Notes under the pieces: generated by a model
Databases searched by the model: none
What the model was told of the DNA's origin: nothing
Seen by the model: only the letters and a program-made list of their open reading frames with translations
Shown here: positions 1-64,000 of the stretch, one piece after another
Position numbering within the stretch: the first letter of the stretch is position 1
How the letters are laid out: each line of letters begins with the position of its first letter
Source: a virus
Lineage: Duplodnaviria > Caudoviricetes
Length of the DNA: 64,000 nt
IMG/VR virus record: IMGVR_UViG_3300021426_000066
Strand: one strand, 5' to 3'
Position numbers and translations under genes: made by a program

Positions 1-62
1 CAGGTTTTTGATAGAGGGTCTGCCACCCCCATGACCACAAATTTTAATATCTTTGTCTGTCA

Positions 63-428
63 TTAATTCTCACCAACCTTTCTATTATATCCATATTCAG
101 CATCAGAACTCCTAAATCCATTAACCAGATTTTCTTCCAGTTTCCATGCAACGTCTGCGTCCATAATCGTGTCAGCTATTATAATAGACTCAATATCGTC
201 TCTGCCTTCAACAGCAATGCTATATTCAACAGAATTGCTATACTTTCCAATTTCGGGATCAACCCCCATACGAACATGACCGTTCTCTTTGTATTCCTCG
301 AATTGCATTACTCTGACATAGAACTTAGGAGTTCTTATTAATTTATTTTCGTACACAGCAGTAGTTGGTATAATATCAACTATAATTTCATACCATGTCA
401 ATTTTTCATTATCCTTGTTATCCATCAT
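63..428 (-). CDS. Degenerate GIY-YIG-like nuclease-fold protein
   Basis: C-terminal half (…IIIADTIMDADVAWKLEENLVNGFRSSDAEYGYN) fits the GIY-YIG 'A..LE..LI...S....GYN' pattern; the GIY/YIG motifs themselves are eroded (FYV…RMG). Confidence 0.45.
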   Translation of the reverse strand: MMDNKDNEKLTWYEIIVDIIPTTAVYENKLIRTPKFYVRVMQFEEYKENGHVRMGVDPEIGKYSNSVEYSIAVEGRDDIESIIIADTIMDADVAWKLEENLVNGFRSSDAEYGYNRKVGEN

Positions 429-431
429 ATG

Positions 432-800
432 TTATCCCTCAATATTCGTGGTAACAGGAACTTCAAAGGCATTAACAGTTGCCTGTGCGATAGTATCCAG
501 TTCCTGACAAACACTTTCAATAAACGTTTCTACTTCAGGTGTTACTTTAATGCCTTTCTTCTGAAGATATTTAACGACGTACATCTTCTTATCTACACCA
601 GACATAGGCTCAGACTGTGCAAGCTTTTCTGCGGCCTGCACCCCAATTGCAACAATGTTATAAAGACGCTTTTCAATTAACCAAGGGATCATTTGTTCTC
701 GCACCCACGGTAAAACATAATATGCTACCAGAATAGAGATAATACTTGCTACGACTTCAAATAAGTTGCTCAGAATTACGGTAAGAATTGCTTCAGCCAT
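432..800 (-). CDS. Phage holin, LL-H family
   Basis: N-terminal TM helix then 'VQAAEKL…GVDKKMYV…IESVC' pattern; lies in lysis cassette; AGGAGG RBS. Confidence 0.8.
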   Translation of the reverse strand: MAEAILTVILSNLFEVVASIISILVAYYVLPWVREQMIPWLIEKRLYNIVAIGVQAAEKLAQSEPMSGVDKKMYVVKYLQKKGIKVTPEVETFIESVCQELDTIAQATVNAFEVPVTTNIEG

Positions 801-815
801 TGTTTTATCCTCCTA

Positions 816-1316
816 TTAATCTTTTTCTGCTTTGATGGGTAAGGCTAAGACTTCTGGATATACTTTTTCATCCACGATGCCATCCCCACCTGCTTCTTTG
901 TATCTACGAACCAGATCACAAAAACGATCCAGTTCAGTTTGATTGATATAACCCTGTCTGGTTACATCATGATAAATCCGAAAAATTGTTCCACGATATG
1001 TGTCAATTATGGTTTGGGCCTGTGTGTCCTGCACTTGTTGTACCATACCGACCAGTTTCTTGACTTCATCTGCAACTTCATTAAGTTTGGAATATTGCCA
1101 CCGATCATGTGATTCCAGAGTTGAAATTCTCTTCTCAACTTCGGCATCTTTATCTTCAGCTTCATTTCTGATCTTGTGATAACCATTCAGCCTGTCCAAG
1201 ATCCATTTTCCAGATTCGTATACTGCTTTTACAAATAAATACACCAGTGCGATTGATAAGATCACGATCAGCACTGGTGATTCGGTCGCCATAATCAGCG
1301 ATATTAAATTTCCCAT
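816..1316 (-). CDS. Holin-like / lysis-associated membrane protein
   Basis: One N-terminal TM segment, coiled coil, C-terminal 'YKEAGGDG' (YxxxGGxG) motif; between endolysin and holin. Confidence 0.55.
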   Translation of the reverse strand: MGNLISLIMATESPVLIVILSIALVYLFVKAVYESGKWILDRLNGYHKIRNEAEDKDAEVEKRISTLESHDRWQYSKLNEVADEVKKLVGMVQQVQDTQAQTIIDTYRGTIFRIYHDVTRQGYINQTELDRFCDLVRRYKEAGGDGIVDEKVYPEVLALPIKAEKD

Positions 1317-1331
1317 TGGATCATTCCTCCA

Positions 1332-2288
1332 TTATTTCTTAAAGGCTTTTGCTGCCTTTAGTGTAGCTTGGTCAAATTTTCCTGTTACAGAAACGCCAAG
1401 AGTTTTCTGAGTTGCTTTCACCTTGTTTTCCGTGTTCTGACCAAATTGACCATCTACTGTAATGTCTTTAATTGAGTCATCAATCCAATTCAGCAAACGC
1501 TGCATTCGTTTTAGTTGAGTAGGATAGTTGGTAAGGCTGGTCATCCCATCACCTTTTTGGAAATAGCCTCTGGGTGGCATAACGGGATAAATGTCCTTAT
1601 AACTTTCCTTCTTGTTAACTTGTTTCTTAGTCTCTTCCTTTTTACTGGCTTCTTTTTCAGGAACTTTCGATTCAGTCTCTTTCTCTTGAGAGAGAGGAGT
1701 CATGAACCATTTCAGATCCTTTTCTCCAGTTAATCTGTTTAAATCAACTTTTCCTCGTATTCCATCTGCGATACCTTTATCTGTGTATTGGTGTAATTCC
1801 ACACCTTGATGGCAAGGATATTTGGAATTATACGTGCCAGTATTCTTTCCGTAACGGCACTCCCACCAAACACAGTTATTACCTCGATTATCAATGAGTT
1901 CTTTGTATTTGGTGTATTGGGAATACTGAGTATAGAGCATTGTCTTCGTGCCTTGCTTGTTAAGCCACGACAGGGCCTCTGCGACATTGCTTCTATCATT
2001 GTTACGTTCAATATCCAAGATGTAGCCAATAAAGTATTTGCCTACTTTCTTCTTACAGACAGATACAAGATATTTAGCTTGGTTTAATTCATTGCCTTTT
2101 TTAAGGAAGGTGTAAATCCAATATGGTATCTTGTATTTCTCACAGTAAGAGATGAAAGTGTTTAAATACGAATCAATAAAATTTGTTCCTTCTGTACCTT
2201 TGGTAATCATAAAGGGATGATTCTTCTTTACAGGACTCCAGTTGATAACTGGATCATGATGACTAATATCAGGGATTATTTGAGACAT
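1332..2288 (-). CDS. Endolysin: GH25 muramidase plus C-terminal peptidoglycan-binding domain
   Basis: 'DISHH', 'KGTEG', 'LDIE', 'HQYTDKG…VDLN' GH25 motifs; Lys/Glu linker; 'VDGQFGQNTENKVK…GKFDQAT' PG-binding-1-like end. Confidence 0.9.
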   Translation of the reverse strand: MSQIIPDISHHDPVINWSPVKKNHPFMITKGTEGTNFIDSYLNTFISYCEKYKIPYWIYTFLKKGNELNQAKYLVSVCKKKVGKYFIGYILDIERNNDRSNVAEALSWLNKQGTKTMLYTQYSQYTKYKELIDNRGNNCVWWECRYGKNTGTYNSKYPCHQGVELHQYTDKGIADGIRGKVDLNRLTGEKDLKWFMTPLSQEKETESKVPEKEASKKEETKKQVNKKESYKDIYPVMPPRGYFQKGDGMTSLTNYPTQLKRMQRLLNWIDDSIKDITVDGQFGQNTENKVKATQKTLGVSVTGKFDQATLKAAKAFKK

Positions 2289-2305
2289 TTTGCACCTCCC
2301 TTCTA

Positions 2306-2335
2306 AAAAGAGAAGAGCCGTTTATACGGCTCTTC
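2306..2335 (-). terminator. Intrinsic terminator after tail fibre gene
   Basis: GAAGAGCCGT/ACGGCTCTTC 10-bp stem followed by TCTTTT on the minus strand. Confidence 0.7.
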
Positions 2336-2362
2336 GTTATTGTAATTGTACTGTTTTGATTG

Positions 2363-5300
2363 TTAAGCCATAGCTTCAATTCTTTGCTTTAGTTGCTCAT
2401 TCTCTTGCGAGAGTTGCTCGACTTGCTTGATAAGCTTTTGAATTTGCTTTTCATGGTCTTGTTCAACAGCAAGCATAGCGGGAACAATATGACGAATATT
2501 CCAGTTTTCGACTCGATTATTATCATATATGGCTGCGATAGGATAATATTGTGCTACATCTTCAGCTATTAAACCAGGTACGTCTAACCCTTCGTAGCAG
2601 TCCCCCTCCACCAGGTATCCTTCATTATATTTAAAAGATACAACTGGAATATCTAATACTTTTTGATAGTCCGTCAGAGGCTGAATGTCATGCTTATAGC
2701 GTTTTGATGAATTCGCTGCTGCCGTCACTCTTCCAGAGGTACTAATAAATAAATTACCTGCTCCACCAGAAGTGGTACTAGATGGGGCAATCGTCGGAAG
2801 ATAAAGATATCCGTTACCATTCTGTGTATAAATAACCCATTTTCCAAGCGTGTTAGAATATAATCCAAAGTTCCCCGTAGACGAATCAGAAGCATACAAG
2901 CTTCCTTCATGATGAGAGTTCTTGACTTTAAAATATACACCCGTACCTGCTGAGGTGGAAATTACGGCATTTCCCGCAGAAACAGTAAGCCATGTAGTAT
3001 TACTGGGCTGTAGATATATACTTCCTCTAGATGCAATAGATACCGTATTTCCTTCAAGATGCGTTGAGCCAATTTGATCTTTAAATGATCCATATCCAAA
3101 TAAAATTTCATTATTTGCATTTACACCACAGAGTATTCTGTTTGTATTATCGTTAAATTTTGAATATATATACTTGGCATTAGTATCTATTGCTATATGA
3201 CCGCCAGTATATAATTCATCAGATACCTTTAACCGACCACTGGCTGTCTCTTTGATATATGAAGTGACAGACGCAGATTTATTATAATGAAAGCTGATTG
3301 CACCACCACTGGTAGCAGAACTCGCGAGATGTACTTCTCCATTAGTTGCTAACCAACATCCAAAATGATCTGTGTCATTATATGCTGTGCGGCCTCCCGT
3401 ACCAAGCCCACCAGTAACATATGTATTGGCTGTGACATAAAGGGCATGATTAACTGAAACATCATTATATAATTTTAAAGTGCCTGAAGCAGATTCATGG
3501 ATATATGAAGTTGCAGTTGTTGCTTGGTTGTAATAGAAATATATATAAGATCCACCATTGGCTGGCCCAACCAAAAATGCATTGCCTGCATTGTTTAGCC
3601 AAACTCCTGTTTTACCATCAGCGGCTTGGGTTTTACCATTTGTTCCAACACCAGTTGTGACAGTAACTCTGCCACCTACGTCAAGATTACCAGTTTCTAT
3701 AGTATAATTCCCATTATTAAACGTAACACCATTTAATTTAGTCTTATCACTTGCAGACATTATACCTGCGACAGATGCCGTAGCTTCTGGCATAACAAAT
3801 TCCCTAATTGCTCCATTATGATACCAATAGGTAGGAAGAGTGTTGGAGAATTCAAATTGTTCTGTAGTTCTAGCATAGCCAATCTGTTTGTATATGAATC
3901 CATCAGCGCTAGTGGGCAGCTCTTGCGTCCACCATGTATCTGCTAAATAAAAAAGACCTGTTGCAATATCATAAGTGCCTTTAATATACAAAGGTTGGTA
4001 TGGTGTTAATGTTGCTCCACAGTTACTACTGTATCTAAAGTTGAGAGCGATTCCATGAGAAGTAACAATATTATCACCATTCTGTGCGCCTGATGCATAA
4101 TTAGAGCTAGAAGCAAGATAATAAATCTTACCTAATTGGAAACCTGTCGTGTTTCTAGTTTTAGTCGTATCAGTACCATGATCCGTTGTGAAGCTCTGCC
4201 AGTTACCATCCGCATCCTGCATGACTAAACTATACTGCTTCATACCATTAGTACCTGCTGTGAGTCTGGTATAGTAATCTCTGACGGTATAAGTGTCGTT
4301 ATAGTCGCCTGTCTCTTGAAGCCCTTGATTAGCACCATCAAAACTCGTTAAACCAGCATAGTTTGTAGAACCAGTCCCAGGTACATCGGCATACTTCAAA
4401 GCATCTTCAAACATCGTTACAGTACAGTTTTCTGCCTCAAGGATGTCTACTCGAACAGTACGAGGATATGAAGATGAGACAGAATTTGCACTATATAGGA
4501 AACTAATACCAAGTAAGTGACCATAAGCTGATGCACCTACTTCGGTTGCTCTATACAAGTTATGATAGTAGAACGTCCTATAACTCGTACTTAAATGAGA
4601 GTTAAAGATGCTGTACGCAACATAACTATTTTCATAACCGTATATTTCAACATCAGCATAGCCATGATAATAGTTTTGATTAGGAACATCTACTTTAATT
4701 CTGTATTTGACTTTCCATACGCCATGGTATTGATCAGGTTTTACTGAAGCAAAATAAAAAGACGTACTCTCCATATTATTTGCTGACCCATACAAACCAG
4801 CATAAGTCTTTGTTCCACCACCAATAGGAGAGATATCACTATAATCTAAAACAATGTTATCGGTTAATGCCTTGCCATTGATTTGTCTGGTATTGGGAAC
4901 AGGAGTGTAGCCAAGTGCCGTTGTTACATTGGATGAAGTGAGTTCGCCTCTAATAGTGGCAGATGATTTATTCTCAACATTGCTTAAGCCAATATCAGTT
5001 TTGGTAACATTGTGAGGGTTACCAGAGGTTAACTGAGAGTGGTCATATGCTATCTTGCCACGATCTCCACGATATGCTGAGGAGGAATTTTCACCCAGAG
5101 CCAATGAAGCAGAGATTTCTACATAAGCCGATCCAGACCAACGATAAGTTTTATTGGTAGATAAGTCTACATATATCTTACTTGATTCTCCTGTGAGTTG
5201 ATTTGTATGAGCAGACTCTTTGTACATCTTATTGTTATAGTAATACGCTTCAATTACATCATCAACATAACTGGGCAATTGAGAGGAGAGGATAAGACCA

Positions 5301-8300
5301 TTAGAATCAAGTTCAGCAACCTGAGATGCTACTTTAAGCGTACCATCTGATTCCATGTAGATAGGTTGAGTGACTGAACCTAATGCAGTTTGTGGTGCGG
5401 CATGGGCAACTTGCTGCCAAGCGTTCCAAGCGGTTTGAGACGAAGTACGATAATACATGGTGTTTTTAGTTGTACTGGCATTGTAATGCATATAAATCTG
5501 CGCTGCATAATCAGGGGTAGTGTTTCCTGACGGTTTACGATAAGCCATTGTAAATACTTCACCATAGCCATAAGTGGTTGGACCATTAGTCAAAGAACCA
5601 GTAATATTAGTAACACTTGTATCATAAATTGTGTTTAAATCAGATGGTGATGATTTTAACGGAACATTGCCAGAGGCTGTTCCTGTAACGTTACCTGTAA
5701 CATTGCCAGTCAAAGCCCCATAAAAAGTCGAGGCTTCAACTTCTGTTGCTACACCGTTTCCGTTACAAAATTTATATCTATTAATTTTCGCATCCGATGT
5801 ACCATCGTGCCATTTATAGCCCACATAAAGTGTTGTTGCACTGGATGGCTTAGCTGCAAAACGTATTTCATTTTGAGCAACGATACTTAAATAATTAGCA
5901 ATAGTTGCAGTTGATGCGCTACTAGCTGTAACCGCATTACCATTCAAAGTTACGCTCCCGTTAGAATCAGCATATACAATCCACTTATTATGTTTCCTAG
6001 AATAAATACCACCGTAACCTGATGAACCAACAATAAATGCTACCTGATTAGGGTTGGTAGATTGAGTGTTATTTACTTCAACACCACATTCACCTGCTCT
6101 GGTAATATAGAGACTGTTGGAAAGAGGAACTGATGAACCCGCTGTGAGGGGTAAATCAAGTGAAGCATGACCTGTCAACGAACCTGAAAATGTAGTGGCA
6201 TGAATGCCTCCAGCATTATCTAAATAAATATTTGTATCAAAAGCAGTAGAACTCGATCCTCGCTGTCCAAAATATAAGAGACCGCCTTTGTCTCGAATCT
6301 CCCAATCATTCAGCGAATCAGTGAGGGATCCTCTTTGAAAGATAATTGCAGGAGAATTTCCTGAAGAGACAGATAAGGTTAAGTCACCTGTAAGAGTTCC
6401 ACCAGATAAAGGTAATGCATAATTCATATAATTACCAGCATGTAAAACTGCTTGTGTATCCCAATAAAAACTACCATCACCACTAAAAGTAAGTCTCTTA
6501 TAAGTATCTCCACTTTTTACTCTAAATTCAGCTTTAGTGTTGGTATGACTAGTTCCCGGTATATAATAATGCACATACACCGTTCCATCTGTGTCACTAT
6601 ATAAATTATGGTAATAGTGAGCGGGAAATCTAGACCATCTAACATCCTGATTAAATAATAGATTGCCAGACAGTGTTCCACCAGTAAGAGGGAGAGCATA
6701 TGAAGAGTAATTAACAGAATCTAATAATCGTCTCCATGACTCCCATTCTGTAGTTACTCCCATTCTAGTAAAAATACCAGTATCATTAAACGCTATTTCA
6801 TGCGCTTTCCCTCCTGAAGAATCGGCCCATCCTCGTAAACCCACAATATAAGAATATGTATCATTGGATGGATTATTTACCGTCGCTTTATTTTTTAAGC
6901 CAACGAATACAATTTTATTTTTATAATCGTTCGGAGCAGTTGCTACTGAGCGATTATCGCCTAAAGTAATTAATGCTTTGGCCTCATCTGCTGTCGTTGC
7001 TTTGGTCGCAGATCCAACACTTACGTTAGTCACATTAATCCATTTTTGTGTGCCACCATTGGCAAAACCATCAATTGTAAGAAGATAAGAAGTTGAAGTT
7101 GCTTCGGGTAAGGCAGTGCTATTAGACCATTTGATTGACCCCGTCATAGTACCGCCTGTGAGGGGCAAATAATTTGCACCATTTGCTGGCGTATATCCCA
7201 GAGCAGTAGTCACATTGCTACTCGTTAATTCACCACGGATGGTTGCTGAGGATTTGTTCTCAACATTACCGAGGCCAAGACCTGCTTTAGTGACATTTAT
7301 TGTTTTACCCTCAGTTCCATCATAAGAATTAAGCGTTGTAGAATTAAGCTGAACTGTTAATGTGGGTTTGGGGTTGTAGTTGGTTTTATAAGGAACTTGG
7401 ATGCAGGTTACGCCGTTGTCGGGTTCAGGGATAACAGAAGCTGCATCCTTAGCTGTAAACTGAAATTCAAATAATGATAAATCAATATTAGTTAATTTGC
7501 CTAAAGATTCATTTATAACATCCGCACTAACAGTGGGATAATAGATAAATGAAGATGCCCTTAAAGCAATAGCCACATATTCCGTGGAATTCTTTGTATA
7601 TTTAAATAAATAAACATTTGGATGCCAACCACCATTATCTACTACTCCTTGCATACAAAGTTCGTCACTATAGATATAAAAGACTATGCTTAAATCAATA
7701 GGACATGAGCTATTATATGCGAAACCTGTAATATGGACTATGGGCATTAGATTTGACGACACAAACTTAATACCAGTATATAAAATAATTTCATCCACCT
7801 GAGAGCTAGAATATGTACTGGCAACATTAATTCCTTGGTTTTTTATTTGTAAATAATTGTTGGATTTTAATGCCGTAGCAGTTAATAATCCAGTACTTGG
7901 ATTAGCATATATAGAATTATTTCTCAATGCAATATTAGTGCCACTTGCTCCAGTATTTGTATTTGCAAAATAACTCATTAAAAGTGGCAAATCGTAATTT
8001 TGTGAATATAATGTCTGCGTTACTTTGGTATCAGTAAACACGGCATTGCTAGGTACGTCAGCCTCAACCGTATGACCATTTACTACATCAGCACTACCAG
8101 AATAAAGCCTTACTTGTCCTTTCCTGTATGCAAAAATAGGATGGACAGCTTGGAACAAGAAGTAATTTGCTCCAGAGGATTGATTTCCTAACCGACCAAG
8201 AGTTATATAAGCTTTACCATCATCCGAAGTAGGAAGAGTATCTGTTATGATGGATGGATCTACTGTAGCTGTGTTACCAGAGATGGTCACAACTAAATAG

Positions 8301-11300
8301 ATCATCTTCTTGGCAGATGAAGTGAAGCCAGATTTAAGATTGCCAAGGTTGAGGTCAAAATACTGCATCAACATATTTGCATAATTACTGCCACCTTGTG
8401 ATATTGCGCCAGTTGTATAAAGAATAGGATAAGAGAGATCAAATGTTACTCCTGAAGCAATTTCTTCATAACCATCTTTATCACCCACAATCCACCTGTT
8501 TGCGGCAATTGCTTTCTTGGCATAAGTATTATTACGATAGTGTAAATATTCAGGATAAGTATTTGAATTTTGCATCATATCCACAACCCAATACGTTCCG
8601 TCATATGTAAAGTTATATATCTGGCCTGCCTTGATATAACCACCATCGGGAATTATCGTATATGAACCGTTGTAAATAAATCTAATAGACTTAGCACCTG
8701 TATTATTGACATTAAGTGTCAAATTTTCTCTTGCACCGGTATTTGTATTATCAAAATATACAGAAATACGAGTACCTTTAACAAGGTCATCAGCAGTAAA
8801 AGCAGTACAGGTTACTACTTTGGCTGTTGCATTTGCTGCTGAAGAACAAGTACCTGTGAACTGTTTAGCGTTGCCAACTTTAGCTGATAATTGGTCTAAG
8901 GCATTTTGCGTAGCCGTGCTAATAGGCTTATTTGCGTCAGAGGTATTATCCACATTTCCTAAGCCTACATTGGTTTTAGAGAGCGTGTATGATCCAAGTT
9001 GAGTGCCAACAGAATTTTTATAGGAGAGGGTGGAACCTGAGAGTGTGATATCTGAGACTAAATCTTCAGGTGCTGGTGTCCAATCTGTGGGTTTGTTGCC
9101 ACGTTCGAGTTTGACTTTAGATACAGTAATGTTGTTATCTTTAGTAGCACCTGCAAGGCCACAGTAAATTAAGAGTGTTAAATCTTTCGTCGCTGCTTTA
9201 GTCACTTTAATTGTCGCAGATGCTCGTCCATTTATTATTTCTCCAGTACAAGTGTTAGAACAACCACCGTCAGTAGTATTGTAAAGATAAAAAGTAACTG
9301 ATGTAACATTACCTGCAATCACATCGATATCTGCCGATGCAACAAATTCATCATTTACTGCATAAGGAAGTTCGTATAAATTCCAACTTCTATAAAAATA
9401 TTGATTTGTGGCAACTCCATATGAAACTGGAAGATAAGAATCTTTTACCAGATTTCTCCCGCCAATCTCAGCGTTACCAACAGCATTTTGCACAAAGGCT
9501 GTGGTGGCTATTTGAGCAGAATTTGTTCCACTAGCTGCAGTAGGTGCTTTTGGTGTTCCTGTTAGTTCTGGGGAGTCGATTCTTTTTACCTTTAAGGTAT
9601 CAGTAGAAGAATCATAAGTGAAATCATTATCATATGTTGCACGTTTATTATTACTATTTATCCAACTCATCCAAATAGGGCGATCACCTGCAGAGCTAGC
9701 TACAGAGGTATCAAGATTAGTAGCGGTAACCGCTGTCGTAGCTGTAGTAGCTGATGTAGCGTTGCCGTAAAAGTTTGGAGCGACCATGCCGTTATCTCGT
9801 AGTGTAAGTTCAACGGTTGCGGTAGCATTTGCATCATCACCTGTTAATGGGGCTTCAGGATCATAAGTGTTTAATACTCCATGCCCAATGAATTTGAAAA
9901 CTTGTTCACTCATATACTGTGAGCTATTGTATGCAAAATTTTGATATACATCTACAAAATAGTTTCCACCAGTTGTTCCGATGCGTATTAAACGAATCTT
10001 TGATACTACCTGACCTGTAATTGCGCTAATTTGTGTGATTCGTGCGCCTGCATCTCGTACAGAAATATTAAATTCACCAATAGTTGGCGAACCTGATGCC
10101 CAACCGCCAGTAATGTATAATGAAAAATTGGGATACCCCGCAGCATCGTTTCCAATTTTAGCGATTCTGTACCAACCGACAGCTTTACCTACTCCAGCGG
10201 GCATCGTAGCTGTTCCCATAGTAAATGTATCTAACTTATCTTTATCTTCTGCTGACATCAAACCCGCTACCGAAGAAGTCGCTTCGTTAGCTACGAAAGG
10301 TCTGATAGCACCGTCCTTAAACCAAAGAGGCGTACTATATCCAACAAAATCAAATGTATAATTACTGTAGGTGAATCCAAGATAGATATAAATTTTACCA
10401 TCTTCAGTTGTTGGTAATGTTTGTGTATACCATGTATCATCAAGATAGAAGAGTCCTGAGGCATTGTTATATGTTCCCACTAAATATATTGGAGCATATG
10501 CAGTAAGTGTCTGTCCGCAATTAAATGAATATCGAGCATCCACACCATATTGAAAAGCTCTGGTAACATCATTACCGTATCGACTGCCACTTGCCCAGTT
10601 ACTGCTAGTATCGGCATAATATAGTTTTCCTAGTTTAAAGCCAGTAGTATTTTTGGTCTTTGAAGTTCCTGTACCATAGTCTGTTGTAAAGCTTTGATAA
10701 TTACCCGAAGAGTCTTCCATAATTAAACTATATTGTTTAATACCATTTGTACCCGCTAAAGGTTTTGTATAATAAGCAGTTGTAAAATATGGATAGGTAT
10801 TTCGATCTCCTGAAACACTATACCCTTGTGTTGTACCATCAAATGCAACACGGGTAGCGTTTACGCCATTGGCTGTATTACCATAATTGGTAGTATTAGC
10901 ACCAGGCATATCAGCAAACAGTGTCATTGAATCCAAAAAAGTTAATGTACAATTTTCCTCTTCTAAAATTTCAATCTCAATAATTCTTGAATTTGCTGCT
11001 ACATGAGGATTGTAAGATGATTGAAAACGGAACCCCAACAGATGATTATAATTATTATTAAGCCCTGTCTCCGTTGCAGCGTGATATACATGGCTATATA
11101 ATGGGCGATATGAAGTATTATTAATTGCATTGTAGGTTTTATAAGCGGCATAAGTATTCCTCACACCGTCAATCGTCACTTCGCTATATTGATAACCGTT
11201 TGAAATACCATTGATAGTTGCTTTTAATCTATATGAGATACGCCATGATTTATTATAGTTTTCTGGTTTGACTGTAGCAAAATACAAGTAGCCTGCTGGA

Positions 11301-11557
11301 TCACTATTTGAAGAGCAGTAAACATTCGTATAGGTCTGTTTCTTTAATGGTTGAATTTCCGAATAATCATATGTTGGTTTAATATATGGAAGGTCTTTCC
11401 ATAAATCCGTACCATTCCCCAGCTTCATCCAACCATGACGCAATCCACCAGAGGTATAAAGTGCCTCACCAGCTTTGGGAATAGTTGTAGTTGCTTCCCA
11501 TTCTGCTTCAGTCTTATAAGGATGTTTGAAGCGGACTTGCAAGTTTGTATCTGCCAT
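2363..11557 (-). CDS. Giant modular tail fibre (3064 aa) with Mtd-type N-terminus and C-terminal peptidase S74 intramolecular chaperone
   Basis: N-term 'TEAEW…PKAGE…KLGNGTDLWKDLPY'; 'SPELTGTPKAPTA…QIATTAFV' and 'LPLTGGTL' fibre repeats; 'GGRNL…KLERGNKPTDWTPAPED' carbohydrate-binding-type module; C-term 'SSKRYKHDIQPL…GLIAEDV' plus coiled coil. Confidence 0.9.
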   Translation of the reverse strand: MADTNLQVRFKHPYKTEAEWEATTTIPKAGEALYTSGGLRHGWMKLGNGTDLWKDLPYIKPTYDYSEIQPLKKQTYTNVYCSSNSDPAGYLYFATVKPENYNKSWRISYRLKATINGISNGYQYSEVTIDGVRNTYAAYKTYNAINNTSYRPLYSHVYHAATETGLNNNYNHLLGFRFQSSYNPHVAANSRIIEIEILEEENCTLTFLDSMTLFADMPGANTTNYGNTANGVNATRVAFDGTTQGYSVSGDRNTYPYFTTAYYTKPLAGTNGIKQYSLIMEDSSGNYQSFTTDYGTGTSKTKNTTGFKLGKLYYADTSSNWASGSRYGNDVTRAFQYGVDARYSFNCGQTLTAYAPIYLVGTYNNASGLFYLDDTWYTQTLPTTEDGKIYIYLGFTYSNYTFDFVGYSTPLWFKDGAIRPFVANEATSSVAGLMSAEDKDKLDTFTMGTATMPAGVGKAVGWYRIAKIGNDAAGYPNFSLYITGGWASGSPTIGEFNISVRDAGARITQISAITGQVVSKIRLIRIGTTGGNYFVDVYQNFAYNSSQYMSEQVFKFIGHGVLNTYDPEAPLTGDDANATATVELTLRDNGMVAPNFYGNATSATTATTAVTATNLDTSVASSAGDRPIWMSWINSNNKRATYDNDFTYDSSTDTLKVKRIDSPELTGTPKAPTAASGTNSAQIATTAFVQNAVGNAEIGGRNLVKDSYLPVSYGVATNQYFYRSWNLYELPYAVNDEFVASADIDVIAGNVTSVTFYLYNTTDGGCSNTCTGEIINGRASATIKVTKAATKDLTLLIYCGLAGATKDNNITVSKVKLERGNKPTDWTPAPEDLVSDITLSGSTLSYKNSVGTQLGSYTLSKTNVGLGNVDNTSDANKPISTATQNALDQLSAKVGNAKQFTGTCSSAANATAKVVTCTAFTADDLVKGTRISVYFDNTNTGARENLTLNVNNTGAKSIRFIYNGSYTIIPDGGYIKAGQIYNFTYDGTYWVVDMMQNSNTYPEYLHYRNNTYAKKAIAANRWIVGDKDGYEEIASGVTFDLSYPILYTTGAISQGGSNYANMLMQYFDLNLGNLKSGFTSSAKKMIYLVVTISGNTATVDPSIITDTLPTSDDGKAYITLGRLGNQSSGANYFLFQAVHPIFAYRKGQVRLYSGSADVVNGHTVEADVPSNAVFTDTKVTQTLYSQNYDLPLLMSYFANTNTGASGTNIALRNNSIYANPSTGLLTATALKSNNYLQIKNQGINVASTYSSSQVDEIILYTGIKFVSSNLMPIVHITGFAYNSSCPIDLSIVFYIYSDELCMQGVVDNGGWHPNVYLFKYTKNSTEYVAIALRASSFIYYPTVSADVINESLGKLTNIDLSLFEFQFTAKDAASVIPEPDNGVTCIQVPYKTNYNPKPTLTVQLNSTTLNSYDGTEGKTINVTKAGLGLGNVENKSSATIRGELTSSNVTTALGYTPANGANYLPLTGGTMTGSIKWSNSTALPEATSTSYLLTIDGFANGGTQKWINVTNVSVGSATKATTADEAKALITLGDNRSVATAPNDYKNKIVFVGLKNKATVNNPSNDTYSYIVGLRGWADSSGGKAHEIAFNDTGIFTRMGVTTEWESWRRLLDSVNYSSYALPLTGGTLSGNLLFNQDVRWSRFPAHYYHNLYSDTDGTVYVHYYIPGTSHTNTKAEFRVKSGDTYKRLTFSGDGSFYWDTQAVLHAGNYMNYALPLSGGTLTGDLTLSVSSGNSPAIIFQRGSLTDSLNDWEIRDKGGLLYFGQRGSSSTAFDTNIYLDNAGGIHATTFSGSLTGHASLDLPLTAGSSVPLSNSLYITRAGECGVEVNNTQSTNPNQVAFIVGSSGYGGIYSRKHNKWIVYADSNGSVTLNGNAVTASSASTATIANYLSIVAQNEIRFAAKPSSATTLYVGYKWHDGTSDAKINRYKFCNGNGVATEVEASTFYGALTGNVTGNVTGTASGNVPLKSSPSDLNTIYDTSVTNITGSLTNGPTTYGYGEVFTMAYRKPSGNTTPDYAAQIYMHYNASTTKNTMYYRTSSQTAWNAWQQVAHAAPQTALGSVTQPIYMESDGTLKVASQVAELDSNGLILSSQLPSYVDDVIEAYYYNNKMYKESAHTNQLTGESSKIYVDLSTNKTYRWSGSAYVEISASLALGENSSSAYRGDRGKIAYDHSQLTSGNPHNVTKTDIGLSNVENKSSATIRGELTSSNVTTALGYTPVPNTRQINGKALTDNIVLDYSDISPIGGGTKTYAGLYGSANNMESTSFYFASVKPDQYHGVWKVKYRIKVDVPNQNYYHGYADVEIYGYENSYVAYSIFNSHLSTSYRTFYYHNLYRATEVGASAYGHLLGISFLYSANSVSSSYPRTVRVDILEAENCTVTMFEDALKYADVPGTGSTNYAGLTSFDGANQGLQETGDYNDTYTVRDYYTRLTAGTNGMKQYSLVMQDADGNWQSFTTDHGTDTTKTRNTTGFQLGKIYYLASSSNYASGAQNGDNIVTSHGIALNFRYSSNCGATLTPYQPLYIKGTYDIATGLFYLADTWWTQELPTSADGFIYKQIGYARTTEQFEFSNTLPTYWYHNGAIREFVMPEATASVAGIMSASDKTKLNGVTFNNGNYTIETGNLDVGGRVTVTTGVGTNGKTQAADGKTGVWLNNAGNAFLVGPANGGSYIYFYYNQATTATSYIHESASGTLKLYNDVSVNHALYVTANTYVTGGLGTGGRTAYNDTDHFGCWLATNGEVHLASSATSGGAISFHYNKSASVTSYIKETASGRLKVSDELYTGGHIAIDTNAKYIYSKFNDNTNRILCGVNANNEILFGYGSFKDQIGSTHLEGNTVSIASRGSIYLQPSNTTWLTVSAGNAVISTSAGTGVYFKVKNSHHEGSLYASDSSTGNFGLYSNTLGKWVIYTQNGNGYLYLPTIAPSSTTSGGAGNLFISTSGRVTAAANSSKRYKHDIQPLTDYQKVLDIPVVSFKYNEGYLVEGDCYEGLDVPGLIAEDVAQYYPIAAIYDNNRVENWNIRHIVPAMLAVEQDHEKQIQKLIKQVEQLSQENEQLKQRIEAMA

Positions 11558-11599
11558 AAAGGATTCCTCCTTTCTTGTTTAATTTTCAATTATATATAT

Positions 11600-11690
11600 G
11601 TAAAAAGGAGACTCCCTGAGTCTCTTCGATTATTCAGTCATTATAAAAGTCAGCTACACAGAATGGTTAAAACTGTATAGCTGACTTATG
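11600..11690 (-). terminator. Two tandem terminator-like hairpins between fibre genes
   Basis: 15-bp stem 11647-11661/11673-11687 (one G·U on minus-strand RNA) then TTTTAT; 7-bp stem GAGACTC/GAGTCTC 11608-11624 then CTTTTT. Confidence 0.65.
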
Positions 11691-11741
11691 GTTATATTTA
11701 GATTTTGTAATGTTCATTGTATTCTTGATGCTCCTCTTAAA

Positions 11742-13070
11742 TTAACTAAAATTACCGTCCAAAATAAGTACATCGCCCGAATCTTGCGTTAAGTATCTTG
11801 CGTTAACAGCAGAGGCGACAAGATTAACATTCCCCGTACCATCAAAATTAACCGCAGCAGCAGTTACAGCTTGAGAAATACTAAAACTACGACTATTGGC
11901 TAATTGCGTAGCCTTAGCTGCTGTATCTGTATTTGTAATGAAATTCTTATCATTGGTTAATTCAGATACTTTTGTAGGTACAATAATATCAACTGCTCTA
12001 TTAGCATCAGGCGTTAATGCAGTACCGTTCTTCTTCACTGTAACAATAACATTCTTTTCTGCATCAACTGGTGCATGAGAGCCAATTGCAAAATCATAAG
12101 CAACCTTTCCATGATCTCCACGAAAAGCTGTGGAGGATGTCTCACCCAGCGCAAGTGACGGTGAAATCTCAACATATGCTGAACCACTCCATCTATAAGT
12201 AAGATTAGTAGCTTTATCTACATAAATTTTACTTGTTTCACCAGTACCAGGGAAGCTTGCTTTATTGGTATATTCAAGAACATCATCAACATAACTAGGT
12301 AACTGAGACGAAGGTACTTTTCCTGTTGAATCCAGTTCTGCCACACCAGAGGCGGCACCCTTCTGACTTGTGGGGATCGCACTTACATCAGCCGCAGTTA
12401 TAGTTACATCAGCGGTTAAAGCATGACCATTGACTGTTCTTCCTGTAGGGACTTTCCCACTCAAAGCATCAGTAATTGCTTTTCTGGTCATAGTACCATC
12501 TGTACTATCGCCTGTTGACCCATATAATTTAACAATACCCGCTACAGTTTCACTAGCCGTTTCATAAGTCGTATCACCAGAAGTAATGGTAATAGTATCA
12601 TTTTCTGCATTAGCCGTAATAGATACGTTCGCCCCACCTTGGATAGTTAAAGTGTCTGTCTTACTATCAGCAGCAATAGTGGTAGTACCAACCGTAATAT
12701 TACTAAATGCATTCTGGTTAACCTCAGCACCAGTTGCTATACCCGCAAGTTTTGTTTTTTCCGCACTTGTATAATCGTTGGAAGATAGTCCTTTTCCAGT
12801 TTCTTTATCAACTTTATTGCCTAAAGCTGTGTTAATAGGAGATAAAGCCGTATTAATTAAACTATTAATTTCCGAAGTAGAAAGACCAAGGTATGGCAAC
12901 GAACTGTAGGCCGTCGTACCATCACCAATTTTAGCCCTTGGCGTTGAGTCTAATTCAATGCACATTTCGCCACGAAGAGGGATCAAAGCAGCATTTGCAG
13001 CTAATTCCCAGTCCGCTTTTGACTTCGCGCATAAAAGTATCCTCGTATTAAGCGTGGTCGTATTAGGCAT
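11742..13070 (-). CDS. Tail fibre / fibre-associated protein with Mtd-type N-terminus
   Basis: 'KADW…PLRGE…KIGDGTTAYSSLPY'; 'KVDKETGKGLSSNDYTSAEKTKLAGI' and 'QLPSYVDDV…YRWSGSAYVEIS' fibre modules. Confidence 0.8.
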   Translation of the reverse strand: MPNTTTLNTRILLCAKSKADWELAANAALIPLRGEMCIELDSTPRAKIGDGTTAYSSLPYLGLSTSEINSLINTALSPINTALGNKVDKETGKGLSSNDYTSAEKTKLAGIATGAEVNQNAFSNITVGTTTIAADSKTDTLTIQGGANVSITANAENDTITITSGDTTYETASETVAGIVKLYGSTGDSTDGTMTRKAITDALSGKVPTGRTVNGHALTADVTITAADVSAIPTSQKGAASGVAELDSTGKVPSSQLPSYVDDVLEYTNKASFPGTGETSKIYVDKATNLTYRWSGSAYVEISPSLALGETSSTAFRGDHGKVAYDFAIGSHAPVDAEKNVIVTVKKNGTALTPDANRAVDIIVPTKVSELTNDKNFITNTDTAAKATQLANSRSFSISQAVTAAAVNFDGTGNVNLVASAVNARYLTQDSGDVLILDGNFS

Positions 13071-13085
13071 AATTCACCTCCTTAA

Positions 13086-13355
13086 TTATATATTCGCATT
13101 AATTAAGTCTATTTTTTCCCAATCTCTGCCTATACAATAATAATGTAAATCATCTTGATTCCATCTATAAGTAGCATTATCAGTTGTATCAATATAGAGA
13201 TGATTAACATTTCCAACAACTGGGAAGTGTAAATAACTATCCACAGCCTCAACTTCAAAATCAGAGGAATCAGCTATCATCTTTTCTATTAATTTCTTGA
13301 CCTCATCCGTATACACTTGCATACCAGAATAGTCAATAACCTTTTTTGAAGCCAT
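13086..13355 (-). CDS. Small fibre-associated protein
   Basis: 'FPVVGNVNHLYIDTTDNATYRWN' matches the module in the neighbouring fibre genes; AGGAGG RBS. Confidence 0.6.
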   Translation of the reverse strand: MASKKVIDYSGMQVYTDEVKKLIEKMIADSSDFEVEAVDSYLHFPVVGNVNHLYIDTTDNATYRWNQDDLHYYCIGRDWEKIDLINANI

Positions 13356-13423
13356 AATTTTCCCTCCTATAAAATAATCTCCTTGTATTCCTTATAATCC
13401 TGTTACACCCAATTAAATATGAC

Positions 13424-14059
13424 TTAAGGCGTAGTCGCAAATAACGCCTGTATTTCAGCAGTAGTAGCTGATTCGATGACAGGAATATCCAATGCTGAGA
13501 TTCTATCAGATACATACTGCTCAGTAGCATACCCAGCCAGAGATACCGAAGTATCTCCAATCATCACCATCTCATTATCAATAAGCATATATTCCTTATA
13601 CTTATCATTTCCAGTAACGGTGTTATCTTTAATCAGATAAATCACATTCGGATTAGCATCTGCTACGGCAGGCAATGTATCAACAATCTGCGCCCTAACC
13701 ATATTGGCAGCAGCCACAGCTTGATTAACTATAGTCTGTACCTCTGCTTCAGTAACTAAATCTACAACAGCAACACTACTATCCATAACATTACCATTAG
13801 CATCAAATACAGCCACGTTACCGCTAGTAGCAGATACCACTTTTCTCATAAGAGCATCAAGGTTCTGATGAGGAATGGTAATACTATAAGCTGGACTTGC
13901 TCCAACACTTAATGGCTCAGATTCTTTATAAAATAATAACTGTGTGCTATCTTGAGATAACGTCACAGTTTGAATTGATTGAGCATGAATTGTATTTATT
14001 AATTGTTTAATCAAACCATCATATGTGGTCAGATTATCCAATGAAATATATTTAGCCAT
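13424..14059 (-). CDS. Minor tail/fibre structural protein
   Basis: 'KYISLDNLTTYD' start and 'IVDTLP…NVIYLI…YKEY…IGDT.VSL.GYAT' pattern common in phage fibre-associated proteins; position. Confidence 0.6.
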   Translation of the reverse strand: MAKYISLDNLTTYDGLIKQLINTIHAQSIQTVTLSQDSTQLLFYKESEPLSVGASPAYSITIPHQNLDALMRKVVSATSGNVAVFDANGNVMDSSVAVVDLVTEAEVQTIVNQAVAAANMVRAQIVDTLPAVADANPNVIYLIKDNTVTGNDKYKEYMLIDNEMVMIGDTSVSLAGYATEQYVSDRISALDIPVIESATTAEIQALFATTP

Positions 14060-14076
14060 AATTTTTCTCCTTACTT

Positions 14077-14967
14077 CTATTCATTAAATAATCGAGCAAC
14101 TGATTCGTTATCTTCACTCTGCATAGATTCTCCTAAACGTATATCGAACCTCGTATTAAATGTCTCGTCAAATACATCGTAGACAATAGTCTCAACACCT
14201 TCTCTGAGAACAGATTGAATGTACTCAAGAGCTTCTTCTCTGGTCATAATATCCAGAGCCTGTATCTTTGCATCAAAATCAGATTCAGTCATATATCCTT
14301 GACTTTTTACCCATTCTTGGGTTGCATAGTATTCTGTCTCAGCAACATTACTTGTGTTATCGACTGTATAATTGGTTATTGATGTGTTAGTAATAACTTT
14401 GATGGTCGTATTTTCATCTTCAGTGCCAACATCATTATGTTCAATCATAATTACATGGTCGCCATTGCTTTGGAAAATAGTAATCAAACCATCACAAACC
14501 TTATATGAACCGTTAACCTTATATAATCCATTATCCAGTTCTGATAGTACGACAGGATCTGCTACGTTTCCGTATAGCTGTTCTATGGGCCTATGCCCTA
14601 TCTGGTCATAATCAATATCTCCCGCACTATATACACTAATAGGAGTCACATAATATCTTGCACCATTATGGTTAACAATATATGCTCTGTATGTTCCAGA
14701 TGATGTATCTAAAATCGAGACAAGCTGCCCCTGGTATGTATCCAAAGCACGATTCAAAAATTCTTCCGCAGTCGCTATATTTACAAAACGATATACTTTA
14801 GAGTGAATAGGGATTAAATCAAAGTCCTCATTAATTAACAGCATTTCCTGAGTATCAGAACATAATACTATATCCCATTGATTGACAGTACCTGCATTAA
14901 TTGCATCCTGAACCTTTTGCTTTGAAGCAAAGAAAAATCGAGAATGTAATGAGTAGTCACTTGCCAT
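14077..14967 (-). CDS. Hypothetical baseplate/fibre-associated protein
   Basis: Long ORF with RBS in the tail-tip operon; N-terminus resembles that of 23582..24385. Confidence 0.5.
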   Translation of the reverse strand: MASDYSLHSRFFFASKQKVQDAINAGTVNQWDIVLCSDTQEMLLINEDFDLIPIHSKVYRFVNIATAEEFLNRALDTYQGQLVSILDTSSGTYRAYIVNHNGARYYVTPISVYSAGDIDYDQIGHRPIEQLYGNVADPVVLSELDNGLYKVNGSYKVCDGLITIFQSNGDHVIMIEHNDVGTEDENTTIKVITNTSITNYTVDNTSNVAETEYYATQEWVKSQGYMTESDFDAKIQALDIMTREEALEYIQSVLREGVETIVYDVFDETFNTRFDIRLGESMQSEDNESVARLFNE

Positions 14968-14981
14968 ATCATCACCTTCTT

Positions 14982-15662
14982 TTAAATCTTCTGAATAGAA
15001 ATATTACCGTTCTCCGCAGAAGATCCACCAAGTTCAACGAGAATCTGATTTAATTGTGCTAAATCTACTCCCGTACCAACCGCTCTACCATCAGATGTTC
15101 CATACAGTTTACCCTCAGCCTGATCTACCATTAAGCCATCAAATTTATTCTGGCTCATAGAAGACGCAAGATCAGCCAAAGCAGCCGCCATCTTTTTGTT
15201 TTCAATATATAAAGAAGCAAGAGTGGATAATTCATGGTCACTAGGTGTAAGCCACGAAGAAATAGGAACAACTTTCATATAAGCAGTACCCGCACTCTGT
15301 CTTACTCTTTCAATCGTATTACCATCTTGGTCCAGTTCCGCTTTAACAAAAGTAAGACTAAATTCAACTTCCCCACATTCCTTGGTTAAATCAGTAGTCA
15401 TAGTGGTATCAGGAAGAGTGTATAATAAATAATCATCCTTATAATTATCATCAGCTAAAGTCAGTTCATATAAACCACTTGAGTTACTAATAGGAAGCTT
15501 ATATTCAAATACACCACTAAAGTCTGCCATTTCATATTCATCGTTGTATAACTTCGGGACAACAAATCTTAATGCGTCAATAGAATTAGAACGTTCTGTA
15601 ATCGCCCCTGTAGATTCGGTCAGCACAATACTGTTATCATTACGAAATAAGTAAGTATTCAT
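14982..15662 (-). CDS. BppU-N-like baseplate adaptor protein
   Basis: 'ITERSNSIDALRFVVPKLY…LTKECGEVEFSL' resembles the N-terminal domain of the 23511 gene and BppU-type domains. Confidence 0.5.
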   Translation of the reverse strand: MNTYLFRNDNSIVLTESTGAITERSNSIDALRFVVPKLYNDEYEMADFSGVFEYKLPISNSSGLYELTLADDNYKDDYLLYTLPDTTMTTDLTKECGEVEFSLTFVKAELDQDGNTIERVRQSAGTAYMKVVPISSWLTPSDHELSTLASLYIENKKMAAALADLASSMSQNKFDGLMVDQAEGKLYGTSDGRAVGTGVDLAQLNQILVELGGSSAENGNISIQKI

Positions 15663-15676
15663 AAAAGCCTCCCTTC

Positions 15677-15823
15677 TTACTGTTGTTCGCCAATAATATA
15701 TTCATATTCTTCTAAGGTAATCTTCTTAGAAGCCAACATCGTCTGTAATTGTGTTTTTGTGAGTTTACCCTTTTCATATAATGCCTTTAACGTTTCTATA
15801 ACATCATCATATCTCTGTGCCAT
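15677..15823 (-). CDS. XkdX-like small tail protein (48 aa, absent from ORF track)
   Basis: Hand translation MAQRYDDVIETLKALYEKGKLTKTQLQTMLASKKITLEEYEYIIGEQQ*; 'ITLEEYEYI' XkdX-type motif; abuts upstream gene. Confidence 0.7.
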   Translation of the reverse strand: MAQRYDDVIETLKALYEKGKLTKTQLQTMLASKKITLEEYEYIIGEQQ

Positions 15824-15824
15824 A

Positions 15825-16157
15825 TTAAAAGCCCCTTTCTATCAGTTCCATCAGGAAATCCTCTTTAATTTCTTGAACAGACTTGAAATCTCTGTCTTTA
15901 ATTTGGTTGTATTCATTTTCATGTATCTCAACAAGAGTTACAGTATGATACATCCCCTCTGACGGAAAAGGTAATAACTCACTTGTATTATAAATTTTCT
16001 CATTATCTGATAAAAAACCTTGGGCCTCTCTTAAACTGCACCTGAGCGGAATCCCATTTACAGCTTGAAACTTAACGTAAGTAGGCCCATCTTTTTCATC
16101 GTAATGCAGTAAATCAATTACTTTACGATTCCAAATTATCTTAAAATATTTAATCAT
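15825..16157 (-). CDS. Small tail-fibre assembly-type protein preceding the XkdX-like gene
   Basis: 110-aa ORF with RBS AAGGAG; ends 'DFLMELIERGF'; XkdW-like position. Confidence 0.45.
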   Translation of the reverse strand: MIKYFKIIWNRKVIDLLHYDEKDGPTYVKFQAVNGIPLRCSLREAQGFLSDNEKIYNTSELLPFPSEGMYHTVTLVEIHENEYNQIKDRDFKSVQEIKEDFLMELIERGF

Positions 16158-16175
16158 AGGATTTCACTCCTTATA

Positions 16176-16210
16176 TAAAATAGAGCATGTACACATAGGT
16201 ACATGCTCTA
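16176..16210 (-). terminator. Perfect 12-bp hairpin just after the CotH-domain gene stop
   Basis: TAGAGCATGTAC-6nt-GTACATGCTCTA (16181-16210) followed by TTTT on the minus strand. Confidence 0.6.
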
Positions 16211-16217
16211 GTAAACA

Positions 16218-19200
16218 TTATAACGAGAATTCTAAGCAAATTCCCGAATTTCCAGTAGGTGACCAATAATCTCTAGTACCAGGGGCATTGTAGCTATCAA
16301 TACCAACGATATAATGCCATGTGTAGGTATAAGCAGGCATGGCAGATCTCGTCATGTACTTACCTAATGTACCATCAGGGAATCTACGTTCTCTGTCAGC
16401 GGCAGTCAGCAGATAGTCAATGGTGTAGTTACCATTGCTGTCTGGCTCACCTGCTTCTTGGTCATAAGGTGCATAGTTAGATGTAGATACCAGAGACAGG
16501 ATAGCGGGAAGAGCAAAATAGCAATCGCCTGTTGCTACAGTTGCCGTACTTTCTGTCGTACCAGAATCAGTATAACCCTCATTAGCACTAATACGGCATT
16601 GCTTGATTAACTGTCTCCATAATACAGGAACAGCATTATAGAAACGAGTGTTCAAAATACGATAGTTCTGTTTGCTTAACCAACCGCCAGCATTCGTACC
16701 ATACATAATTGGCATAGGATTACTTAACAGATGACTCATTAAGAACGTCATACTTGTTCTTGCACCAGAACCATCAGATAAATAATACCGTCTCAATCCA
16801 CACATTTCCGCCGTAATCGTTTCTCTGGGCCATAATGCCATATCACGACAAGCTTGATCTCCTAAATCAGCATAATACAACTTCGCAGAGTAAATTGTAC
16901 CCTGTGCATAAGAACTGATAGCACCATCATCATCAATAGCTGCTCCGAATACCAGAGTAGCATGATTAGTGGTAACACTTCTTGTAGCACTAAGTGTGCT
17001 ATAAACAATAGCTTCATTAGGCTGGTTACCTGCATAGATGTGCAGAGTATTGTCACCTGCTAAGTGACGTAATACAACAATATCTCTTACATCTCCAGCA
17101 CCCACAGAGGCACTATTTGTACCCCAGATGACTTTATAACCATTCGTAGATCTGAGTCTGAATCCATTACTACCATAACCTTGATAGCATTGGAAGAGTA
17201 CGCTGTTATTACTTGTGGCGCTATTCCACTTATAGTCAACAACGAGTGTCCAATCTTTATCTTCATCAAGTAAAGGAATCTCTGTATCATAATAATCGTT
17301 GGCCGCACCTGTAAATGTTCTTTCCGTAGGAAGAAGATTTACAGATTCAATATTATCATACTCATAGTCGATTCCCATTGTGAAACTAATTCGATCTTTA
17401 GAATTAACTGTAATAGGTAATTGACCATTACGCTTATTCTGAAGAACAGCGTAAATTTGAGTCGGTGTCATATCAGCCAGACTCATTTCTTTAAGTGCAT
17501 CCTCATTGTATCTATAAGTCTCATAATCTGCTTCAATATCAATATCGCCTGTGATGATAGGATAGGTCTTCCAACCTTTGAACAGATTATAAACATAGGA
17601 AGGCTCCTGAGCAGTATAAGTGGGCATAGGACCATTATATTGAGCCGTAGAACCATAAGCGCCAGTCTTCGTATCTAACACAGTGCCATCAATATTAAGG
17701 AATCTTACTGTATATAAATGATCTGTCTCAGAATAAACAGCGCTAATTGTTCTATTGCTACGAATATTATTCAGAGATAAATCCCAACCTGTAAACGTAT
17801 AATCCTTAAGAATGGTCTTACCATCTTCCATATAAACAACCATTGTAGGAGTTGCAATAGGATTCTCTGCACGAGTAACAGGATCGACAGCATTATTGCC
17901 TTCGATAATGTGCTGAACATCAAATACTTTACCTTCAGGGTCAATATCAGGATTCTTAAATGTGACTGTGTATGCCTGTAAGATTGCAGCAGACGGTACA
18001 TCAATAACCAGATCCTGCCAAGCAGCGTGATAGCTGTCAAGCGTAAAGGTATCGGTAGCCGCAAGATGAGCAGTACCAGTCAGCACAGATTGAGTAGTTT
18101 CATAACCAGAGGCATCAACACCTGCTAAGTCAAGCAGCGTTTTCAGCCAAGCATCACTTACTGTCCAATCAACATTGGTCGCTCTGAGTCTGCGAAGATT
18201 CGTTGAATTGGTAATCATCTCAACAGTATCTACAATAGGGCAATTCTCAACGACAATACGAATCAGATTCGTATAATCAGCAATTCTGAGATCTGTTAAA
18301 TAAAGCAGATTCTTCAGCGTGATAGAAGAGATTGCAGGCAGATATGCTGTAGAAATCTTACCACCAGATGCAAATGTAATACCTGTAAACGATGTTCCAT
18401 TTGCATAGAATGTTTCAAGATTAGGGCATCCGCTTAAATCCAAAGCACCAGTAAGGTTAGGACAATTACGGACATCCAGAGTCTTCAGCAGAGTGTTATT
18501 ACCCATATTAAGAGTAGTTAAAAACGAGTTACTATATCCTTCTGTCGTGTTACCAATAGTCAGCGTCTGTAATTTTTCTGCCTTGGAGAAGTCATTATCA
18601 TGGATATAACAAGCACTCAGGTCACCAACAGACTGAATCTTGGAAGCACCATAGATAAGAATAGCAGTATCATCCATGGTATCAAAAGGACACTCAATAT
18701 CATATTCCACACCCGCTTTCGCACGAACCTGAGTACGAGACGTAGCACCGTGCATTACAGACAGATACATATTTGCATAAGGAGTCAGATGTAAGGTATA
18801 GTTGGGTTTAACGACAGCTTCTTGTGGTGTATTACATCTAATCATTATCTGGTCAGAGGTTGCCGTATTACCAAACCATCTGGTAGCCATATACATAACT
18901 TGGTCACGGATAAATTGTCTTCTATGATATTTCTTGCGTCCATTTAACATCTGGGTCAGGAATCTGGGCGTAGGAGCATAGAACCTGCCTTTTCCCAAAT
19001 AGGAATTAATATACTTGGTCTGAATGTCAAGTCTCCACAATTCTTCGGGGAACTGATTCTGCCAATTATCAAACTCATTAATCATGCCCTCAGCATTCCA
19101 GCAGTTAGCTGATTCACGGTCAATGAACATAGCTTGCAGTTCATCATGGAATAAATCTCTGACACGGCAGAAGAATGTAGACGTAGCACCATTAAACACA

Positions 19201-20111
19201 TAACCAGAATTCGGGTCACCTGGTGTACGATAATCTGTATCTTCCATACCATAAGGCATTGTCATTTCGCCACTATTATTTATGCCAAGTGCCGAGTCAA
19301 AATCATATCCCCAGAACTCAAATCTATATTCTCCATCTTCACATTTATGCCTCCACCAGAAAGTGTTCTTTGCTCTGTTATCAATCATCGTCCACTGTTC
19401 AGTAAACAGCCAGAAATACAGAGCAGAATCAAGCACAAAATAATCACCTAAGTGGTCATGGAAGTCTTGATCAGTGGAGTTAACAACAAACTTATAAAAA
19501 TCTCTGAATGCCTCAAGATTCGTCTCATGGTCTTCAGTAGTAATGTTTTTCATCTCATAACGCAGACCATAAGTTTCGGTTTTTCCTTCATTGAACGTAT
19601 CTGCTTCCAGACTGGCAATGGCTTCTGCACCACCAGGGAATGTAGAGTTTGGAAGAGTGTTATCCATAATTTCTACACAGAATTCTTTAGGATCGTTCTT
19701 ATCTACAACACGAGTTTTATCTGTCTTTTTGGAATCACCAATATTACCAATAGCATAGAAATGCCAATCTGTATCGTCATACTCTCTATGAGTAGTTAAG
19801 TCTGGATCGTTCTCTCTTACAAACACAACAGCATTATAGAATTCCATCGTATTCTTTACTTTAGAATCATTCTGTTGTGCAAGAGATTGATAAGGAAGAT
19901 AACGATTATATCTCTTTTGAAGAAGAGCGTTATTTGCATTCTCAGAACTCGCGATATTCACCTTCAAATTCATGTAGTCAACAGGTACGGACGTTCTGGA
20001 AAGACTTACTTTGCTTGCGGTTGTTCCGTCACCAAGCGTAATCACCGTAGTATCTGTATTCATAATGAAATCCAGATTTCGTCCAGCAGCAGCATATTCA
20101 TTCGAGGTAGT
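16218..20111 (-). CDS. Exon 2 of 2339-aa multidomain tail protein: CotH-like kinase core, leucine-rich repeats, InlB-B-like repeats, LamG-like domain, DUF6273/CLec-like C-terminus
   Basis: Frame open from 20111 ([16 protein letters not shown]) into ORF 16218..20063; '[13 protein letters not shown]', 'DNRAKN', 'YDFDSALG' kinase-like motifs; LxxLxL repeats; 'YTVRFLN.DG…FKGW'; 'KYMTRS…SGICLEFSL'. Confidence 0.8.
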
Positions 20112-20385
20112 CTTATTGTTACTCTTTTTAAAATAAAAAGGGATGAGTCATTTCTGCTCATCTCTGCATTTTCATTGTTAGATTATATATGCAGAACAGA
20201 TCATACCATTACCCTATTAGGGTACTCCCGTACATATAAATGTCACCATTTATATTGTGATCGTTACGGACTATTTAGTTTCATCTAAATAAGTTGCCCA
20301 CGGTATTGCCTATCTCTAGGTGTCCACCGTTTTGAGAGAGTTTGCTGTATATATTGCTATATAGAGGGGCATAACTTTTCAGTTC
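20112..20385 (-). ncRNA. Group I self-splicing intron (IA-like, 274 nt, no ORF)
   Basis: Exon ends in U (…CAG GGU) pairing with IGS GCCC; terminal G (…AAUAAG); P2 UAUAUA-GCAA-UAUAUA; P3 ACUCUC/GGGAGU; P4 ACGGUG/UACCGU; P5 CCUA-GAGA-UAGG; P6 GGGC/GUCC; P7 GAUCA/UGAUC; P7.1 with GUGA loop; P8 ACCCU/AGGGU; removal restores frame (QG|TTS). Confidence 0.93.
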
Positions 20386-23300
20386 ACCCTGTCCCGAATG
20401 AGATGCACCAGTAGCTGTCCAGTTATCTAATACTGGATCGCCATTTGTATAAATACACTGAATTGTAGTATCAGTTACTTTATCTTTCTTATCGTTCGTA
20501 AAATGAGGACAATCAAGTTTGAAGATACGAAGATCTGGACAAGCTTCAGCCAAATGTTCAGGTGTCAGATTGTTATTCTCGTCATAAATCTGATTACGAT
20601 TATATCTGTTAATCATTTCCTCAGCGCTTCTCGCATCAGCAATGAAGTTATTCAGAATATCCTTGTCAGAGAGAGAAGAGTTATAACACTTCATTCTATA
20701 AATCCATACGTCACATTCAGTAGAACCAATTGTAATATCTACAGGTGTCTCCTGTGTAAAGGAGTCATCGCTTGTATAGACCATAGGACGAAGAGCAACA
20801 CCATCTTCATAACTCATAACCATAGGAATGGTTGCAGTATCTTTGTTAATATTGAATTCAAATTCAATTATATCTTCCTCAGAGTAAGGAATCATTAAGC
20901 TGTTAACAGAAGAAGTTAAATATGCTTGATGAGGTTGCATTTGAAGCCCAACAATATTAGTATCTCCAGAACGACATGTCAGCCAAGTGGTAGACACATC
21001 CCTTACATTAGTTGTTTTGAAAATAAGCTTGAATTCCTTACCATTCTTCTTAGCGTCATCGCCAAACAGCTTATAATCAAACGTTGCCGTAGTACCTGCT
21101 TTGACACAGAAATATTGGTCACCATTACTGTCAATCTGATATCCACCATTAGTCCAGTCAAAGTTGTTGGATACAGACATATGATAAGTATCGTTGCTCC
21201 AGATTCTATCTGCACTATTATTACTATAACCAACAGGATTAAAGTCTAACTGCAAATTCGCTGTAATAGGAGCAATATCAATATCAAGTTCTTCAACAGT
21301 GACTCTAATGGTCTTGACAGTTTCACGGCAAGTAATGGTTAATGTATGTACGCCCGCAGTAGCACTCTTATAACTCCATGTATGCGTACCGTTAGTAACA
21401 GTCTGTGTTCCGATACTAACTCCATCAACTGCTAATGTAACAGTAGGTGTTTCGGTATTAGGATCATAAATGGAATAAACAATATTAGTCGTATCATACT
21501 GTTGTGCAGTAATAGCCTGTCTATTTGTACCAATTACAGGCACATCAGATGTCTCATCGAACCAAATAATATCTTTGTAAATATGATCTGTTTCAATATC
21601 GCTACCACTAATATTAGCAGTAATATAAGCATCCAATAAATGCGCTCCATGCGTCTGGGCAGGAATGGTATATCCCATAGGAAGACCAGAGGATGAAGTT
21701 GTTACTGTACCAATTTCCGTACCATCTAATTTAAAATGAACAACTTTACTAATACTACCGTAAGGCGTATAGTCAAAACTTACAGGTCCAATAGGATAAG
21801 TAAAGCTGTCATTGAACGAAGATTCCAGACGTACATCAACCATCTGTACCGTCCAAGTACGAGTGGCAAGAGTACCATTATCATCAGTAATACTTAATGT
21901 AATTTTCTGTGTACCTAAAGATACAAAATCAGTTACATCAAATGAGTATTCCTGATTAGATGCAAGAGTCTGTGTTCCAAGAACCGTATTACCGATTCTC
22001 CAAGTAGCAGTACCGCCAATATCAATGTTAGAACTATCCAATGATCTGTAATGATATCTTAAGATAACTTTCGATCCTGTTAATGCGACAACTGGAGTTG
22101 TAGTAACATAGGAAATTGTAATCGTAGAAGAAGTCTGCTGACCACCTCCACCACCTCCAACAACTTTAACTGCACATACCGCCGTAGCATTCGCACGAAC
22201 AAATTCGTCACCCTCATATGTCCAGAGAGTAAGCATATACTTTTCAGCATCACTTAAGCTGTCATCAGTATCATAAGTAATGTAATACTTTTCATTCGAT
22301 CCACCACTGACATCAATATTATCAATTGCAGTTTCAAGTTCTGCAATTTTAGTACCAATAGTAGTAATATTACTCTTGTTACTGTTAGCAGTAGATGCTA
22401 TTTCATTCATTGCAAGCTGAATAGAAGATACTGTAGTAGTATTTGCTTTGTCTGCTAACAGCGTATCAACCTCAGATGCAGTATAATACTCATCTCCATC
22501 CAGCTTACCCTCAAGAGTGGCAATAGACTGATTAATAGTGGATAAACTACTATCAATCTGAGCCTTGGTGTAATAATCATCTAGTGCAGTAGTAATAGCT
22601 TCAGAGATTTCAATATCCTGAGATAAATCAAACTGAGCAAGCTGAGTACCATTATCTGTAAAAGTAATAAAATGCGTTACAGGATTATAGGTAATAGCCA
22701 GATGTGTTGCCAGATTATCTACTTCCGTTTTGGTATAATAATCATCCAAAGCTGTTTCAATCTGACCCGCAACTTCTGTAGTCATATCCGCACGAACTGC
22801 TTCTTCAACAGACTCTGCAACATTATCTTTAATCTGGTTAAATTCATCTATCTTTTGGCTAACACTATCTACTGCATTTGTAGCCGTGGTAGCAGCATTC
22901 TTAGCATCAGTCACAGCATTATCAATCTGAATCAGATAAGATTGCCATCCATCAGTAGGCTCAATTAATTCATCGTATGATAATGCCTCTAAAACTGTAA
23001 GCTGAGAATTTGCTCTGGACTTCCAACGGTATGTTCCCGCTGAAGTAGTACCAGTAGCTTGAATTTCAAATTTTAAAGTTCCTGCAACCTGTGTCATAGC
23101 ATCATTCACAAGCATATGGAACATAATATAATCTGTACTATAAGAAACATTACAAGCAGTAGTAATAAATCCCTGTGATTGAGAATTGACTATATAGAAA
23201 CGAATAGTCATCTGCATTAAGTCAATTCCCTCAACATATCTTGGCATACGGAAGCCAATCAATTGAGCATTACTTTCCTGTGTAATGTTAATTTGATTCG

Positions 23301-23511
23301 GGGCCATCGTAATATTTTTGGCGGCATCAACAGTAGAAACAGCCTGATCATCCTTGTATTCGTCATACCAAGAATAAATATTATTTGAAACTTTAACATA
23401 GTCTGTCGCAGATTCAGGTTCGTTATCTGTTTCTGTCACGTTAGTGACCTCTTCTGTCGATTCAGAATCATCACTTATCAAATCACTAAAATTTGAAGGC
23501 ATAGGCTTCAT
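20386..23511 (-). CDS. Exon 1 of 2339-aa multidomain tail protein: BppU-N-like domain, coiled coil, Ig-like and LamG-like domains, start of CotH-like domain
   Basis: AAAGGAGG RBS; '[23 protein letters not shown]…AGTLKFEI'; 'DYYTK' repeats; 1042 codons up to the splice site. Confidence 0.8.
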
Positions 23512-23581
23512 ACCTCCTTTCTCTTAATATGATTTATATTAGTCTATTTTTATAATATTCCAATCATATATATACTATTAA

Positions 23582-24385
23582 TTAAATGCATACAGCATAT
23601 AAATGAAAAGGACCAGAACTACAATTATCAGTATTGGTAAATAATAAAGATCTAACCACATATTGTGTTGCCTCTTTAACAACAGGCATATTTTGATTTA
23701 AAATTACATCATATTTAACACCAGGCGTTGCTTGATCTTCAACAAACACATTTATGGAATATAATTCTGCCGCTACACTGCCATCTAATTTTCCACAAAA
23801 ACCAATAATATGTTTATCTCCAATTAAACTACTAAGCGTTGGATTTGTATCATAGACAGATCTTCCCGTAAAACCATAATAGTGAGAATTAACTGATTCT
23901 GCCCCCCTGTAACCAGCCAATGGACTTCCTCCACCATATATTTCTCCATCCAGTTCAATAATAGTGATTTTACTACCACCATCCATTCCATCCAGCTTCG
24001 CTTTATCCTCAGCACTCATCAAACCACTAGCACTACTGGTGGCCTCACTATAAGTAGTATCCGTAAATACGGCATTCACAGGTACACTCTTATTAATAGT
24101 ATATCCAGAATCTTTAACAGTATATCCATCTACACCCCATGTCAGAACATGGTTTTCAGTAGTACCTGAAGCCTTGCCTTTAATTTGTGCATCGTTAGTT
24201 ACATTATCAATTCCTAACTCTTCCTTAGTGGTCGTAATAGGAAAGTAGTTATTATTTTCATCAACGAAATATAACTCATGGGTATCAGAGGTAATGACAA
24301 GATCATTAGCATTGATAGTACCATTAGCTATATTCGTTGGAATATTAGCTTTTTCTGTAGTAAAAAATCTTGTTTGATTTATCAT
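23582..24385 (-). CDS. Tail fibre-related protein
   Basis: 'SVPVNAVFTDTTYSEATSSASGLMSAEDKAKLD' module shared with the 3064-aa fibre. Confidence 0.6.
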   Translation of the reverse strand: MINQTRFFTTEKANIPTNIANGTINANDLVITSDTHELYFVDENNNYFPITTTKEELGIDNVTNDAQIKGKASGTTENHVLTWGVDGYTVKDSGYTINKSVPVNAVFTDTTYSEATSSASGLMSAEDKAKLDGMDGGSKITIIELDGEIYGGGSPLAGYRGAESVNSHYYGFTGRSVYDTNPTLSSLIGDKHIIGFCGKLDGSVAAELYSINVFVEDQATPGVKYDVILNQNMPVVKEATQYVVRSLLFTNTDNCSSGPFHLYAVCI

Positions 24386-24406
24386 TTTGTTACCTCCTAA
24401 AATGCT

Positions 24407-24763
24407 TTATCCCAATTTCATCAAAAGGACCCTGTATGATACCGTTCTATCTGCCGTTGTGTCATCATTAAACAGAAACACCCTTAGTTTTCCGTTCGTA
24501 ATGATTGCGTTCGGATAATTGTTTACAGTGTTTTGTATTTGATAAAGCCCCTGTCCTCGTTTTATGCCTATGTCTTCCTGATTCACGGAAATGATCTGAT
24601 ATGCGCTTGTATCAGAAATATGCCTTAATTCGATTTCGGCCGTTGCTGTTCCTTGTTTTGCGGATGTTGCTTTCGGAACTAATTGGGTCCCGCTGACGAT
24701 TACGAAATCATCTTTTGTATAAACGGTTACCTTTGTTTTATCATCATTAAATGCGTATGCCAT
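24407..24763 (-). CDS. Hypothetical beta-rich tail-tip protein
   Basis: 118-aa ORF, AAGGAGG RBS, tightly packed in operon. Confidence 0.45.
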   Translation of the reverse strand: MAYAFNDDKTKVTVYTKDDFVIVSGTQLVPKATSAKQGTATAEIELRHISDTSAYQIISVNQEDIGIKRGQGLYQIQNTVNNYPNAIITNGKLRVFLFNDDTTADRTVSYRVLLMKLG

Positions 24764-24776
24764 TTCTCACCCCTCC

Positions 24777-26441
24777 TTACTTCCGCAAAATCATTTCAAT
24801 TACATCATTGCTACCCGCAGTAATTGATGTGGTAAAAGTAACTGTAATTACTAAATTGGCATAAGTAGCTGTATACTCATTGGCATTCAGCTTTAAACCG
24901 TTAAGATATATTTCAAGGAAGTGTTCGTCATCGGTGTCATATGTATAGCCAGTAGGAGAGAAGGTGATTGCCGATACTGTACCAGAAGTTAATGTCTGAA
25001 CATCTTTATATATTCTACGCTGATAAGTAAGAGTACCTGATGCAACCACATTACCTTGCCAGTCTATTGTGAGAGCATTAGAGGAGAGATTTTCTGTACC
25101 ATTACCTACTATTACTGCATAAATATTGTTTTGGTCTTCTACATTATATTTCCCAAGAGCGGTTTGAGAATTTGAACTAGCAACAGTTCCTTGATTTTGA
25201 GCGTGAGCGTAATCTCCGACTGCCTTAGTTTGATATCCTATAGCAAAAGCATTTGACCCTAAAGCAGAATCTTCTCCAATGGTAATCCAAAGATAAACAC
25301 CACTTTTATTAAGATGGGGGCCACTTGGATTAGGGTCTGTGCCTTGTGGATACTGAAAAGTTAATACACTTCCATTAACCGAATAATCGCATTTTCCTTG
25401 TATGCTCGTATCCGTCTCATAAACATGCACAACCCCTGCCCCAGATACTCCTAACTCAACTTTAGTAATTTTATCATAATCTGAAGATGGTATTTCTGTA
25501 ACCATGTCAGCGAGATCTATCGTTTTGGTTTGATAATTGGTGTAACTGCCATAGCTAACATAATAATGATTGGCAACATTTTCTTCCATACTTCCAACGC
25601 TTCTTAAACTTCCTGTAGCTGTACCATTAACAATATTAGAATTGTTTGCGGTAAGTGCCGCATTAATTACCTCATCTGCTCTTGTCTGAATTACCGTATA
25701 TTGTGCATCAGCAGCATCTTGGATGTCTCCTCGTTGTTCTGAAGCTGCAGATTCAATGTTCGTTCTCTGCGTAGTTGCCTCTCCGTTAATTGTAGTTTTC
25801 AAAGTATCAGCCTCAGAGCGAATATTGGATAACAGTTGATCTGCACTACCTGTTTCATTTTCATTAGAAAATGCATCAAGAGCAGTTTGAGCATTAGTGT
25901 TAAATGTATTTAATGCAGAACTAGATTCTTGTTGCCAAGTATCGAAATTAGTATTAATTCGTTCAATTGCTTCATTTCCAGCTACAATAGATGCACGAAT
26001 ATCAGCCAGTCTTTGTCTTGCATTATCAATCAGCCCGTTTAATTCTCCAAAATCATAAACCTTTAATACCACATCATCCGTATAAACACTCTCAGGTACT
26101 TTGATATAGAATGGAAGAGTACTAATCTGTTCATGAGTAGTAGGATGTTTGATATCGATCTGAGCATGATGTTTACCAGAGAACGCTACCAAAGACTCTG
26201 GTAGAGTAATGCTTACTGTATTATTTTCTGTCGAGAACTCCATAGCTTCTTGATAATAGTTTCCACCATACCCAGCTACCTTAAGCCAAGCATCGTAATC
26301 TTGAGTTGGAAGTATAAAAGGCTGTCCGTTATCAGTTAATGTAACCACTAATTTATGCGTATCTTTGTTATATTGTGGTATCTGAACCATAATTGAATTG
26401 TTTTTCTTTATGTCCAGACTTATTTCATGCGTAACAATCAT
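24777..26441 (-). CDS. BppU-family upper baseplate protein with YadA-like head repeats
   Basis: N-terminal 'QYNKDTHKLVVTLTDNGQPF…QISTLPFYIKV'; coiled-coil middle; 'AFAIGYQTKAVGDYAHAQNQGTVASSNSQTALGKYN' repeats; follows Dit. Confidence 0.7.
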   Translation of the reverse strand: MIVTHEISLDIKKNNSIMVQIPQYNKDTHKLVVTLTDNGQPFILPTQDYDAWLKVAGYGGNYYQEAMEFSTENNTVSITLPESLVAFSGKHHAQIDIKHPTTHEQISTLPFYIKVPESVYTDDVVLKVYDFGELNGLIDNARQRLADIRASIVAGNEAIERINTNFDTWQQESSSALNTFNTNAQTALDAFSNENETGSADQLLSNIRSEADTLKTTINGEATTQRTNIESAASEQRGDIQDAADAQYTVIQTRADEVINAALTANNSNIVNGTATGSLRSVGSMEENVANHYYVSYGSYTNYQTKTIDLADMVTEIPSSDYDKITKVELGVSGAGVVHVYETDTSIQGKCDYSVNGSVLTFQYPQGTDPNPSGPHLNKSGVYLWITIGEDSALGSNAFAIGYQTKAVGDYAHAQNQGTVASSNSQTALGKYNVEDQNNIYAVIVGNGTENLSSNALTIDWQGNVVASGTLTYQRRIYKDVQTLTSGTVSAITFSPTGYTYDTDDEHFLEIYLNGLKLNANEYTATYANLVITVTFTTSITAGSNDVIEMILRK

Positions 26442-26455
26442 TTTCTCACCTACCT

Positions 26456-27259
26456 TTAAAATCCAACCTTAATAGCTGGCGTATATTTTATTTCAATATC
26501 ACACGCTAAACTTGGTGTGAAAATGTTTCTTGTGTCATCATATAAATTAAATATTCTGGGAAATACAAAATTGAAATCCTGTGATAAATCATGATTACTG
26601 TCAGTAGATTCTATAAGTAAATATTTCCCAGATATAGTAAGAACCTCTCCATTGGAGCAATTCTCAACCCGCATTATTCTGCTATCCCGACTATTGATTA
26701 ACGAAAATTCGCCGCTCTCTTTTAATGTGATAACAACATCTGGAATGATATATCCCTCTTCATATGACACATCATCAATAATAAAAGAACTCTCCGCTTC
26801 ATTCTCAAAGCGGAGAGTAATGTCTTCCATATATGCGTAAGGTGCGTCAGCAGTAAAAGTCAATTGAAGACCAACAATATTACCACCTAATAGTTCTTCT
26901 TGGGATGTAAAATATCCATTCCAGTAAATATCTTCAAATCCATCAGACAACACCTTGAATTTACAATACTTCGTCCTTCTACACAGCCATCTTTGTAAGG
27001 CCGATACCTCATACGGAGTCATGTAATACATATCATCACTTTCGCAAGGATTCTTACATATCCCGAATGAAGCAGAAAAAGGACTATCATAGGTAGAAGA
27101 GAAGAGATCAAATTTATCACTTGTTAGAGACTTTGCAGAAGAAAATGTTAGGCTTGCACCTGATGGAACTTCACCATTCTGCATGCCAGAAAAGGATGTC
27201 ATAACGCATCCAAAATCAGATAGTCGTTTACCATCAAATTCAAAATCTACTGCATACAT
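26456..27259 (-). CDS. Distal tail protein (Dit)
   Basis: 'DFEFDGKRLSDFG…LTFTADAPYAY…FNFVFPR' pattern; position near TMP/Tal. Confidence 0.75.
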   Translation of the reverse strand: MYAVDFEFDGKRLSDFGCVMTSFSGMQNGEVPSGASLTFSSAKSLTSDKFDLFSSTYDSPFSASFGICKNPCESDDMYYMTPYEVSALQRWLCRRTKYCKFKVLSDGFEDIYWNGYFTSQEELLGGNIVGLQLTFTADAPYAYMEDITLRFENEAESSFIIDDVSYEEGYIIPDVVITLKESGEFSLINSRDSRIMRVENCSNGEVLTISGKYLLIESTDSNHDLSQDFNFVFPRIFNLYDDTRNIFTPSLACDIEIKYTPAIKVGF

Positions 27260-27265
27260 ATATAA

Positions 27266-27724
27266 TTACTCCTTCGTTTCGTTTTCAGATGAAGAAAACT
27301 TTTCAAAGATATCTTGTAAGAGGAGATAATCTTTGGCTGTAATTTTAATATCTTCATCCTTTAAGGCTTCGAGATTAAGAGGCTTAAACTCAACTTCAAC
27401 CTCTTCAGACAGAAATTCACTAAACTTAATATTGAATTCCTCAGGCTTGGCAATGGCAATAGCACCCTTTTCTTTATCGACATATTTAATTTCGCCATTA
27501 TCTTCACGCTGAGCAAAGTCTTCAATGACTTTCTGCCTACGCTGATTAATAACCTCAATGGGTTTCGCAAAAGCATCAAGAATAGATGCGACATTGATTG
27601 CCAGCTTCAGAGATAATTCCGCTTCACCCAGTTTATTTAAAATAGGGTACAGAGAAAGAATCTGATCTGCCGTAAGATTGAAAGTTCTGGTTACATTAGT
27701 TGTGTTAGTTGCTGTGTTTTCCAT
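27266..27724 (-). CDS. Hypothetical helical tail-associated protein
   Basis: 152-aa ORF with RBS between Tal and Dit. Confidence 0.5.
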   Translation of the reverse strand: MENTATNTTNVTRTFNLTADQILSLYPILNKLGEAELSLKLAINVASILDAFAKPIEVINQRRQKVIEDFAQREDNGEIKYVDKEKGAIAIAKPEEFNIKFSEFLSEEVEVEFKPLNLEALKDEDIKITAKDYLLLQDIFEKFSSSENETKE

Positions 27725-27728
27725 AATA

Positions 27729-30700
27729 TTATTCTCCTTTTAATTCCTTGATTGTATTTTTAAGAGCAACAACTTGCTCTTCTAACTGCTCAATACGTTT
27801 CCGATTTTTTTGAATCATAAAAGTGTTGAACGGAATAAACTCGTTATAATTGATACGATACAGTTTTCCATTCGTCACATATTTCTGTGCTTCTTCAGAA
27901 GGCTTTGCAATAGATGTTAAATACACAGAACTATCTATTCCATATTTATCCATTTGTTTAATTACATCTTGAGCCATAAATCCTAAATGTTTATTGGGAT
28001 CATCACCAACTAAATAATTAAACGAAAAAGGTTGTATAGACATAAACAAATCTTCATATGATGTGGATAAAATTGACACATTCGTTTTAATTCTTTGGTC
28101 TGAACTACCAGAAGCAGCAAAATAATAGTCCGTATTCTTCCATTGGATGTGTCGGCTTGAGTTACTGGACCAAAATGCCATTTCTTCATTACTACTACCT
28201 ACAGCTACTGCTAAATTATAGTAACGAAGCATATTATGCCCAAGTTCAGTCTGAATACCACGCTCATCCGTAAATTTTAAATAATTGCTAGAAATAGCAT
28301 TATTAAAATTGATAGAATCCGTATAAAAAATAATTTTACGATTTATATACCAAGTGTTGTCCGTAGCGCCATTATTCGCTTCATAAGTATCTGAATTATT
28401 AAAATATATAAAATTCTTTTCACCTTGACCATCTAAGATATTACTAACTTTCCTACCCTGAGATGCATAATATCCGTCAAGGATGCCCACTTTAACTCCC
28501 AGATTGTCATGATATCTCCATGCGCCCGCAGAATCTGTACCAGAATTATTTATAACAGTTCCATCAATACATCCAGTAGAAGCAGTCGAGGTCATATAAA
28601 TATAATATTTATCTTTTGCTTTCATGGAAGTGGCATCAATAGTACCCTTTATATTTGCGCTAGTAGCAGTTAATGCCCCAGCAGCAGTAACTTTAAACGC
28701 ACCTTTCCCAAGAGCAATACCATCTGTTCCTATATAAAAGCCATTATTTGAAGTGTTTCCTAAAGAACTCATACCATAATAGATAGAAGCATGTGTTGCA
28801 TTCGTGCCAATAGTTATTTTATTGGTTGCGTTGGCTGCTCCAATCTGTCCAGACGTTGCTTTAATCGCCCCTGTTATATCCGCACCAGTAGCGGTTAAAG
28901 CACCAGCACTTGTTACTTTAAATGTATTGGATACAGACAAGCCGTTATCTCCAAAATACATAGCACCAGCAGTCCCCATCGTTTTGTTGGCTTTGTAAAT
29001 ACTCGTTGAATCAATTGTCCACGGACCGATTTTACCAGTACCATCATATTTAAAATAAATAATGCCCTGTTTACCTAAAGAAATATAATCTGTTCCAATA
29101 TACACTCCATCAACATTACTATTATAAGCAGAATGAGAACCAGAATACATTTTTCCAGTTGTAATGGTAAAGCCATTAGTGCCACCAATACGTCCAGTAT
29201 CCGCTTTAATTTCACCTTGTATATCAGCGCCTGTTGCGGTTAATTTTCCTGTCTTATCAACATAGAATTTATTAGTGACAGAGATCCCTTCGTCGCCAAG
29301 ATAAGCACTACCCGCAGTAGAAGACTTCCAACCACCTTCTTTATATAAAGCTTTCTTTGTAATCTTCCAAGGACCAATTGTACCTGCATCTGTAGCAGTT
29401 AAATTAGTAGCCGTGATACTTCCAGTAATATCCAGATTGCCATCATTATCAGCAGAGAATACTTCACTTCCAGCTTTGTTCTTTAAATGTAATCCATCCT
29501 CATCTACTTTAAAAGTGCCACCTTCATTATAAATAACAAGATTTTGACCTAGTACCAATCTACCAACTACAGTATCAGCAATAACCCCATATGCATCTTG
29601 AGTGACTCCATGTTCGTCAACATATGTAAACGCCCCCACACCAGTACGAATCTTATTCCAGTTATCATCTGTAATATATAATCCATTTTTAACAATCTTT
29701 AATTGTTGTGGTAAATATTCACCTGTGGAATCATCATATCCTCTGGCATAGAAGCCTGTAGAGTCATAAACGATTTCTTGAGCAATTGGATCATTGGCAA
29801 ATTTAGTCATAGTTGCCTTAAGTCCATCATTTACCCATTCATTAACTAACTTAGATGATTTATCATTTTCTTTTACTTTATTCTGGACAATACTATAAGA
29901 ACCAGCTATCGATCCAGCAGATTGCAAAACAGACTGAATATCTGACGCTCCAGACCATATTTTTTCTACCGTTGAGAAATCTATATTAATACTCTGTAAT
30001 TCATCAAAATTAATAGAATAGGAGAGTAGACGTAAATCATACAACTTATCATCTACAGACATCTTAATCCAGTTACCCACTTCAAAATCATCTTTAATAG
30101 GAGCAAACTCTGGTAATGCTAACAGATTATTCAAATTACCAGAAACATCAAATTGAAGATGAGATGCCTTATATAATTCTTTCTGTGCTGCATCAATTAA
30201 TTCACCTGCTCTACGCATAACAACACTATTATCTAATTCTGTCGAAATGTAATTATCGTTCTTATAAGAATCTTCTCTACGATAATTACAAAAGACTTTA
30301 TACAAGTCTTCGCCAAGATAATCAGCAAAATTTAAAGCATCCTTTGTCTGTTGTCTATAGGATTCTACTTTATTAAGCACAGATTGAATGATTGCTAAGT
30401 CTTCAGTTCTTTGAGGTATTTCACCTTTAATGCCTTGAGAAGCGTCCCCGTCCATGAATTTTAAATGCTCATTATAGAAATCCCAATATATCTGATTTAT
30501 TTTTGGCCCTTGCTGTTGAACAATATTTAAAACTTCAGAATAACAAGGTCTAACTATTTTGGTTAACTGACTCAAACTATATTCATGCAATTTCTTTTTA
30601 AAAGTATTGATTAGAGATGCAGGTGGTTTCTGATCATATTGCTTAATATAATCCAGTTCCTGGGTCAAAATAGCATTTAAATCTTCTAAAGAAGTATCTT

Positions 30701-32462
30701 TTCTTTTAACCATTGCTTCAATTTGCTGAGTGACATATTTTGCCATATTTCCATTTACGGTAATAGTTAAAGTACTTGTAGTTTTTGTATATTCAGATTC
30801 TTCCTTAGTCCCGACTTTATCTATTTGAGCAAGTTTCAGTTTACCCCTCCACGTACCATTACCAGTCTTTTTCGACGCTTGGGTATAAGATGAGTCTTGT
30901 CCAGAATTAACAACTTCAATAGTATAAAGTGAAGTGTTTATAATACATTTCACTCTTTGGATTAAAGCACTCTCAACACTACCCAATACCGCAGTACTAG
31001 GATCAAAAACAGCAATAGGAGAGAGATTCGCAACAGTTAACTTAGCAAAAGTTTGCTCCAGGGAATCTGCTGGACTAGATTTTAAATCTGGTACCATTGA
31101 GTCTCTATAGAATGCTTCTAAATCTAATAAGCTATAGAATTGAGATGCTAAAGACTGGTAGCCAATATACTGTGGCTTTAATTCAATAAAATCTTGTACT
31201 GTCTCTTTATTAAAAGTATCTTTACAAAACGCAATTAATTCATTGATTTGATTGACTTCGGTTGTAGTAAAATTATAGATTCCTTTACCGCTTGTACTAT
31301 CACCTTGATACCATAGATTATATTCGTTCTGATAATCTTGGATTTTTTGAACTAATTCAGGTGGCATCTCTGCCATATTTTCATCAGAGAATTGATAGAA
31401 ATAATCACTTCCATTTGGATTTTGATTTACTACGGCAGCATCAAAGAATTCGTCTCCACCTTTAACTTTAAAGCAATTAATCAGATTATCTTTATTTGAA
31501 GATACCTGGGCAGAATTTATTAAGTTATCCCTTGATACAAGTATTTTTGTAAACTTACCATAACCTTCTTTGATATTGGTTGAACCGCATTGAGGACATA
31601 TATGATGAAAATCTCCTCTATATCTGGTAGTAATATTCCTATCTTCTTGCATCTTTAATCTATAACTGCATTCATCATTCAAACAAACCGTATATAGATC
31701 ATAAAGAGAGATAATTCTGTTTTCAGAATCAAATTTAAACAGTACATGATAATTGTCTGCTAAGTCGCCTGTCATGATGTCGTAAACACTGGTATCATCC
31801 CATGTGAATTGATACCAGTCTTTTAATTCGACCAATGTTTGATCTACATGACCAATCGAGTAGTTGGGTAATTTATCTAACAGCCTATGCATAATAGATC
31901 TATGCTTTGTATTATAAAGATTCTTTTTAGCCGCCTCTAAAGCGTCTTTAGCATCTTTATACCCATCATCGTCTGGCGACATATTATCAAAAGCAGCCTG
32001 AACATTAGCTAATTCTGTCTCAGCTTGTGTAGGATCACGGTATAAACGTGTTACGTTATTCTCATCCCATTCTTCATCATAAATCATTTCATCATCTGAA
32101 TTAATTTCGTAAGTATATATTTTAGTATGAGACAGTTCAGACTCACATCTGGAAGTAGCAGTAATAGTTTTATATACACCTTCGTTATCTTCATTTAAAG
32201 TTACTTCTATTTCAAAATAACCATCCTTGCCTAATTGTGGCACATAGAGGTCATTATAATCATTTAATCGATCCCAGTATTTGTTGTAACCAGAATCTAA
32301 ATCTTTATATACTTTGAGGGATAGTTCATCAGGGCCATTAAAATTACGTTTGTAATCAACGTTCCTCCCTTGAATTGCACCTATTTTATAATTATCCTTA
32401 CGGACTAAAACAAATGTAAAATCATCAATTCTGTTATCTTTATTAAAGGATAAACTAGCCAC
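27729..32462 (-). CDS. Tal / baseplate hub-central fibre with C-terminal peptidase S74 chaperone
   Basis: Follows TMP; prophage-tail-endopeptidase-like N-terminus; 'FEVGNWIK' motif; 3-4 beta repeats 'G.LTATGADI.G.IKA..G.IG'; 'SDQRIKTNV…GFMAQDV'. Confidence 0.8.
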   Translation of the reverse strand: MASLSFNKDNRIDDFTFVLVRKDNYKIGAIQGRNVDYKRNFNGPDELSLKVYKDLDSGYNKYWDRLNDYNDLYVPQLGKDGYFEIEVTLNEDNEGVYKTITATSRCESELSHTKIYTYEINSDDEMIYDEEWDENNVTRLYRDPTQAETELANVQAAFDNMSPDDDGYKDAKDALEAAKKNLYNTKHRSIMHRLLDKLPNYSIGHVDQTLVELKDWYQFTWDDTSVYDIMTGDLADNYHVLFKFDSENRIISLYDLYTVCLNDECSYRLKMQEDRNITTRYRGDFHHICPQCGSTNIKEGYGKFTKILVSRDNLINSAQVSSNKDNLINCFKVKGGDEFFDAAVVNQNPNGSDYFYQFSDENMAEMPPELVQKIQDYQNEYNLWYQGDSTSGKGIYNFTTTEVNQINELIAFCKDTFNKETVQDFIELKPQYIGYQSLASQFYSLLDLEAFYRDSMVPDLKSSPADSLEQTFAKLTVANLSPIAVFDPSTAVLGSVESALIQRVKCIINTSLYTIEVVNSGQDSSYTQASKKTGNGTWRGKLKLAQIDKVGTKEESEYTKTTSTLTITVNGNMAKYVTQQIEAMVKRKDTSLEDLNAILTQELDYIKQYDQKPPASLINTFKKKLHEYSLSQLTKIVRPCYSEVLNIVQQQGPKINQIYWDFYNEHLKFMDGDASQGIKGEIPQRTEDLAIIQSVLNKVESYRQQTKDALNFADYLGEDLYKVFCNYRREDSYKNDNYISTELDNSVVMRRAGELIDAAQKELYKASHLQFDVSGNLNNLLALPEFAPIKDDFEVGNWIKMSVDDKLYDLRLLSYSINFDELQSINIDFSTVEKIWSGASDIQSVLQSAGSIAGSYSIVQNKVKENDKSSKLVNEWVNDGLKATMTKFANDPIAQEIVYDSTGFYARGYDDSTGEYLPQQLKIVKNGLYITDDNWNKIRTGVGAFTYVDEHGVTQDAYGVIADTVVGRLVLGQNLVIYNEGGTFKVDEDGLHLKNKAGSEVFSADNDGNLDITGSITATNLTATDAGTIGPWKITKKALYKEGGWKSSTAGSAYLGDEGISVTNKFYVDKTGKLTATGADIQGEIKADTGRIGGTNGFTITTGKMYSGSHSAYNSNVDGVYIGTDYISLGKQGIIYFKYDGTGKIGPWTIDSTSIYKANKTMGTAGAMYFGDNGLSVSNTFKVTSAGALTATGADITGAIKATSGQIGAANATNKITIGTNATHASIYYGMSSLGNTSNNGFYIGTDGIALGKGAFKVTAAGALTATSANIKGTIDATSMKAKDKYYIYMTSTASTGCIDGTVINNSGTDSAGAWRYHDNLGVKVGILDGYYASQGRKVSNILDGQGEKNFIYFNNSDTYEANNGATDNTWYINRKIIFYTDSINFNNAISSNYLKFTDERGIQTELGHNMLRYYNLAVAVGSSNEEMAFWSSNSSRHIQWKNTDYYFAASGSSDQRIKTNVSILSTSYEDLFMSIQPFSFNYLVGDDPNKHLGFMAQDVIKQMDKYGIDSSVYLTSIAKPSEEAQKYVTNGKLYRINYNEFIPFNTFMIQKNRKRIEQLEEQVVALKNTIKELKGE

Positions 32463-32500
32463 TTCTCTTTATCCCTCCTTTCGTTTCTAAAATAATGTAT

Positions 32501-32536
32501 AAAAACAGAACCAGAGATTTGCACTCTGGTCCTGTT
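32501..32536 (-). terminator. Intrinsic terminator after tape measure gene
   Basis: AACAGGACCAGAG-loop-CTCTGGTTCTGTT then TTT on the minus strand. Confidence 0.7.
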
Positions 32537-32550
32537 ACTAAATAATACAA

Positions 32551-35500
32551 TTAATTGTATTTAAACTTACTCAACGAATTTCTACCCATAGCTGCTCCAA
32601 GAGTCATTTCCTGTAATGCATTCTGGAACTGGGTATCTGCAACAAGCTGAGATTTGAATTTATCATAATTCTCAACACCATACAGATTGATAACAAACTG
32701 AACATCACCCATAGACTGGTTGACATTCTGGTTCATATTCTGAACAATAGGTTGAGACATAGCGCTATTGATCATATCAGGAATATTCATTTGAGCAAGT
32801 TTCCAAAGATTTTCACTCATAGCATTAGTAAATACCTTGTCACCTTTACCAAGAGGAGTAAGCATAGCACCATCAGATTTGCGATAGATGACTTCTTGTC
32901 CCTTGTCTTGAGTATAAGCAAGTTGATCCTTTTTAATGTAGGAAGAGCCAGAAGCATAAGTCTTCGCAGTTCCTTTTGCTGTCGAGGGGGCAAAAGCAGA
33001 GGCCAAAGGATTTAAAGCTTGATAAACCGTTGAATTCTTAGATGCTGTAGATGCTTTGGTCAATTTAGCCAATTCAGCAAATAATTTATTTAATTTAACT
33101 TGTAAATCGTTGTATTGTTTGTCAAGATCTGCTTTTTGTGATGCATTCTTTACCACGCGATATTTGTCTCTATTGACTCGCATTTGATTTCGGATATCCT
33201 CAATTTGATCCAATAACGCCCGCTCTTTAGCTTTGTCCACTTGTGTAGTATTTTTAGAGTTTGTGGATATAACTCCTTTATTTTGTTTTGTTATCGCTGC
33301 AAAAACAGCGTCTGCTTGTCGCTGAGTGTCTTCAGTCAACTCTGCTTTGTCTGCTTTCGGTCTAGCGGGACGATCAGCTCCATCCTTGGCTTTTCTTAAG
33401 TCGCTAACTTTTGTAACAACAGCATCAAAACTACCTTTAAGACTCTTATTAACAAAATCCTTTTGAACTTGTGTTAAACTATCATAATATTGTTTCAACT
33501 CATTAACGGAAGCTTCATCATCTAATGTAATTTGATTTTGATTCAGCTTATTAACTAAACCTTCAGCCCTTGTTTCAAACTTTGTAGCAGCTTCTCTATC
33601 AGGTTGTTGAGCAATATATGTTTGCAACTGTTTAAAGATATCGTTCAATAAAGAAGCAGTAGTTGTTTGATCACCATTAAGAGTTAACGCAGAAGTCAGC
33701 GCACTAGATAAGCTATCAACCTTTCCACCAAGTCCGCTCTCTAAGCTATTTAAAGTTTGTACGGTAGACTTAGCAAATTCAGTACTACCAAAGTTATTGA
33801 TATTACCTGCCAAAACTTGAGCCGCTTCTTTAATAACAGCATCACGATCCTTCATATGAGACTCAATCCATTCTTGGAAATTGTTAGATAAATCATCTAA
33901 CATCTTCTGTGAATCAGAAAGGTATTTATCATATTGCTGATCAGATTGATTCTGTCTAGCTTCTTTTAAATCAGCACGAAGTTTCTGGACTCTTGCAACA
34001 GCTTCTTCGGAAGTATTACCTTCAAAAGCGGCTAATTGCTTCTCAAGATTGGTAATATTTTTACTTGACTCAGAAATCTGTTTCTGATAGTCATAAGCAT
34101 CTTTTTCAGCATTCTTTAATTCTTTATACTTATCAATGGTCTTATTGAGATAGGAGAGTTGTGATTCATAAGCTTGTCTAACTAAGTCAATAATAGCCTG
34201 TTTCTCAGCTTCAGTAGCCTCAACGCTTTCCCAATATGCATCGGTCAGTTGTTCAAGTCTATCTCTTACATCTTTATCTGCAATATCATCTTGTTGAGAT
34301 TCGATTCGCTTTTGTAATGCACCAATTTCTTCCGCATACTTTTGCGTTTCCGCAATGAGAGAAGAGTAATTGGCAGTATGCAGGTCTAATGATGCAAGTC
34401 CATATTCAGTAATTTGACCTCTATTATCATCATCAAATAATGTTTGATTTGCAAGGATATTCTGATAATGTTGAATTTCTGCATTAAATCTCTTTACAGC
34501 AGCCATGCCATCATCAAATTCAGTCCATTTTAATTGACGTTTCGCCTTGGATAATTCAATAATGGATTCTGTCAGAGACTCAATATCATTGGTGAAGCCA
34601 TTAATTTCTGCTAATGAAGATGCATAGTCTGGAGTACCAGGTACTAAATCACCACTCTCAACTCGTGCATTGAATTTATCAATAGCTTTTGCACGATTGC
34701 TAAGCAATAACTCCATATTACGATTAGACATTTGAAGTTGCTCATCATAATCAGACTCTTGTGCATAATAACCTTGAGTTCCTGCTAAACTGATATGATT
34801 CTTAGCACGAGTAATACGTTGCTCATTACTATCTGTTGTATTATATGCAAAACGATTTTTATCTGTTTGATGTAAAGAGTAGGTACTTGCACCATTGCCT
34901 AATCTGGATTGTGCATTATAATCAGCTTCATCACGGAAGTTCTTTACTTCTTCGTATGCTCTGGCAGAATTTTCTTTCTTCTGCGCTTCCATAGCCATAT
35001 CATAAGCATATTGAGCGGATTTTTCAGCTTCGAGCCATTCGTTATATCTAATGCATTGTTCCATAAAATTATCAGAAATCTTGCCTTTAGAATAGAGATC
35101 TGCAAGTTTATCCATATTAGGAATGGCTTGTCCATCATGTGCTGCCTGAAGTGCCTTGTTAACTTCGGTTTCGTCTTTTCCAGACAGGCCCATACTCTTA
35201 AGATTAGTTATACTGATTGTATTCCCAAGATCCTTGCGTTGGTTCATCCAGTATGTAAGCCGCTTTTGAGCATTAGCCGTAATATTCCTTTGAATACCAA
35301 TTTCTTGATCCAATAAGGTATTCTTTTCCACAGCAGTGGTACGATTTTCCTTCTGAGACTCTTTTAAAGAAATATCATTGTTGTACGCTTGTTCAATATT
35401 CTCATAAAGAGAATTAGTGTTATTCGTTCTGCTTGCCGCATTTTCAGCATAAGCTGCAACTTCCTCTAAACGGGCAGCTTGCAAATTTGCAACTGTCTGA

Positions 35501-38500
35501 TTATAGGCGATTAATCTAGCAGCTGCCTCTGGAGAAGTCTTTTGGATTTTAGAAATAGTATCCTCAGGAATCAACTGACCTTTATCAACATATTTCTTGA
35601 TATCTTTTAAATACGTCTTAGAAAGTTTATCAACAGCCTTTTTCAGATTCTTTTTATTCTTACCCTTAGCAGTTTTGTTGATATAAGACTTGGCATCTTT
35701 AAAAGCTCTCTTAGCCTGTTTACCATATTTGTCTCTCTGACTGACAAGCATTTTAGTTTCATTACCATATGCTTTATCAGCAATATCTAGATCTGCATTA
35801 GAGGCATTGACTAACATATTGCTATAAGAAGCGTCTGTATCATTAGTCGCTTGGAATCCACCAGTCTTAATTTGGGTAAGAGTCTTAGATCTTTCAATAC
35901 GAGCATCACGTTCTGCGTCACGAACTTCTTTAAGAGACTTGACCTGTTCACGAAGCTGTTCGTTAAGTTCTTCCATAGCTTTTTCAGCTTCATGACCCTT
36001 TTCGTACCATTCTTTGTAAAGGTTAATGGCTTCGGATAAACGTGCTACACCTTTTTCTGATAATTTGTGACCGCTTAAGTCCTTCTTGTTTTTAATTAAT
36101 TGGTCGATATCTTTCTGACTTTTGATTTCACCATTTTGAACAAGAGCTTTGTATTTCTTTTCTTCGCCTTTGGTAATCAGTCCTTTAGACCTTGCAGTTT
36201 TCATTGCTTTATTAGCAAAACTATAATAATACTGACTACCACGGTCTTCGTTACCAATCTGTTTATAAATCTCAGAAATAGCATTGTGATAATTAGCGGC
36301 TGCTATGTCGTAAAGATCTTTTGTCTTCTTTGCGGTATCCTCATAAAAATTCAAAATACCAGTACTCGCAGCATCAGCGGCTTTGTCAAGGGCTGCTTCA
36401 GCTTTGGAAGAGTAGGATTCAATCTTATCTGTAGTGCGAGAAATTTTTACTTCAATCCAATCAAAGATATTTTCAAATAGCTTTTTGAATTTCTCAAGTT
36501 TTTTGTCGGTGTCGTCTTTTTTGTTGTTCTTCTTACTATCACCCTTTTTGCCAGGAGTGGTTTTCTTTGATGTCGAAGAATCATCATCTGTAGAACCAGT
36601 TTTTACTCTCTTTTTTCGTTTAACTGGGCCGTCAGCAAAGGCCGTACCACCTGTTCCACCAGCAAAGGCCATTTGTCCACGAGAATTAATATGACCATTT
36701 TTAAGAAGTTCCTCTGTTTGTTTATGGTTAAAAATTATATCGCCTTTACGAACTTCATTAAATTCTGCTCCATCCTGTCCTAATAATTCCCAACGAGAAC
36801 CACGAACACGCAATTCGGGACCAAGCTCACCAGTAAGAGCCGGTTCAGTTTTCTTCGCCCCAATATCACCACGAGCATCAGCACGACCAAATATTGAAAA
36901 CTTAGCAGTACCTTGTGAAAAATGAGCCGTTCCTTGGTACTTCGGACCTGTTCCGCCACTATTGTTAAGATTGGGAACATTACCCTCTTGTGTAATTTTG
37001 ATTTTTACTTCTTTATCTTCAAGTAAATTAATTTTATCTTTTAAAGAATCAACATGCGTGGACGCTGTTGAAATATACCCACTTAAAGCTATAAATCCCA
37101 AACTGCCGACAGAGGGGGTAGAAGAGATCTGGCTACCTAAATTGCTGGCTTTCCCGGTTACAGTATCAATATTACCACCTAAAGCTTCATAAGCTTGCTG
37201 AACCGGGCCAAGCACTGCATCATCGACCTTTAATGCTTGGTTTAATGAATCTCCACTCTGTGCTATAGCTGTATTAAATGCTTCCATCGATCCTTCTTCA
37301 AGGCCCAAAGAAACTTTTATTTCAGGATGTTGATTTTGGTAATCTAAAACCGCTTGAGCAGCTTGATCAGCAGATGATTGGGCTTCTTCAACTTCTTGAT
37401 GACTTCCAGTACCATTATTGGATCTATGTTTGGCTATTTTATATGCATCAGATGCTTGTTGAGCAAGTTGTATTAATTGAACATATTCTGCTGTAGTATC
37501 ATCCAACTGAGAAGTATCTACTTTCATAATAGCGGGCTGTTCAAGTTCGACCTTTTTAGCATAAATAAAATCTATTTCAGCCAATACTGCTTTATATGCT
37601 TCGGGGTCAATTTCAACACCCATTTCAATCATTTCAGATTTTTGCTGTTCTAATTGACCTAAGGTTTGATCAGCTTGCCAAGCGGTAGCTATAGTATCTG
37701 GTATTTCTACTTGAGTTTGTGTACCAAAACTGTTCGCCTGTTCGTTTAGCTGAGCTAATTCTTCAGGAGTTTTAAAGTCTTTGGCGAGAATTTCTAATTG
37801 CGCAAGTTGTACTTTTGCATTTTTTATCAATTCTCCCCATGTTTTCCATTCTTCGCTACCTTTTGTTAATTTTTCTTGGTACTCTTCCATATAAGCGATA
37901 TTTTCTTTTAACGCTTGTGGGTCATTCGTATAAGTACCACCTTGTTCAGGATTACCCCAGCCTGCATCAGCCATGCTAGATAACATTTCTTGCACAAGGG
38001 CTGACCCCATTCCTTCATATCCATATTTGTTCTTGGTATATTCAGACATTATATGGGTAAACAATTCATCATTATATACTTCAAAACCACCATCACCGGT
38101 CAGCCAATCATTTAAACCATATTCTTTCAAAGCGTTCAAAGCGTCTGTAAAGAAATTATCTATGCCAACCGTATCTTCAGTTAGATACCTTTTTGCCATT
38201 TTTTGGACATTTTCATAAAAACTGTCTTCCATAATGGCATCAGAATTTTCAACACCAGTTAATAAAGTGGCATAAGATTGGTAATCATCTTTTCCAACCC
38301 AACCTTTTTTATGAAGATCTTCAAATCCGCTCCAACCACCAGTAATACTATTATAAACATCACTTGGATTAGCAGATTGAGAAGCTTCATTCCATGCGTT
38401 CAAAGCATTTACTGTTGATAATAATTCGTCACGATATCTCGCCCAAGATGAGATATTATCTTGAATTGCAGCTTGACTTTCAGATAAAGATACAATTTGA

Positions 38501-41208
38501 TTATTAATAGCTTGTGCTGCTTCATCTGTCGCATAATCTTGATCCCGTAAACGTTGATTGAGTCTTTCAATTTCGGCTTCATTATTAAGATACTGTTCAA
38601 ATAGTTCTTTTTGTTCATCAGTTAACTGCTTGGCAGCACTTATTTTTTCTTGTCTTTGTAATTCTTTAGCTTTATCTGTATTTAGTTGAATGCCAGTAGC
38701 CGTTTCAATTAAAGCATCTTTATAAGCTGAATTAGAAGCAATCAATGCATCAAGAGAATCTTTTGAGATATAACCTTGCTTCTCTTGTTCGGAGACCGCT
38801 GTATTAAAAGCAGACATGGATGTAGATATGTTAGATATCGATTTTTCTATAGCATTTTTAAATTCATTAAATCTTTCCTCTGCACCCTGAACAGAATCAT
38901 CAATTATTAAACCTAATTCACCAAACAAAGCTATGGCTTCTTCAATATTATCAACTAATCCCCAGTCTATAGCCATATTAGATAAACCACGAATAGCTTG
39001 TAACGCTGGATCAGTTACTGCCTCATTCCAATCGATATTCGTTAATTCACTAACGGTTTTATCTTTAATTCCAGATACAATATCACCAAATTGTTTTTCG
39101 ATATGCTCGGGAAACATTTGTTTCAAAAAATCGTTAATATCAAATTGAAGTATATCTGTAACGGAAGCATCCCTTAACCAAGATGTATAATCTATACCTA
39201 AACCACGTAATTGTTGTCCGTAATTTTGTGTAATATTATGAACAGATTGTTTAATTAATTCACCATTAGCAGTAATATCTAATGATTCTCTTAATAAATC
39301 AATTGTATCTTGATCAAGATGAAATGTAGAAGCTAATTGTTGCAGATATTCATTCATAGTATCTGAATATTCTGTTTGCTTTATTTTTGTGTAATCAGGA
39401 GTTAGCAAATTTTGCATGATTTCACCAATATCATTATCTTTAGTAAAATCAGTGCGTCGCAATGTTGCAAACATAGATTCAAATTGTAAATCACTAATTC
39501 CAACATTAGAAGCTATCGTTTCCAAATTACCCAACGCAGCTACTAATTCTTCATTACCTTCATCGATTGAACCAACAAGGAGGCTATAATTATCTCTCAA
39601 CGAGGTTTGAGCTTTCCCAATTTGTTCGCCAACTTTTTCTAAATCAGCCAGTATTTGTTGAGCTTCAGAATCACTATCAAGAGAGTATTTATACATACCC
39701 AAATAGTTACCCATATCATCATACATAGGTGTTTCTTCACCTTTGGCTTCTTTAGCTTGAAGTTGTTTATATCTATCTTGTAATTCTTTACGCTTGTTAA
39801 CTAATTCTTTATAAGATTCTTGACCACCCGCTGTAAGTGTTTCACCAGTTTCTTTTTGAATATTTTCTCTAGCTTGGTCCCTTAACGCTTCTTGTTTAGC
39901 AAGAGATAATTCTTTGTATTTATCAATTTGTGCTTGTATTTGATCATTCGTTGCTATAATAGCCTGACCCTCTGCATCATATCCCACAATCAATTCAGGA
40001 CTTTGATCAGCAATTTGTTGACGAATCTTAAAATACTCATCTGAACCGACTTCAGCTTCTTTATATTGATCTAAAAGAGATTGTAACGAAGAAGCATTAT
40101 CATCATAATCTGATTTCTCGTCTTTAATTGCTTGAACACGCTTGGCATCTTGCTCAATCATCCTCTCATTTCGCTTAATAATTGCATCGGTAGAAGTAGC
40201 TATTTCATCATAAATTTTTTTAACTGCATATATAGCCAACGCGGCAGCAGCAATGAGCGCAAAAGTTTTTACGAGTTGAAGATTCTGATTAACCACATTA
40301 CCAGCAGCTACTTCTAAACTGGTCATATCTTTTATAGCTTCATCGGCAAAACCCGCTTTAGGAAATAATTTCATCATTGCATCTTGAGTCGCCGCGAAAT
40401 TACCACCATTAAGCGCAGATATATTACTAAGCATTGAATATGCTTGCAATCCCCTTAAGCTAGGGATGCTTAACCCTCCCCCAGCTTTTAGCATTCCAAA
40501 CAGACCACCGCCAAGACCTTTAAGACCCATAACACCGAATGTTGTAGCTACTAATGCTTTTACAGGTCCAATATTATCTGCTAATTCGTTAAATGCTTCA
40601 GCTAAGTTTATTACAAAATCTAAAATACCTTTGGTCGCATCAGAATTATATAAATCGATCCAGAAAGAATCCATCTCAGTACGAATCTTTTGCGTTTTTC
40701 CAGCAATAGACTCTTCATATTTTTCCTGATTCTCTAAAGCACTTCCTTGGCTATTTGTAGCTTGTTCAGCTAATTGCATTGAATCAGTCCATGCCATAAG
40801 GATATTCTTAAACTTTGATGTCTGTCTTGTCGCCGCAATGTTAAATGCGATATTCGCCTGCTGTGCATCACTTAAACCATCCCATTTTTCACGAAGCTGA
40901 GTAAGGATGGTGATCATATCGTTCATTTCGCCACTTGGCTTATATACCTGTACACCCACAGCAGCTAACGATTCAGACGCTTTAGAAACTGTAGAGCTAT
41001 CAATTTCTTCGGCATATTGAGGCATTTTATTAACCTTAGAGATACGAGTAATGATAGTTTTCATTGCATTACCAATTGAACTACCATCTTCACGAGTTCT
41101 CTCTGCAACCTTAGCCGAAATAGCAGCTAATTGCTCAAATGACATGCCAGCATCATGAGCAACCTGACCTGTAGCTGTAACTGCTTGTGTAATAACACCG
41201 ATACCTTT
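32551..41208 (-). CDS. Exon 2 of tape measure protein (TP901-family core; spliced length 3638 aa)
   Basis: Frame open from 41208 (KGIGVITQAV…DAG MSFEQL); 'TREDGSSIGNAMKTIITRI' TMP core; long coiled coils; two 'GELGPEL…KGD.IF'-type motifs. Confidence 0.9.
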   Translation of the reverse strand, partial: KGIGVITQAVTATGQVAHDAGMSFEQLAAISAKVAERTREDGSSIGNAMKTIITRISKVNKMPQYAEEIDSSTVSKASESLAAVGVQVYKPSGEMNDMITILTQLREKWDGLSDAQQANIAFNIAATRQTSKFKNILMAWTDSMQLAEQATNSQGSALENQEKYEESIAGKTQKIRTEMDSFWIDLYNSDATKGILDFVINLAEAFNELADNIGPVKALVATTFGVMGLKGLGGGLFGMLKAGGGLSIPSLRGLQAYSMLSNISALNGGNFAATQDAMMKLFPKAGFADEAIKDMTSLEVAAGNVVNQNLQLVKTFALIAAAALAIYAVKKIYDEIATSTDAIIKRNERMIEQDAKRVQAIKDEKSDYDDNASSLQSLLDQYKEAEVGSDEYFKIRQQIADQSPELIVGYDAEGQAIIATNDQIQAQIDKYKELSLAKQEALRDQARENIQKETGETLTAGGQESYKELVNKRKELQDRYKQLQAKEAKGEETPMYDDMGNYLGMYKYSLDSDSEAQQILADLEKVGEQIGKAQTSLRDNYSLLVGSIDEGNEELVAALGNLETIASNVGISDLQFESMFATLRRTDFTKDNDIGEIMQNLLTPDYTKIKQTEYSDTMNEYLQQLASTFHLDQDTIDLLRESLDITANGELIKQSVHNITQNYGQQLRGLGIDYTSWLRDASVTDILQFDINDFLKQMFPEHIEKQFGDIVSGIKDKTVSELTNIDWNEAVTDPALQAIRGLSNMAIDWGLVDNIEEAIALFGELGLIIDDSVQGAEERFNEFKNAIEKSISNISTSMSAFNTAVSEQEKQGYISKDSLDALIASNSAYKDALIETATGIQLNTDKAKELQRQEKISAAKQLTDEQKELFEQYLNNEAEIERLNQRLRDQDYATDEAAQAINNQIVSLSESQAAIQDNISSWARYRDELLSTVNALNAWNEASQSANPSDVYNSITGGWSGFEDLHKKGWVGKDDYQSYATLLTGVENSDAIMEDSFYENVQKMAKRYLTEDTVGIDNFFTDALNALKEYGLNDWLTGDGGFEVYNDELFTHIMSEYTKNKYGYEGMGSALVQEMLSSMADAGWGNPEQGGTYTNDPQALKENIAYMEEYQEKLTKGSEEWKTWGELIKNAKVQLAQLEILAKDFKTPEELAQLNEQANSFGTQTQVEIPDTIATAWQADQTLGQLEQQKSEMIEMGVEIDPEAYKAVLAEIDFIYAKKVELEQPAIMKVDTSQLDDTTAEYVQLIQLAQQASDAYKIAKHRSNNGTGSHQEVEEAQSSADQAAQAVLDYQNQHPEIKVSLGLEEGSMEAFNTAIAQSGDSLNQALKVDDAVLGPVQQAYEALGGNIDTVTGKASNLGSQISSTPSVGSLGFIALSGYISTASTHVDSLKDKINLLEDKEVKIKITQEGNVPNLNNSGGTGPKYQGTAHFSQGTAKFSIFGRADARGDIGAKKTEPALTGELGPELRVRGSRWELLGQDGAEFNEVRKGDIIFNHKQTEELLKNGHINSRGQMAFAGGTGGTAFADGPVKRKKRVKTGSTDDDSSTSKKTTPGKKGDSKKNNKKDDTDKKLEKFKKLFENIFDWIEVKISRTTDKIESYSSKAEAALDKAADAASTGILNFYEDTAKKTKDLYDIAAANYHNAISEIYKQIGNEDRGSQYYYSFANKAMKTARSKGLITKGEEKKYKALVQNGEIKSQKDIDQLIKNKKDLSGHKLSEKGVARLSEAINLYKEWYEKGHEAEKAMEELNEQLREQVKSLKEVRDAERDARIERSKTLTQIKTGGFQATNDTDASYSNMLVNASNADLDIADKAYGNETKMLVSQRDKYGKQAKRAFKDAKSYINKTAKGKNKKNLKKAVDKLSKTYLKDIKKYVDKGQLIPEDTISKIQKTSPEAAARLIAYNQTVANLQAARLEEVAAYAENAASRTNNTNSLYENIEQAYNNDISLKESQKENRTTAVEKNTLLDQEIGIQRNITANAQKRLTYWMNQRKDLGNTISITNLKSMGLSGKDETEVNKALQAAHDGQAIPNMDKLADLYSKGKISDNFMEQCIRYNEWLEAEKSAQYAYDMAMEAQKKENSARAYEEVKNFRDEADYNAQSRLGNGASTYSLHQTDKNRFAYNTTDSNEQRITRAKNHISLAGTQGYYAQESDYDEQLQMSNRNMELLLSNRAKAIDKFNARVESGDLVPGTPDYASSLAEINGFTNDIESLTESIIELSKAKRQLKWTEFDDGMAAVKRFNAEIQHYQNILANQTLFDDDNRGQITEYGLASLDLHTANYSSLIAETQKYAEEIGALQKRIESQQDDIADKDVRDRLEQLTDAYWESVEATEAEKQAIIDLVRQAYESQLSYLNKTIDKYKELKNAEKDAYDYQKQISESSKNITNLEKQLAAFEGNTSEEAVARVQKLRADLKEARQNQSDQQYDKYLSDSQKMLDDLSNNFQEWIESHMKDRDAVIKEAAQVLAGNINNFGSTEFAKSTVQTLNSLESGLGGKVDSLSSALTSALTLNGDQTTTASLLNDIFKQLQTYIAQQPDREAATKFETRAEGLVNKLNQNQITLDDEASVNELKQYYDSLTQVQKDFVNKSLKGSFDAVVTKVSDLRKAKDGADRPARPKADKAELTEDTQRQADAVFAAITKQNKGVISTNSKNTTQVDKAKERALLDQIEDIRNQMRVNRDKYRVVKNASQKADLDKQYNDLQVKLNKLFAELAKLTKASTASKNSTVYQALNPLASAFAPSTAKGTAKTYASGSSYIKKDQLAYTQDKGQEVIYRKSDGAMLTPLGKGDKVFTNAMSENLWKLAQMNIPDMINSAMSQPIVQNMNQNVNQSMGDVQFVINLYGVENYDKFKSQLVADTQFQNALQEMTLGAAMGRNSLSKFKYN

Positions 41209-41581
41209 CGATATGTTAACTTATAGGCTTTTTATCCTATAATTCTGGAAGTTTCCTTCATACTACTATCGGCTAAATAATAGATACGTCTGTCAATTCA
41301 GACCAGTCCAGCATATATTATCACCCTCGTTTAACGTTAGGACAATAGGAGACTAACCCTATTGTAAGTATTCTATAAACACTTGTGCAAACCACTCTTG
41401 CGGACATTTTATTCTGTTTATTAAAAACAGGTTCAATCCGTATGCGTTACGGTGCTATAAGTTTTTTAATCCTCATAGTTACCTCGGTGTTAACTTGTTA
41501 ATTTATTCATAAATTAATTTAGTCTTCACCGATTTTGGTTTGTTTTCAATAAATCATTTCTGATTTATGCTCCTAATTAAA
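41209..41581 (-). ncRNA. Group I self-splicing intron (IA-like, 373 nt, no ORF)
   Basis: Exon ends CUCU pairing with IGS GGAG (U·G at splice site); terminal G (…AUAUCG); P2 AUAAAUCA-GAAA-UGAUUUAU; P3 CAAACC/GGUUUG; P4 UCGGUG/CACCGA; P6 GGU/ACC; P7 GCAUA/UAUGC; removal restores frame (MDYS|KGI). Confidence 0.92.
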
Positions 41582-43840
41582 AGAGTAGTCCATAGCGACA
41601 TTCGCAGAAATATCATTTAATACGTCAACAACATGCATTGATACATCAGCAGCATCTGCTTCAGAATCTTTGAGCATATCAAACTGTTGAATAATACCCT
41701 GAACTTCATCAGCAGCAGTAGAAGCATCAACACCAGACAGGTTACTCAGAATAACTGTAGGTTTTGCTAATTGTTGAATCTCTTCAGCGGAAGTGTTCAT
41801 ATTAGCGTAAATCTTATAGACATCTTCAGCATTGGCTACCGACATCGAAAGATCTTTAGCCATATCAATGGCAGATTTTCCAAGTGCATCCAATTCTTTT
41901 GAAGTCATATTCATTGTATAACTAATATTAGTTAACGTTGAATCATACTCCTTAAACGTAGACATACCCGCTGTTAATTCGGAACGAAGTTTCATAACAG
42001 CAGAGTAGCCCATTATTAGTTGAGGTAATTGATGAATCATGCCACCAATGCTCTTAGAAAATCCAGTTAAAAAAGCATTCTGCCCTTGACTTACAGTAGA
42101 AGACATTCTCCATGCATTGGATAATTTCTCTACTTGACCTGTAAGTTGAGTGATCTGTCCAGATGTAGTTTTATAAGTACGAGTCACTTTAGTCTGATCT
42201 GCATTCCATTTTTCTGTTACTAAAGCTCCAAGTTGAGCAGCTTTAGCGTACTTATCCATTTGAGCAGTCATGTCAGCCGCATTTTTAATCTGTCCTTGGT
42301 CTAATAGATAGCCTTTGTTGTTTTGAATTTTTGTTTCATCTTGAATCTGTCCAAGTATCTTTAATTGATTTTGTAACTTAGAATTATATTCCTCTACCTT
42401 GTCTGGATTATGCATATTTTGCTCAAGCAATTGCATAGTTCTGACAGTATCCGTTAATTGTTGTGTCCATGCCCCAGAACGTTGTTCGTCTCCGAAAGAT
42501 TGAAGTTTGGTCCTCGCTTTATCAATGATAGAAGAGACTTTTTCAAAATCAACAATAGCTTGTTTAGCTTTAAGTTCTGCTTCAACATTCGCATGATTAT
42601 CTTTAACCTGCTTTTGAACAATGGCTGCATCAGCAGCATATTCAGGTGAGCCAGAATAAAATTTTAATTCTTCTTCCAACTCTGCTTTTCTTTGTTCCAA
42701 AGCTTGAAGAATAGGTGCTTTTGCTTTTTCTGCTGCTTGCCTTTCAGAAGCAGTCATGCTTTCGAAATCAGCTTTAATTTTAAGAATTTGAACATCTACT
42801 TTTTGAAGATCTTCAGATAAACCTTTAAAATCTGTATTATAAGAAACTGTTGATGGAGTTGCTTTTCCGTCTTCCCCTAACTTATATCCAACTCTCATTG
42901 TTTGATGAGGTTTGGTTTTATATGTTACAGATGATCGCTTATCAGATAAACGTTCTGTTTGATATATCGGAAGACCCTGATTGACCAAATCATTGACATA
43001 TTGCGCTTCTTCGTCTGACAACCTTTTTGTTTTTCCAGATGATTTTGTGCTATTCCTTTTCTTTAAATAATTCAAAGATAGATTTTTTTTTTCTAATTTT
43101 CCCCATAAACCATATTTAATATTATTTTGAATTACTTCGTCAGCAAACTTATCAAGTCCCCATTTCTCAACATCTCCACCAGTGTCGGTAATGTTTTTTA
43201 ATAAACTGTTTACATAAGTTTCTAATCCCTTCGGTCCCTCTGCTTTTAATATTGTATTCATAGCAGAATACAAATTATTAATTGAAACCACAGAACTTTG
43301 TACTTTTTGATGGACTTCATTAATAACTTTTTTTATACCCGGAATTTGTTTTTCTAAAGAGTCAAATGAAAAATCTTGCCCTTTCAAAATTCTATAAGAA
43401 TTAAAAGTTTCCATTATTTCAGAACGTAAAGCTGGATCTGCTTTTTTCCCCGTTCTAGCATTTGATAAATAATCAGAAACCTGTCCTTTTAAATCTTCAA
43501 ATAATGCATCTGTATCAGTAAAACGCCCCATTCTTTCAATAGTTAGCCTTGATGGGGTTCCGTTTGGTAAAGCTTTCTTCTTAATATAATCCTTAGCCTG
43601 ATCTACCGTTAAATCTTTTCCTGCTTTATACAGCTTTTGAACAGATTCATAAGTCTTTTCTATATCTTTTCTAGCTTTGTCGCCGCCTGAAGATTTAATG
43701 TTTACGTCAACCTCTGTGGTGACTTTTTTATTCTCTAGAAGATCTTTAACTATTCCATTCGCAGATTTGGAAGCACCTGAAACCAGATCGCCAATTTCTT
43801 TTTCTCCCATTAGTTTCCCGCCAGTAAATGTTTTCCCCAT
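41582..43840 (-). CDS. Exon 1 of tape measure protein
   Basis: AAAGGAGG RBS; ends with the first half of the TP901 TMP core ('EYDSTLTNISYTM…VVDVLNDISAN'); 753 codons to the splice site. Confidence 0.88.
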
Positions 43841-44409
43841 TATTTCCCTCCTTTCTGACGAATTTTTTCGAGAACAAGCTCAACTATTAAGGCAGTTAAT
43901 TCTTCTTCGTACTTTTTTTTTAAAAAAGCAACCATCCTTTGAAAATATTTTTCATAGGGTCCTTGAAGATAAGCATCCCATAATTCGCCAAATTTTTCTT
44001 CGGGGGAATCAGAAGAAGCCGCTGGCCTGCCCCAATAAGGATAATCTGGTTTAGGGGTTCTCCAATAAGGAACGCCTGGGCTTGGATGATTTTGTCCACT
44101 AATAGCGCCTCCATGAAACCCTTTTACAAAACTGTTAGTATAAATATAATCATTATCAACTCTATGACCAATAGGAGAATATTCTCCGCCCACATGTATT
44201 AAAATACTTTCTGATGCTACTTCAAATTTGCCCATTTTATACAATGAATATCGTCTATGATATTCGGCGGGACTATAAGCACCATAAAAAGATTGTACGC
44301 TTTCCCTAAATAACTTTTTAAAATTTTGTTCTTGATCTGCAATTAATAGTTGATTACCCTCGTCAACATATCTTTTTCCTAAAGCTTGTATTTTTTCTAT
44401 AGCGCCCAT
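43840..44409 (-). CDS. Conserved pre-TMP tail morphogenesis-type protein
   Basis: 'FYGAYSPAEYHRRYSL' (Y.P..Y.R) motif; TAATG coupling to TMP start. Confidence 0.5.
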   Translation of the reverse strand: MGAIEKIQALGKRYVDEGNQLLIADQEQNFKKLFRESVQSFYGAYSPAEYHRRYSLYKMGKFEVASESILIHVGGEYSPIGHRVDNDYIYTNSFVKGFHGGAISGQNHPSPGVPYWRTPKPDYPYWGRPAASSDSPEEKFGELWDAYLQGPYEKYFQRMVAFLKKKYEEELTALIVELVLEKIRQKGGK

Positions 44410-44486
44410 TTAATCACCCCCTCCTTGTTTTAAAAATGAGAACATTAAAACATAATTAATTATAAAAAACTAATATATATATTAAT

Positions 44487-45656
44487 TTAGTATCTAATGT
44501 CTGTATGCAAATGCTCATTAATCCAGTCAATTATCTGCTTATAATTAAGCCCCCCCTCATCAGTAGGACGCATTATGTAATTATATTGCTGGGGATGTGT
44601 TTTAGCCATTAATGTAAAACGGCTATCTTCAGGAGATTCCAATTGACACCCAAAGCCACAAAACATACATCCAGTTCTTTTATATCCCGTCGTTTTTAAT
44701 TCTGGATAATCCTCTTCTAAAACGCATATATCCAAATTATTATAGTTATAATTAATTTGGTCATTATTGCTAACTATATTACCATATAATGGACATAGCG
44801 ATAAATTAAATATTTTAGCATATAATAATACATCTTGTTCTAACCAAAATGCCATAGGATTACTAATAGGGTTTTTAAGTTCAAATCCGTTACATCCATG
44901 CTGTAACCATTGCGTTGTTCTAAGTTTGCTTTCACACGCCATCTGTGCAGTCATTGGCATCCTACCTGTGTCTTTTTGATATTTATGCGTAATATCTTTC
45001 TTCATAATTCTACAACAAGAATCTCCGATCTCAAAAGGAGCATCTAAAAAATATTGCCATTGCACTTTCATAAAAGGGGCTCTTTCTTTGGCTGGAATGT
45101 TTATTCCAATGGTTCCATCTCTTCTAATCATTCCTAAAACCATTGCCAAATATCTTCGTCCTTTTTCTCCATCTGGTCGATTCATTACAATTTTTTGCAA
45201 CTCTTTAGAATCAATTAGCCTAACTATTGTCCACCCTTGACTAAGATACTTTTTTAAATCATCATCTTCCTCCATTAAAAACCGCAAATATTTTCTAGCG
45301 CCTCTAATTTTTTCACTGGATTCTTTGCTAATAAAAGGATAACCAAAACGATTAATAACCTGTTTAAAAGTCATTTCAGGCTTAAGCCAATCAATATTGT
45401 CAAACTTACCTACAAAATCTCTAATTTCTGGAAATTCTAATCCAGTATCACAAAAGACACCTTTTACGGTTGGATACATTTTTCTTACAATATCTAACAA
45501 AACGGTGCTATCTTTCCCGCCACTAAAAGCTACATATACTCCATCTACTCCGTACTCATTAACCCATTCTCGAATCCTCTGTTGTGTTAAGGCAATTTTT
45601 ACTTTTAATGGAGCGGATTGAAGAGAGCGTAGTTCCCATCTTTCTCTTTTACTCAT
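44487..45656 (-). CDS. PAPS-reductase-family (adenine-nucleotide alpha hydrolase) Fe-S protein
   Basis: 'AFSGGKDS' PP-loop, 'DTGLEFPE', 'CC' pair, 'RTGCMFC'; likely start ATG 45656 after AGGAGG; no C-terminal ECGLH. Confidence 0.85.
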   Translation of the reverse strand: MSKRERWELRSLQSAPLKVKIALTQQRIREWVNEYGVDGVYVAFSGGKDSTVLLDIVRKMYPTVKGVFCDTGLEFPEIRDFVGKFDNIDWLKPEMTFKQVINRFGYPFISKESSEKIRGARKYLRFLMEEDDDLKKYLSQGWTIVRLIDSKELQKIVMNRPDGEKGRRYLAMVLGMIRRDGTIGINIPAKERAPFMKVQWQYFLDAPFEIGDSCCRIMKKDITHKYQKDTGRMPMTAQMACESKLRTTQWLQHGCNGFELKNPISNPMAFWLEQDVLLYAKIFNLSLCPLYGNIVSNNDQINYNYNNLDICVLEEDYPELKTTGYKRTGCMFCGFGCQLESPEDSRFTLMAKTHPQQYNYIMRPTDEGGLNYKQIIDWINEHLHTDIRY

Positions 45657-45669
45657 AAATCCTCCTAAC

Positions 45670-45759
45670 AAAAAAAACATGACTCAATTAGACCCACAAA
45701 CAAAATGACAAATAAAATAATTATTAATAAAGAGGTATTTAGCGTCTAATCGAGCCATG
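45670..45759 (-). promoter_or_regulatory. Large-loop terminator/attenuator in the leader of the PAPS-reductase-like gene
   Basis: 16-bp stem 45744-45759/45678-45693 with two G·U pairs on minus-strand RNA, 50-nt loop, U8 tract, then RBS. Confidence 0.6.
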
Positions 45760-45814
45760 GACAAAACAAACTAAATAATGTTATTACATCTTTTTTTCAA
45801 AATAAGGTAATAAT

Positions 45815-46276
45815 TCAGGTATCTCCATTAGTACTTCTTTCATATATTAACAAAGAAGAGTATTCGTTTCTTTCGGCATCATCTCTAACCATATTAAAAA
45901 CTATATCAAATTCAACTTTGTCAACAGGCATTCGCTGAATAATAACTTTTAATAAATCATATTGATTAAGTATGTCATACTCTTCATAAAACGAATCATT
46001 AAGTTGAAAATTCGTATATAAAGCTAATAATGTTTTCACGTAATTCAAATATTGGACAGGGCTATTAAAAAAAAATTTTTTATTTTTTCCGTTATTAACA
46101 TAATTAGCTTCCTCAATAATATTTATTGCTGCTTCTATTTTTTGCTGATAAGGAACATATGTACTTTGTTCTTTAGAAATATTATTTAACATTGTTTTCT
46201 TTATTTGTTCTGAGGTCGTACTATTATATTTTTTTACAAAATCAATGATAGAAAATTTTTTCGCGTCCTCGTTCAT
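45815..46276 (-). CDS. Hypothetical protein, paralog of 46273..46848 (possible tail assembly chaperone)
   Basis: Shared 'S..DF..K…YVPY..K…L.LYT…YD' pattern; ATGA overlap. Confidence 0.5.
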   Translation of the reverse strand: MNEDAKKFSIIDFVKKYNSTTSEQIKKTMLNNISKEQSTYVPYQQKIEAAINIIEEANYVNNGKNKKFFFNSPVQYLNYVKTLLALYTNFQLNDSFYEEYDILNQYDLLKVIIQRMPVDKVEFDIVFNMVRDDAERNEYSSLLIYERSTNGDT

Positions 46277-46848
46277 TTAACACCGTCCCCTTCAAAATGA
46301 ATCATATCATCATTTATTTCTTCCTTTTGTCCCAATCCAACTTGTTCCATCACTTTTTCCAATTCCGAATAATCAATATTCGTTATCTGCTGATAAAAGG
46401 AATAAAATAAATTGTCTAACCCTCTATTCATTTTGCCCCAATTGTTTTTTAGATGGAAAACCATATTCTCCAATTCTGTCTGCTCATTAATGCTTATAAA
46501 ACCAGAAATAATATTTTTCATTCCTCGTTTACAAAATTCGTCATAAAGATCAAATGGTGAATAGTCTTTTAAATATTCTTCAATATTTAATTTCGTATAT
46601 AACACTAAACCACAAACAAAATAATTTACTTCAAACAAAGTCTCATCGAAATATGGTAAGGCTCCCTCATTTTTGACAGCGGATTCGTTGATTGCAGGAA
46701 TAAGACTTACCTTTTTTACAAGATATGGTACATATTCATTAATAACTACTTCTCTAATTACATTATGTTGTTCTTCTTTAGTTAAAGCAGTATCAAATTT
46801 GTTTAAAAAATCATTTACAGATACTACATTTTGATTGTCGTTTAACAT
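46273..46848 (-). CDS. Hypothetical protein (possible tail assembly chaperone)
   Basis: GAGGA RBS; 'EYVPYLVKK…LVLYTKL…DLYDE'; between MTP and TMP. Confidence 0.5.
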   Translation of the reverse strand: MLNDNQNVVSVNDFLNKFDTALTKEEQHNVIREVVINEYVPYLVKKVSLIPAINESAVKNEGALPYFDETLFEVNYFVCGLVLYTKLNIEEYLKDYSPFDLYDEFCKRGMKNIISGFISINEQTELENMVFHLKNNWGKMNRGLDNLFYSFYQQITNIDYSELEKVMEQVGLGQKEEINDDMIHFEGDGVK

Positions 46849-46877
46849 AGTGTGTTCCTCCTGATATTCATAATTTT

Positions 46878-47852
46878 CTATCTAACGTAACTTCCTGGTT
46901 TTTCCCAGTTATCTAAATAATCAAATTCATCTTGTAACGTATAATAAAAATTGGAATCTATCAGAATTAATTTATCATTTTCTTCTGAAAATTCTTTAGC
47001 AAAACGAGTAAGACGAATTTTACTTTTTTCATCCATCCAGCCTTTTACCTCAATCCACTTATCAAAATCAGGCAAATAAAAATCAGGTTGATAACTCATT
47101 ACCCCATTATCAACCTGAATAAAATAAAAACGTTTAAATTCGTATCTCCATTCAATTCCTAACTCATTTAATATTCTGGCAATATTTGCTTCCCAAGATG
47201 AACGGAAATATTGATAAAGATCTGGACGATATCCTCCTTTGCAGCGTGAATAAGCGTTGACAGTGGTATTATAATCAACCCCTTTTTTAAGCCGTGTCTC
47301 TTTAGCCTTCTTGACACGATCTTGTTTTTGTTGAAGTGTTAATGAGCGACTATATTGTAATTGTCTCTTAGAAATAGCATTTTTTGCTTTTTGAGTATGC
47401 TTATGCCCTAAGAAACCTTGTGGATGCTCATGTTTTTTATGCCATTCTTTTGACTGTGCGGATAAAATATTTCGTAATTTGTCGCCTTCTTCCCCTACAT
47501 ATCTTTTACTATTTGACTCACTTATCTTTTGTTTTCTTTCATCTGTAAAAGAACGTTTACTATTGCTTAATCCTATTTTTTGTGCATAGCGACTAATAGA
47601 GGTTTTTTGTCTTCCCATATTTTTCGCCAATTTACCTATATCTATTTCATCTGGATGAGCCAAATAATAAGATCTAATCACTTCTTTTTCTTCATCTGTA
47701 AAAGGTCTAAACCTTTGATTTAATCCCATGCGCTCTCGTTTCCCACGAATAGACCCAAGAGATTTATTCAAATAATGACTTAACTCTTTTAATGACATAT
47801 CTTCGGAATGTTCTAATAAAAATGATTCTTCTTCTTGCGTCCATACACTCAT
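46878..47852 (-). CDS. Free-standing homing-endonuclease-like protein: HTH repeats, NUMOD3-like motifs, PD-(D/E)XK nuclease
   Basis: 'WTQEEESFL' and 'FTDEEKEVI' repeats; 'GHKHTQKAKNAIS'; 'FRSSWEANIAR…YQPDFYLP…IEVKG'. Confidence 0.75.
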   Translation of the reverse strand: MSVWTQEEESFLLEHSEDMSLKELSHYLNKSLGSIRGKRERMGLNQRFRPFTDEEKEVIRSYYLAHPDEIDIGKLAKNMGRQKTSISRYAQKIGLSNSKRSFTDERKQKISESNSKRYVGEEGDKLRNILSAQSKEWHKKHEHPQGFLGHKHTQKAKNAISKRQLQYSRSLTLQQKQDRVKKAKETRLKKGVDYNTTVNAYSRCKGGYRPDLYQYFRSSWEANIARILNELGIEWRYEFKRFYFIQVDNGVMSYQPDFYLPDFDKWIEVKGWMDEKSKIRLTRFAKEFSEENDKLILIDSNFYYTLQDEFDYLDNWEKPGSYVR

Positions 47853-47854
47853 GC

Positions 47855-48424
47855 TTAAATCTCCTTATATTTCATACAAAGATAATCTTCGGTAACATCA
47901 TCCTGAATCCTGCCCTCCAGAGCTTTCCGCAGAATAGAGCAGTTGTTCTTATATCTTTTACACGTTTCACATACATTCTCAAATTCGTCAGCTTGTTCCT
48001 GAGAGTCAAAGATCCCGACGAAATCAACAGGATATATGGTTAATTCGATTCTGGGATTTTTATTATCATACATGACTTTAAGAATACGGTTACAAATCAT
48101 ATTGTCATCTAACCACACACAACCTGCGTTAGTAATTGAATCTGAAATTACCTTGTCATAATTGGCGCAATCCATATCTATTCTTGGAAAATAAAAAACC
48201 GCATCAACATAATAATGCTGATACGGATTATCACTCATAACCCAGCCTTGTTCTTTAACCTGCTGCTTAACGTATTCTGTAAATTCTTTTTGAAATTTCT
48301 TAGCCTCCGCCGTCTTATATGACATTGCCGTTGGCTTTCCATTTTTATAAACTACTCGGTATGCGAGATAGTGGTTGACTGATATAAAATCATGGACTGT
48401 GAGCTTTAATGTTTGTTTCTCCAT
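47855..48424 (-). CDS. rusA: RusA-family Holliday junction resolvase with C-terminal Cys cluster
   Basis: 'SVNHY', 'DCANYDKVISDSI…DDNMI…NPRIELTI'; C-terminal CxxC…C…C. Confidence 0.8.
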   Translation of the reverse strand: MEKQTLKLTVHDFISVNHYLAYRVVYKNGKPTAMSYKTAEAKKFQKEFTEYVKQQVKEQGWVMSDNPYQHYYVDAVFYFPRIDMDCANYDKVISDSITNAGCVWLDDNMICNRILKVMYDNKNPRIELTIYPVDFVGIFDSQEQADEFENVCETCKRYKNNCSILRKALEGRIQDDVTEDYLCMKYKEI

Positions 48425-48436
48425 TCACTCATCACC

Positions 48437-48814
48437 TCACCACATATCGCCAGACAAATTTACATACATATTCAGATGCACATCATCCGTGTTTCCATCT
48501 ACATCCATGTCCTCAATTCGCATATCACATGGAATATTCCAAATAGCATTGACCTTTTTACCCGTTGAAAACTCCAATAGGTTTCCAAACAGCTTAATAT
48601 AACTAATCCTCTGTTTTGCATTAATCAGTTCTGGTACAATCCCAATAATAGTAACTGAAAAATAGGATGTACCAGTCTTATCATAGTTAATAGAGTAGTC
48701 CACAATATTCTCTATCGTCACAGAATCACTACCCATATTCAGTTCAATTTTATCTATTATAAAATGACCTTGATTTGTAGCTTCGGTTAATATCTTCATG
48801 TTGATCCTCCTCAT
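48437..48814 (-). CDS. Hypothetical protein
   Basis: Co-oriented ORF; likely start at MKILT after GAGGAGG. Confidence 0.5.
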   Translation of the reverse strand: MRRINMKILTEATNQGHFIIDKIELNMGSDSVTIENIVDYSINYDKTGTSYFSVTIIGIVPELINAKQRISYIKLFGNLLEFSTGKKVNAIWNIPCDMRIEDMDVDGNTDDVHLNMYVNLSGDMW

Positions 48815-48844
48815 TATCCTTATATTCTAAGTTCTCCAATTAAT

Positions 48845-49123
48845 TTATTCTTCAATTAAACTAAACTCCGTGAGAAGCGGAATAACAACCAATTCAAACT
48901 CATTATCTCCAGTTGAATAATGGTATTGTTTTACAATATAGTCAGCGTCCTCACGATTCATAGTTTTAGTTGCTTTCTCAATATCTTTCATAAACTTGAA
49001 CTCCAACTCTCCAGGCTTTTTATATAGATAGGTGGTTGGAGAGGAGAGCGTTGCAATAACGAATTTAATTATTCGTTTAATCGTATGCTTGTTAAGATCC
49101 TTATAGTTATCCTTATTTTCCAT
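48845..49123 (-). CDS. Hypothetical protein
   Basis: 92-aa ORF with AGGAG RBS. Confidence 0.55.
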   Translation of the reverse strand: MENKDNYKDLNKHTIKRIIKFVIATLSSPTTYLYKKPGELEFKFMKDIEKATKTMNREDADYIVKQYHYSTGDNEFELVVIPLLTEFSLIEE

Positions 49124-49137
49124 AACATTTACTCCTA

Positions 49138-49362
49138 TTAATCCAATTCATAGTTATCCCATTTCTGCTTTAACTCAGCAGAATCCTCTTTTAAAAACAC
49201 ATAAACAATAATGCTTTCACCATGACGATCCATACTTGGGTAAATATCAATGGGGAAGCATCTATGTTTCATAAAACGTTTAGCTTGTTCTGGATTAATA
49301 ATCCTATAAACTTCATTCGCATTATAATCACGGGGTTGCAGATTTGATTTGAACTTCATCAT
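49138..49362 (-). CDS. Small conserved phage protein (DUF5659-like, 74 aa)
   Basis: AAAGGAGG RBS before ATG 49362; 'QAKRFMKH…PIDIY…IVYVF…W' pattern. Confidence 0.5.
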   Translation of the reverse strand: MMKFKSNLQPRDYNANEVYRIINPEQAKRFMKHRCFPIDIYPSMDRHGESIIVYVFLKEDSAELKQKWDNYELD

Positions 49363-49951
49363 CCGCACCTCCTTTGTCCAATTCGTCCCCAAAAGAATCC
49401 CATCCTTTTCTGGGTTTTCTGGCATACATTTCTATTTTTTTTTGTGCTGGATACAATGCTTCAATCATTTGAAAACTTATTTCTGGTTTGGCTGAATGCC
49501 TACGCTTTATATGAGAATCATCTCTAAAGACAGAAGAGTATTTCCCGCTTGCCTGTTTTGAAGCTGAAATAAACTTACCTTTATACATATAGAGCAAATA
49601 TTCATGAGCGAATCTAATATCAAAACTTGCAGGCGGCCCAGTAACCTTATCCCATACCATTCGAGCATGTAATTTCCATCCCAAAGATTCAGCTAATTGC
49701 TGCGCTTCAAATAAATATTTATCTATTGTCCAGAGAAATAGAATCGCATTCTCTGACGTTTTTAAAGTGGCTATTGATAAATGAGATTTAATGTCTTCCA
49801 GAGACAACGTTTGGTAATCTAACGGTTTACCACTTGAATTTTTCCTTGAGTTCTTTTTACCACCTCTTGACTGATTCCAAGGTGGATCTGCCAAAATTAA
49901 ACCATATTCCATATTCGTACGTTTAAATTCTTCAATACCTGTAAATATCAT
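49328..49951 (-). CDS. MT-A70-family N6-adenine methyltransferase
   Basis: 'ILADPPW', 'LFLWT', 'WDK', 'HSAKPE', 'IEMYAR…GWDSFGDE'. Confidence 0.92.
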   Translation of the reverse strand: MIFTGIEEFKRTNMEYGLILADPPWNQSRGGKKNSRKNSSGKPLDYQTLSLEDIKSHLSIATLKTSENAILFLWTIDKYLFEAQQLAESLGWKLHARMVWDKVTGPPASFDIRFAHEYLLYMYKGKFISASKQASGKYSSVFRDDSHIKRRHSAKPEISFQMIEALYPAQKKIEMYARKPRKGWDSFGDELDKGGADDEVQIKSATP

Positions 49952-49985
49952 TCCTTGTTCTCCTTCACCAAATAATTATTTGGTC

Positions 49986-50112
49986 AAAAAAAGGGGTGCA
50001 ACTACTTCGACTTTATATTCGACAGTAATCACACCCCTTAAAAAGCGTATTATATTCAATTTCTTTTATAGTATAAGATCTAAATACTATATCTTATACA
50101 TTCTACCGTCAA
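49986..50112 (-). promoter_or_regulatory. Putative sigmaA promoter with overlapping palindrome and downstream large-loop terminator (leader or sRNA before the methyltransferase)
   Basis: TTGACG(50112-50107)-17nt-TAGTAT(50089-50084); IR GTATAAGAT-N11-ATCTTATAC 50071-50099; 15-bp stem 50025-50039/49991-50005 with three G·U pairs plus U tract. Confidence 0.5.
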
Positions 50113-50134
50113 ATACTAATTATTACAAAATGAT

Positions 50135-50500
50135 TCACCCAACAGGCTCCTCATCATTCAATTCATTTTCAAATTCTATTTTTGGCTCTTCTTCTAGATC
50201 AACGTTTGTCGCCTTAGAATCACCGATAATTTCTTTAACCCACTCTCTAATCCTCGGATTAAAATCTTGTTTATCAATATTTGATAAATCTAATTTTTCT
50301 AATTCTTCTTTCGCTTGCTCTTTAGTAATACTTTTACCAATCATATAATTAGAACAAGTATAATAAATATTCCTACAATTTTCAGAATGGAACATTCCCA
50401 TCCAAGAAGGTTTATTAATACTTTTTTTGCATCCTGTAGGACAAAATTCATACTTCTTATTACAAACTAAACAAGATCTATTTTTATTAAATATTTTCAT
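50135..50500 (-). CDS. Zn-finger-like protein downstream of major tail protein
   Basis: CxxC-x6-CxxxC…H…C. Confidence 0.6.
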   Translation of the reverse strand: MKIFNKNRSCLVCNKKYEFCPTGCKKSINKPSWMGMFHSENCRNIYYTCSNYMIGKSITKEQAKEELEKLDLSNIDKQDFNPRIREWVKEIIGDSKATNVDLEEEPKIEFENELNDEEPVG

Positions 50501-50654
50501 ATTATATGTCTCCTTTTATTTCGAATAAAATAGGAGACATCAAGCCTCCTTATTAGCAAAAACTTTTTAGATACAACACAAGGCGGACTGAAAATGCCCG
50601 CCTTGTTAATAGGGTCATAACCCCCACTTTTTTATTACAATGTATAACAAATAA

Positions 50655-51455
50655 TTACTCCTCAGAATCATCGTCGGCCCAATACATCTGGTACAACGTC
50701 TTCTCAGTTCCACCACAATAATCAGCCTGAAGGCTTCCTGTAAAATCAACCGTAGTATCAGTGGTCAGACTCATAGAAAGTTCAGGGCTGATCTGGAAGC
50801 TTGGAAATCTGACATAAAGAGCTTTCAGTGTATTAACGTCGCACGGATCGATGGCGAGAGCCTTAATTGTCAGAACAATTGTTCCAGGGAACTTATCTGC
50901 TTCATTAATCAGTCTCGCACCAGAAGTAACTTCTCTTTCGTACTTCACGAGATACTGTGCGACATCCTGATCATCGGGGGGAGTAAGGACCTTAATACCA
51001 GCATAATCGCCAGTGCCATCAGTGATATTAAAATCAGACAGTGTGTACGACTTACCCATACCGCCAGAATTATTCATAGCGTTAACATTGACTTCGCCAC
51101 CATCATAACCAGGCATCGGAAGAGTAGTTCCAGCCTTAACGGCCACAATTCTAGGCATCTTAATTACATTAGTGGTTGTTGCAAGTTCAGGATCAGTACC
51201 GTTCTGCGCACCAATAGAGGAGAAGTTGATCATTGCGTTTGTAGCCGTTACTTCGCCCGTCTTGGCCTGCCAGAAACGCTTAACCAGAGTTCCTTGAGCA
51301 TCAACGGCATCTTTAGATTCAGCAGAGATATCTACAGTAAAATCACTAAGCTGCGACATCAGCAGCACGGGAGTAAAAGTTCCATCTTGTTCTTTCTTTT
51401 CGCCATATGCATACTGCACACGGTCTATGATTACTTCACCAAGCATGAAGGCCAT
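50655..51455 (-). CDS. Major tail (tube) protein
   Basis: 266 aa, acidic and beta-rich; follows connector genes; strong AAGGAGG RBS. Confidence 0.7.
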   Translation of the reverse strand: MAFMLGEVIIDRVQYAYGEKKEQDGTFTPVLLMSQLSDFTVDISAESKDAVDAQGTLVKRFWQAKTGEVTATNAMINFSSIGAQNGTDPELATTTNVIKMPRIVAVKAGTTLPMPGYDGGEVNVNAMNNSGGMGKSYTLSDFNITDGTGDYAGIKVLTPPDDQDVAQYLVKYEREVTSGARLINEADKFPGTIVLTIKALAIDPCDVNTLKALYVRFPSFQISPELSMSLTTDTTVDFTGSLQADYCGGTEKTLYQMYWADDDSEE

Positions 51456-51484
51456 AGCTTTATACCTCCTTATATTTTTTTAAT

Positions 51485-51505
51485 AAAAAAAGAGCCAGAG
51501 GCTCT
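51485..51505 (-). terminator. Short intrinsic terminator upstream of major tail gene
   Basis: AGAGCC-TCT-GGCTCT followed by TTTTTT on the minus strand. Confidence 0.6.
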
Positions 51506-51536
51506 ATCTACAAAAATCCATTTGGAATATTTATAT

Positions 51537-52439
51537 TTAAGTTAATGAAGCATTTCTCATAAAATCAAATTGTTCTTTAGGTATTTTACTTGTATCAACA
51601 AAACCAGAATACATTCCAGTATATAATGCACGGGTTGATTCATATATTTGTAATCTTTGTACGCTATCCATAAATTCAACGATACCAACATTTACCAATT
51701 CTGATTTAGTATATTTAAAACCAGGGTGGTTTAAACAAGTAGATATTAATGGTAGGAGAGTAGAAGAATAAGGATCATTTTTATGTCGTTCATAATTCAA
51801 TCGATCTTCGTCAACCAAGGCTTCTTTAGTTGCTCTACCTTTACCAAATTCTATCTTAGGATATATATTGAACATACTTCTAACATACCATGCCAACTTC
51901 TTATACATATTCTCATCTATTTCCAGATCCTGCACTGGGTCATATAAGACAATGCTCACATCTTCGCCAATTTGTTTCTGATATCTTTGCAATTTTGAAA
52001 AATCAATATCACCAAATAAGAAAGATGTCTGCGCTTGGCTTAAAGTTGGACACAACATCTGAAATAATTCAAAATCAGTTATCTTACACCAATCTACGCC
52101 CATGTCCCACAAGATCATACGGTATGAAGTAGTATTAGCAGTAAAGACATGCACAACGCTATAAGCTTCTTTTTCACCAAATCTAATTAAATCCCCAACC
52201 GTAGGTTGTAATACAGTTATTTTTTCATTAAGTTTAAAAGGTTCTCCCAAATATAATTGCAAACGGTCTATATCAAACTGAGGCGTATCAGCTTTCTTTT
52301 TGTTCTGCCTAGCCTGAGACTGCATAATAGCATCAACCGCATTAGAGCTTTGATTCACTTTTTGTTCAGCGGCCTGCTTCTTAGCCTCACGCCTAGCTTC
52401 TAAAGCCTGCTTGGCCTGTTCCTTAAGGGAATCTGTCAT
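51537..52439 (-). CDS. Conserved tail morphogenesis-type hypothetical protein
   Basis: 300 aa; overlaps the upstream gene; immediately before MTP. Confidence 0.5.
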   Translation of the reverse strand: MTDSLKEQAKQALEARREAKKQAAEQKVNQSSNAVDAIMQSQARQNKKKADTPQFDIDRLQLYLGEPFKLNEKITVLQPTVGDLIRFGEKEAYSVVHVFTANTTSYRMILWDMGVDWCKITDFELFQMLCPTLSQAQTSFLFGDIDFSKLQRYQKQIGEDVSIVLYDPVQDLEIDENMYKKLAWYVRSMFNIYPKIEFGKGRATKEALVDEDRLNYERHKNDPYSSTLLPLISTCLNHPGFKYTKSELVNVGIVEFMDSVQRLQIYESTRALYTGMYSGFVDTSKIPKEQFDFMRNASLT

Positions 52440-53034
52440 ACTTATTATTCATCCCCATGTGAGTTGGAATTGTATTTGGAAGCTGCGATTCAAACTTTAA
52501 TGTTCTGGCATAATATCTATCATCAATAATGTCATCAAAGTCAGAAATACATTTTAACTGTAACCCAGCTACATTACTCCATTGAAGTAAATCTTTAACA
52601 ATATACGACAATAAATCTGTCCTTTGAACACCAAATTCTGTAGTCATATCATCTTCGTGGACCATGCAAATTACAACCACTTGCTGGTTCTTGATTATTT
52701 TATTAGTATATGAAACATCGTAGTCTCTGATATCGAACATCACAAAATTATTTACTTCTTTTTGAACCCCATTTAATTTCAAATACGGTATAATCCGCTT
52801 TGACTCGATACGCTTATTATATTCCTCAATCTCTTGACGAAGTTCCAATTCCTGAATAGTAGGATGCTCTTCGTCTTGAAATTTATTTAGAGGTCTTTTA
52901 TCCCGAACACCTAAGACTTCTTTTAAATCGGGGTCTTCATTAAAAACACGCTCAATAACTGCTTTTCTATAAATAATGTCGTTGTTCTTGGTGGATTCTA
53001 AGTCTCGCTTAATATTACTAATATCACGTTGCAT
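52423..53034 (-). CDS. Putative tail terminator / connector protein
   Basis: Position and size; 'RIIPY…RTDLLSYIV' pattern. Confidence 0.5.
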   Translation of the reverse strand: MQRDISNIKRDLESTKNNDIIYRKAVIERVFNEDPDLKEVLGVRDKRPLNKFQDEEHPTIQELELRQEIEEYNKRIESKRIIPYLKLNGVQKEVNNFVMFDIRDYDVSYTNKIIKNQQVVVICMVHEDDMTTEFGVQRTDLLSYIVKDLLQWSNVAGLQLKCISDFDDIIDDRYYARTLKFESQLPNTIPTHMGMNNKYDRFP

Positions 53035-54226
53035 CAGCTTCCACCTCCCATTCTATCGATGTTTTATAATTACCATTATTCTGACTAGCTGTAAGTTTGA
53101 ACCTCTTGCCAACCAAGCTATTTGCTTTTGAAGGTTTGACCGCAACAATATTATCTTCATAAACCGTTAGCTTAATTAACCCTTCCAGACGCTTAGTCTC
53201 TTCCTCATCAAAATTATCCAGAGGATCAAGAAGTTCTATATTCCATACAGCAGATACTTTGTCATACCCAAGTTTTGCTTGATAATAAGAAATGTTTCCT
53301 ATTTGTACCGAAGCACTCGGCCCAACCTCACTTTCTATTAATTCTTCATTCTCGTTAATAAACATCTGAACAATAGAAAATTCTTTATCAGCCAAGTTGT
53401 CTTCAAGAACATCAAATTTTATATCCCCCATATTTGTGTAATAGTCACAAACACGAAGTTTAACATTGTCCCTCTTTGGATTAAATTCATCTTGTTTTAA
53501 AGAGAATTTAAACAATCCAACGGGAGATACTTCCACTACTTTAGTTACTGCATATGCTTTAGGATCCAGATCATTTGTAGTTAACAAAAATCTTTGATCA
53601 TGAGCAATTGTCCGTGTATCTGATAACCCAAGTTCTTTTAACTTATCACCATATACAGAATATGTATCTGGCGACCAAAACCCAGTAAGGTTATCAAGAG
53701 TAATCGTCATTTCTGCCCTCCAAATACCACTTGTATAAGAGTTTGCAGATCTAACCACAGCATATATACTTTCAATTTTTCCGTTATAGACCCATTGAAA
53801 ATTCCAATTACATTGCAGAACATTATATCTTACATATGCATTTTGATTATCCCTATCAACAATCAACCACCATTGAGTTCTTCTCTCAATGGGTTGCGTA
53901 AAAGGGTTAGCTATTTCACTGGTTGATAAATTCAGTTCAGGGCTTGTATCATCAGGAATTAACACGTAGCTTCCAATAGGATAATGAACTCCTGGCCTGA
54001 ATTGCAGATAATAATCAACATTATCTTTTGCAACTGATTGTGACTGATGATATTGATACTTTACATCTTCCCATTTCCATCCATCTTTAGTTAATATATA
54101 CACACGCTTATACGTTGGATCGCCAGTCCACGTAGCATTAATAATTGCATCAGATTGCTGTCTGCGTATCTGAGCAAGATTATTGCCCCTATTACGCAAA
54201 AAATGGGTGTAATCATTAATGTTCAT
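53024..54226 (-). CDS. Putative head-closure / neck protein
   Basis: Likely start ATG 54226 (MNINDY); 'WWLIV…LQCNW…W' pattern; position among connectors. Confidence 0.5.
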   Translation of the reverse strand: MNINDYTHFLRNRGNNLAQIRRQQSDAIINATWTGDPTYKRVYILTKDGWKWEDVKYQYHQSQSVAKDNVDYYLQFRPGVHYPIGSYVLIPDDTSPELNLSTSEIANPFTQPIERRTQWWLIVDRDNQNAYVRYNVLQCNWNFQWVYNGKIESIYAVVRSANSYTSGIWRAEMTITLDNLTGFWSPDTYSVYGDKLKELGLSDTRTIAHDQRFLLTTNDLDPKAYAVTKVVEVSPVGLFKFSLKQDEFNPKRDNVKLRVCDYYTNMGDIKFDVLEDNLADKEFSIVQMFINENEELIESEVGPSASVQIGNISYYQAKLGYDKVSAVWNIELLDPLDNFDEEETKRLEGLIKLTVYEDNIVAVKPSKANSLVGKRFKLTASQNNGNYKTSIEWEVEADAT

Positions 54227-54581
54227 TTGACTGAGAACCATCCTTGCATTGAATTTTATCAATCATGGCATGTGCATCTAATATTAACTTTCTATATGGT
54301 TTATACTCAAAAATCTCTTTTTGAGTTTCATGCAAAGCACTCTCTAACAAGCTGATCATCGAGCATATCTCAACAGGATAGGAGAGAATGCTGTTCAGAC
54401 CATCAATCTCGTGCATAATATGTGAAAAATACTGTTCGTAATTAGCTTGGTCAACATTTGGAAACTGATCCTTAGTGGCAGGATCTTTGTATATAAGTAA
54501 CCAAAATAATTTCTTATGTAATTGATTTTTATATTCATTAAATTGTTCTTCGGTAAAAGAACCATACTTATGTTCAATCAT
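54216..54581 (-). CDS. Hypothetical head-tail joining region protein
   Basis: ATGA overlap with upstream gene; 121 aa. Confidence 0.5.
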   Translation of the reverse strand: MIEHKYGSFTEEQFNEYKNQLHKKLFWLLIYKDPATKDQFPNVDQANYEQYFSHIMHEIDGLNSILSYPVEICSMISLLESALHETQKEIFEYKPYRKLILDAHAMIDKIQCKDGSQSNEH

Positions 54582-55051
54582 GTCGTTAATTCTTCCATAT
54601 TCACATAAGCATTATGGATATATCCTCTGTCAGCTATCATACGCCGTTGCTCTTTTTTCCAAGAGGAGAGAAGATCTTTTAATTCTGCTAAATGTGTACT
54701 TTGGGAGTAGTATTTCTCCTCCTTACTTGCATACACTTGACGAAGGTTTACAAGACTATTAACCTTTGGACTAAGCCATTGAATCCCCATACCCAATGCA
54801 AGTATTTCAATCACAAAATCCTCATCCTCGAAATCTTCTCTTGGATATCGCATTTCATATGTTAACCGCATAATATCATCATCAAAACTTACCGAAGAAA
54901 AAATATTACGAATATAAGTCGGACGAACAGATGCATGAATCCAATTACATAAAAATTCTTGTACTGTATTTTCGTCCAATTCTAAAAAATCAAAAGCTTC
55001 TACTTTCATGTAGAAGCTTTGATATATCATATTATAATCAATAGAGGCCAT
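54578..55051 (-). CDS. Putative head-tail adaptor
   Basis: 'IYQSF…EILALGM..QWL.P…YSQSTHLAEL' pattern; two genes after MCP. Confidence 0.6.
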   Translation of the reverse strand: MASIDYNMIYQSFYMKVEAFDFLELDENTVQEFLCNWIHASVRPTYIRNIFSSVSFDDDIMRLTYEMRYPREDFEDEDFVIEILALGMGIQWLSPKVNSLVNLRQVYASKEEKYYSQSTHLAELKDLLSSWKKEQRRMIADRGYIHNAYVNMEELTT

Positions 55052-55072
55052 TGGTAGTTACCTCCTTGATAT

Positions 55073-55618
55073 TTAATCAGCTATAGAAGACAGCAGATTT
55101 AATTCCGTTCCAAAGAAATCATCAAGTGCTTTAATCTTCTTAACACTATCTAATTGCCCATTCACAATCATTGTTGATGCTATGCTCTTCAGCGAATTTA
55201 CGGCACTCTGAGGTAAAGTTTCCAAAGTCGCAATCATATCATTAACGCTTAAATCAAGAACACCTTTAAGATCGTCAACAGTGTACTGTTCTTCATAAAA
55301 CTTCTTAAGTTGAGGAAATTCATTAACAAAATCCTCATCCTCAATTACAAATAGCGGGCCAAAAATATACTTAGATCTACTACGCACTGAGGCAGCAAGA
55401 TCACGATATTCTACTTCATTTTCGTCACCATAATCTACCCAATTATGAGTGGTATGAGATTTCGGCCCATCATACCACAAATCACCAACCGTTACAGAAC
55501 GACACATAATATAATCATCCTGAGCAAAAGTTCTCTTTTTAGGAATTTCTTTTACTACTTCTTCTTTAACTATATCTGCTACCTTTTTAGGGGTAGACTT
55601 CACTTTACTTGTAGCCAT
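55073..55618 (-). CDS. Conserved protein following major capsid
   Basis: AAAGGAG RBS; ends 'LDSVKKIKALDDFFG'. Confidence 0.55.
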   Translation of the reverse strand: MATSKVKSTPKKVADIVKEEVVKEIPKKRTFAQDDYIMCRSVTVGDLWYDGPKSHTTHNWVDYGDENEVEYRDLAASVRSRSKYIFGPLFVIEDEDFVNEFPQLKKFYEEQYTVDDLKGVLDLSVNDMIATLETLPQSAVNSLKSIASTMIVNGQLDSVKKIKALDDFFGTELNLLSSIAD

Positions 55619-55650
55619 AATTAATTACTCCTTTTTCTCCAAAATCATAA

Positions 55651-56787
55651 TTACTGAGTAAGAGTCCACTGACCAAACATTCTCTTAACACGTACAGCCA
55701 TACCCCAAGACATCTGGATTTCATACTTGCCAAGATCGTCATAACGGCCATGCTCCTCGCCCTTCTCTGTGATCTCATCAATCTCAGTTTCGCCATACGT
55801 GAACATGTCAATAAGCTTGTTATCTACACCTTTGGCAAGGAACAGAATCTTGGTATCATCAAACAGTTTGGTGGTCAGAGTACTATCAGCAAAACGCTGT
55901 TCTACCACAATAAGGTCTGTACCCTCATAATCTCCAAGCAGGCCAGTATGAGCAACGGATTCCTTCATAGACGGAGCAATCCAGTTAACATCACCAAGCT
56001 TTGTGAAATTCTTGAGAGCAGTTCTCGTTCCAATAGCAACAACTTCTGCGCCATCATTAGCGGCACTAACATTCTCAATAATAGCGTCAACGGCAGCCTT
56101 GGTAGAAGTACTAAATGCACCAGTTCCAACAAAACCAGTTGTTACAGGAAGCTGAGTGGCAGCAGACATAGCAAGGTTATAAATCTCAACCTGTTGCTTC
56201 ATGGTAAAGGACTTAGCAAGAGTGGAAATAAGCTTATCCCAGTCTTCCTGTCCAGCCATGTATCTATTAAGCTCCATACCGACAGCAGCACCATAACGTG
56301 CCACGGGTACAGCATAAGATTCACCCTTTCCTAAACGCTGAAGGATATAATCATGATGCGAAGTTCCAACCTTGGCAATGCTAAGAATTACGTCCTTTTC
56401 AGGAACCCAGAAAAGGTTATCCTGTCCAAGCGCTCTCGAACGAACGTTCACAAGCTGGTTGAAAATCTCATTCTCACGCATACCATAAGCGATATACTCA
56501 TCAACTGTTTCCTCTACAATCTCGAACCACTCCTGGCTGTGCTTTTTCATTGCACGATGATATTCTCTATCACTAAAACCAGGCTCCAGCTCAAAGATAG
56601 CAAGAGTGATTTCACGAAGCTTCTCATTAGCCATCTGCTTGGAAATCTTATTACCATCCTCATCATAAATATCTCTGTGGAGAGCGAGGTCAAGCATAAG
56701 ATTCTTTGCGCTATCATAATCAAAATCTAACGTAGTAAACACATTGTTTACATGATTGGAAAATACAAGTTTACGATTTCTATTCAT
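55651..56787 (-). CDS. Major capsid protein
   Basis: 378 aa; follows protease/scaffold and decoration genes; AAAGGAGG RBS; C-terminal 'GMAV…FGQWT' typical of HK97-fold MCPs. Confidence 0.8.
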   Translation of the reverse strand: MNRNRKLVFSNHVNNVFTTLDFDYDSAKNLMLDLALHRDIYDEDGNKISKQMANEKLREITLAIFELEPGFSDREYHRAMKKHSQEWFEIVEETVDEYIAYGMRENEIFNQLVNVRSRALGQDNLFWVPEKDVILSIAKVGTSHHDYILQRLGKGESYAVPVARYGAAVGMELNRYMAGQEDWDKLISTLAKSFTMKQQVEIYNLAMSAATQLPVTTGFVGTGAFSTSTKAAVDAIIENVSAANDGAEVVAIGTRTALKNFTKLGDVNWIAPSMKESVAHTGLLGDYEGTDLIVVEQRFADSTLTTKLFDDTKILFLAKGVDNKLIDMFTYGETEIDEITEKGEEHGRYDDLGKYEIQMSWGMAVRVKRMFGQWTLTQ

Positions 56788-56813
56788 TTTTAGTTACCTC
56801 CTTTCCACTAAAA

Positions 56814-57278
56814 TTAATTTCCAACAACATACTTGCCATTAGCAAATGTGACTGTTTTATTAGCTGCGGGAGTTCCATTAAAACCTAAAGCAGATACTTC
56901 AAAAATATCTCCCTTAATCAGAGAATATGCTTTAACAGTTTTTCCCTGTTCGTTATAGAAGTTTTCTTCTAAAGAGAATTTCTTATTATAGTCTTCTGCA
57001 ATTACAGGTGCATCATAAACAAACAGAGCCTCCGTATCAGCGGTTACTTCAATGTACCAATTTCCATTGGCAGCCTGTTGACGAATAATTCCAGCAAAGG
57101 TATTGGGGGCAGCAGCCTGTGTATACTCATCAAAAGCTACCCAATTACCTCTGCCAACCAGAGTGCAGTTATCAGTGTCTGCCGTCAGACGAATATTGTA
57201 AATATGACCTCCGCCATACGCAGATACGATCTTGCTGGGGAAACCAAAAATATGTTTCGCAATAGTGTACTGAATCAT
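56814..57278 (-). CDS. Capsid decoration/cement protein
   Basis: 154 aa beta-rich protein between scaffold and MCP; 'LIKGDIFEVS'. Confidence 0.6.
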   Translation of the reverse strand: MIQYTIAKHIFGFPSKIVSAYGGGHIYNIRLTADTDNCTLVGRGNWVAFDEYTQAAAPNTFAGIIRQQAANGNWYIEVTADTEALFVYDAPVIAEDYNKKFSLEENFYNEQGKTVKAYSLIKGDIFEVSALGFNGTPAANKTVTFANGKYVVGN

Positions 57279-57300
57279 AGCGTTTTCGCTCCTTTCATAA

Positions 57301-57329
57301 AAATAAAAAAGAGGCCATAATGCCCCTTT
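57301..57329 (-). terminator. Terminator-like hairpin after protease/scaffold
   Basis: AAAGGGGC-loop-GCCTCTTT followed by TTATTTT. Confidence 0.5.
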
Positions 57330-57357
57330 GTTGATATATAAATAATTGTTTATTTAA

Positions 57358-58437
57358 TTACTTCTTAAAAATATTTCCATATCTACTTCTCTTGGGATTA
57401 CCCTTTGCTCCACTAGCCATTAAGCCAACTCTGGAGACTTTCTTTTTACCATTCTTAGCTTCTTCCTCTTTCTTCTCTACTTCTTCAAAGTTGAGATTAC
57501 CACTCTTAGCATAACTTAATAACATCTTATCAAGACTATCTTTAAGCTCTTCAAAAGTCATTTCATTTTTGCCCTCGTTAACTTCATTAACGATAGCAGT
57601 AAACTCTTCCTTTTCAGAAATAGCAGAGTAGTCAGCAGAAGCTACAAGTTCTTTCTTCTGATACTGGGCCAGATCATTAGAAACCTGCTCATAATTGCTC
57701 TTCATAGAATCAAGATTATTAATCTCATCTTGAGTTAAGAACCTAGCAAACACTTCGACCCTGTCACCTTTCAGAGAATAAACATCTTTCTTCACAGAAT
57801 AATTCTGACGATAATGCTTATTATTCCAATAGTCATGCATTACAACATACTTATCATCATCATAAGCATCAACATCGTACCAAGTGTCGTCAGATTCAGA
57901 ATAAGTGTTATTTACAAGATCGCGAAGTGCATTTAGCTTCTCAGTAAGAGATACAGAAAACTGTTTAACAGTACCATCAATAACAACGGAGTATGTTAAC
58001 TCATTATTGCGACGAGTAGCGGATTCATCTCCAGCATCACGTTTAGCTATTGCATCTTTATCAGCGGCAACAGCCTCTTCAGCATCTTCAAGCGCAGAAA
58101 TAGTAGTAGCTTCGACTAATTCTTTCTGAGCGTCAGTTAATCCGTTATAAGCATCTCTAGCTGCCTGAACGGTATATTGATCATTCGCATCAGGGTTTTC
58201 TGGCAAAGCTTCAATCATTGCAGTCACATCATCTGCCGCACCCTGATCTGCATCTTCATCTTCAGTATCATCTAAACCGCCAGCTTCAGGATCGTCAGGA
58301 TCAGAACCGTCATCAGGATCATCAAAAGCTTTCACAAAGGCGGTTTCTAACTCTTCGTCAGATAAGCTCTCATACTCAAATGTAATATCTTCAACAGTTT
58401 TTCCATACTTCTCAAGAAGCTCTTCAAACTTGTTCAT
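57358..58437 (-). CDS. Nested in-frame scaffolding protein (359 aa)
   Basis: Internal AGAAAGGAGG-AAACGCCC-ATG at 58437, in frame with the protease. Confidence 0.65.
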   Translation of the reverse strand: MNKFEELLEKYGKTVEDITFEYESLSDEELETAFVKAFDDPDDGSDPDDPEAGGLDDTEDEDADQGAADDVTAMIEALPENPDANDQYTVQAARDAYNGLTDAQKELVEATTISALEDAEEAVAADKDAIAKRDAGDESATRRNNELTYSVVIDGTVKQFSVSLTEKLNALRDLVNNTYSESDDTWYDVDAYDDDKYVVMHDYWNNKHYRQNYSVKKDVYSLKGDRVEVFARFLTQDEINNLDSMKSNYEQVSNDLAQYQKKELVASADYSAISEKEEFTAIVNEVNEGKNEMTFEELKDSLDKMLLSYAKSGNLNFEEVEKKEEEAKNGKKKVSRVGLMASGAKGNPKRSRYGNIFKK

Positions 58438-59223
58438 GGGCGTTTCCTCCTTTCTGAAAGTATTATTTATATTAAAGCTCTCAAGCGTCTTGTTTAATGC
58501 GTTAAGAGTTTCAATCAATTTATCATTTTGCTCATATGAATCTTTTTCATTAACAGCAAAATCTTCAATTTGTAAATGCGCCCCTTCCATGCCAGGGGTA
58601 CGATCACTACCCAAAAGCGTAATTGCCCCTAATTCAATGTCTTCAAGCAACAGTTCTTTCTTTTTTGCATCATAAGACATTTTATTTACAAACAACTCAG
58701 CAGATACATCTGTGCCACCTCTACGCTCAATAATTTCAGCAGCAGGAGTGTATTCTCTAGGAATGGCACCTTTAGCATAAGCATAATATCTATCTGTTTT
58801 TTCGTCATATCGCATTTCAGGCTTATCAGCCGTAATGCATCCTACCTGCTTTTCAAGATAGATAGGATTTCCATCTTCATCAATTTCCATATCGTGTGCT
58901 GTAAAATCTAACGCTTCTGTACCATCTTCTAAAGTTACAGTCTGATAATTACAAAGAATAGGCTTATACTTAAATCCAGATAAACTTTTTTCCATAGCCT
59001 TCTTCGTCACAGAAGATTTATTTCTATTATTGTTAGTATGAAATGCTTTAATATTTGCAAACAACGTATATTCATCTTCAGACTCAGATACTTCAAATTG
59101 AGCAGGAGTGCTTACATAAAGCTGATAACCAGATTCAGTAGAATCAAATTTTGCAAAGTTCTGCTCGGCACAAAATCTGCACAGATCTTCAACAGTCATT
59201 ATTCGTTGCTTCTTATTAACCAT
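57358..59223 (-). CDS. Prohead protease fused to scaffolding domain
   Basis: Start ATG 59223 after AAAGGAGG; 'HTNNNRNKS…KPIL…VSAEL…ITLLG…PGMEGA' protease-like N-half; acidic helical C-half. Confidence 0.75.
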   Translation of the reverse strand: MVNKKQRIMTVEDLCRFCAEQNFAKFDSTESGYQLYVSTPAQFEVSESEDEYTLFANIKAFHTNNNRNKSSVTKKAMEKSLSGFKYKPILCNYQTVTLEDGTEALDFTAHDMEIDEDGNPIYLEKQVGCITADKPEMRYDEKTDRYYAYAKGAIPREYTPAAEIIERRGGTDVSAELFVNKMSYDAKKKELLLEDIELGAITLLGSDRTPGMEGAHLQIEDFAVNEKDSYEQNDKLIETLNALNKTLESFNINNTFRKEETPMNKFEELLEKYGKTVEDITFEYESLSDEELETAFVKAFDDPDDGSDPDDPEAGGLDDTEDEDADQGAADDVTAMIEALPENPDANDQYTVQAARDAYNGLTDAQKELVEATTISALEDAEEAVAADKDAIAKRDAGDESATRRNNELTYSVVIDGTVKQFSVSLTEKLNALRDLVNNTYSESDDTWYDVDAYDDDKYVVMHDYWNNKHYRQNYSVKKDVYSLKGDRVEVFARFLTQDEINNLDSMKSNYEQVSNDLAQYQKKELVASADYSAISEKEEFTAIVNEVNEGKNEMTFEELKDSLDKMLLSYAKSGNLNFEEVEKKEEEAKNGKKKVSRVGLMASGAKGNPKRSRYGNIFKK

Positions 59224-59279
59224 ATCAACCTCCTTTCCCCTAAAAATAAAACTCCTCAATAGGAGAGGAGAATAGGTAA

Positions 59280-59456
59280 TTAATCAAAATCCAATTTATT
59301 TGTATATACTGTTTTATCCAAAACTCCAAAAGTCTTGCGTTTGTCATTTATAAATGTGTATCCATTCTCATCATGTTTAACAAGAACAAATCCCATTTTT
59401 ATTAGTGCGTCCGCAGACTCTTGAGATGAAGTAAATATAAATAATTTTTGCTTCAT
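59280..59456 (-). CDS. Small protein (58 aa, absent from ORF track) between portal and protease
   Basis: Hand translation MKQKLFIFTSSQESADALIKMGFVLVKHDENGYTFINDKRKTFGVLDKTVYTNKLDFD*; GAGGG RBS; followed by CTCCTC/GAGGAG hairpin plus U tract. Confidence 0.7.
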   Translation of the reverse strand: MKQKLFIFTSSQESADALIKMGFVLVKHDENGYTFINDKRKTFGVLDKTVYTNKLDFD

Positions 59457-59467
59457 AATTATCCCTC

Positions 59468-61033
59468 TTATCCATTAGATTTATCACGAGACTCTGCACT
59501 AGCATCTCCATTATCTGTCGGCTCTGTAGAAGTTGGCCTGCCACCAGTAACAGGATCCGTACCGTCAGTAACAATGCCAGAATTGGTGAAAGAAGAATTA
59601 AGCGGATACACCATAATATCTTGAAGCTTGAGAACCTCGTTTTCCAAGAAGGAAAGTCCAAGAGTATCCAACTCACTAAAACCGTTAAGTGTCATATAAG
59701 CTAACTTAGTCGGTAATGAATACTGTGCGGCCTTAAGCATGTCTTCCTTATACTGCTGTCTTGTGTAAACAGAGACAGGCATAAATTTAACCAAACAAGG
59801 GTTACTGCATAAATACCCAAGTTGTCTATTCACAAATGCTTGCGTCTGAGGAAGAAGAGAAGAAATTGCAAATTCTGTATTTGCCACCTGAGAATATCTA
59901 AATGCCTCTGCGCCAGAAATTGTTTCTCCATTTAGAATCTCTGCGCCACCTGTAGTATTTAACACAGTTTTAGTCGCATTAGATACTTTAGTTGTATCTC
60001 CCGCTGTCTGGTCCTCAAAGCCAATTGAATTTAACTTCCCTGGTACAATAGCGGCACTAATATAATCTGGTAATGCTTCATTAATCATTCTCTGAAAATA
60101 AGCAAGCATCAATTCTGGATTAACTTTCCAGTCATCAACATCTTCACCAATTGTTTCCATCTGAAGCCAGATCATCTTATAAATTTCCTGTTCATCAGCA
60201 ATTGCTTGAATATCTTCCAAATCCGCCAAATTGATTAATGCATTGAATGCCGCCAAGAAAGGTGGAAGGACAGTCTCATAATCTTCGTATCTGTACTTAA
60301 GACAGATGGCATATTCATCTGGTACAGGTTGCCATTTTTGATTTGTTTTTATGTATTCCTTATACATGGCATCAAACGGTTCAGGAATATACTCAATTAA
60401 TTCCTGACGAGAGCGAAGATAAGTCATATCCATACTAATAGCAAAATCTCCAGTCATATATTTCCCATCAATTCTTGCGTAGTTGGCAGGAATTTGCCAA
60501 ATAAACACCCCTGTTTCGTCTATAAGATATATTCCATAAAACACATCTTGAACAAAACAAGTAAGATAAATACTATAAAATTCCTGTTGCAAATGCATTC
60601 TTTCAACCCAATCAAGAGTGTCCTGATAAGATTTAAGAGTTTTTTGAGGATCAGGAATTTTAATCAAATCATACTTCGGTATTATAGACCGAGCATTGAG
60701 ATAAAACATATTTGCATAAAAATGACAAAGCCTCATATAAGTCATAGACCTATAAAAAAGATACCACGAAAGATTACGAAGGTTCTGTTCATTTGCACCA
60801 AGGTTTCGCATATACTGCCTAAGCAACTCTTTATTAAAGACACTAATGCTTTTAGTTTGAGTTTGGTTAATATCTCTTAAACGAACAGCCTCTTTATGAG
60901 CTTCGTCATATTTCGCAAGCTGCGACTCATATTTTTGAATTAACTCTTTCTGTTGAGCCACAGTCAGTTTCTTTCCATTATTGGTTGCCGAAGATGCCGA
61001 GGCTTTCTTCGGAGAAGTGTTTTCTTTCGCCAT
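59468..61033 (-). CDS. Portal protein
   Basis: About 520 aa, directly after TerL; C-terminal 'PLNSSFT…GGRPT' tail; ATG 61033 after AGGAGG. Confidence 0.8.
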   Translation of the reverse strand: MAKENTSPKKASASSATNNGKKLTVAQQKELIQKYESQLAKYDEAHKEAVRLRDINQTQTKSISVFNKELLRQYMRNLGANEQNLRNLSWYLFYRSMTYMRLCHFYANMFYLNARSIIPKYDLIKIPDPQKTLKSYQDTLDWVERMHLQQEFYSIYLTCFVQDVFYGIYLIDETGVFIWQIPANYARIDGKYMTGDFAISMDMTYLRSRQELIEYIPEPFDAMYKEYIKTNQKWQPVPDEYAICLKYRYEDYETVLPPFLAAFNALINLADLEDIQAIADEQEIYKMIWLQMETIGEDVDDWKVNPELMLAYFQRMINEALPDYISAAIVPGKLNSIGFEDQTAGDTTKVSNATKTVLNTTGGAEILNGETISGAEAFRYSQVANTEFAISSLLPQTQAFVNRQLGYLCSNPCLVKFMPVSVYTRQQYKEDMLKAAQYSLPTKLAYMTLNGFSELDTLGLSFLENEVLKLQDIMVYPLNSSFTNSGIVTDGTDPVTGGRPTSTEPTDNGDASAESRDKSNG

Positions 61034-61058
61034 AGACACCTCCTAGTTTCTATTTGTT

Positions 61059-63104
61059 TTATGTCCAACTTGATTCTCTTTTCATTGGCCTAATGATCAA
61101 AGAATCAAGTAATGATTTATTATTAGTGGTGGTACGCTTTTGAGTAAGATGCTTTCTACGCTCTTGCTGAAGAGCATAGGCAAGCAGACAGGCTGTATAG
61201 AATCTATCGTCATGCAATTTTCCTGCCTTTTCTGGTGCAAGATCAAATGAGTCTCTTCCAGAATCTCGCTTCTTACGCACAATATTTACTATTTCTTCTT
61301 TCATGGCATCAATATTAGCCAAAGCTAATTCTTCTTGCCAATCAAGCTTAATGGTTCTTGTAGACACAGACTGAACTTTAGACAACTCTGCTTCAAATTG
61401 TTCTTCAAACTGTTCTTTACTCAATTTTTTCTTTTTGAGTTTTTTCTTGATATCGGCTTTTGCTTTTTCCAATTTTTCTTCATCGACATCAAAAACCGTC
61501 AAATATCCTTTATTGTCATATGGAGCAGTAAAGCTGATCTTATTTTGATTGGTTAACTCAATCAATGCCTCCGCCATCTCTGATTTATACGCAGTCGGAG
61601 ACATCAAATGTAATTTATTAACAGCATTTGGAAATCTCTTTACATACTCAGCAGAATAATCTTTATCAATTAGTCCTCTATGTAGTTTTCCCGATTTATC
61701 TGCCCAGTCTTCCATCAAGAAGTCAGCAATATTAACGCCGCCTCCACCAGATCCTGCATCAATATAAATTCCAATAATATTCCCATACGCATCTAAGCCA
61801 GCATTATATTCAAGAATCAATTCTTTTAAATATTTTATTTGATCTGGAGTCTGCATAGGAGATTTTATCTTTTTGCCTATATCCATAAGATTAACACAAT
61901 TACATATCCGCATTTTTATGTCATCGTCACCATTAACATCCGTATCATGATAAATTTCACCTACGGATATGACACTATTATCTCTGGACCGTGCAGGGTC
62001 ATAAGCAATTACAAACTTTTTGTCACCAGTATCGTTAGATAATAAAGGTCTACGGGTTTCCTCGTTTCTAGTAATTGTTCCTCTACGGATAATAGCATCT
62101 GCACCCAAATCTGTAGTAAAAATACAATAATACTCACGCCTAGCCTTTTCTGGGTTTCTTCGCATCTCAGACTCAACAGTAGACCGAGAAAGAAGAGGAG
62201 CAATTAATTCACCATGTAACGTAGGCTTAAAAGCCTGTTCACAATCTATATGTAAAACAGCGAAATCCCTATTACCCATAATTTGCTGTTTTGAAAAATC
62301 TCTATACAACTTATAAAATTCTGTATCCGTGCTAGATGCAGAAGATATATAAAATTTTTGATATGGAAGATTTGTCGCAAAAGTTCTCTGTCTTACAGGA
62401 TCAATAGATTTTCCAGACGAATCTTTGCCAGTTTTTAAACTCTTATTAGTTACAGCAAAAGCACCATAAACAGCTAACATTTCGCTTGACAGAAAACCAC
62501 ATTCATCAAATATAACAGTCCCACGAGCGCCACGCTTGGCATCTACGTTACTATTTAATGTGACTGTCTGCGAACCATTGTATAAGTTATAAGAAAAACC
62601 ATTTGATGAGTGACTAAAACCGTCACCAGATGCATTCTTAATTTCCACTTCATCTTTAAAAATATATCCAGTTGAGCCACTAAAGGTATCAATATTATCA
62701 TTGGCGAGTTTTTCCAGAGTGGTAAACGTTTGTTCTGCCTGTCCACCCGTACCACTAGCTATATACGTCCATACATTACAAAACGCCATATCCTTAGCCA
62801 TTGTTTCTAAATCAATAACTGTGGATTTCCCATAGGATCTGGTACATACATACAGTACATTAGGACAGAACCACGATCTTTGTACCATTAATGCCTGCCC
62901 ATCTAACAATTCAATATTGAACATAATGTCAATCATCTGGACAGGATTACACTGAAAATATTTTTGCATTTTAGCTATTTCCAATAAACCGTCAATTTTC
63001 CGTTGAGATAAAGGATAATTAATCGGTTTCACAAATACACCGTAGTCTTTATAGAAATCTTTATCATAATCATCAGGAACCCATATATTATTTTGAGTCA
63101 GCAT
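61059..63104 (-). CDS. terL: Terminase large subunit
   Basis: Walker A 'TRSYGKS', 'RGARG', Walker B 'VIFDE', coupling motif 'ISSA', nuclease 'AYDPAR…D' and 'HDDRF'; likely start ATG 63104 after GAGGAGG. Confidence 0.93.
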   Translation of the reverse strand: MLTQNNIWVPDDYDKDFYKDYGVFVKPINYPLSQRKIDGLLEIAKMQKYFQCNPVQMIDIMFNIELLDGQALMVQRSWFCPNVLYVCTRSYGKSTVIDLETMAKDMAFCNVWTYIASGTGGQAEQTFTTLEKLANDNIDTFSGSTGYIFKDEVEIKNASGDGFSHSSNGFSYNLYNGSQTVTLNSNVDAKRGARGTVIFDECGFLSSEMLAVYGAFAVTNKSLKTGKDSSGKSIDPVRQRTFATNLPYQKFYISSASSTDTEFYKLYRDFSKQQIMGNRDFAVLHIDCEQAFKPTLHGELIAPLLSRSTVESEMRRNPEKARREYYCIFTTDLGADAIIRRGTITRNEETRRPLLSNDTGDKKFVIAYDPARSRDNSVISVGEIYHDTDVNGDDDIKMRICNCVNLMDIGKKIKSPMQTPDQIKYLKELILEYNAGLDAYGNIIGIYIDAGSGGGGVNIADFLMEDWADKSGKLHRGLIDKDYSAEYVKRFPNAVNKLHLMSPTAYKSEMAEALIELTNQNKISFTAPYDNKGYLTVFDVDEEKLEKAKADIKKKLKKKKLSKEQFEEQFEAELSKVQSVSTRTIKLDWQEELALANIDAMKEEIVNIVRKKRDSGRDSFDLAPEKAGKLHDDRFYTACLLAYALQQERRKHLTQKRTTTNNKSLLDSLIIRPMKRESSWT

Positions 63105-63999
63105 CCTCAGACACCTCCTCATCTTCAGCAGCGGCAAAGATTGAATAAATCTCTTTTAAATTGGTATACTGCTTATCTGGCTGCATATTGTTCTCTTCCA
63201 GATAGTCTTTTAAATCTAAATTTTCCTGAAGTAAAATTCTATTAATTTCTTTATACTGATCTTTTTCGTTGCGAAGATTAACAATGACTTCTCGCATTTC
63301 AGCAACCATATCAGACCATTCTGATTCGTCTAATGCCAATTGCTTCATAATAGATGCATCACTTAATTCTTGAACCTGTTGCATCCCCCGACAAGTCTGA
63401 ATATCAAAGCCATTAACATGTGCAGACCTTAAATTCAAATCTCGTATTTTTTTGATTTTACCAGTCCAAGTGTTCTCACCTTTCTTGGCATTTTTACTAT
63501 TTTTTAAACTGATACAGCTTTCAGCGGCTAAATCTTTTATCTGGGCAACAATTTTAGCCTTACTTTCCTGTAAACTTTTTACCGTAGCAGAATTATTAGC
63601 TGTCTGATTTCTATCCCCAGTAAGTGTTGCAATACTATTATCTATTTTTTGTTGCTGAAGAAAGTTGCGTACTATCGCTATGCAACTAGCAGTCCGCATC
63701 ATATCGTCATTTCCACTTTCATCAGCATCTAATAATCCCAATAACTGCGAGTATAAAAAAGGTTGATCAGAAATAGATTCATCCTCAAACGGATCATAAG
63801 AAAGCAATCTGACCACATCCGCTTTATTCTTGAGAAAATCAGAATAGGTATCCTGATCCTCACGCCCTTTTATTACATCTTCAGCAGTTTTTTCATCTTC
63901 ATATACAATATGCTCTTTAAACATATCTGAATCCCGCCAACCAAGTCCAGTTTGTTGCGGAAGAGCAGAATTTTTAACTAATGAAGTCCATACATTATT
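63088..63999 (-). CDS. Probable terminase small subunit-like protein, 5'-truncated by window edge
   Basis: Frame stays open from 63924 to the window end; helical protein overlapping the TerL start. Confidence 0.5.
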   Translation of the reverse strand, partial: NNVWTSLVKNSALPQQTGLGWRDSDMFKEHIVYEDEKTAEDVIKGREDQDTYSDFLKNKADVVRLLSYDPFEDESISDQPFLYSQLLGLLDADESGNDDMMRTASCIAIVRNFLQQQKIDNSIATLTGDRNQTANNSATVKSLQESKAKIVAQIKDLAAESCISLKNSKNAKKGENTWTGKIKKIRDLNLRSAHVNGFDIQTCRGMQQVQELSDASIMKQLALDESEWSDMVAEMREVIVNLRNEKDQYKEINRILLQENLDLKDYLEENNMQPDKQYTNLKEIYSIFAAAEDEEVSEDADSK

Positions 64000-64000
64000 T

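Follow-up and report, generated by a model that had tools for sequence, protein, structure and literature searches.

The window, by which we mean the whole 64-kb stretch of phage DNA that was analysed, carries two long open reading frames on the minus strand between positions 16218 and 23511. As judged by sequence comparison, this region is a single tail-module gene, split by a 274-nt insert with group I intron features. Its parts are as follows:

20281-23511, minus strand: ORF1, 1076 aa
16218-20063, minus strand: ORF2, 1281 aa
20386..23511, minus strand: exon 1, residues 1-1042, ending in ...SHSGQG
20112..20385, minus strand: ORF-less group-I-like intron, 274 nt
16218..20111, minus strand: exon 2, 1297 residues plus stop
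22978..23400, minus strand: N-terminal beta-sandwich of BppU-N-like fold, residues ~38-178 (by structure only)
22192..22959, minus strand: coiled-coil stalk, residues ~185-440, modelled as a homotrimer
21277..22119, minus strand: Ig-like domains, after a poly-Gly hinge
20647..21264, minus strand: conserved 'LamG-like' block before the kinase, putative fold
18870..20538, minus strand: CotH kinase-fold domain, cut by the intron (Pfam and predicted fold)
19929..19967, minus strand: 13-residue motif including KVN..SSE, with the candidate ATP-binding Lys
19365..19382, minus strand: DNRAKN, catalytic-loop-type D-x4-N
19284..19307, minus strand: YDFDSALG, metal-binding-type DxD motif
17994..18626, minus strand: leucine-rich repeats (LRRs)
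17454..17981, minus strand: two ~85-residue beta repeats (YTVTF...F.GW...), possibly List_Bact_rpt/InlB-B-like
16809..17411, minus strand: second LamG-like region, as a lead only
16221..16766, minus strand: C-terminal DUF6273/C-type-lectin-like tip

An earlier note on this DNA had proposed that the two frames give one very large protein after splicing, and the homologues bear this out. Two intact homologues, P0005 and P0004 (2351 and 2357 aa), read ...SHSGQG|TTSNEY... with no residue lost or gained at the junction. The BLASTP match of exon 1 to P0005 ends exactly at residue 1042, and the last 34 codons of ORF1 are read-through into the intron; exon 2, whose start at 20111 was set by homologue alignment, shows 84% identity to P0005 (from residue 1047 on) and 83% to P0004. 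Because these intact proteins bridge the junction residue for residue and base for base, ORF1 and ORF2 were taken as one gene, with a spliced product of 2,339 aa. Both frames also match PHROG 14959 in colinear order, and in the Heliusvirales phage NatCom_3357 both parts lie within one 1,673-aa CDS that follows the genes for the tape measure and Dit. A megablast search with the gene found no match in the phage collection.

In the DNA alignment against the intron-less loci L002 and L003, the 274 nt form a clean insertion between GGT and ACT, with a U closing the 5' exon and a G closing the insert. The insert folds with an MFE z-score of -4.7, and a base-by-base check showed that helices P1-P9.2 all pair, with a P3/P7 pseudoknot and four GNRA loops. 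The group I criteria found are thus the 5'-splice-site U paired to a G in P1, the terminal G, and a P3-P8 core containing the pseudoknot, while the P7 sequence (GAUCA/UGAUC) is unusual. The Rfam group I model RF00028 was matched neither in the whole window at the gathering score nor in 19900-20600 at E up to 10; the related introns in L005 and L006 likewise had no Rfam match, and when viral contigs were scanned with a core pattern for introns homologous to that of the window, the five matches returned were due to chance. The window's intron also aligns poorly with the L006 introns, which clearly resemble each other. Judged by its boundaries and helix set, the insert is a small, putative group I intron of the self-splicing type. 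Relatives of the gene carry introns at nearby sites in the same domain, some of them with HNH/NUMOD4 or I-HmuI-like endonuclease genes, and across the family group I introns have repeatedly entered codons belonging to the Gly-loop, Lys and DxD motifs. Such repeated invasion of catalytic-motif codons provides independent evidence that constraint is strongest at these sites.

The N-terminal domain had been described as a BppU-N-like anchor. As to fold, this description stands, since the predicted structure agrees with the N-domain of TP901-1 ORF48; as to sequence membership it does not, since residues 1-210 gave no Pfam match to BppU_N (PF10651) at E up to 5 and an hhalign comparison of the family N-terminus with a small BppU_N set gave a non-significant probability of 0.9%. 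One family member, P0124, does have a true BppU_N N-terminus. The coiled coil that follows, also part of the earlier description, was supported by a three-copy model of residues 36-330, which scored 0.63 against 0.00 for the best of three controls and showed contacts with a 3-4 residue periodicity over residues 203-330; at least 72% of the contacts agreed between model runs, and the partner pLDDT was at least 74. Of proteins with solved structures, 20 of 30 that form pairs of one chain attain the score mark applied here, as does 1 of 23 single-chain proteins; since many solved structures are coiled-coil fibres, the trimer pass may partly reflect likeness to them. Elsewhere in the window, the tail context comprises a tape measure, S74-chaperone fibres and a separate, true BppU_N protein at 24777-26441. 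The BppU-like N-domain, the modelled trimeric coiled coil and the tail-module position together argue for a baseplate-attached virion protein.

The domains on both sides of the kinase were assigned with varying firmness. The Ig-like region has matches to PHROG 14959 and 24896, a weak Big_7 match and a Big_3_5 score slightly below the cut-off (34.7 against 35.5 bits). The LRRs reached the LRR_4 cut-off by a narrow, borderline score (27.2 against 27 bits; ORF2 residues 470-700); the family profile matches the LRR protein 4ezg (E 0.005), and other family members match LRR_5 and LRR_8 strongly. The C-lectin-like end is a probable DUF6273 domain (PF19789) by homology: in the C-terminal ~190 residues the window's copy is unmatched at E up to 0.1, whereas Pfam recognises the domain in 16 of 20 aligned homologues (best 1.2e-17), and the Atlas feature score is 0.98. 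The 'LamG-like' and 'InlB-B-like' labels fared less well. Laminin_G_3 has been reported for the family (PMC5758913), and the block before the kinase has 8.5% invariant columns in 35 homologues, but neither LamG-like region, searched as an isolated piece, gave a Pfam match to Laminin_G_3 (PF13385), and the second is a lead from Atlas Laminin_G_3 clusters (0.92). The beta repeats were recognised as a pattern by eye; List_Bact_rpt/InlB B-repeat (PF09479) had no Pfam match at E up to 5, nor in 20 homologues, Flg_new was likewise unmatched in the isolated pieces of the window's copy, and the Atlas lead for this label reached 0.75 only. The layout predicted from N- to C-terminus is a BppU-N-like sandwich, coiled coil, Ig-like domains, lectin-like block, CotH, LRRs, beta repeats, LamG-like region and DUF6273.

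The CotH domain had been held to be invisible without splicing. This is not so: the downstream ORF alone (P0002) matches Pfam CotH (PF08757) with 28.0 bits against a cut-off of 23.8 (E 1.9e-6) over profile positions 120-290 of 322 only, and what the intron cuts off is just the N-lobe and the Gly-loop. The intact homologue P0005 gives 26.1 bits. The atypical protein-kinase-like fold of B. cereus CotH was recovered as a complete domain in a model of the 84%-identical intact homologue, rather than of the window's own joined sequence, and Fam20 with bound sugar was among the weaker structural neighbours. By Pfam and predicted structure, the proposed CotH fold is therefore genuine and complete. Sequence searches of the PDB, by phmmer with the intact CotH domain and with a 35-sequence family profile, did not reach CotH and returned only coiled-coil and LRR noise.

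DNRAKN and YDFDSALG lie where the earlier note placed them, the 13-residue motif that it also quoted is at the position listed above, and QG|TTSNEY...GRN spans the junction. Two of the three conditions that the earlier note named as refuting its reading, a fold that is not kinase-like and catalytic residues that vary among homologues, were checked and do not hold; QGTxS, KVN..SSE, DNRAKN and YDxD are all invariant across 35-44 diverse homologues. The invariant positions are K, N, A, S, S and N in the 13-residue motif, D, N, K and N in DNRAKN, and Y, D, D and G in YDFDSALG; the pattern DN[RH][AS]KN occurs in 208 of 222 long homologues. The whole catalytic-type set (Gly-loop, Lys, loop D and N, and both Asp of DxD) is invariant among homologues with 29-73% identity, and conservation peaks in the lectin-like/CotH core of a protein whose two ends vary freely. 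In B. subtilis CotH, which phosphorylates CotB and CotG during coat assembly, the D228 and D251 mutants are inactive (PMC7821199). The D of DNRAKN and both D of YDFD fall inside the Pfam-matched range, and we infer the residues equivalent to D228/D251 from motif spacing, this range and whole-domain superposition rather than from a residue-level alignment. The putative kinase domain is complete and apparently active.

More than 1,500 homologues, uninterrupted and colinear with the spliced product, were found over 2,243 aa, with 64 loci in species-representative genomes, and most come from phages of gut Clostridia. The CotH core is conserved across phages of very different hosts, namely Clostridia prophages and Bacteroides Hankyphage-type phages, and the Hankyphage p00 proteins match the window protein directly with 24% identity; the host of the window phage is probably a member of the Clostridia rather than of Bacteroides. 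The earlier note knew of no characterised function for such a protein in a phage tail. This is true, and our literature search found no characterised phage CotH protein; however, the architecture itself has already been described in four papers, where 'CotH + lectin + LRR' phage proteins of more than 2000 aa appear as unstudied DGR targets (PMC5758913; PMC8008677; bioRxiv 10.1101/2020.04.01.020958; bioRxiv 10.1101/2024.11.15.621889). These large DGR-target proteins form category f1 of Wu et al. 2018 (PMC5758913), PC_00012 of Roux et al. (bioRxiv 10.1101/2020.04.01.020958) and 'domain group 3' (bioRxiv 10.1101/2024.11.15.621889), and Benler et al. 2021 remark on them (PMC8008677). In the window, the 3' end of the gene (16218-16800) has no template-repeat partner within the 64 kb, and no reverse transcriptase was found among the ORFs scanned. 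The only long diverged repeat (5043-5329 versus 12094-12353), considered as a DGR pair, was rejected, since it is coding sequence that two fibres share as paralogues and its mismatches show no adenine bias. The family is not new; what is particular here is the intron, the recurrent introns at catalytic-motif codons of the relatives, and that no DGR was found in the window.

How, then, might this protein work? The explanation that we favour, with moderate confidence, is a single spliced, trimeric baseplate fibre with a putative working CotH phosphotransferase core. The N-domain and coiled coil would hold the trimer on the baseplate, as BppU does in TP901-1-type siphophages, and the variable distal LRR, lectin and DUF6273 modules would bind the host surface. 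The lectin-like/CotH core would be a working Mg/Mn-dependent phosphotransferase, because the Gly-loop, Lys motif, D-x4-N and DxD are invariant while the ends of the protein vary freely. Its site of action would be the infected cell, where ATP is available, and its substrates the fibre protein itself or further virion proteins as the tail is assembled. This assembly-time role, likened to that of CotH on the coat proteins in spore-coat assembly, is our preferred guess and carries somewhat more than a third of the weight.

The main alternative, which we consider rather unlikely, is that the CotH core acts outside the cell at adsorption, transferring or handling phosphate on a component of the host envelope, be it a glycopolymer of the wall, a teichoic acid or a protein of the surface, while the lectin-like domains on either side serve like the carbohydrate-binding modules of a glycan-active enzyme. 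The position of the kinase between lectin-like and LRR modules in a fibre with a receptor-binding-type C-lectin at its tip is consistent with this idea, as are the joint conservation of the lectin-like block with CotH and the fact that several kinase-fold enzymes act on sugars, with sugar-bound Fam20 among the structural neighbours mentioned above. However, ATP is scarce outside cells, and conservation of the core across phages of such different hosts is easier to reconcile with a substrate that is universal or intrinsic to the phage than with a host-specific polymer. A virion-borne core that transfers phosphate extracellularly on the host envelope, or senses extracellular nucleotide, in adsorption or penetration is in our view unlikely. 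If true, phosphoryl transfer, instead of depolymerisation, would be a novel kind of enzyme activity associated with tails, common to thousands of gut phages and under constraint so strong that its catalytic codons are repeatedly targeted by homing introns.

It is also conceivable, if improbable, that CotH is a non-catalytic binding or scaffold module that keeps a nucleotide- or phospho-ligand pocket, the protein being purely an adhesin. Many phage fibre domains are purely structural, and fungal CotH proteins are reported as invasins and ligands, not enzymes (PMC9973265); against this, pseudokinases usually lose some catalytic-type residues, whereas every one of them is retained among the 29-73% identical homologues. 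Very improbable in our judgement is an effector first and structural protein second, whose kinase would target host cytoplasmic proteins, interfering with host signalling either ahead of packaging or once delivered. A role of this kind was put forward for CotH proteins that are DGR targets (bioRxiv 10.1101/2020.04.01.020958), and a protein made in the cytoplasm would have ATP at hand, but this one is late and structural by gene position, forms one chain with an anchor of baseplate type, a trimeric stalk and tips of the receptor-binding type, and nothing points to the injection of a ~260-kDa fibre subunit. Least probable of all is that splicing does not occur and a dead mobile element broke the gene, leaving the phage with two separate proteins or a fibre that does not work: no group I intron is detected by Rfam, and ORF2 could start at an ATG of its own 16 codons past the junction, but both halves are intact over 1,042 and 1,297 codons with 60-84% identity to intact homologues, the insertion is base-exact with U/G boundaries and a full group-I-type helix set, and a product of exon 1 by itself would carry 34 junk residues at its end and hold a kinase N-lobe cut off from the rest of the domain.

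Giant fibre proteins with a CotH domain rank among the most frequent large proteins that phages of gut Clostridia and Bacteroides encode, and to what is known of them the window adds a high-confidence fold assignment, an invariant catalytic set and the repeated intron invasion of catalytic codons. As gene callers split such proteins, surveys that use called ORFs under-count and mis-annotate CotH fibres. Homologues occur in the cultured lysogens Ruminococcus sp. YE282, Clostridium transplantifaecale Marseille-P8228, Clostridium sp. chh4-2 and Coprococcus catus, which makes the kinase question testable.

Compared with known systems, the window protein shares with the published DGR-target CotH proteins its size of more than 2,000 aa, the CotH motif region, lectin/carbohydrate-binding modules, LRRs, the probable C-terminal C-lectin (DUF6273), the phage tail context and the gut origin, but its gene is intron-split and stands in a 64-kb window in which neither an RT, among the ORFs scanned, nor a template repeat for the 3' end was found. 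The insert resembles phage group I introns in its highly conserved codon as the site, the U at -1, the terminal G, the P1-P9 core and the GNRA loops, and differs from them in having an unusual P7, no RF00028 match and no ORF; phage group I introns occur with or without HNH endonucleases (e.g. I-HmuI), and some of the relatives' introns in this same gene carry HNH/NUMOD4 or I-HmuI-like ORFs. The Bacillus CotH spore-coat kinase (PDB 5JD9/5JDA; PF08757) shows ~11% sequence identity to the phage domain, which has ~130 extra residues as insertions; Bacillus CotH is a free 42-kDa protein, whereas the phage domain sits mid-way in a 2,339-aa fibre. With BppU (ORF48) of TP901-1 and its counterparts in the 80alpha/NF5 baseplates, the window protein has in common an N-terminal beta-sandwich followed by a helical trimerisation stalk, and a gene in the baseplate/fibre block after the tape measure, though it has no detectable sequence similarity to Pfam BppU_N. 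In contrast to BppU, which has ~300 aa and works with separate receptor-binding proteins, the protein described here has ~1,900 residues of putative enzymatic and binding domains fused onto its anchor.

The gene for the mega-protein is divided between two long ORFs, which are separated by a gap of 217 nt and lie in different reading frames:

20281-23511, minus strand: P0001, a long ORF of 1076 aa
16218-20063, minus strand: P0002, a long ORF of 1281 aa

Both ORFs matched the 2494-position profile phrog_14959 colinearly (P0001 residues 451-990 at profile positions 501-1091, and P0002 residues 93-695 at 1362-2000). A search limited to longer proteins returned 1,557 homologues of 2,243-5,000 aa, the majority of which are about 2,350 aa long and span 100% of P0002. 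The alignment of the closest homologues, the intron-less P0005 (2351 aa) and P0004 (2357 aa), to P0001 stops at ...SHSGQG (P0001 residue 1042), beyond which both proteins run gaplessly into the frame beginning at window position 20111. In the DNA of the intron-less loci, CAGGGT is followed directly by ACTACC, whereas an insert of exactly 274 bases separates GGT from ACT in the window; the predicted spliced protein comprises 1042 + 1297 = 2,339 residues. These comparisons show that P0001 and P0002 belong to a single gene. The observation in the earlier note of a putatively spliced mega-protein was confirmed overall: the motifs quoted there lie at the positions given, P0005 and P0004 bridge the junction, and the insert is clean in the DNA.

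Group I introns are marked at their boundaries by a U at the end of the 5' exon, which forms a U.G pair, and by a terminal intron G. In the fibre-gene insert, the 5' exon ends in a U able to pair as U.G with the intron GCCC, and the last intron base is G. Its minimum free energy was 4.7 sd under shuffles, and a base-by-base check showed that P1, P2, P3, P4, P5, P6/6a, P7, P7.1, P8, P9, P9.1 and P9.2 all pair. P3 (CUCUC/GGGAG) and P7 (GAUCA/UGAUC) cross in the manner of a group I pseudoknot, and GNRA loops close four of the hairpins. The Rfam search gave no match even at E up to 10, so the insert is not assigned to RF00028, and a core-pattern scan of viral contigs found no homologues of this intron. 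The insert is predicted to be spliced; an unspliced insert is less likely.

Introns of group I type were also found in relatives, within the same domain of the gene:

L005:1-766: intron encoding an HNH_3/NUMOD4 endonuclease, with its 3' end immediately ahead of the AA in the Gly-loop Gln codon
L006:910-1217 and 1432-1762: two ORF-less introns
L008:5852-6982: intron encoding an I-HmuI-like endonuclease, directly after the second Asp of DxD (between FDYDND and TALG)

One L006 intron occupies the same Gln-codon site as that of L005, and the other splits the Lys motif between KV and N. The 3' end of the L005 intron, whose 5' junction is beyond the contig, falls at the site of L006 intron A, the 5' splice site of which is apparently preceded by C rather than the usual U. 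The relatives' introns thus occupy three sites other than the window's, and two of them carry endonuclease genes; with the window included, at least four insertion sites are present in the family, all in catalytic-motif codons. Fragmentary homologues pile up at the relatives' intron positions. Several of the homologous loci L014-L077 match the kinase domain only in part, which suggests further interruptions. A second intron-like insert (41209-41581, minus strand) splits the tape-measure gene between ORFs 41573-43840 and 32551-41145. It folds 4.9 sd under shuffles, and since its 3' end (GGAUAAAAAGCC...AACAUAUCG) is similar to those of the L005 and L006 introns, it is a clearer member of their family than the fibre-gene intron.

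The structure predicted for an intact, 84%-identical homologue showed a complete CotH fold. Pfam CotH (PF08757) matched P0002 alone with 28.0 bits, above the gathering score of 23.8, so the domain is visible without splicing and only its N-lobe is severed. The earlier interpretation is partly supported: the single gene and the CotH fold stand, and the catalytic-type residues are invariant in homologues, but the claim that CotH is invisible without splicing does not hold. Two alignments, of 35 homologues (29-73% identical to P0005) and 44 homologues (32-88% identical to the folded domain), had the same invariant residues: Q, G, T, S and Y of QGTxSxxY; K, N, A, S and S of KVNxASSE; D, N, K and N of DNRAKN; and Y, D, D and G of YDxDxxxG. 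Among 222 long homologues, strict patterns were found for the Gly-loop in 221 and for the catalytic loop in 208. The DxD motif lies about 26 residues past the D-x4-N loop, a distance that matches the one between catalytic and DFG-type motifs in kinases. About 20 viral proteins in BFVD have the same CotH fold, some already labelled 'CotH kinase protein' or 'internalin-like'. D228Q and D251A inactivate Bacillus subtilis CotH (PMC7821199); we can only infer that the DNRAKN and YDxD residues are equivalent to D228 and D251, because sequence searches against the PDB did not reach CotH and gave no residue-level alignment.

The N-terminal fold was BppU-like in the structural model. Three-copy co-folding of residues 36-330 scored 0.63 (best of three controls, 0.00), a pass that may reflect likeness, because coiled-coil fibres abound among solved structures; among proteins with solved structures, 20 of 30 one-chain pairs and 1 of 23 single chains scored this high. 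Contact agreement between runs was at least 72%, partner pLDDT was at least 74, and contacts were spaced 3-4 residues across residues 203-330, resembling a trimeric coiled coil. Big_3_5 scored 34.7 bits in the Ig-like region, under its cut-off of 35.5, and LRR_4 scored 27.2 bits in the LRR region (cut-off 27), where the family profile also matched the LRR structure 4ezg at E 0.005. At the C-terminus, 16 of 20 homologues had DUF6273, described as C-type-lectin-like (PMC10743442), and the Atlas scored this region at 0.94-0.98. Neither the two LamG-like blocks nor the InlB-B-like repeats proposed earlier were confirmed, as no Pfam match was obtained; the Atlas leads were Laminin_G_3 (0.92) for the C-terminal LamG-like block and a Flg_new/DUF6273 cluster, at only 0.75, for the repeats.

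Across 35 homologues, the proportion of invariant columns was 8.5% in the first lectin-like block, 11.4% in the linker and 9.9% in CotH, and 0% in the N-domain, coiled coil, second LamG-like block and DUF6273. By this measure, the enzyme core is the part retained by the family and the ends are swapped or diverging, a pattern that fits an anchor at one end and a receptor-binding tip at the other. Residues 1-37 (window 23401-23511) form an acidic, Ser/Thr-rich, low-confidence tail (SDDSESTEE...TETDNEPES), whose sequence is not kept in homologues; as pure speculation, it might be a substrate of the protein's own kinase.

Gene order places the mega-protein gene in a tail context, and the intron-less relative L002 has a tail block in identical order:

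32551-41145 plus upstream exon: tape measure
1,577-aa fibre with S74 chaperone
Small baseplate ORFs, including a true BppU_N protein (24777-26441, minus strand)
16218-23511, minus strand: mega-protein
Four small conserved ORFs
442-aa fibre
3,064-aa S74 fibre

The N-terminal 167 residues of the 554-aa protein at 24777-26441 are BppU_N (phmmer E 1e-37 to a Pfam-labelled BppU_N protein of L002), so the baseplate would have two or more anchors of BppU type. The 226-aa ORF 14982-15662 resembles this ORF by eye. A PAPS-reductase-family protein (44487-45680) lies within the structural block. The 3,064-aa and 442-aa fibres have in common DNA that is 70-74% identical (5043-5329 and 12094-12353) and a peptide block (...YRWSGSAYVEIS...); the mismatches had no adenine bias, which ruled out a DGR template/variable pair and makes this a paralogous fibre module. 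The GH25 + PG_binding_1 lysin at 1332-2288, a likely endolysin, points to a Gram-positive host. Most homologues come from Clostridia, in genomes and MAGs of human and animal gut origin, cultured isolates among them; Ruminococcus sp. YE282, Clostridium transplantifaecale Marseille-P8228 and Clostridium sp. chh4-2 carry homologues and are possible experimental systems.

We propose that the mega-protein would be anchored on the baseplate as a trimer whose distal modules may bind the host and whose CotH core would be an active phosphotransferase. This core would act during assembly, phosphorylating itself or virion proteins, by analogy with CotH in spore-coat assembly. We favour this role because the core is fused to a virion protein made in the cytoplasm, where ATP is plentiful, and because its conservation does not follow host range. 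The main rival is that the core works on the host envelope at adsorption; a CotH domain that only binds is less likely.

In the thirteen DGR targets of about 2,000 aa described by Wu et al. (2018; PMC5758913), CotH and Laminin_G_3 motifs are combined with a variable region of C-lectin type. A protein of this kind was modelled by Roux et al., who proposed manipulation of host signalling (bioRxiv 10.1101/2020.04.01.020958), a role that for the present protein is less likely than one in assembly. According to Benler et al. (PMC8008677), phages have fusions of CotH kinase domains with hypervariable C-lectins, which 'are currently unstudied', and a 2024 preprint (bioRxiv 10.1101/2024.11.15.621889) reported Bacteroides phage proteins of >2,000 aa in which CotH (5JDA) occurs together with LRRs and carbohydrate-binding motifs. 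From this literature and the BFVD entries, giant proteins with CotH and lectin form a known yet uncharacterised class. Compared with the CotH-bearing DGR targets of other phages, the window's member differs in three respects: an intron splits it, neither a reverse transcriptase among the scanned ORFs nor a template repeat was found within the 64 kb window, and it belongs to the Clostridia-phage branch.

Follow-up and report, generated by a model that had tools for sequence, protein, structure and literature searches.

The window analysed here is a 64,000-nt stretch of IMG/VR record IMGVR_UViG_3300021426_000066, and all coordinates count from its first letter. It carries a tail module in which a split tape-measure gene, a minor tail protein, a Dit-like DUF6558 protein, a BppU_N baseplate protein, a CotH-domain gene and tail-fibre-like genes follow one another. 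On the minus strand, ORF A (1076 aa) starts at 23511 and terminates with the stop 20283..20281, and a downstream frame is open from 20111 to its stop at 16218-16220, with its first ATG at 20063. The two frames keep their order on the PHROG profile phrog_14959 (2494 positions), ORF A at 501-1091 and the downstream frame at 1362-2000. A CotH domain and an LRR match also lie in the downstream frame; the Pfam CotH alignment starts at profile position 113, ∼173 residues past the splice junction proposed below. The coordinates of the exons, of the 274-nt element between them and of its helices are collected in Table 1.

Table 1. Features of the split tail-protein gene, its intron and the split tape-measure gene. 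Intron position p is 20386 minus the window coordinate.
Feature	Position	Strand	Remarks
Exon 1, tail-protein gene	20386..23511	-	1042 codons; ends ..CAT TCG GGA CAG GGT (HSGQG); last base U is the predicted 5' splice-site U
Exon 2	16218..20111	-	1297 codons + stop; begins ACT ACC TCG
Putative ORF-less group I intron	20112..20385	-	274 nt; missing from the intron-less allele; manual model; covariance models R1-R3
P1	20367..20389	-	exon GGGU (20389..20386) with guide G16-C19 (20370..20367); U·G at splice site, U20386 with G16
P1 extension hairpin	intron 1-15	-	GAAA loop
P2	20348..20363, intron 23-28/33-38	-	GCAA loop
P3	20336..20341 with 20224..20229, intron 45-50/157-162	-	ACUCUC/GGGAGU; register set by relatives
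J3/4	between P3 and P4	-	A-rich
P4	within 20300..20330, intron 56-61/81-86	-	manual model, core alignment
P5	within 20300..20330, intron 66-69/74-77	-	GAGA loop; J4/5 A-rich, J5/4 CAA
P6	within 20268..20299, intron 87-90/115-118	-	manual model, core alignment
P6a	within 20268..20299, intron 95-101/108-114	-	UGA of unspliced frame in loop
J6/7 and P7 5' strand	20258..20267, intron 119-128	-	J6/7 GUA (119-121); A(C)GAUCA
P7	intron A122-U188, bulged C123, 124-128/183-187	-	A(C)GAUCA/UGAUCU; G-C after bulge expected to bind guanosine
P7.1	20234..20255, intron 131-139/144-152	-	9 bp, GUGA loop
P3 3' strand and P8	20211..20229	-	GGGAGU 157-162; P8 163-167/171-175
J8/7 and P7 3' strand	20198..20210, intron 176-188	-	AAUGGUA (176-182); UGAUCU
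P9	within 20124..20195, intron 191-197/217-223	-	19-nt loop AUAUAAUCUAACAAUGAAA, mostly conserved in relatives
P9.1	within 20124..20195, intron 224-244	-	GAAA loop
P9.2	within 20124..20195, intron 246-262	-	manual model
Omega-G (terminal guanosine)	20112, intron 274	-	..UAACAAUAAG
Split tape-measure gene	43840..32551	-	two ORFs: 43840..41573, 41145..32551
Second ORF-less group I-like element	41209-41581	-	in the tape-measure gene, between its two ORFs

Given that 274 mod 3 is 1, the reading frame shifts by one across the unspliced gap. Removal of the 274 nt leaves a 5' exon that ends at 20386 and a 3' exon that starts at 20111, each at a codon boundary (..CAG GGT and ACT ACC), and joins 1042 and 1297 codons into a single frame of 2339. 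The predicted spliced junction is GGACAGGGU|ACUACCUCG in RNA and the junction peptide ..SHSGQGTTSNEY... Moving the boundary by one base leaves the protein unchanged but puts a G at the exon end and an A at the intron end; the rules for group I introns therefore pick the boundaries at 20386 and 20111. In the unspliced frame a UGA stop is met at intron nt 103-105 (window 20283..20281), inside the P6a loop, in agreement with the preliminary description, which had the 1076-aa frame end within P6a. On the question whether QG|TTS is the glycine-rich loop of the CotH kinase fold, a PDB sequence search returned no match and a literature search yielded no useful result.

A census of the window's minus strand found a Shine-Dalgarno motif (GGAG, GAGG or AGGA, in many cases AGGAGG) ahead of 28 of 42 ORF starts. 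The same census of 42 starts revealed none upstream of the ATG at 20063, which had been described as lacking a ribosome-binding site, and both of the intron-made pseudo-starts in the window (20063 and 41145) are without the motif. At the start of ORF A the sequence AGGAGG ends one base before the annotated ATG at 23511 (..AAAGGAGGT ATG); this spacing is unusually short, so that translation of the 2339-aa gene may in truth begin elsewhere.

An allele that lacks the element is present in IMG/VR contig 3300021387_000090 (154.7 kb), which is ∼75% identical to the window at the nucleotide level in the region of this gene. With blastn, the alignment of exon 1 extends as far as the junction and that of exon 2 begins 9 nt past it, and between the two blocks lie 10 nt in the relative versus 284 nt in the window. 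The relative thus lacks exactly the 274 nt, and its single frame of at least 2201 aa reads straight through the predicted spliced peptide, which agrees with the product expected earlier from precise excision at a codon boundary. The last glycine codon of exon 1 is GGG in the intron-less allele and GGU in the intron-bearing window; the window codon would in this way supply the U that is needed at a group I 5' splice site.

A more distant homologue, XTK82179.1 of phage NatCom_3357 (PV036416.1, Ca. Heliusvirales), is a single CDS of 1673 aa, which three annotated CDSs separate from the tape-measure and Dit genes upstream of it. Its alignment reaches the end of exon 1 (..SGAEVDVQG versus ..TGASHSGQG in the window) and resumes with TSSQYYARKNYKIKF (VQG-TSSQYY) opposite the start of exon 2. 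The intron-free homologues reading QGT[TS]S for which the preliminary description had proposed a search are therefore represented by both sequences, neither of which is encoded as two genes. The 1.7 kb around the insertion site had no blastn match among 50,697 phage records. The comparisons with uninterrupted homologues support the reading of the two ORFs as one gene.

To describe the element, each proposed helix was checked by hand for pairing. In this manual model all helices from P1 to P9.2 formed with standard pairs, including the P3/P7 pseudoknot. The minimum free energy of the whole RNA was -67.1 kcal/mol versus -48.3 ± 4.3 for shuffled sequences (z = -4.4; none of 200 shuffles was as good). 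The complete group I core that had been proposed on the minus strand is thus recovered, and the U·G pair of P1, the GNRA loops of P2 (GCAA), P5 (GAGA) and P7.1 (GUGA) and the terminal G could be read directly. The P3-P8 part of the proposal stood in that its helices form, but the register of P3 was corrected to 45-50/157-162 by comparison with relatives. No convincing P10 pairing was found in the manual model, in which nothing longer than 1-2 bp could be drawn; this, and the single hairpin between P7 and P3', count against the assignment.

Restoration of the frame during translation, by ribosomal bypassing or frameshifting, is an alternative to splicing for which nothing specific was found beyond the one-base difference between the frames over the gap. 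It would have to carry ribosomes across 274 nt that contain stops in the upstream frame, the first being the UGA at intron 103-105, and the structure in the gap is a ribozyme core and not a pair of take-off and landing sites. We consider this reading hardly credible.

Introns of subgroup IA2 carry two hairpins, P7.1 and P7.2, between P7 and the 3' strand of P3. The corresponding segment of the window intron holds the single hairpin P7.1 and has no room for a second. The T4 td, nrdB and nrdD introns and those of Twort are introns that we take to be IA2, and the T4 record annotates its three as group IA only. Given the single P7.1 hairpin, and nearest certified relatives that are annotated only as IA, the modelled structure is best called a phage IA type that is related to IA2 and not a strict member of it.

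The preliminary description had proposed a scan with Rfam Intron_gpI and had held that the lack of any covariance-model match would speak against a group I intron. RF00028 gave no match on the whole window at its gathering score (50 bits), none at E ≤ 10 on either 701 or 301 nt around the intron, and none at E ≤ 1 on eight loci that hold members of the intron family described below. This negative result counts against the group I call. In control searches the same model scored T4 nrdD at 105 bits and three Twort elements at 64-101 bits; where cores are interrupted by endonuclease ORFs, T4 td reached 40 bits and T4 nrdB was missed. The weak scores of td and nrdB raised the possibility of a general blindness of Rfam to phage IA introns, which was ruled out by the scores of ∼100 bits for the contiguous nrdD and Twort cores. 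Because such contiguous cores score so highly, the family of the window intron lies truly off that model, and support for the assignment comes from custom models and comparative data.

Three covariance models were built. With R1, made from the core of the window intron alone (P7 included, P3 left out), the best two non-self matches in 109 kb were the 5' half of T4 td (E = 0.004) and the element in the tape-measure gene of the window (E = 0.055), these E-values, like the others from the custom models, being rough because the models were short-calibrated. R2, a model of the 3' half, found a strong homologue elsewhere in the genome of the intron-less relative (rough E = 4e-9); over the whole T4 record it had no match, and a slower search aligned the 3' half of nrdB weakly (E = 0.8). 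R3, built from the window intron and four relatives, gave similarly rough values with Twort (locus L005) of E = 7e-11 (52.8 bits) at 1424-1583, E = 6e-4 at 1712-1892 and E = 0.11 at 1057-1278. Its matches in T4 were nrdD (L045, 5827-5672; E = 1.7e-6) and the 5' half of td (E = 0.003), and the tape-measure element of the window was matched at E = 0.001 (again approximate). The best outside matches of R3 are therefore introns of Twort and T4 nrdD, and RF00028 certifies those same stretches at 64-105 bits. In a plain alignment of the window core with the second Twort element, 97 of 140 positions were identical (z = 6.7). Rough as the E-values are, the pattern of matches is clear-cut and establishes the 274-nt insert as kin to certified group I introns; of the earlier statement on covariance models, the part that concerns Rfam went against the intron, and the custom model found certified introns.

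A pattern drawn from the window intron and the homologue found with R2 (CCGTAACGA, a gap and TGGTGACA) returned 35 loci from IMG/VR, and R1 and R2 confirm about 14 homologous elements, most of them in phage contigs of 100-200 kb. The exact core pattern with the P7 of the window intron had no match in IMG/VR, and the window itself was not recovered by it either. A second member in the window itself is probable: the element in the tape-measure gene shares CCGUAACG, has the P7 A(C)GCAUA/UAUGCU, and is matched by R3 at 41545-41308.

In a core alignment of five sequences, which was fitted to the proposed structure (P3 excepted) and whose covariation values are for that reason inflated, 94.1% of cells pair, versus 29-49% with the partners slid, and both partners differ in 24 of 41 modelled pairs, a number reached in none of 500 shuffles. 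Covariation extends to every helix, and P3 shows it even though it lay outside the models, with four complementary versions in five relatives (ACUCUC/GGGAGU, AGCCAC/GUGGCU, AGUCAGC/GCUGACU and AGUGGC/GCCACU). The versions of P7 are GAUCA/UGAUC, GACUA/UAGUC, GACUG/CAGUC and GAGUA/UACUC, in which all five relatives keep the first G-C and the next A-U, whereas the three pairs beyond them covary. This upholds the earlier view of GAUCA/UGAUC as a compensated variant. The stems of P2 differ among relatives, and two of them likewise carry GNRA loops, GUAA (L007 and L016) and GUGA (L032). Intron 3' ends in relatives read ..AAAAUG, ..AAAUUG, ..AAAUCG and ..AAAUAG.

Inspection of the insertion sites reveals that P1 is adapted to each of them across the family, with the exon/guide pairs UGGGU/GCCCA, CUGGU/GCCAG, CGGU/GCCG and GUCGGU/GCCGAC in relatives. 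The contig that lacks the window intron holds a homologous intron of 282 nt (L007 1396-1677; IMG/VR 3300021387_000090, about 6784-7065) in a virion structural gene of phrog_2729, six codons after the gene start (MAFMLG|DIIVDRVQ). The ATG of its downstream ORF (L007:1675) is the last three bases of the intron. The orthologue of this gene in the window (51455..50655; MAFMLGEVIIDRVQ) is uninterrupted and confirms the MAFMLG|D/E junction. The window lacks that intron and the relative lacks the window intron, so each phage has a family member at a site that is empty in the other. In L016 a member interrupts the phrog_2729 gene at a second site, and in L032, L033 and L039 members interrupt tape-measure genes; each of these insertions follows GGU. 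At L033:6054-7886 (IMG/VR 3300045988_136255) two family introns divide the tape-measure gene (PF10145) into three exons, with a middle exon of ∼92 codons. The first of the two contains a 319-aa ORF (6164..7123) at the position of the P6 loop that matches PHROG HNH/homing-endonuclease families (E = 4e-43); Pfam gave no match to this ORF. For the window intron, a search of the ten neighbouring ORFs with Pfam and PHROGs found no homing-endonuclease gene.

The location of an endonuclease ORF within a family member bears on a further alternative, that the 274 nt are an insertion of another kind (a miniature mobile element, a structured intergenic RNA or an assembly artefact), that the likeness to group I introns is coincidental and that the gene is naturally split. 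The lack of a match to the curated Rfam family speaks for such a reading. On the other hand, the insertion is exact to the base and its removal restores a conserved peptide, no terminal repeats are present, the element is preceded by U and closes with G as expected of group I introns, and certified group I introns head the outside matches of R3, as set out above. With an endonuclease ORF at the P6 loop position of one member as well, this explanation is very improbable and largely refuted.

We therefore assign a probability of about 0.9 to the reading that 20385..20112 is an ORF-less IA-type group I intron interrupting one gene of 2339 aa, the product of which is a tail or baseplate-associated protein with a CotH domain. 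By analogy with the group I class, the primary late transcript would fold so that exon GGGU pairs with guide GCCC, placing the U·G pair at the cleavage site. Free guanosine would be bound at the P7 G-C that follows the bulged C and would attack after U 20386, and the freed exon end would then attack after the terminal G at 20112. Ligation of ..CAGGGU to ACUACC.. would restore the frame ..HSGQG-TTSNEY.., and unspliced RNA would yield only the 1076-aa fragment that ends at the UGA in the P6a loop. The intron itself lacks a homing endonuclease, and the family to which it belongs is spread over structural genes of related large phages, with its members inserted at differing GGU sites.

That the element actually splices, and does so efficiently, is what we infer from its sequence. 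A descendant of a group I intron that splices poorly or no longer, leaving either a recent pseudogene or two polypeptides (the 1076-aa product and one from an internal start), would be consistent with an Rfam score below detection, a weak P10 and a P7 that departs from the GACUA/UAGUC of the T4 and Twort introns. Yet every core helix is intact, the change in P7 is fully compensated and the P7 G-C pair and bulge are kept. Furthermore, both exons are still open over 1042 and 1297 codons, no Shine-Dalgarno motif precedes the first downstream ATG in a genome dependent on such motifs, and the homologues are single proteins. Loss of splicing is consequently judged distinctly unlikely, and an active intron is preferred.

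Several known phage introns resemble the one in the window. Three ORF-less group I introns in orf142 of Staphylococcus phage Twort were reportedly described by Landthaler and Shub in 1999. The gene is a tail-tube gene (PMC11878797). Like the window intron, the Twort introns are ORF-less, ∼250 nt in length and situated in a late tail gene; the second Twort element and the window core are 69% identical and share ACACCUA..UAGGCAAU and GGGAxUACCCU..AGGGUA blocks. By contrast, the Twort introns score 64-101 bits on RF00028, where the window intron has no match, and their P7 is GACUA/UAGUC and not GAUCA/UGAUC. The window intron further differs from them in its single P7.1 hairpin, its conserved 19-nt P9 loop and its host, a CotH-domain tail gene. 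The group IA introns of T4 nrdD (sunY), td and nrdB have the same layout of J6/7, A(C)GA.. P7, P3', P8, J8/7 and P9 ..CUGCAU..AUGCAG, but they lie in nucleotide-metabolism genes and carry homing-endonuclease ORFs, whereas the window intron is ORF-less and lies in a structural gene.

In cluster J mycobacteriophages, introns occur in capsid and minor-tail genes, and the intron of the BAKA/Optimus minor-tail-protein gene is a 265-bp ORF-less element whose splicing was shown by RT-PCR (PMC3706429). Its likeness to the window intron, which is one by description, extends to an ORF-less intron of ∼270 nt in a tail gene, to its recognition through an allele that lacks it, and to the U that closes the exon and the G that closes the intron. 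The BAKA/Optimus intron belongs to another phage lineage with high-GC actinobacterial hosts, and splicing was shown there whereas for the window it is predicted. In prophages of the Bacillus cereus group, IA2 and IA1 introns, most of which lack an endonuclease gene, interrupt tape-measure, tail-tube and terminase genes, and P1 of homologous introns adapts to new sites (Tourasse & Kolsto 2008, PMC2504315). The same pattern of homologous ORF-less introns at different sites in structural genes, with P1 adapted, is seen in the window, L007, L016, L032 and L033. The Bacillus introns, however, reside in temperate prophages, whereas the window family belongs to uncultured phages of 100-200 kb and has a CotH-domain tail gene as a target.

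Published work thus already covers ORF-less group I introns from tail, tape-measure and capsid genes of phages, and only the host gene and the escape from Rfam are mildly new; the known workings of such introns are unchanged by the finding. For annotation, 23511..20281 and 20063..16218 should be joined into one tail protein of 2339 aa, and the tape-measure gene of the window probably needs like joining. The CotH-domain tail protein is an added host gene on the list of intron targets, and the two related phages form a clean natural comparison, each having an intron-plus allele where the other has the intron-minus one. Because RF00028 misses this entire family of well-formed phage group I introns, even when its thresholds are relaxed, intron surveys of uncultured phages that depend on it will undercount split structural genes.

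The 19-nt loop of P9 (intron 198-216, window 20188..20170) is mostly conserved in L007, L016, L033 and L039 (UAUAAYCUAA..AAUGAAA). Conservation of the loop on top of a covarying P9 stem suggests that it makes a contact, either tertiary or in trans. A broader interpretation, which we regard as doubtful, is that the intron and its ∼12 relatives may form a distinct phage IA branch that is invisible to Rfam and specialised in virion genes (tape measure, virion structural protein and CotH tail protein) of large uncultured phages. The P9 loop (UAUAAYCUAA..GAAA) might then take part in a tertiary or trans contact as yet undescribed, and incomplete splicing could deliberately give the 1076-aa isoform beside the 2339-aa protein.

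At the edge of one of the IMG/VR phage loci (L010:6735-6803, minus strand), the Rfam int-alpA RNA was matched with 37.2 bits, against a gathering score of 35.8 bits.

Follow-up and report, generated by a model that had tools for sequence, protein, structure and literature searches.

A probable self-splicing group I intron of the JCL1032 type within the PhageMin_Tail domain of a phage tape measure gene

Introns in phage tape measure genes have been documented since 2004–2008, in phage JCL1032 and in Bacillus cereus group prophages (PMC2504315). The introns of JCL1032, a Lactobacillus phage, are cited in a later paper as proven self-splicing group I introns (Riipinen and Alatossava 2004, Arch Virol 149:2013; cited in PMC6669764), and the GenBank record of this phage gives both its terminase and its tape measure gene as a joined CDS. 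In the Bacillus cereus group prophages, IA1/IA2 introns named TMP-IVS1, -IVS2 and -IVS3 occupy three tape measure sites (Tourasse and Kolsto 2008, PMC2504315); most contain no endonuclease gene, and their P1 is adapted to each site (PMC2504315). The tape measure (YomI-homologue) gene of Clostridium phage c-st and the tape measure genes of Staphylococcus phages 6ec and PT1-1 carry introns as well, that of 6ec with an HNH endonuclease ORF in its P5a loop.

Here we describe an intron in a 64,000-nt stretch of DNA (the window) from a virus of the Caudoviricetes, IMG/VR record IMGVR_UViG_3300021426_000066. The data indicate that a 373-nt element of the window is very probably a functional self-splicing group I intron that carries no endonuclease gene and interrupts the PhageMin_Tail coding region of a tape measure gene whose product has 3638 aa. 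It is a JCL1032-type phage intron, a class already documented, and the window copy adds a new site.

The split gene lies on the minus strand. Exon 1 (41582..43840, 753 codons) ends in ...GACTACTCT at 41582; the intron, an ORF-less group I element of subgroup IA (IA1-like), extends from 41581 to 41209, beginning with UUUAAUUAGGAG and ending in ...AUAUCG; and exon 2 (32551..41208, 2885 codons plus stop), whose first residues are KGIGVITQAV, begins with AAAGGTATC at 41208. In the list of open reading frames, the uninterrupted frame from 43840 meets a stop at 41573 and a second long frame runs from 41208 to 32551 with its first ATG at 41145; stops close all frames within 41581..41209. Excision joins the 753 codons of 43840..41582 to the 2885 codons of 41208..32554, giving 3638 aa with the junction ...NVAMDYS|KGIGVITQAV... 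and a predicted peptide ...NVAMDYSKGIGVITQAV... across it. Thus, the ORFs 43840..41573 and 41145..32551 are one gene for a 3638-aa tape measure protein. The longest stop-to-stop frame inside the 373 nt has 51 codons, and no homing endonuclease, as would mark a mobile group I intron, is encoded within the intron. An in-frame UAG occupies intron nucleotides 7–9 (41575..41573), overlapping G9 of the guide sequence. A preliminary description of this DNA had reported a 373-nt ORF-less intron at 41209-41581, an in-frame UAG two codons into it that overlaps the guide, and the 3638-aa product with its junction; coordinates, length and lack of an ORF all check out, the UAG reads as described, and the codon sums agree, with 41 uninterrupted homologues collinear across the junction.

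The intron cuts a recognisable domain. Pfam PF10145 (PhageMin_Tail, 201 positions) matches with profile positions 2–90 in the last 100 aa of exon 1 (E 8e-6), which hold the first half of the domain, and with positions 96–197 at residues 6–122 of exon 2 (E 7e-16), so that the profile is interrupted at about position 90–96. By tblastn, exon 2 matches annotated tape measure proteins. A tblastn search with the last 200 aa of exon 1 against phages returned no match, and a BLASTP comparison of the end of exon 1 with the Basilisk tape measure protein was not significant; exon 1 homology was established by the Pfam profile and by viral-contig homologues. The 3638-aa protein (gene 32551-43840, minus strand) is very long, with PhageMin_Tail as its sole recognised Pfam domain and no Pfam domain recognised in the ~3400 other residues.

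Viral contigs provided 41 loci with an intron-less homologue, about 60–66% identical around the junction. In all 41, the match to exon 1 stops at its last codon and the match to exon 2 begins at the next nucleotide in the same frame, and the query spliced in silico aligns to the 41 homologues as a single ungapped segment. Because the exon matches end and start at adjacent nucleotides, in frame, in 41 homologues, the intron boundaries are exact. The empty site reads GATTACGCT|AAAGGTATC (…IDYA|KGIKII…), and the window reads GACTACTCT|AAAGGTATC (…MDYS|KGIGVI…). Intron occurrence is sporadic among related phages. The guide GGAG fits its own exon end CUCU (Ser codon UCU) and not the CGCU of the intron-less relatives, which argues for a working, co-adapted P1. 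A megablast search with 20 kb around the gene found nothing among GenBank phages, which indicates that the phage lacks a close cultured relative there. Among the loci compared, the only other intron at the same 3′ site (…UAUCG|AAAGGUAUA) is at L101:2218-2590 (minus strand), its core about 75% identical to that of the window intron. After the conserved GACUAC, the L101 5′ exon continues GGC AAA UUU AUU UUA...; a splice collinear with the homologues would come after C, not U, and with an alternative U.G-compatible P1 (UUAUU/GAUGA) the product would be longer by three residues (KFI) and the P1 loop would contain a hairpin.

The intron RNA has a fold z-score of -4.6, which with the covariance-model match given below puts the element well outside chance expectation, and its helices follow the order P1, P2, P3, P4, P5/5a, P4′, P6/6a, P7, P7.1/7.1a, P3′, P8, P7′ and P9, all on the minus strand. 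In P1 (41570..41586), exon CUCU (41585..41582) pairs with the GGAG of AGGAG (41574..41570), the junction being fixed by the homologues; U41582.G9 forms the U.G wobble at the 5′ splice site and the terminal base of the intron is a G at 41209. P1 contains only four exon pairs, and P10 is weak, with about two. The P2 hairpin AUAAAUCA-GAAA-UGAUUUAU (41549..41568), drawn from the sequence and the minimum-energy fold, has no conserved counterpart in the relatives, whose P1/P2 differ according to target site. The 5′ strand of P3, CAAACC (41537..41542), pairs with GGUUUG (41393..41388), and all six pairs show compensatory changes. P4-P5-P5a (41484..41532) is formed by UCGGUG/CACCGA, GACU/AGUU and UUAAUUUA/UAAAUUAA, with covariation in P4. 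P6/P6a (41451..41483) consists of GGU/ACC and CUAUGAG/CUUAUAG with a conserved UUAAAA loop, and all seven P6a pairs covary. The 5′ strand of P7, A(C)GCAUA (41441..41447), pairs with UAUGCU (41310..41315), just before which lies the J8/7 stretch AUAAUA. Between P7 and P3′, P7.1 (CGGAU/GUCCG) and the nested P7.1a (CUGUUU/AAACAG) occupy 41401..41440, and all of their pairs covary. The 3′ strand of P3, GGUUUG (41388..41393), was placed by covariation. CGGAUUG, directly after P7, was considered as this strand and rejected, since covariation assigns it to P7.1 and the true P3′, GGUUUG, lies 47 nt further on.

The 3′ half of the element is enlarged. P8 (41322..41387) is a four-way junction with a CAC/GUG base, the variable hairpins P8a and P8b, and a conserved P8c (CCUAACGUUAAACGAGG). 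The P9 domain (41209..41309) comprises P9 (GGUCUG/CAGACG), P9a, a GAAA-capped P9.1, P9.2 and the 3′ tail with the terminal G at 41209; the P9.2 loop, AUAAAAAG, is class-wide and its stem covaries by eye across relatives. P8 thus carries three extra hairpins and P9 two. This layout is common to c-st, L101, L204 and L165, and by eye the P8 stems covary among them (CAC/GUG, UAC/GUA, CGC/GCG); the evidence for the four-way junction and the P9 extension is by eye, one arm of the 4-sequence MAFFT alignment having been shifted by a column. On this covariation we take the extra P8 and P9 helices to be real and to define a sub-lineage. The preliminary description had noted them as a feature of this intron; they are real, yet shared with Clostridium phage c-st, L101, L204 and L165.

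According to Michel and Westhof in 1990, subgroup IA is reportedly distinguished by an extra P7.1, with P7.1a or P7.2, between the P7 5′ and P3 3′ strands. IA2 introns contain two hairpins, P7.1 and P7.2 (PMC4227781). The window intron has its P7.1 insert between P7 and P3′, and the presence of one P7.1 arm, not two hairpins, points to IA1 rather than IA2. The full IA-like core that had been proposed for the element is upheld, in that it combines a group I topology with an IA-type P7.1 insert, both backed by covariation.

Helix arms were read at fixed offsets from conserved single-stranded motifs, with no structure-fitted alignment involved. Read in this way in 47 relatives, the helices form a P3-P8/P4-P6 core in the canonical order, with the P7 pseudoknot across P3. 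P3 makes 6/6 pairs wherever its 5′ arm can be located in the relatives, in about a dozen different sequences, and the helix directly after the P7 5′ strand makes 5/5 pairs in 47/47 distinct relatives, in many sequences. In 13 relatives, 98.3% of cells are paired and 31 of the 44 pairs show compensatory changes (slid controls, 33–44%). In 96 distinct sequences the corresponding values are 92.2% and 40 of 44 (slid controls, 33–43%), from an alignment that was fitted to our covariance model R1 and hence leans towards the structure. Compensatory support extends to P3, P4, P6, the P7 pseudoknot, P8 and the P7.1/P7.1a insert. The element also has the guanosine-binding G-C beside a bulge in P7, G137-C271 with C136 bulged, as well as the U.G wobble at its 5′ site (CUCU|...GGAG) and the 3′ terminal G at 41209.

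R1 was built from the 13 relatives as seed, with the window and its closest relative, L101, left out. It matches the window at 41542..41305 with 136 bits (E 7e-31) over model positions 1–192 of 192, and this full-length match places the intron in the JCL1032-type phage class; the P8 region appears in the match as a 60-nt insert where the family has about 19. By contrast, Rfam RF00028 gave no match at its gathering score in the whole window, nor at E ≤ 10 in 40800-42000. Thus, the covariance-model alignment that the preliminary description had put forward as a check succeeds end to end with R1, while RF00028 stays silent. RF00028 finds the JCL1032 tape measure intron at 59 bits, which links the R1 class to the curated family, and misses the JCL1032 terminase intron even at E ≤ 1. 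Because this published intron, with the same P7 variant, is also missed, we read the silence of Rfam on the window intron as a sensitivity gap of the model that coincides with the P7 variant and is mainly explained by it. From these comparisons RF00028 appears to overlook the C-G P7 subclass systematically.

Relatives found by blastn sit in the gaps of split tape measure genes. They include Streptococcus phages MissB1 and phiJH1301-1, Staphylococcus phages 6ec and PT1-1, Clostridium phages c-st and CB452P1, and Clostridioides phage LIBA6276. Pattern scans of viral contigs returned at least 93 stretches when the P7 bases were fixed and at least 113 with the 3′-terminal motif. Three viral contigs, L162, L139 and L135, contain three R1-class matches each, within about 1.5 kb in L162 and L139 and spread over about 6 kb in L135; the clusters in L162 and L139 suggest possible multi-intron genes. 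Multi-intron genes are known from phage Twort. In Staphylococcus phage PT1-1 (L002:2520-4500), three intron-like elements lie in about 2 kb just upstream of the annotated tape measure ORF, namely an R1-class intron at 2520-2731 and RF00028 matches at 3891-4116 (41.5 bits, below the gathering score) and 4166-4500. The PT1-1 record annotates many tiny 'hypothetical proteins' in this region.

The described systems resemble the window intron in different respects. The JCL1032 terminase-large-subunit intron (L102:2491-2644, R1 108 bits) has P7 G(A)GCAUA/UAUGCC, the same C-G variant as the window, and shares with it the P9.2 loop, the 3′ tail, the lack of an ORF and the failure of RF00028 to find it; its host gene (terminase) and its P1 target are different, its core is much smaller, and it has neither a four-way junction in P8 nor the additional P9 hairpins. 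The JCL1032 tape measure intron (R1 65 bits) is of the same R1 class and shares the host gene family and PF10145, but its P7, ACGACUA/UAGUCU, is canonical, unlike that of the window. The c-st intron (R1 32 bits), in the same gene family and domain, also has the four-way junction in P8 and the extended P9, and over the 3′ 129 nt its identity to the window intron is about 72%. The insertion point of both these tape measure introns, profile position 130/131, lies some 40 residues beyond that of the window intron. The 6ec and PT1-1 tape measure intron (R1 125–155 bits) is of the same class and is inserted at about PF10145 position 87, about four residues upstream of the window's site by eye; its P8 and P9 are simple, unlike those of the window. 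TMP-IVS1-3, which resemble the window intron in their published description, occur in other hosts and at other sites. The Tetrahymena/RF00028 core shares the helix order, the P7 bulge with its G-C pair, the U.G and the terminal G, and the window differs from it by the IA-type P7.1 insert. Along PF10145, the insertion sites are at about 87 (6ec), about 90–96 (window), about 100 (LIBA6276) and 130/131 (JCL1032 and c-st). By these positions the PhageMin_Tail domain is a recurrent intron target, and the window provides one more case, at a new site, of introns of this class settling in this conserved domain.

The P7 of the window has C136 bulged from A(C)GCAUA (41447..41441), G137-C271 as binding pair, C138-G270 as the pair next to it, and then A139-U269, with UAUGCU (41315..41310) as the partner strand. 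The preliminary description had given the same strands, with the G-C binding pair kept and the next pair C-G instead of the usual A-U, and they read as it stated. It had also called this P7 atypical and suggested that the variant could alter guanosine binding, and here our data point the other way. P7 frequencies were taken from a sample picked by its 3′-terminal motif (P9.2 loop plus tail), and so independently of P7, and aligned with R1. Among the matches listed, the guanosine-binding pair is G-C in 87/88; of the 86 listed matches that are readable at the next pair, 59 have C-G, 27 have A-U and none has G-C or U-A, and the following pair is A-U, G-C or C-G. The first and fourth pairs of P7 covary across the class. 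C-G is therefore the majority state among the matches listed (59 versus 27 A-U) and not an atypical one, and it occurs in the JCL1032 terminase intron too. The sequence offers no reason to expect impaired guanosine binding. By this tally, and because the variant is present in the published self-splicing JCL1032 terminase intron, we consider the C-G second pair to be compatible with splicing and typical of the class.

In the Tetrahymena intron, the layers A261.A265-U310 and A306.C266-G309 lie under the bound G (PMC9943679). The window has C-G and A-U in place of A265-U310 and C266-G309, so these pocket layers would have different base pairs. Within the class, the second P7 pair alternates freely between C-G and A-U and the pair after it changes too. 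Viral metagenomes contain the C-G subclass in abundance, and the Rfam model appears not to see it. A wider proposal, which we regard as unlikely, is that most phage IA1-like introns would build layers two and three of the guanosine pocket in another way, and that P8c (CCUAACGUUAAACGAGG) may be an undescribed tertiary-contact module. If true, measurable effects on guanosine affinity or on the exchange of free G and terminal G would be expected.

Two-step, guanosine-initiated splicing is the standard group I pathway. In the window intron, pairing of the guide GGAG with the exon end CUCU would place the U.G wobble at the 5′ splice site, free guanosine bound at P7 G137-C271 would attack that site, and the terminal G (41209) would then occupy the binding site as the exons are joined as ...MDYS|KGIG.... 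The homing endonuclease gene may have been lost, or may never have been present. Unspliced mRNA would be read to the stop two codons into the intron and would yield a 755-aa fragment with half of the domain. Since that stop would end translation of the unspliced message, the full-length tape measure protein, and hence normal tail assembly, would depend on splicing, which we infer for the window copy from its sequence features.

An intron that has no endonuclease gene is immobile and free to decay, and the P1 and P10 of this one are short, which would be compatible with a decayed, non-splicing relic, tape measure function then coming from a 755-aa N-terminal piece and a C-terminal piece started at the ATG at 41145, much as many database records annotate such genes as two ORFs. 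We consider this very unlikely. The core helices are all intact, as are the G-binding pair, the U.G wobble and the terminal G, the match to R1 reaches 136 bits, and the guide matches its own exon UCU, not the GCU of relatives. Moreover, a start at 41145 would lose 21 conserved domain residues, no Shine-Dalgarno-like sequence lies ahead of this ATG, and the homologues are one continuous protein. The lack of an Rfam group I match might instead be taken to signal a structured non-intron RNA, for example a ribozyme of another class or a regulatory element, with a distinct gene on either side. That is extremely improbable: the helices follow the group I order and form its pseudoknot, introns that are annotated as spliced, including one that RF00028 recognises, are homologous to the element, and the flanking ORFs are halves of one Pfam domain, fused in 41 homologues.

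Splicing could also serve as a control point, with partial splicing setting the ratio of 755-aa to full-length product or timing tail assembly. The early in-frame UAG, by which a defined truncated product would arise, fits such a role; however, stops just inside phage introns are usual, no evidence for regulation was found, and the absence of the intron from 41 related phages that make the same protein indicates that it is dispensable for function, making this role unlikely.

RF00028 misses a class of phage group I introns that is both large and abundant. The class deviates in P7, within a stretch that ranks among the most conserved of the RF00028 consensus, and widespread mis-annotation of split phage structural genes as gene pairs is therefore likely. 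The practical value of the locus lies in gene annotation and in exposing this blind spot of RF00028.

Elsewhere in the window, a second intron at 20340..20193 (minus strand) is matched weakly by R1 (24.6 bits, E 5e-4). The 5′ strand of its P7 starts ACGA and thus has the canonical A at the second pair, and by these features it and the tape measure intron are distant relatives at most. The 324-aa ORF at 46878-47852 (minus strand) shows a sub-threshold match to Pfam Phage_endo_I (21 bits, cut-off 29), and the ORF immediately before it in transcription order, 47855-48424, clearly encodes a RusA resolvase; these matches link neither ORF to intron homing. A PAPS-reductase-type domain (PF01507, E 1e-14) is present in the 397-aa product of 44487-45680 (minus strand), which lies upstream of the tape measure gene with one 189-aa ORF between and is an unusual neighbour for a tail module.
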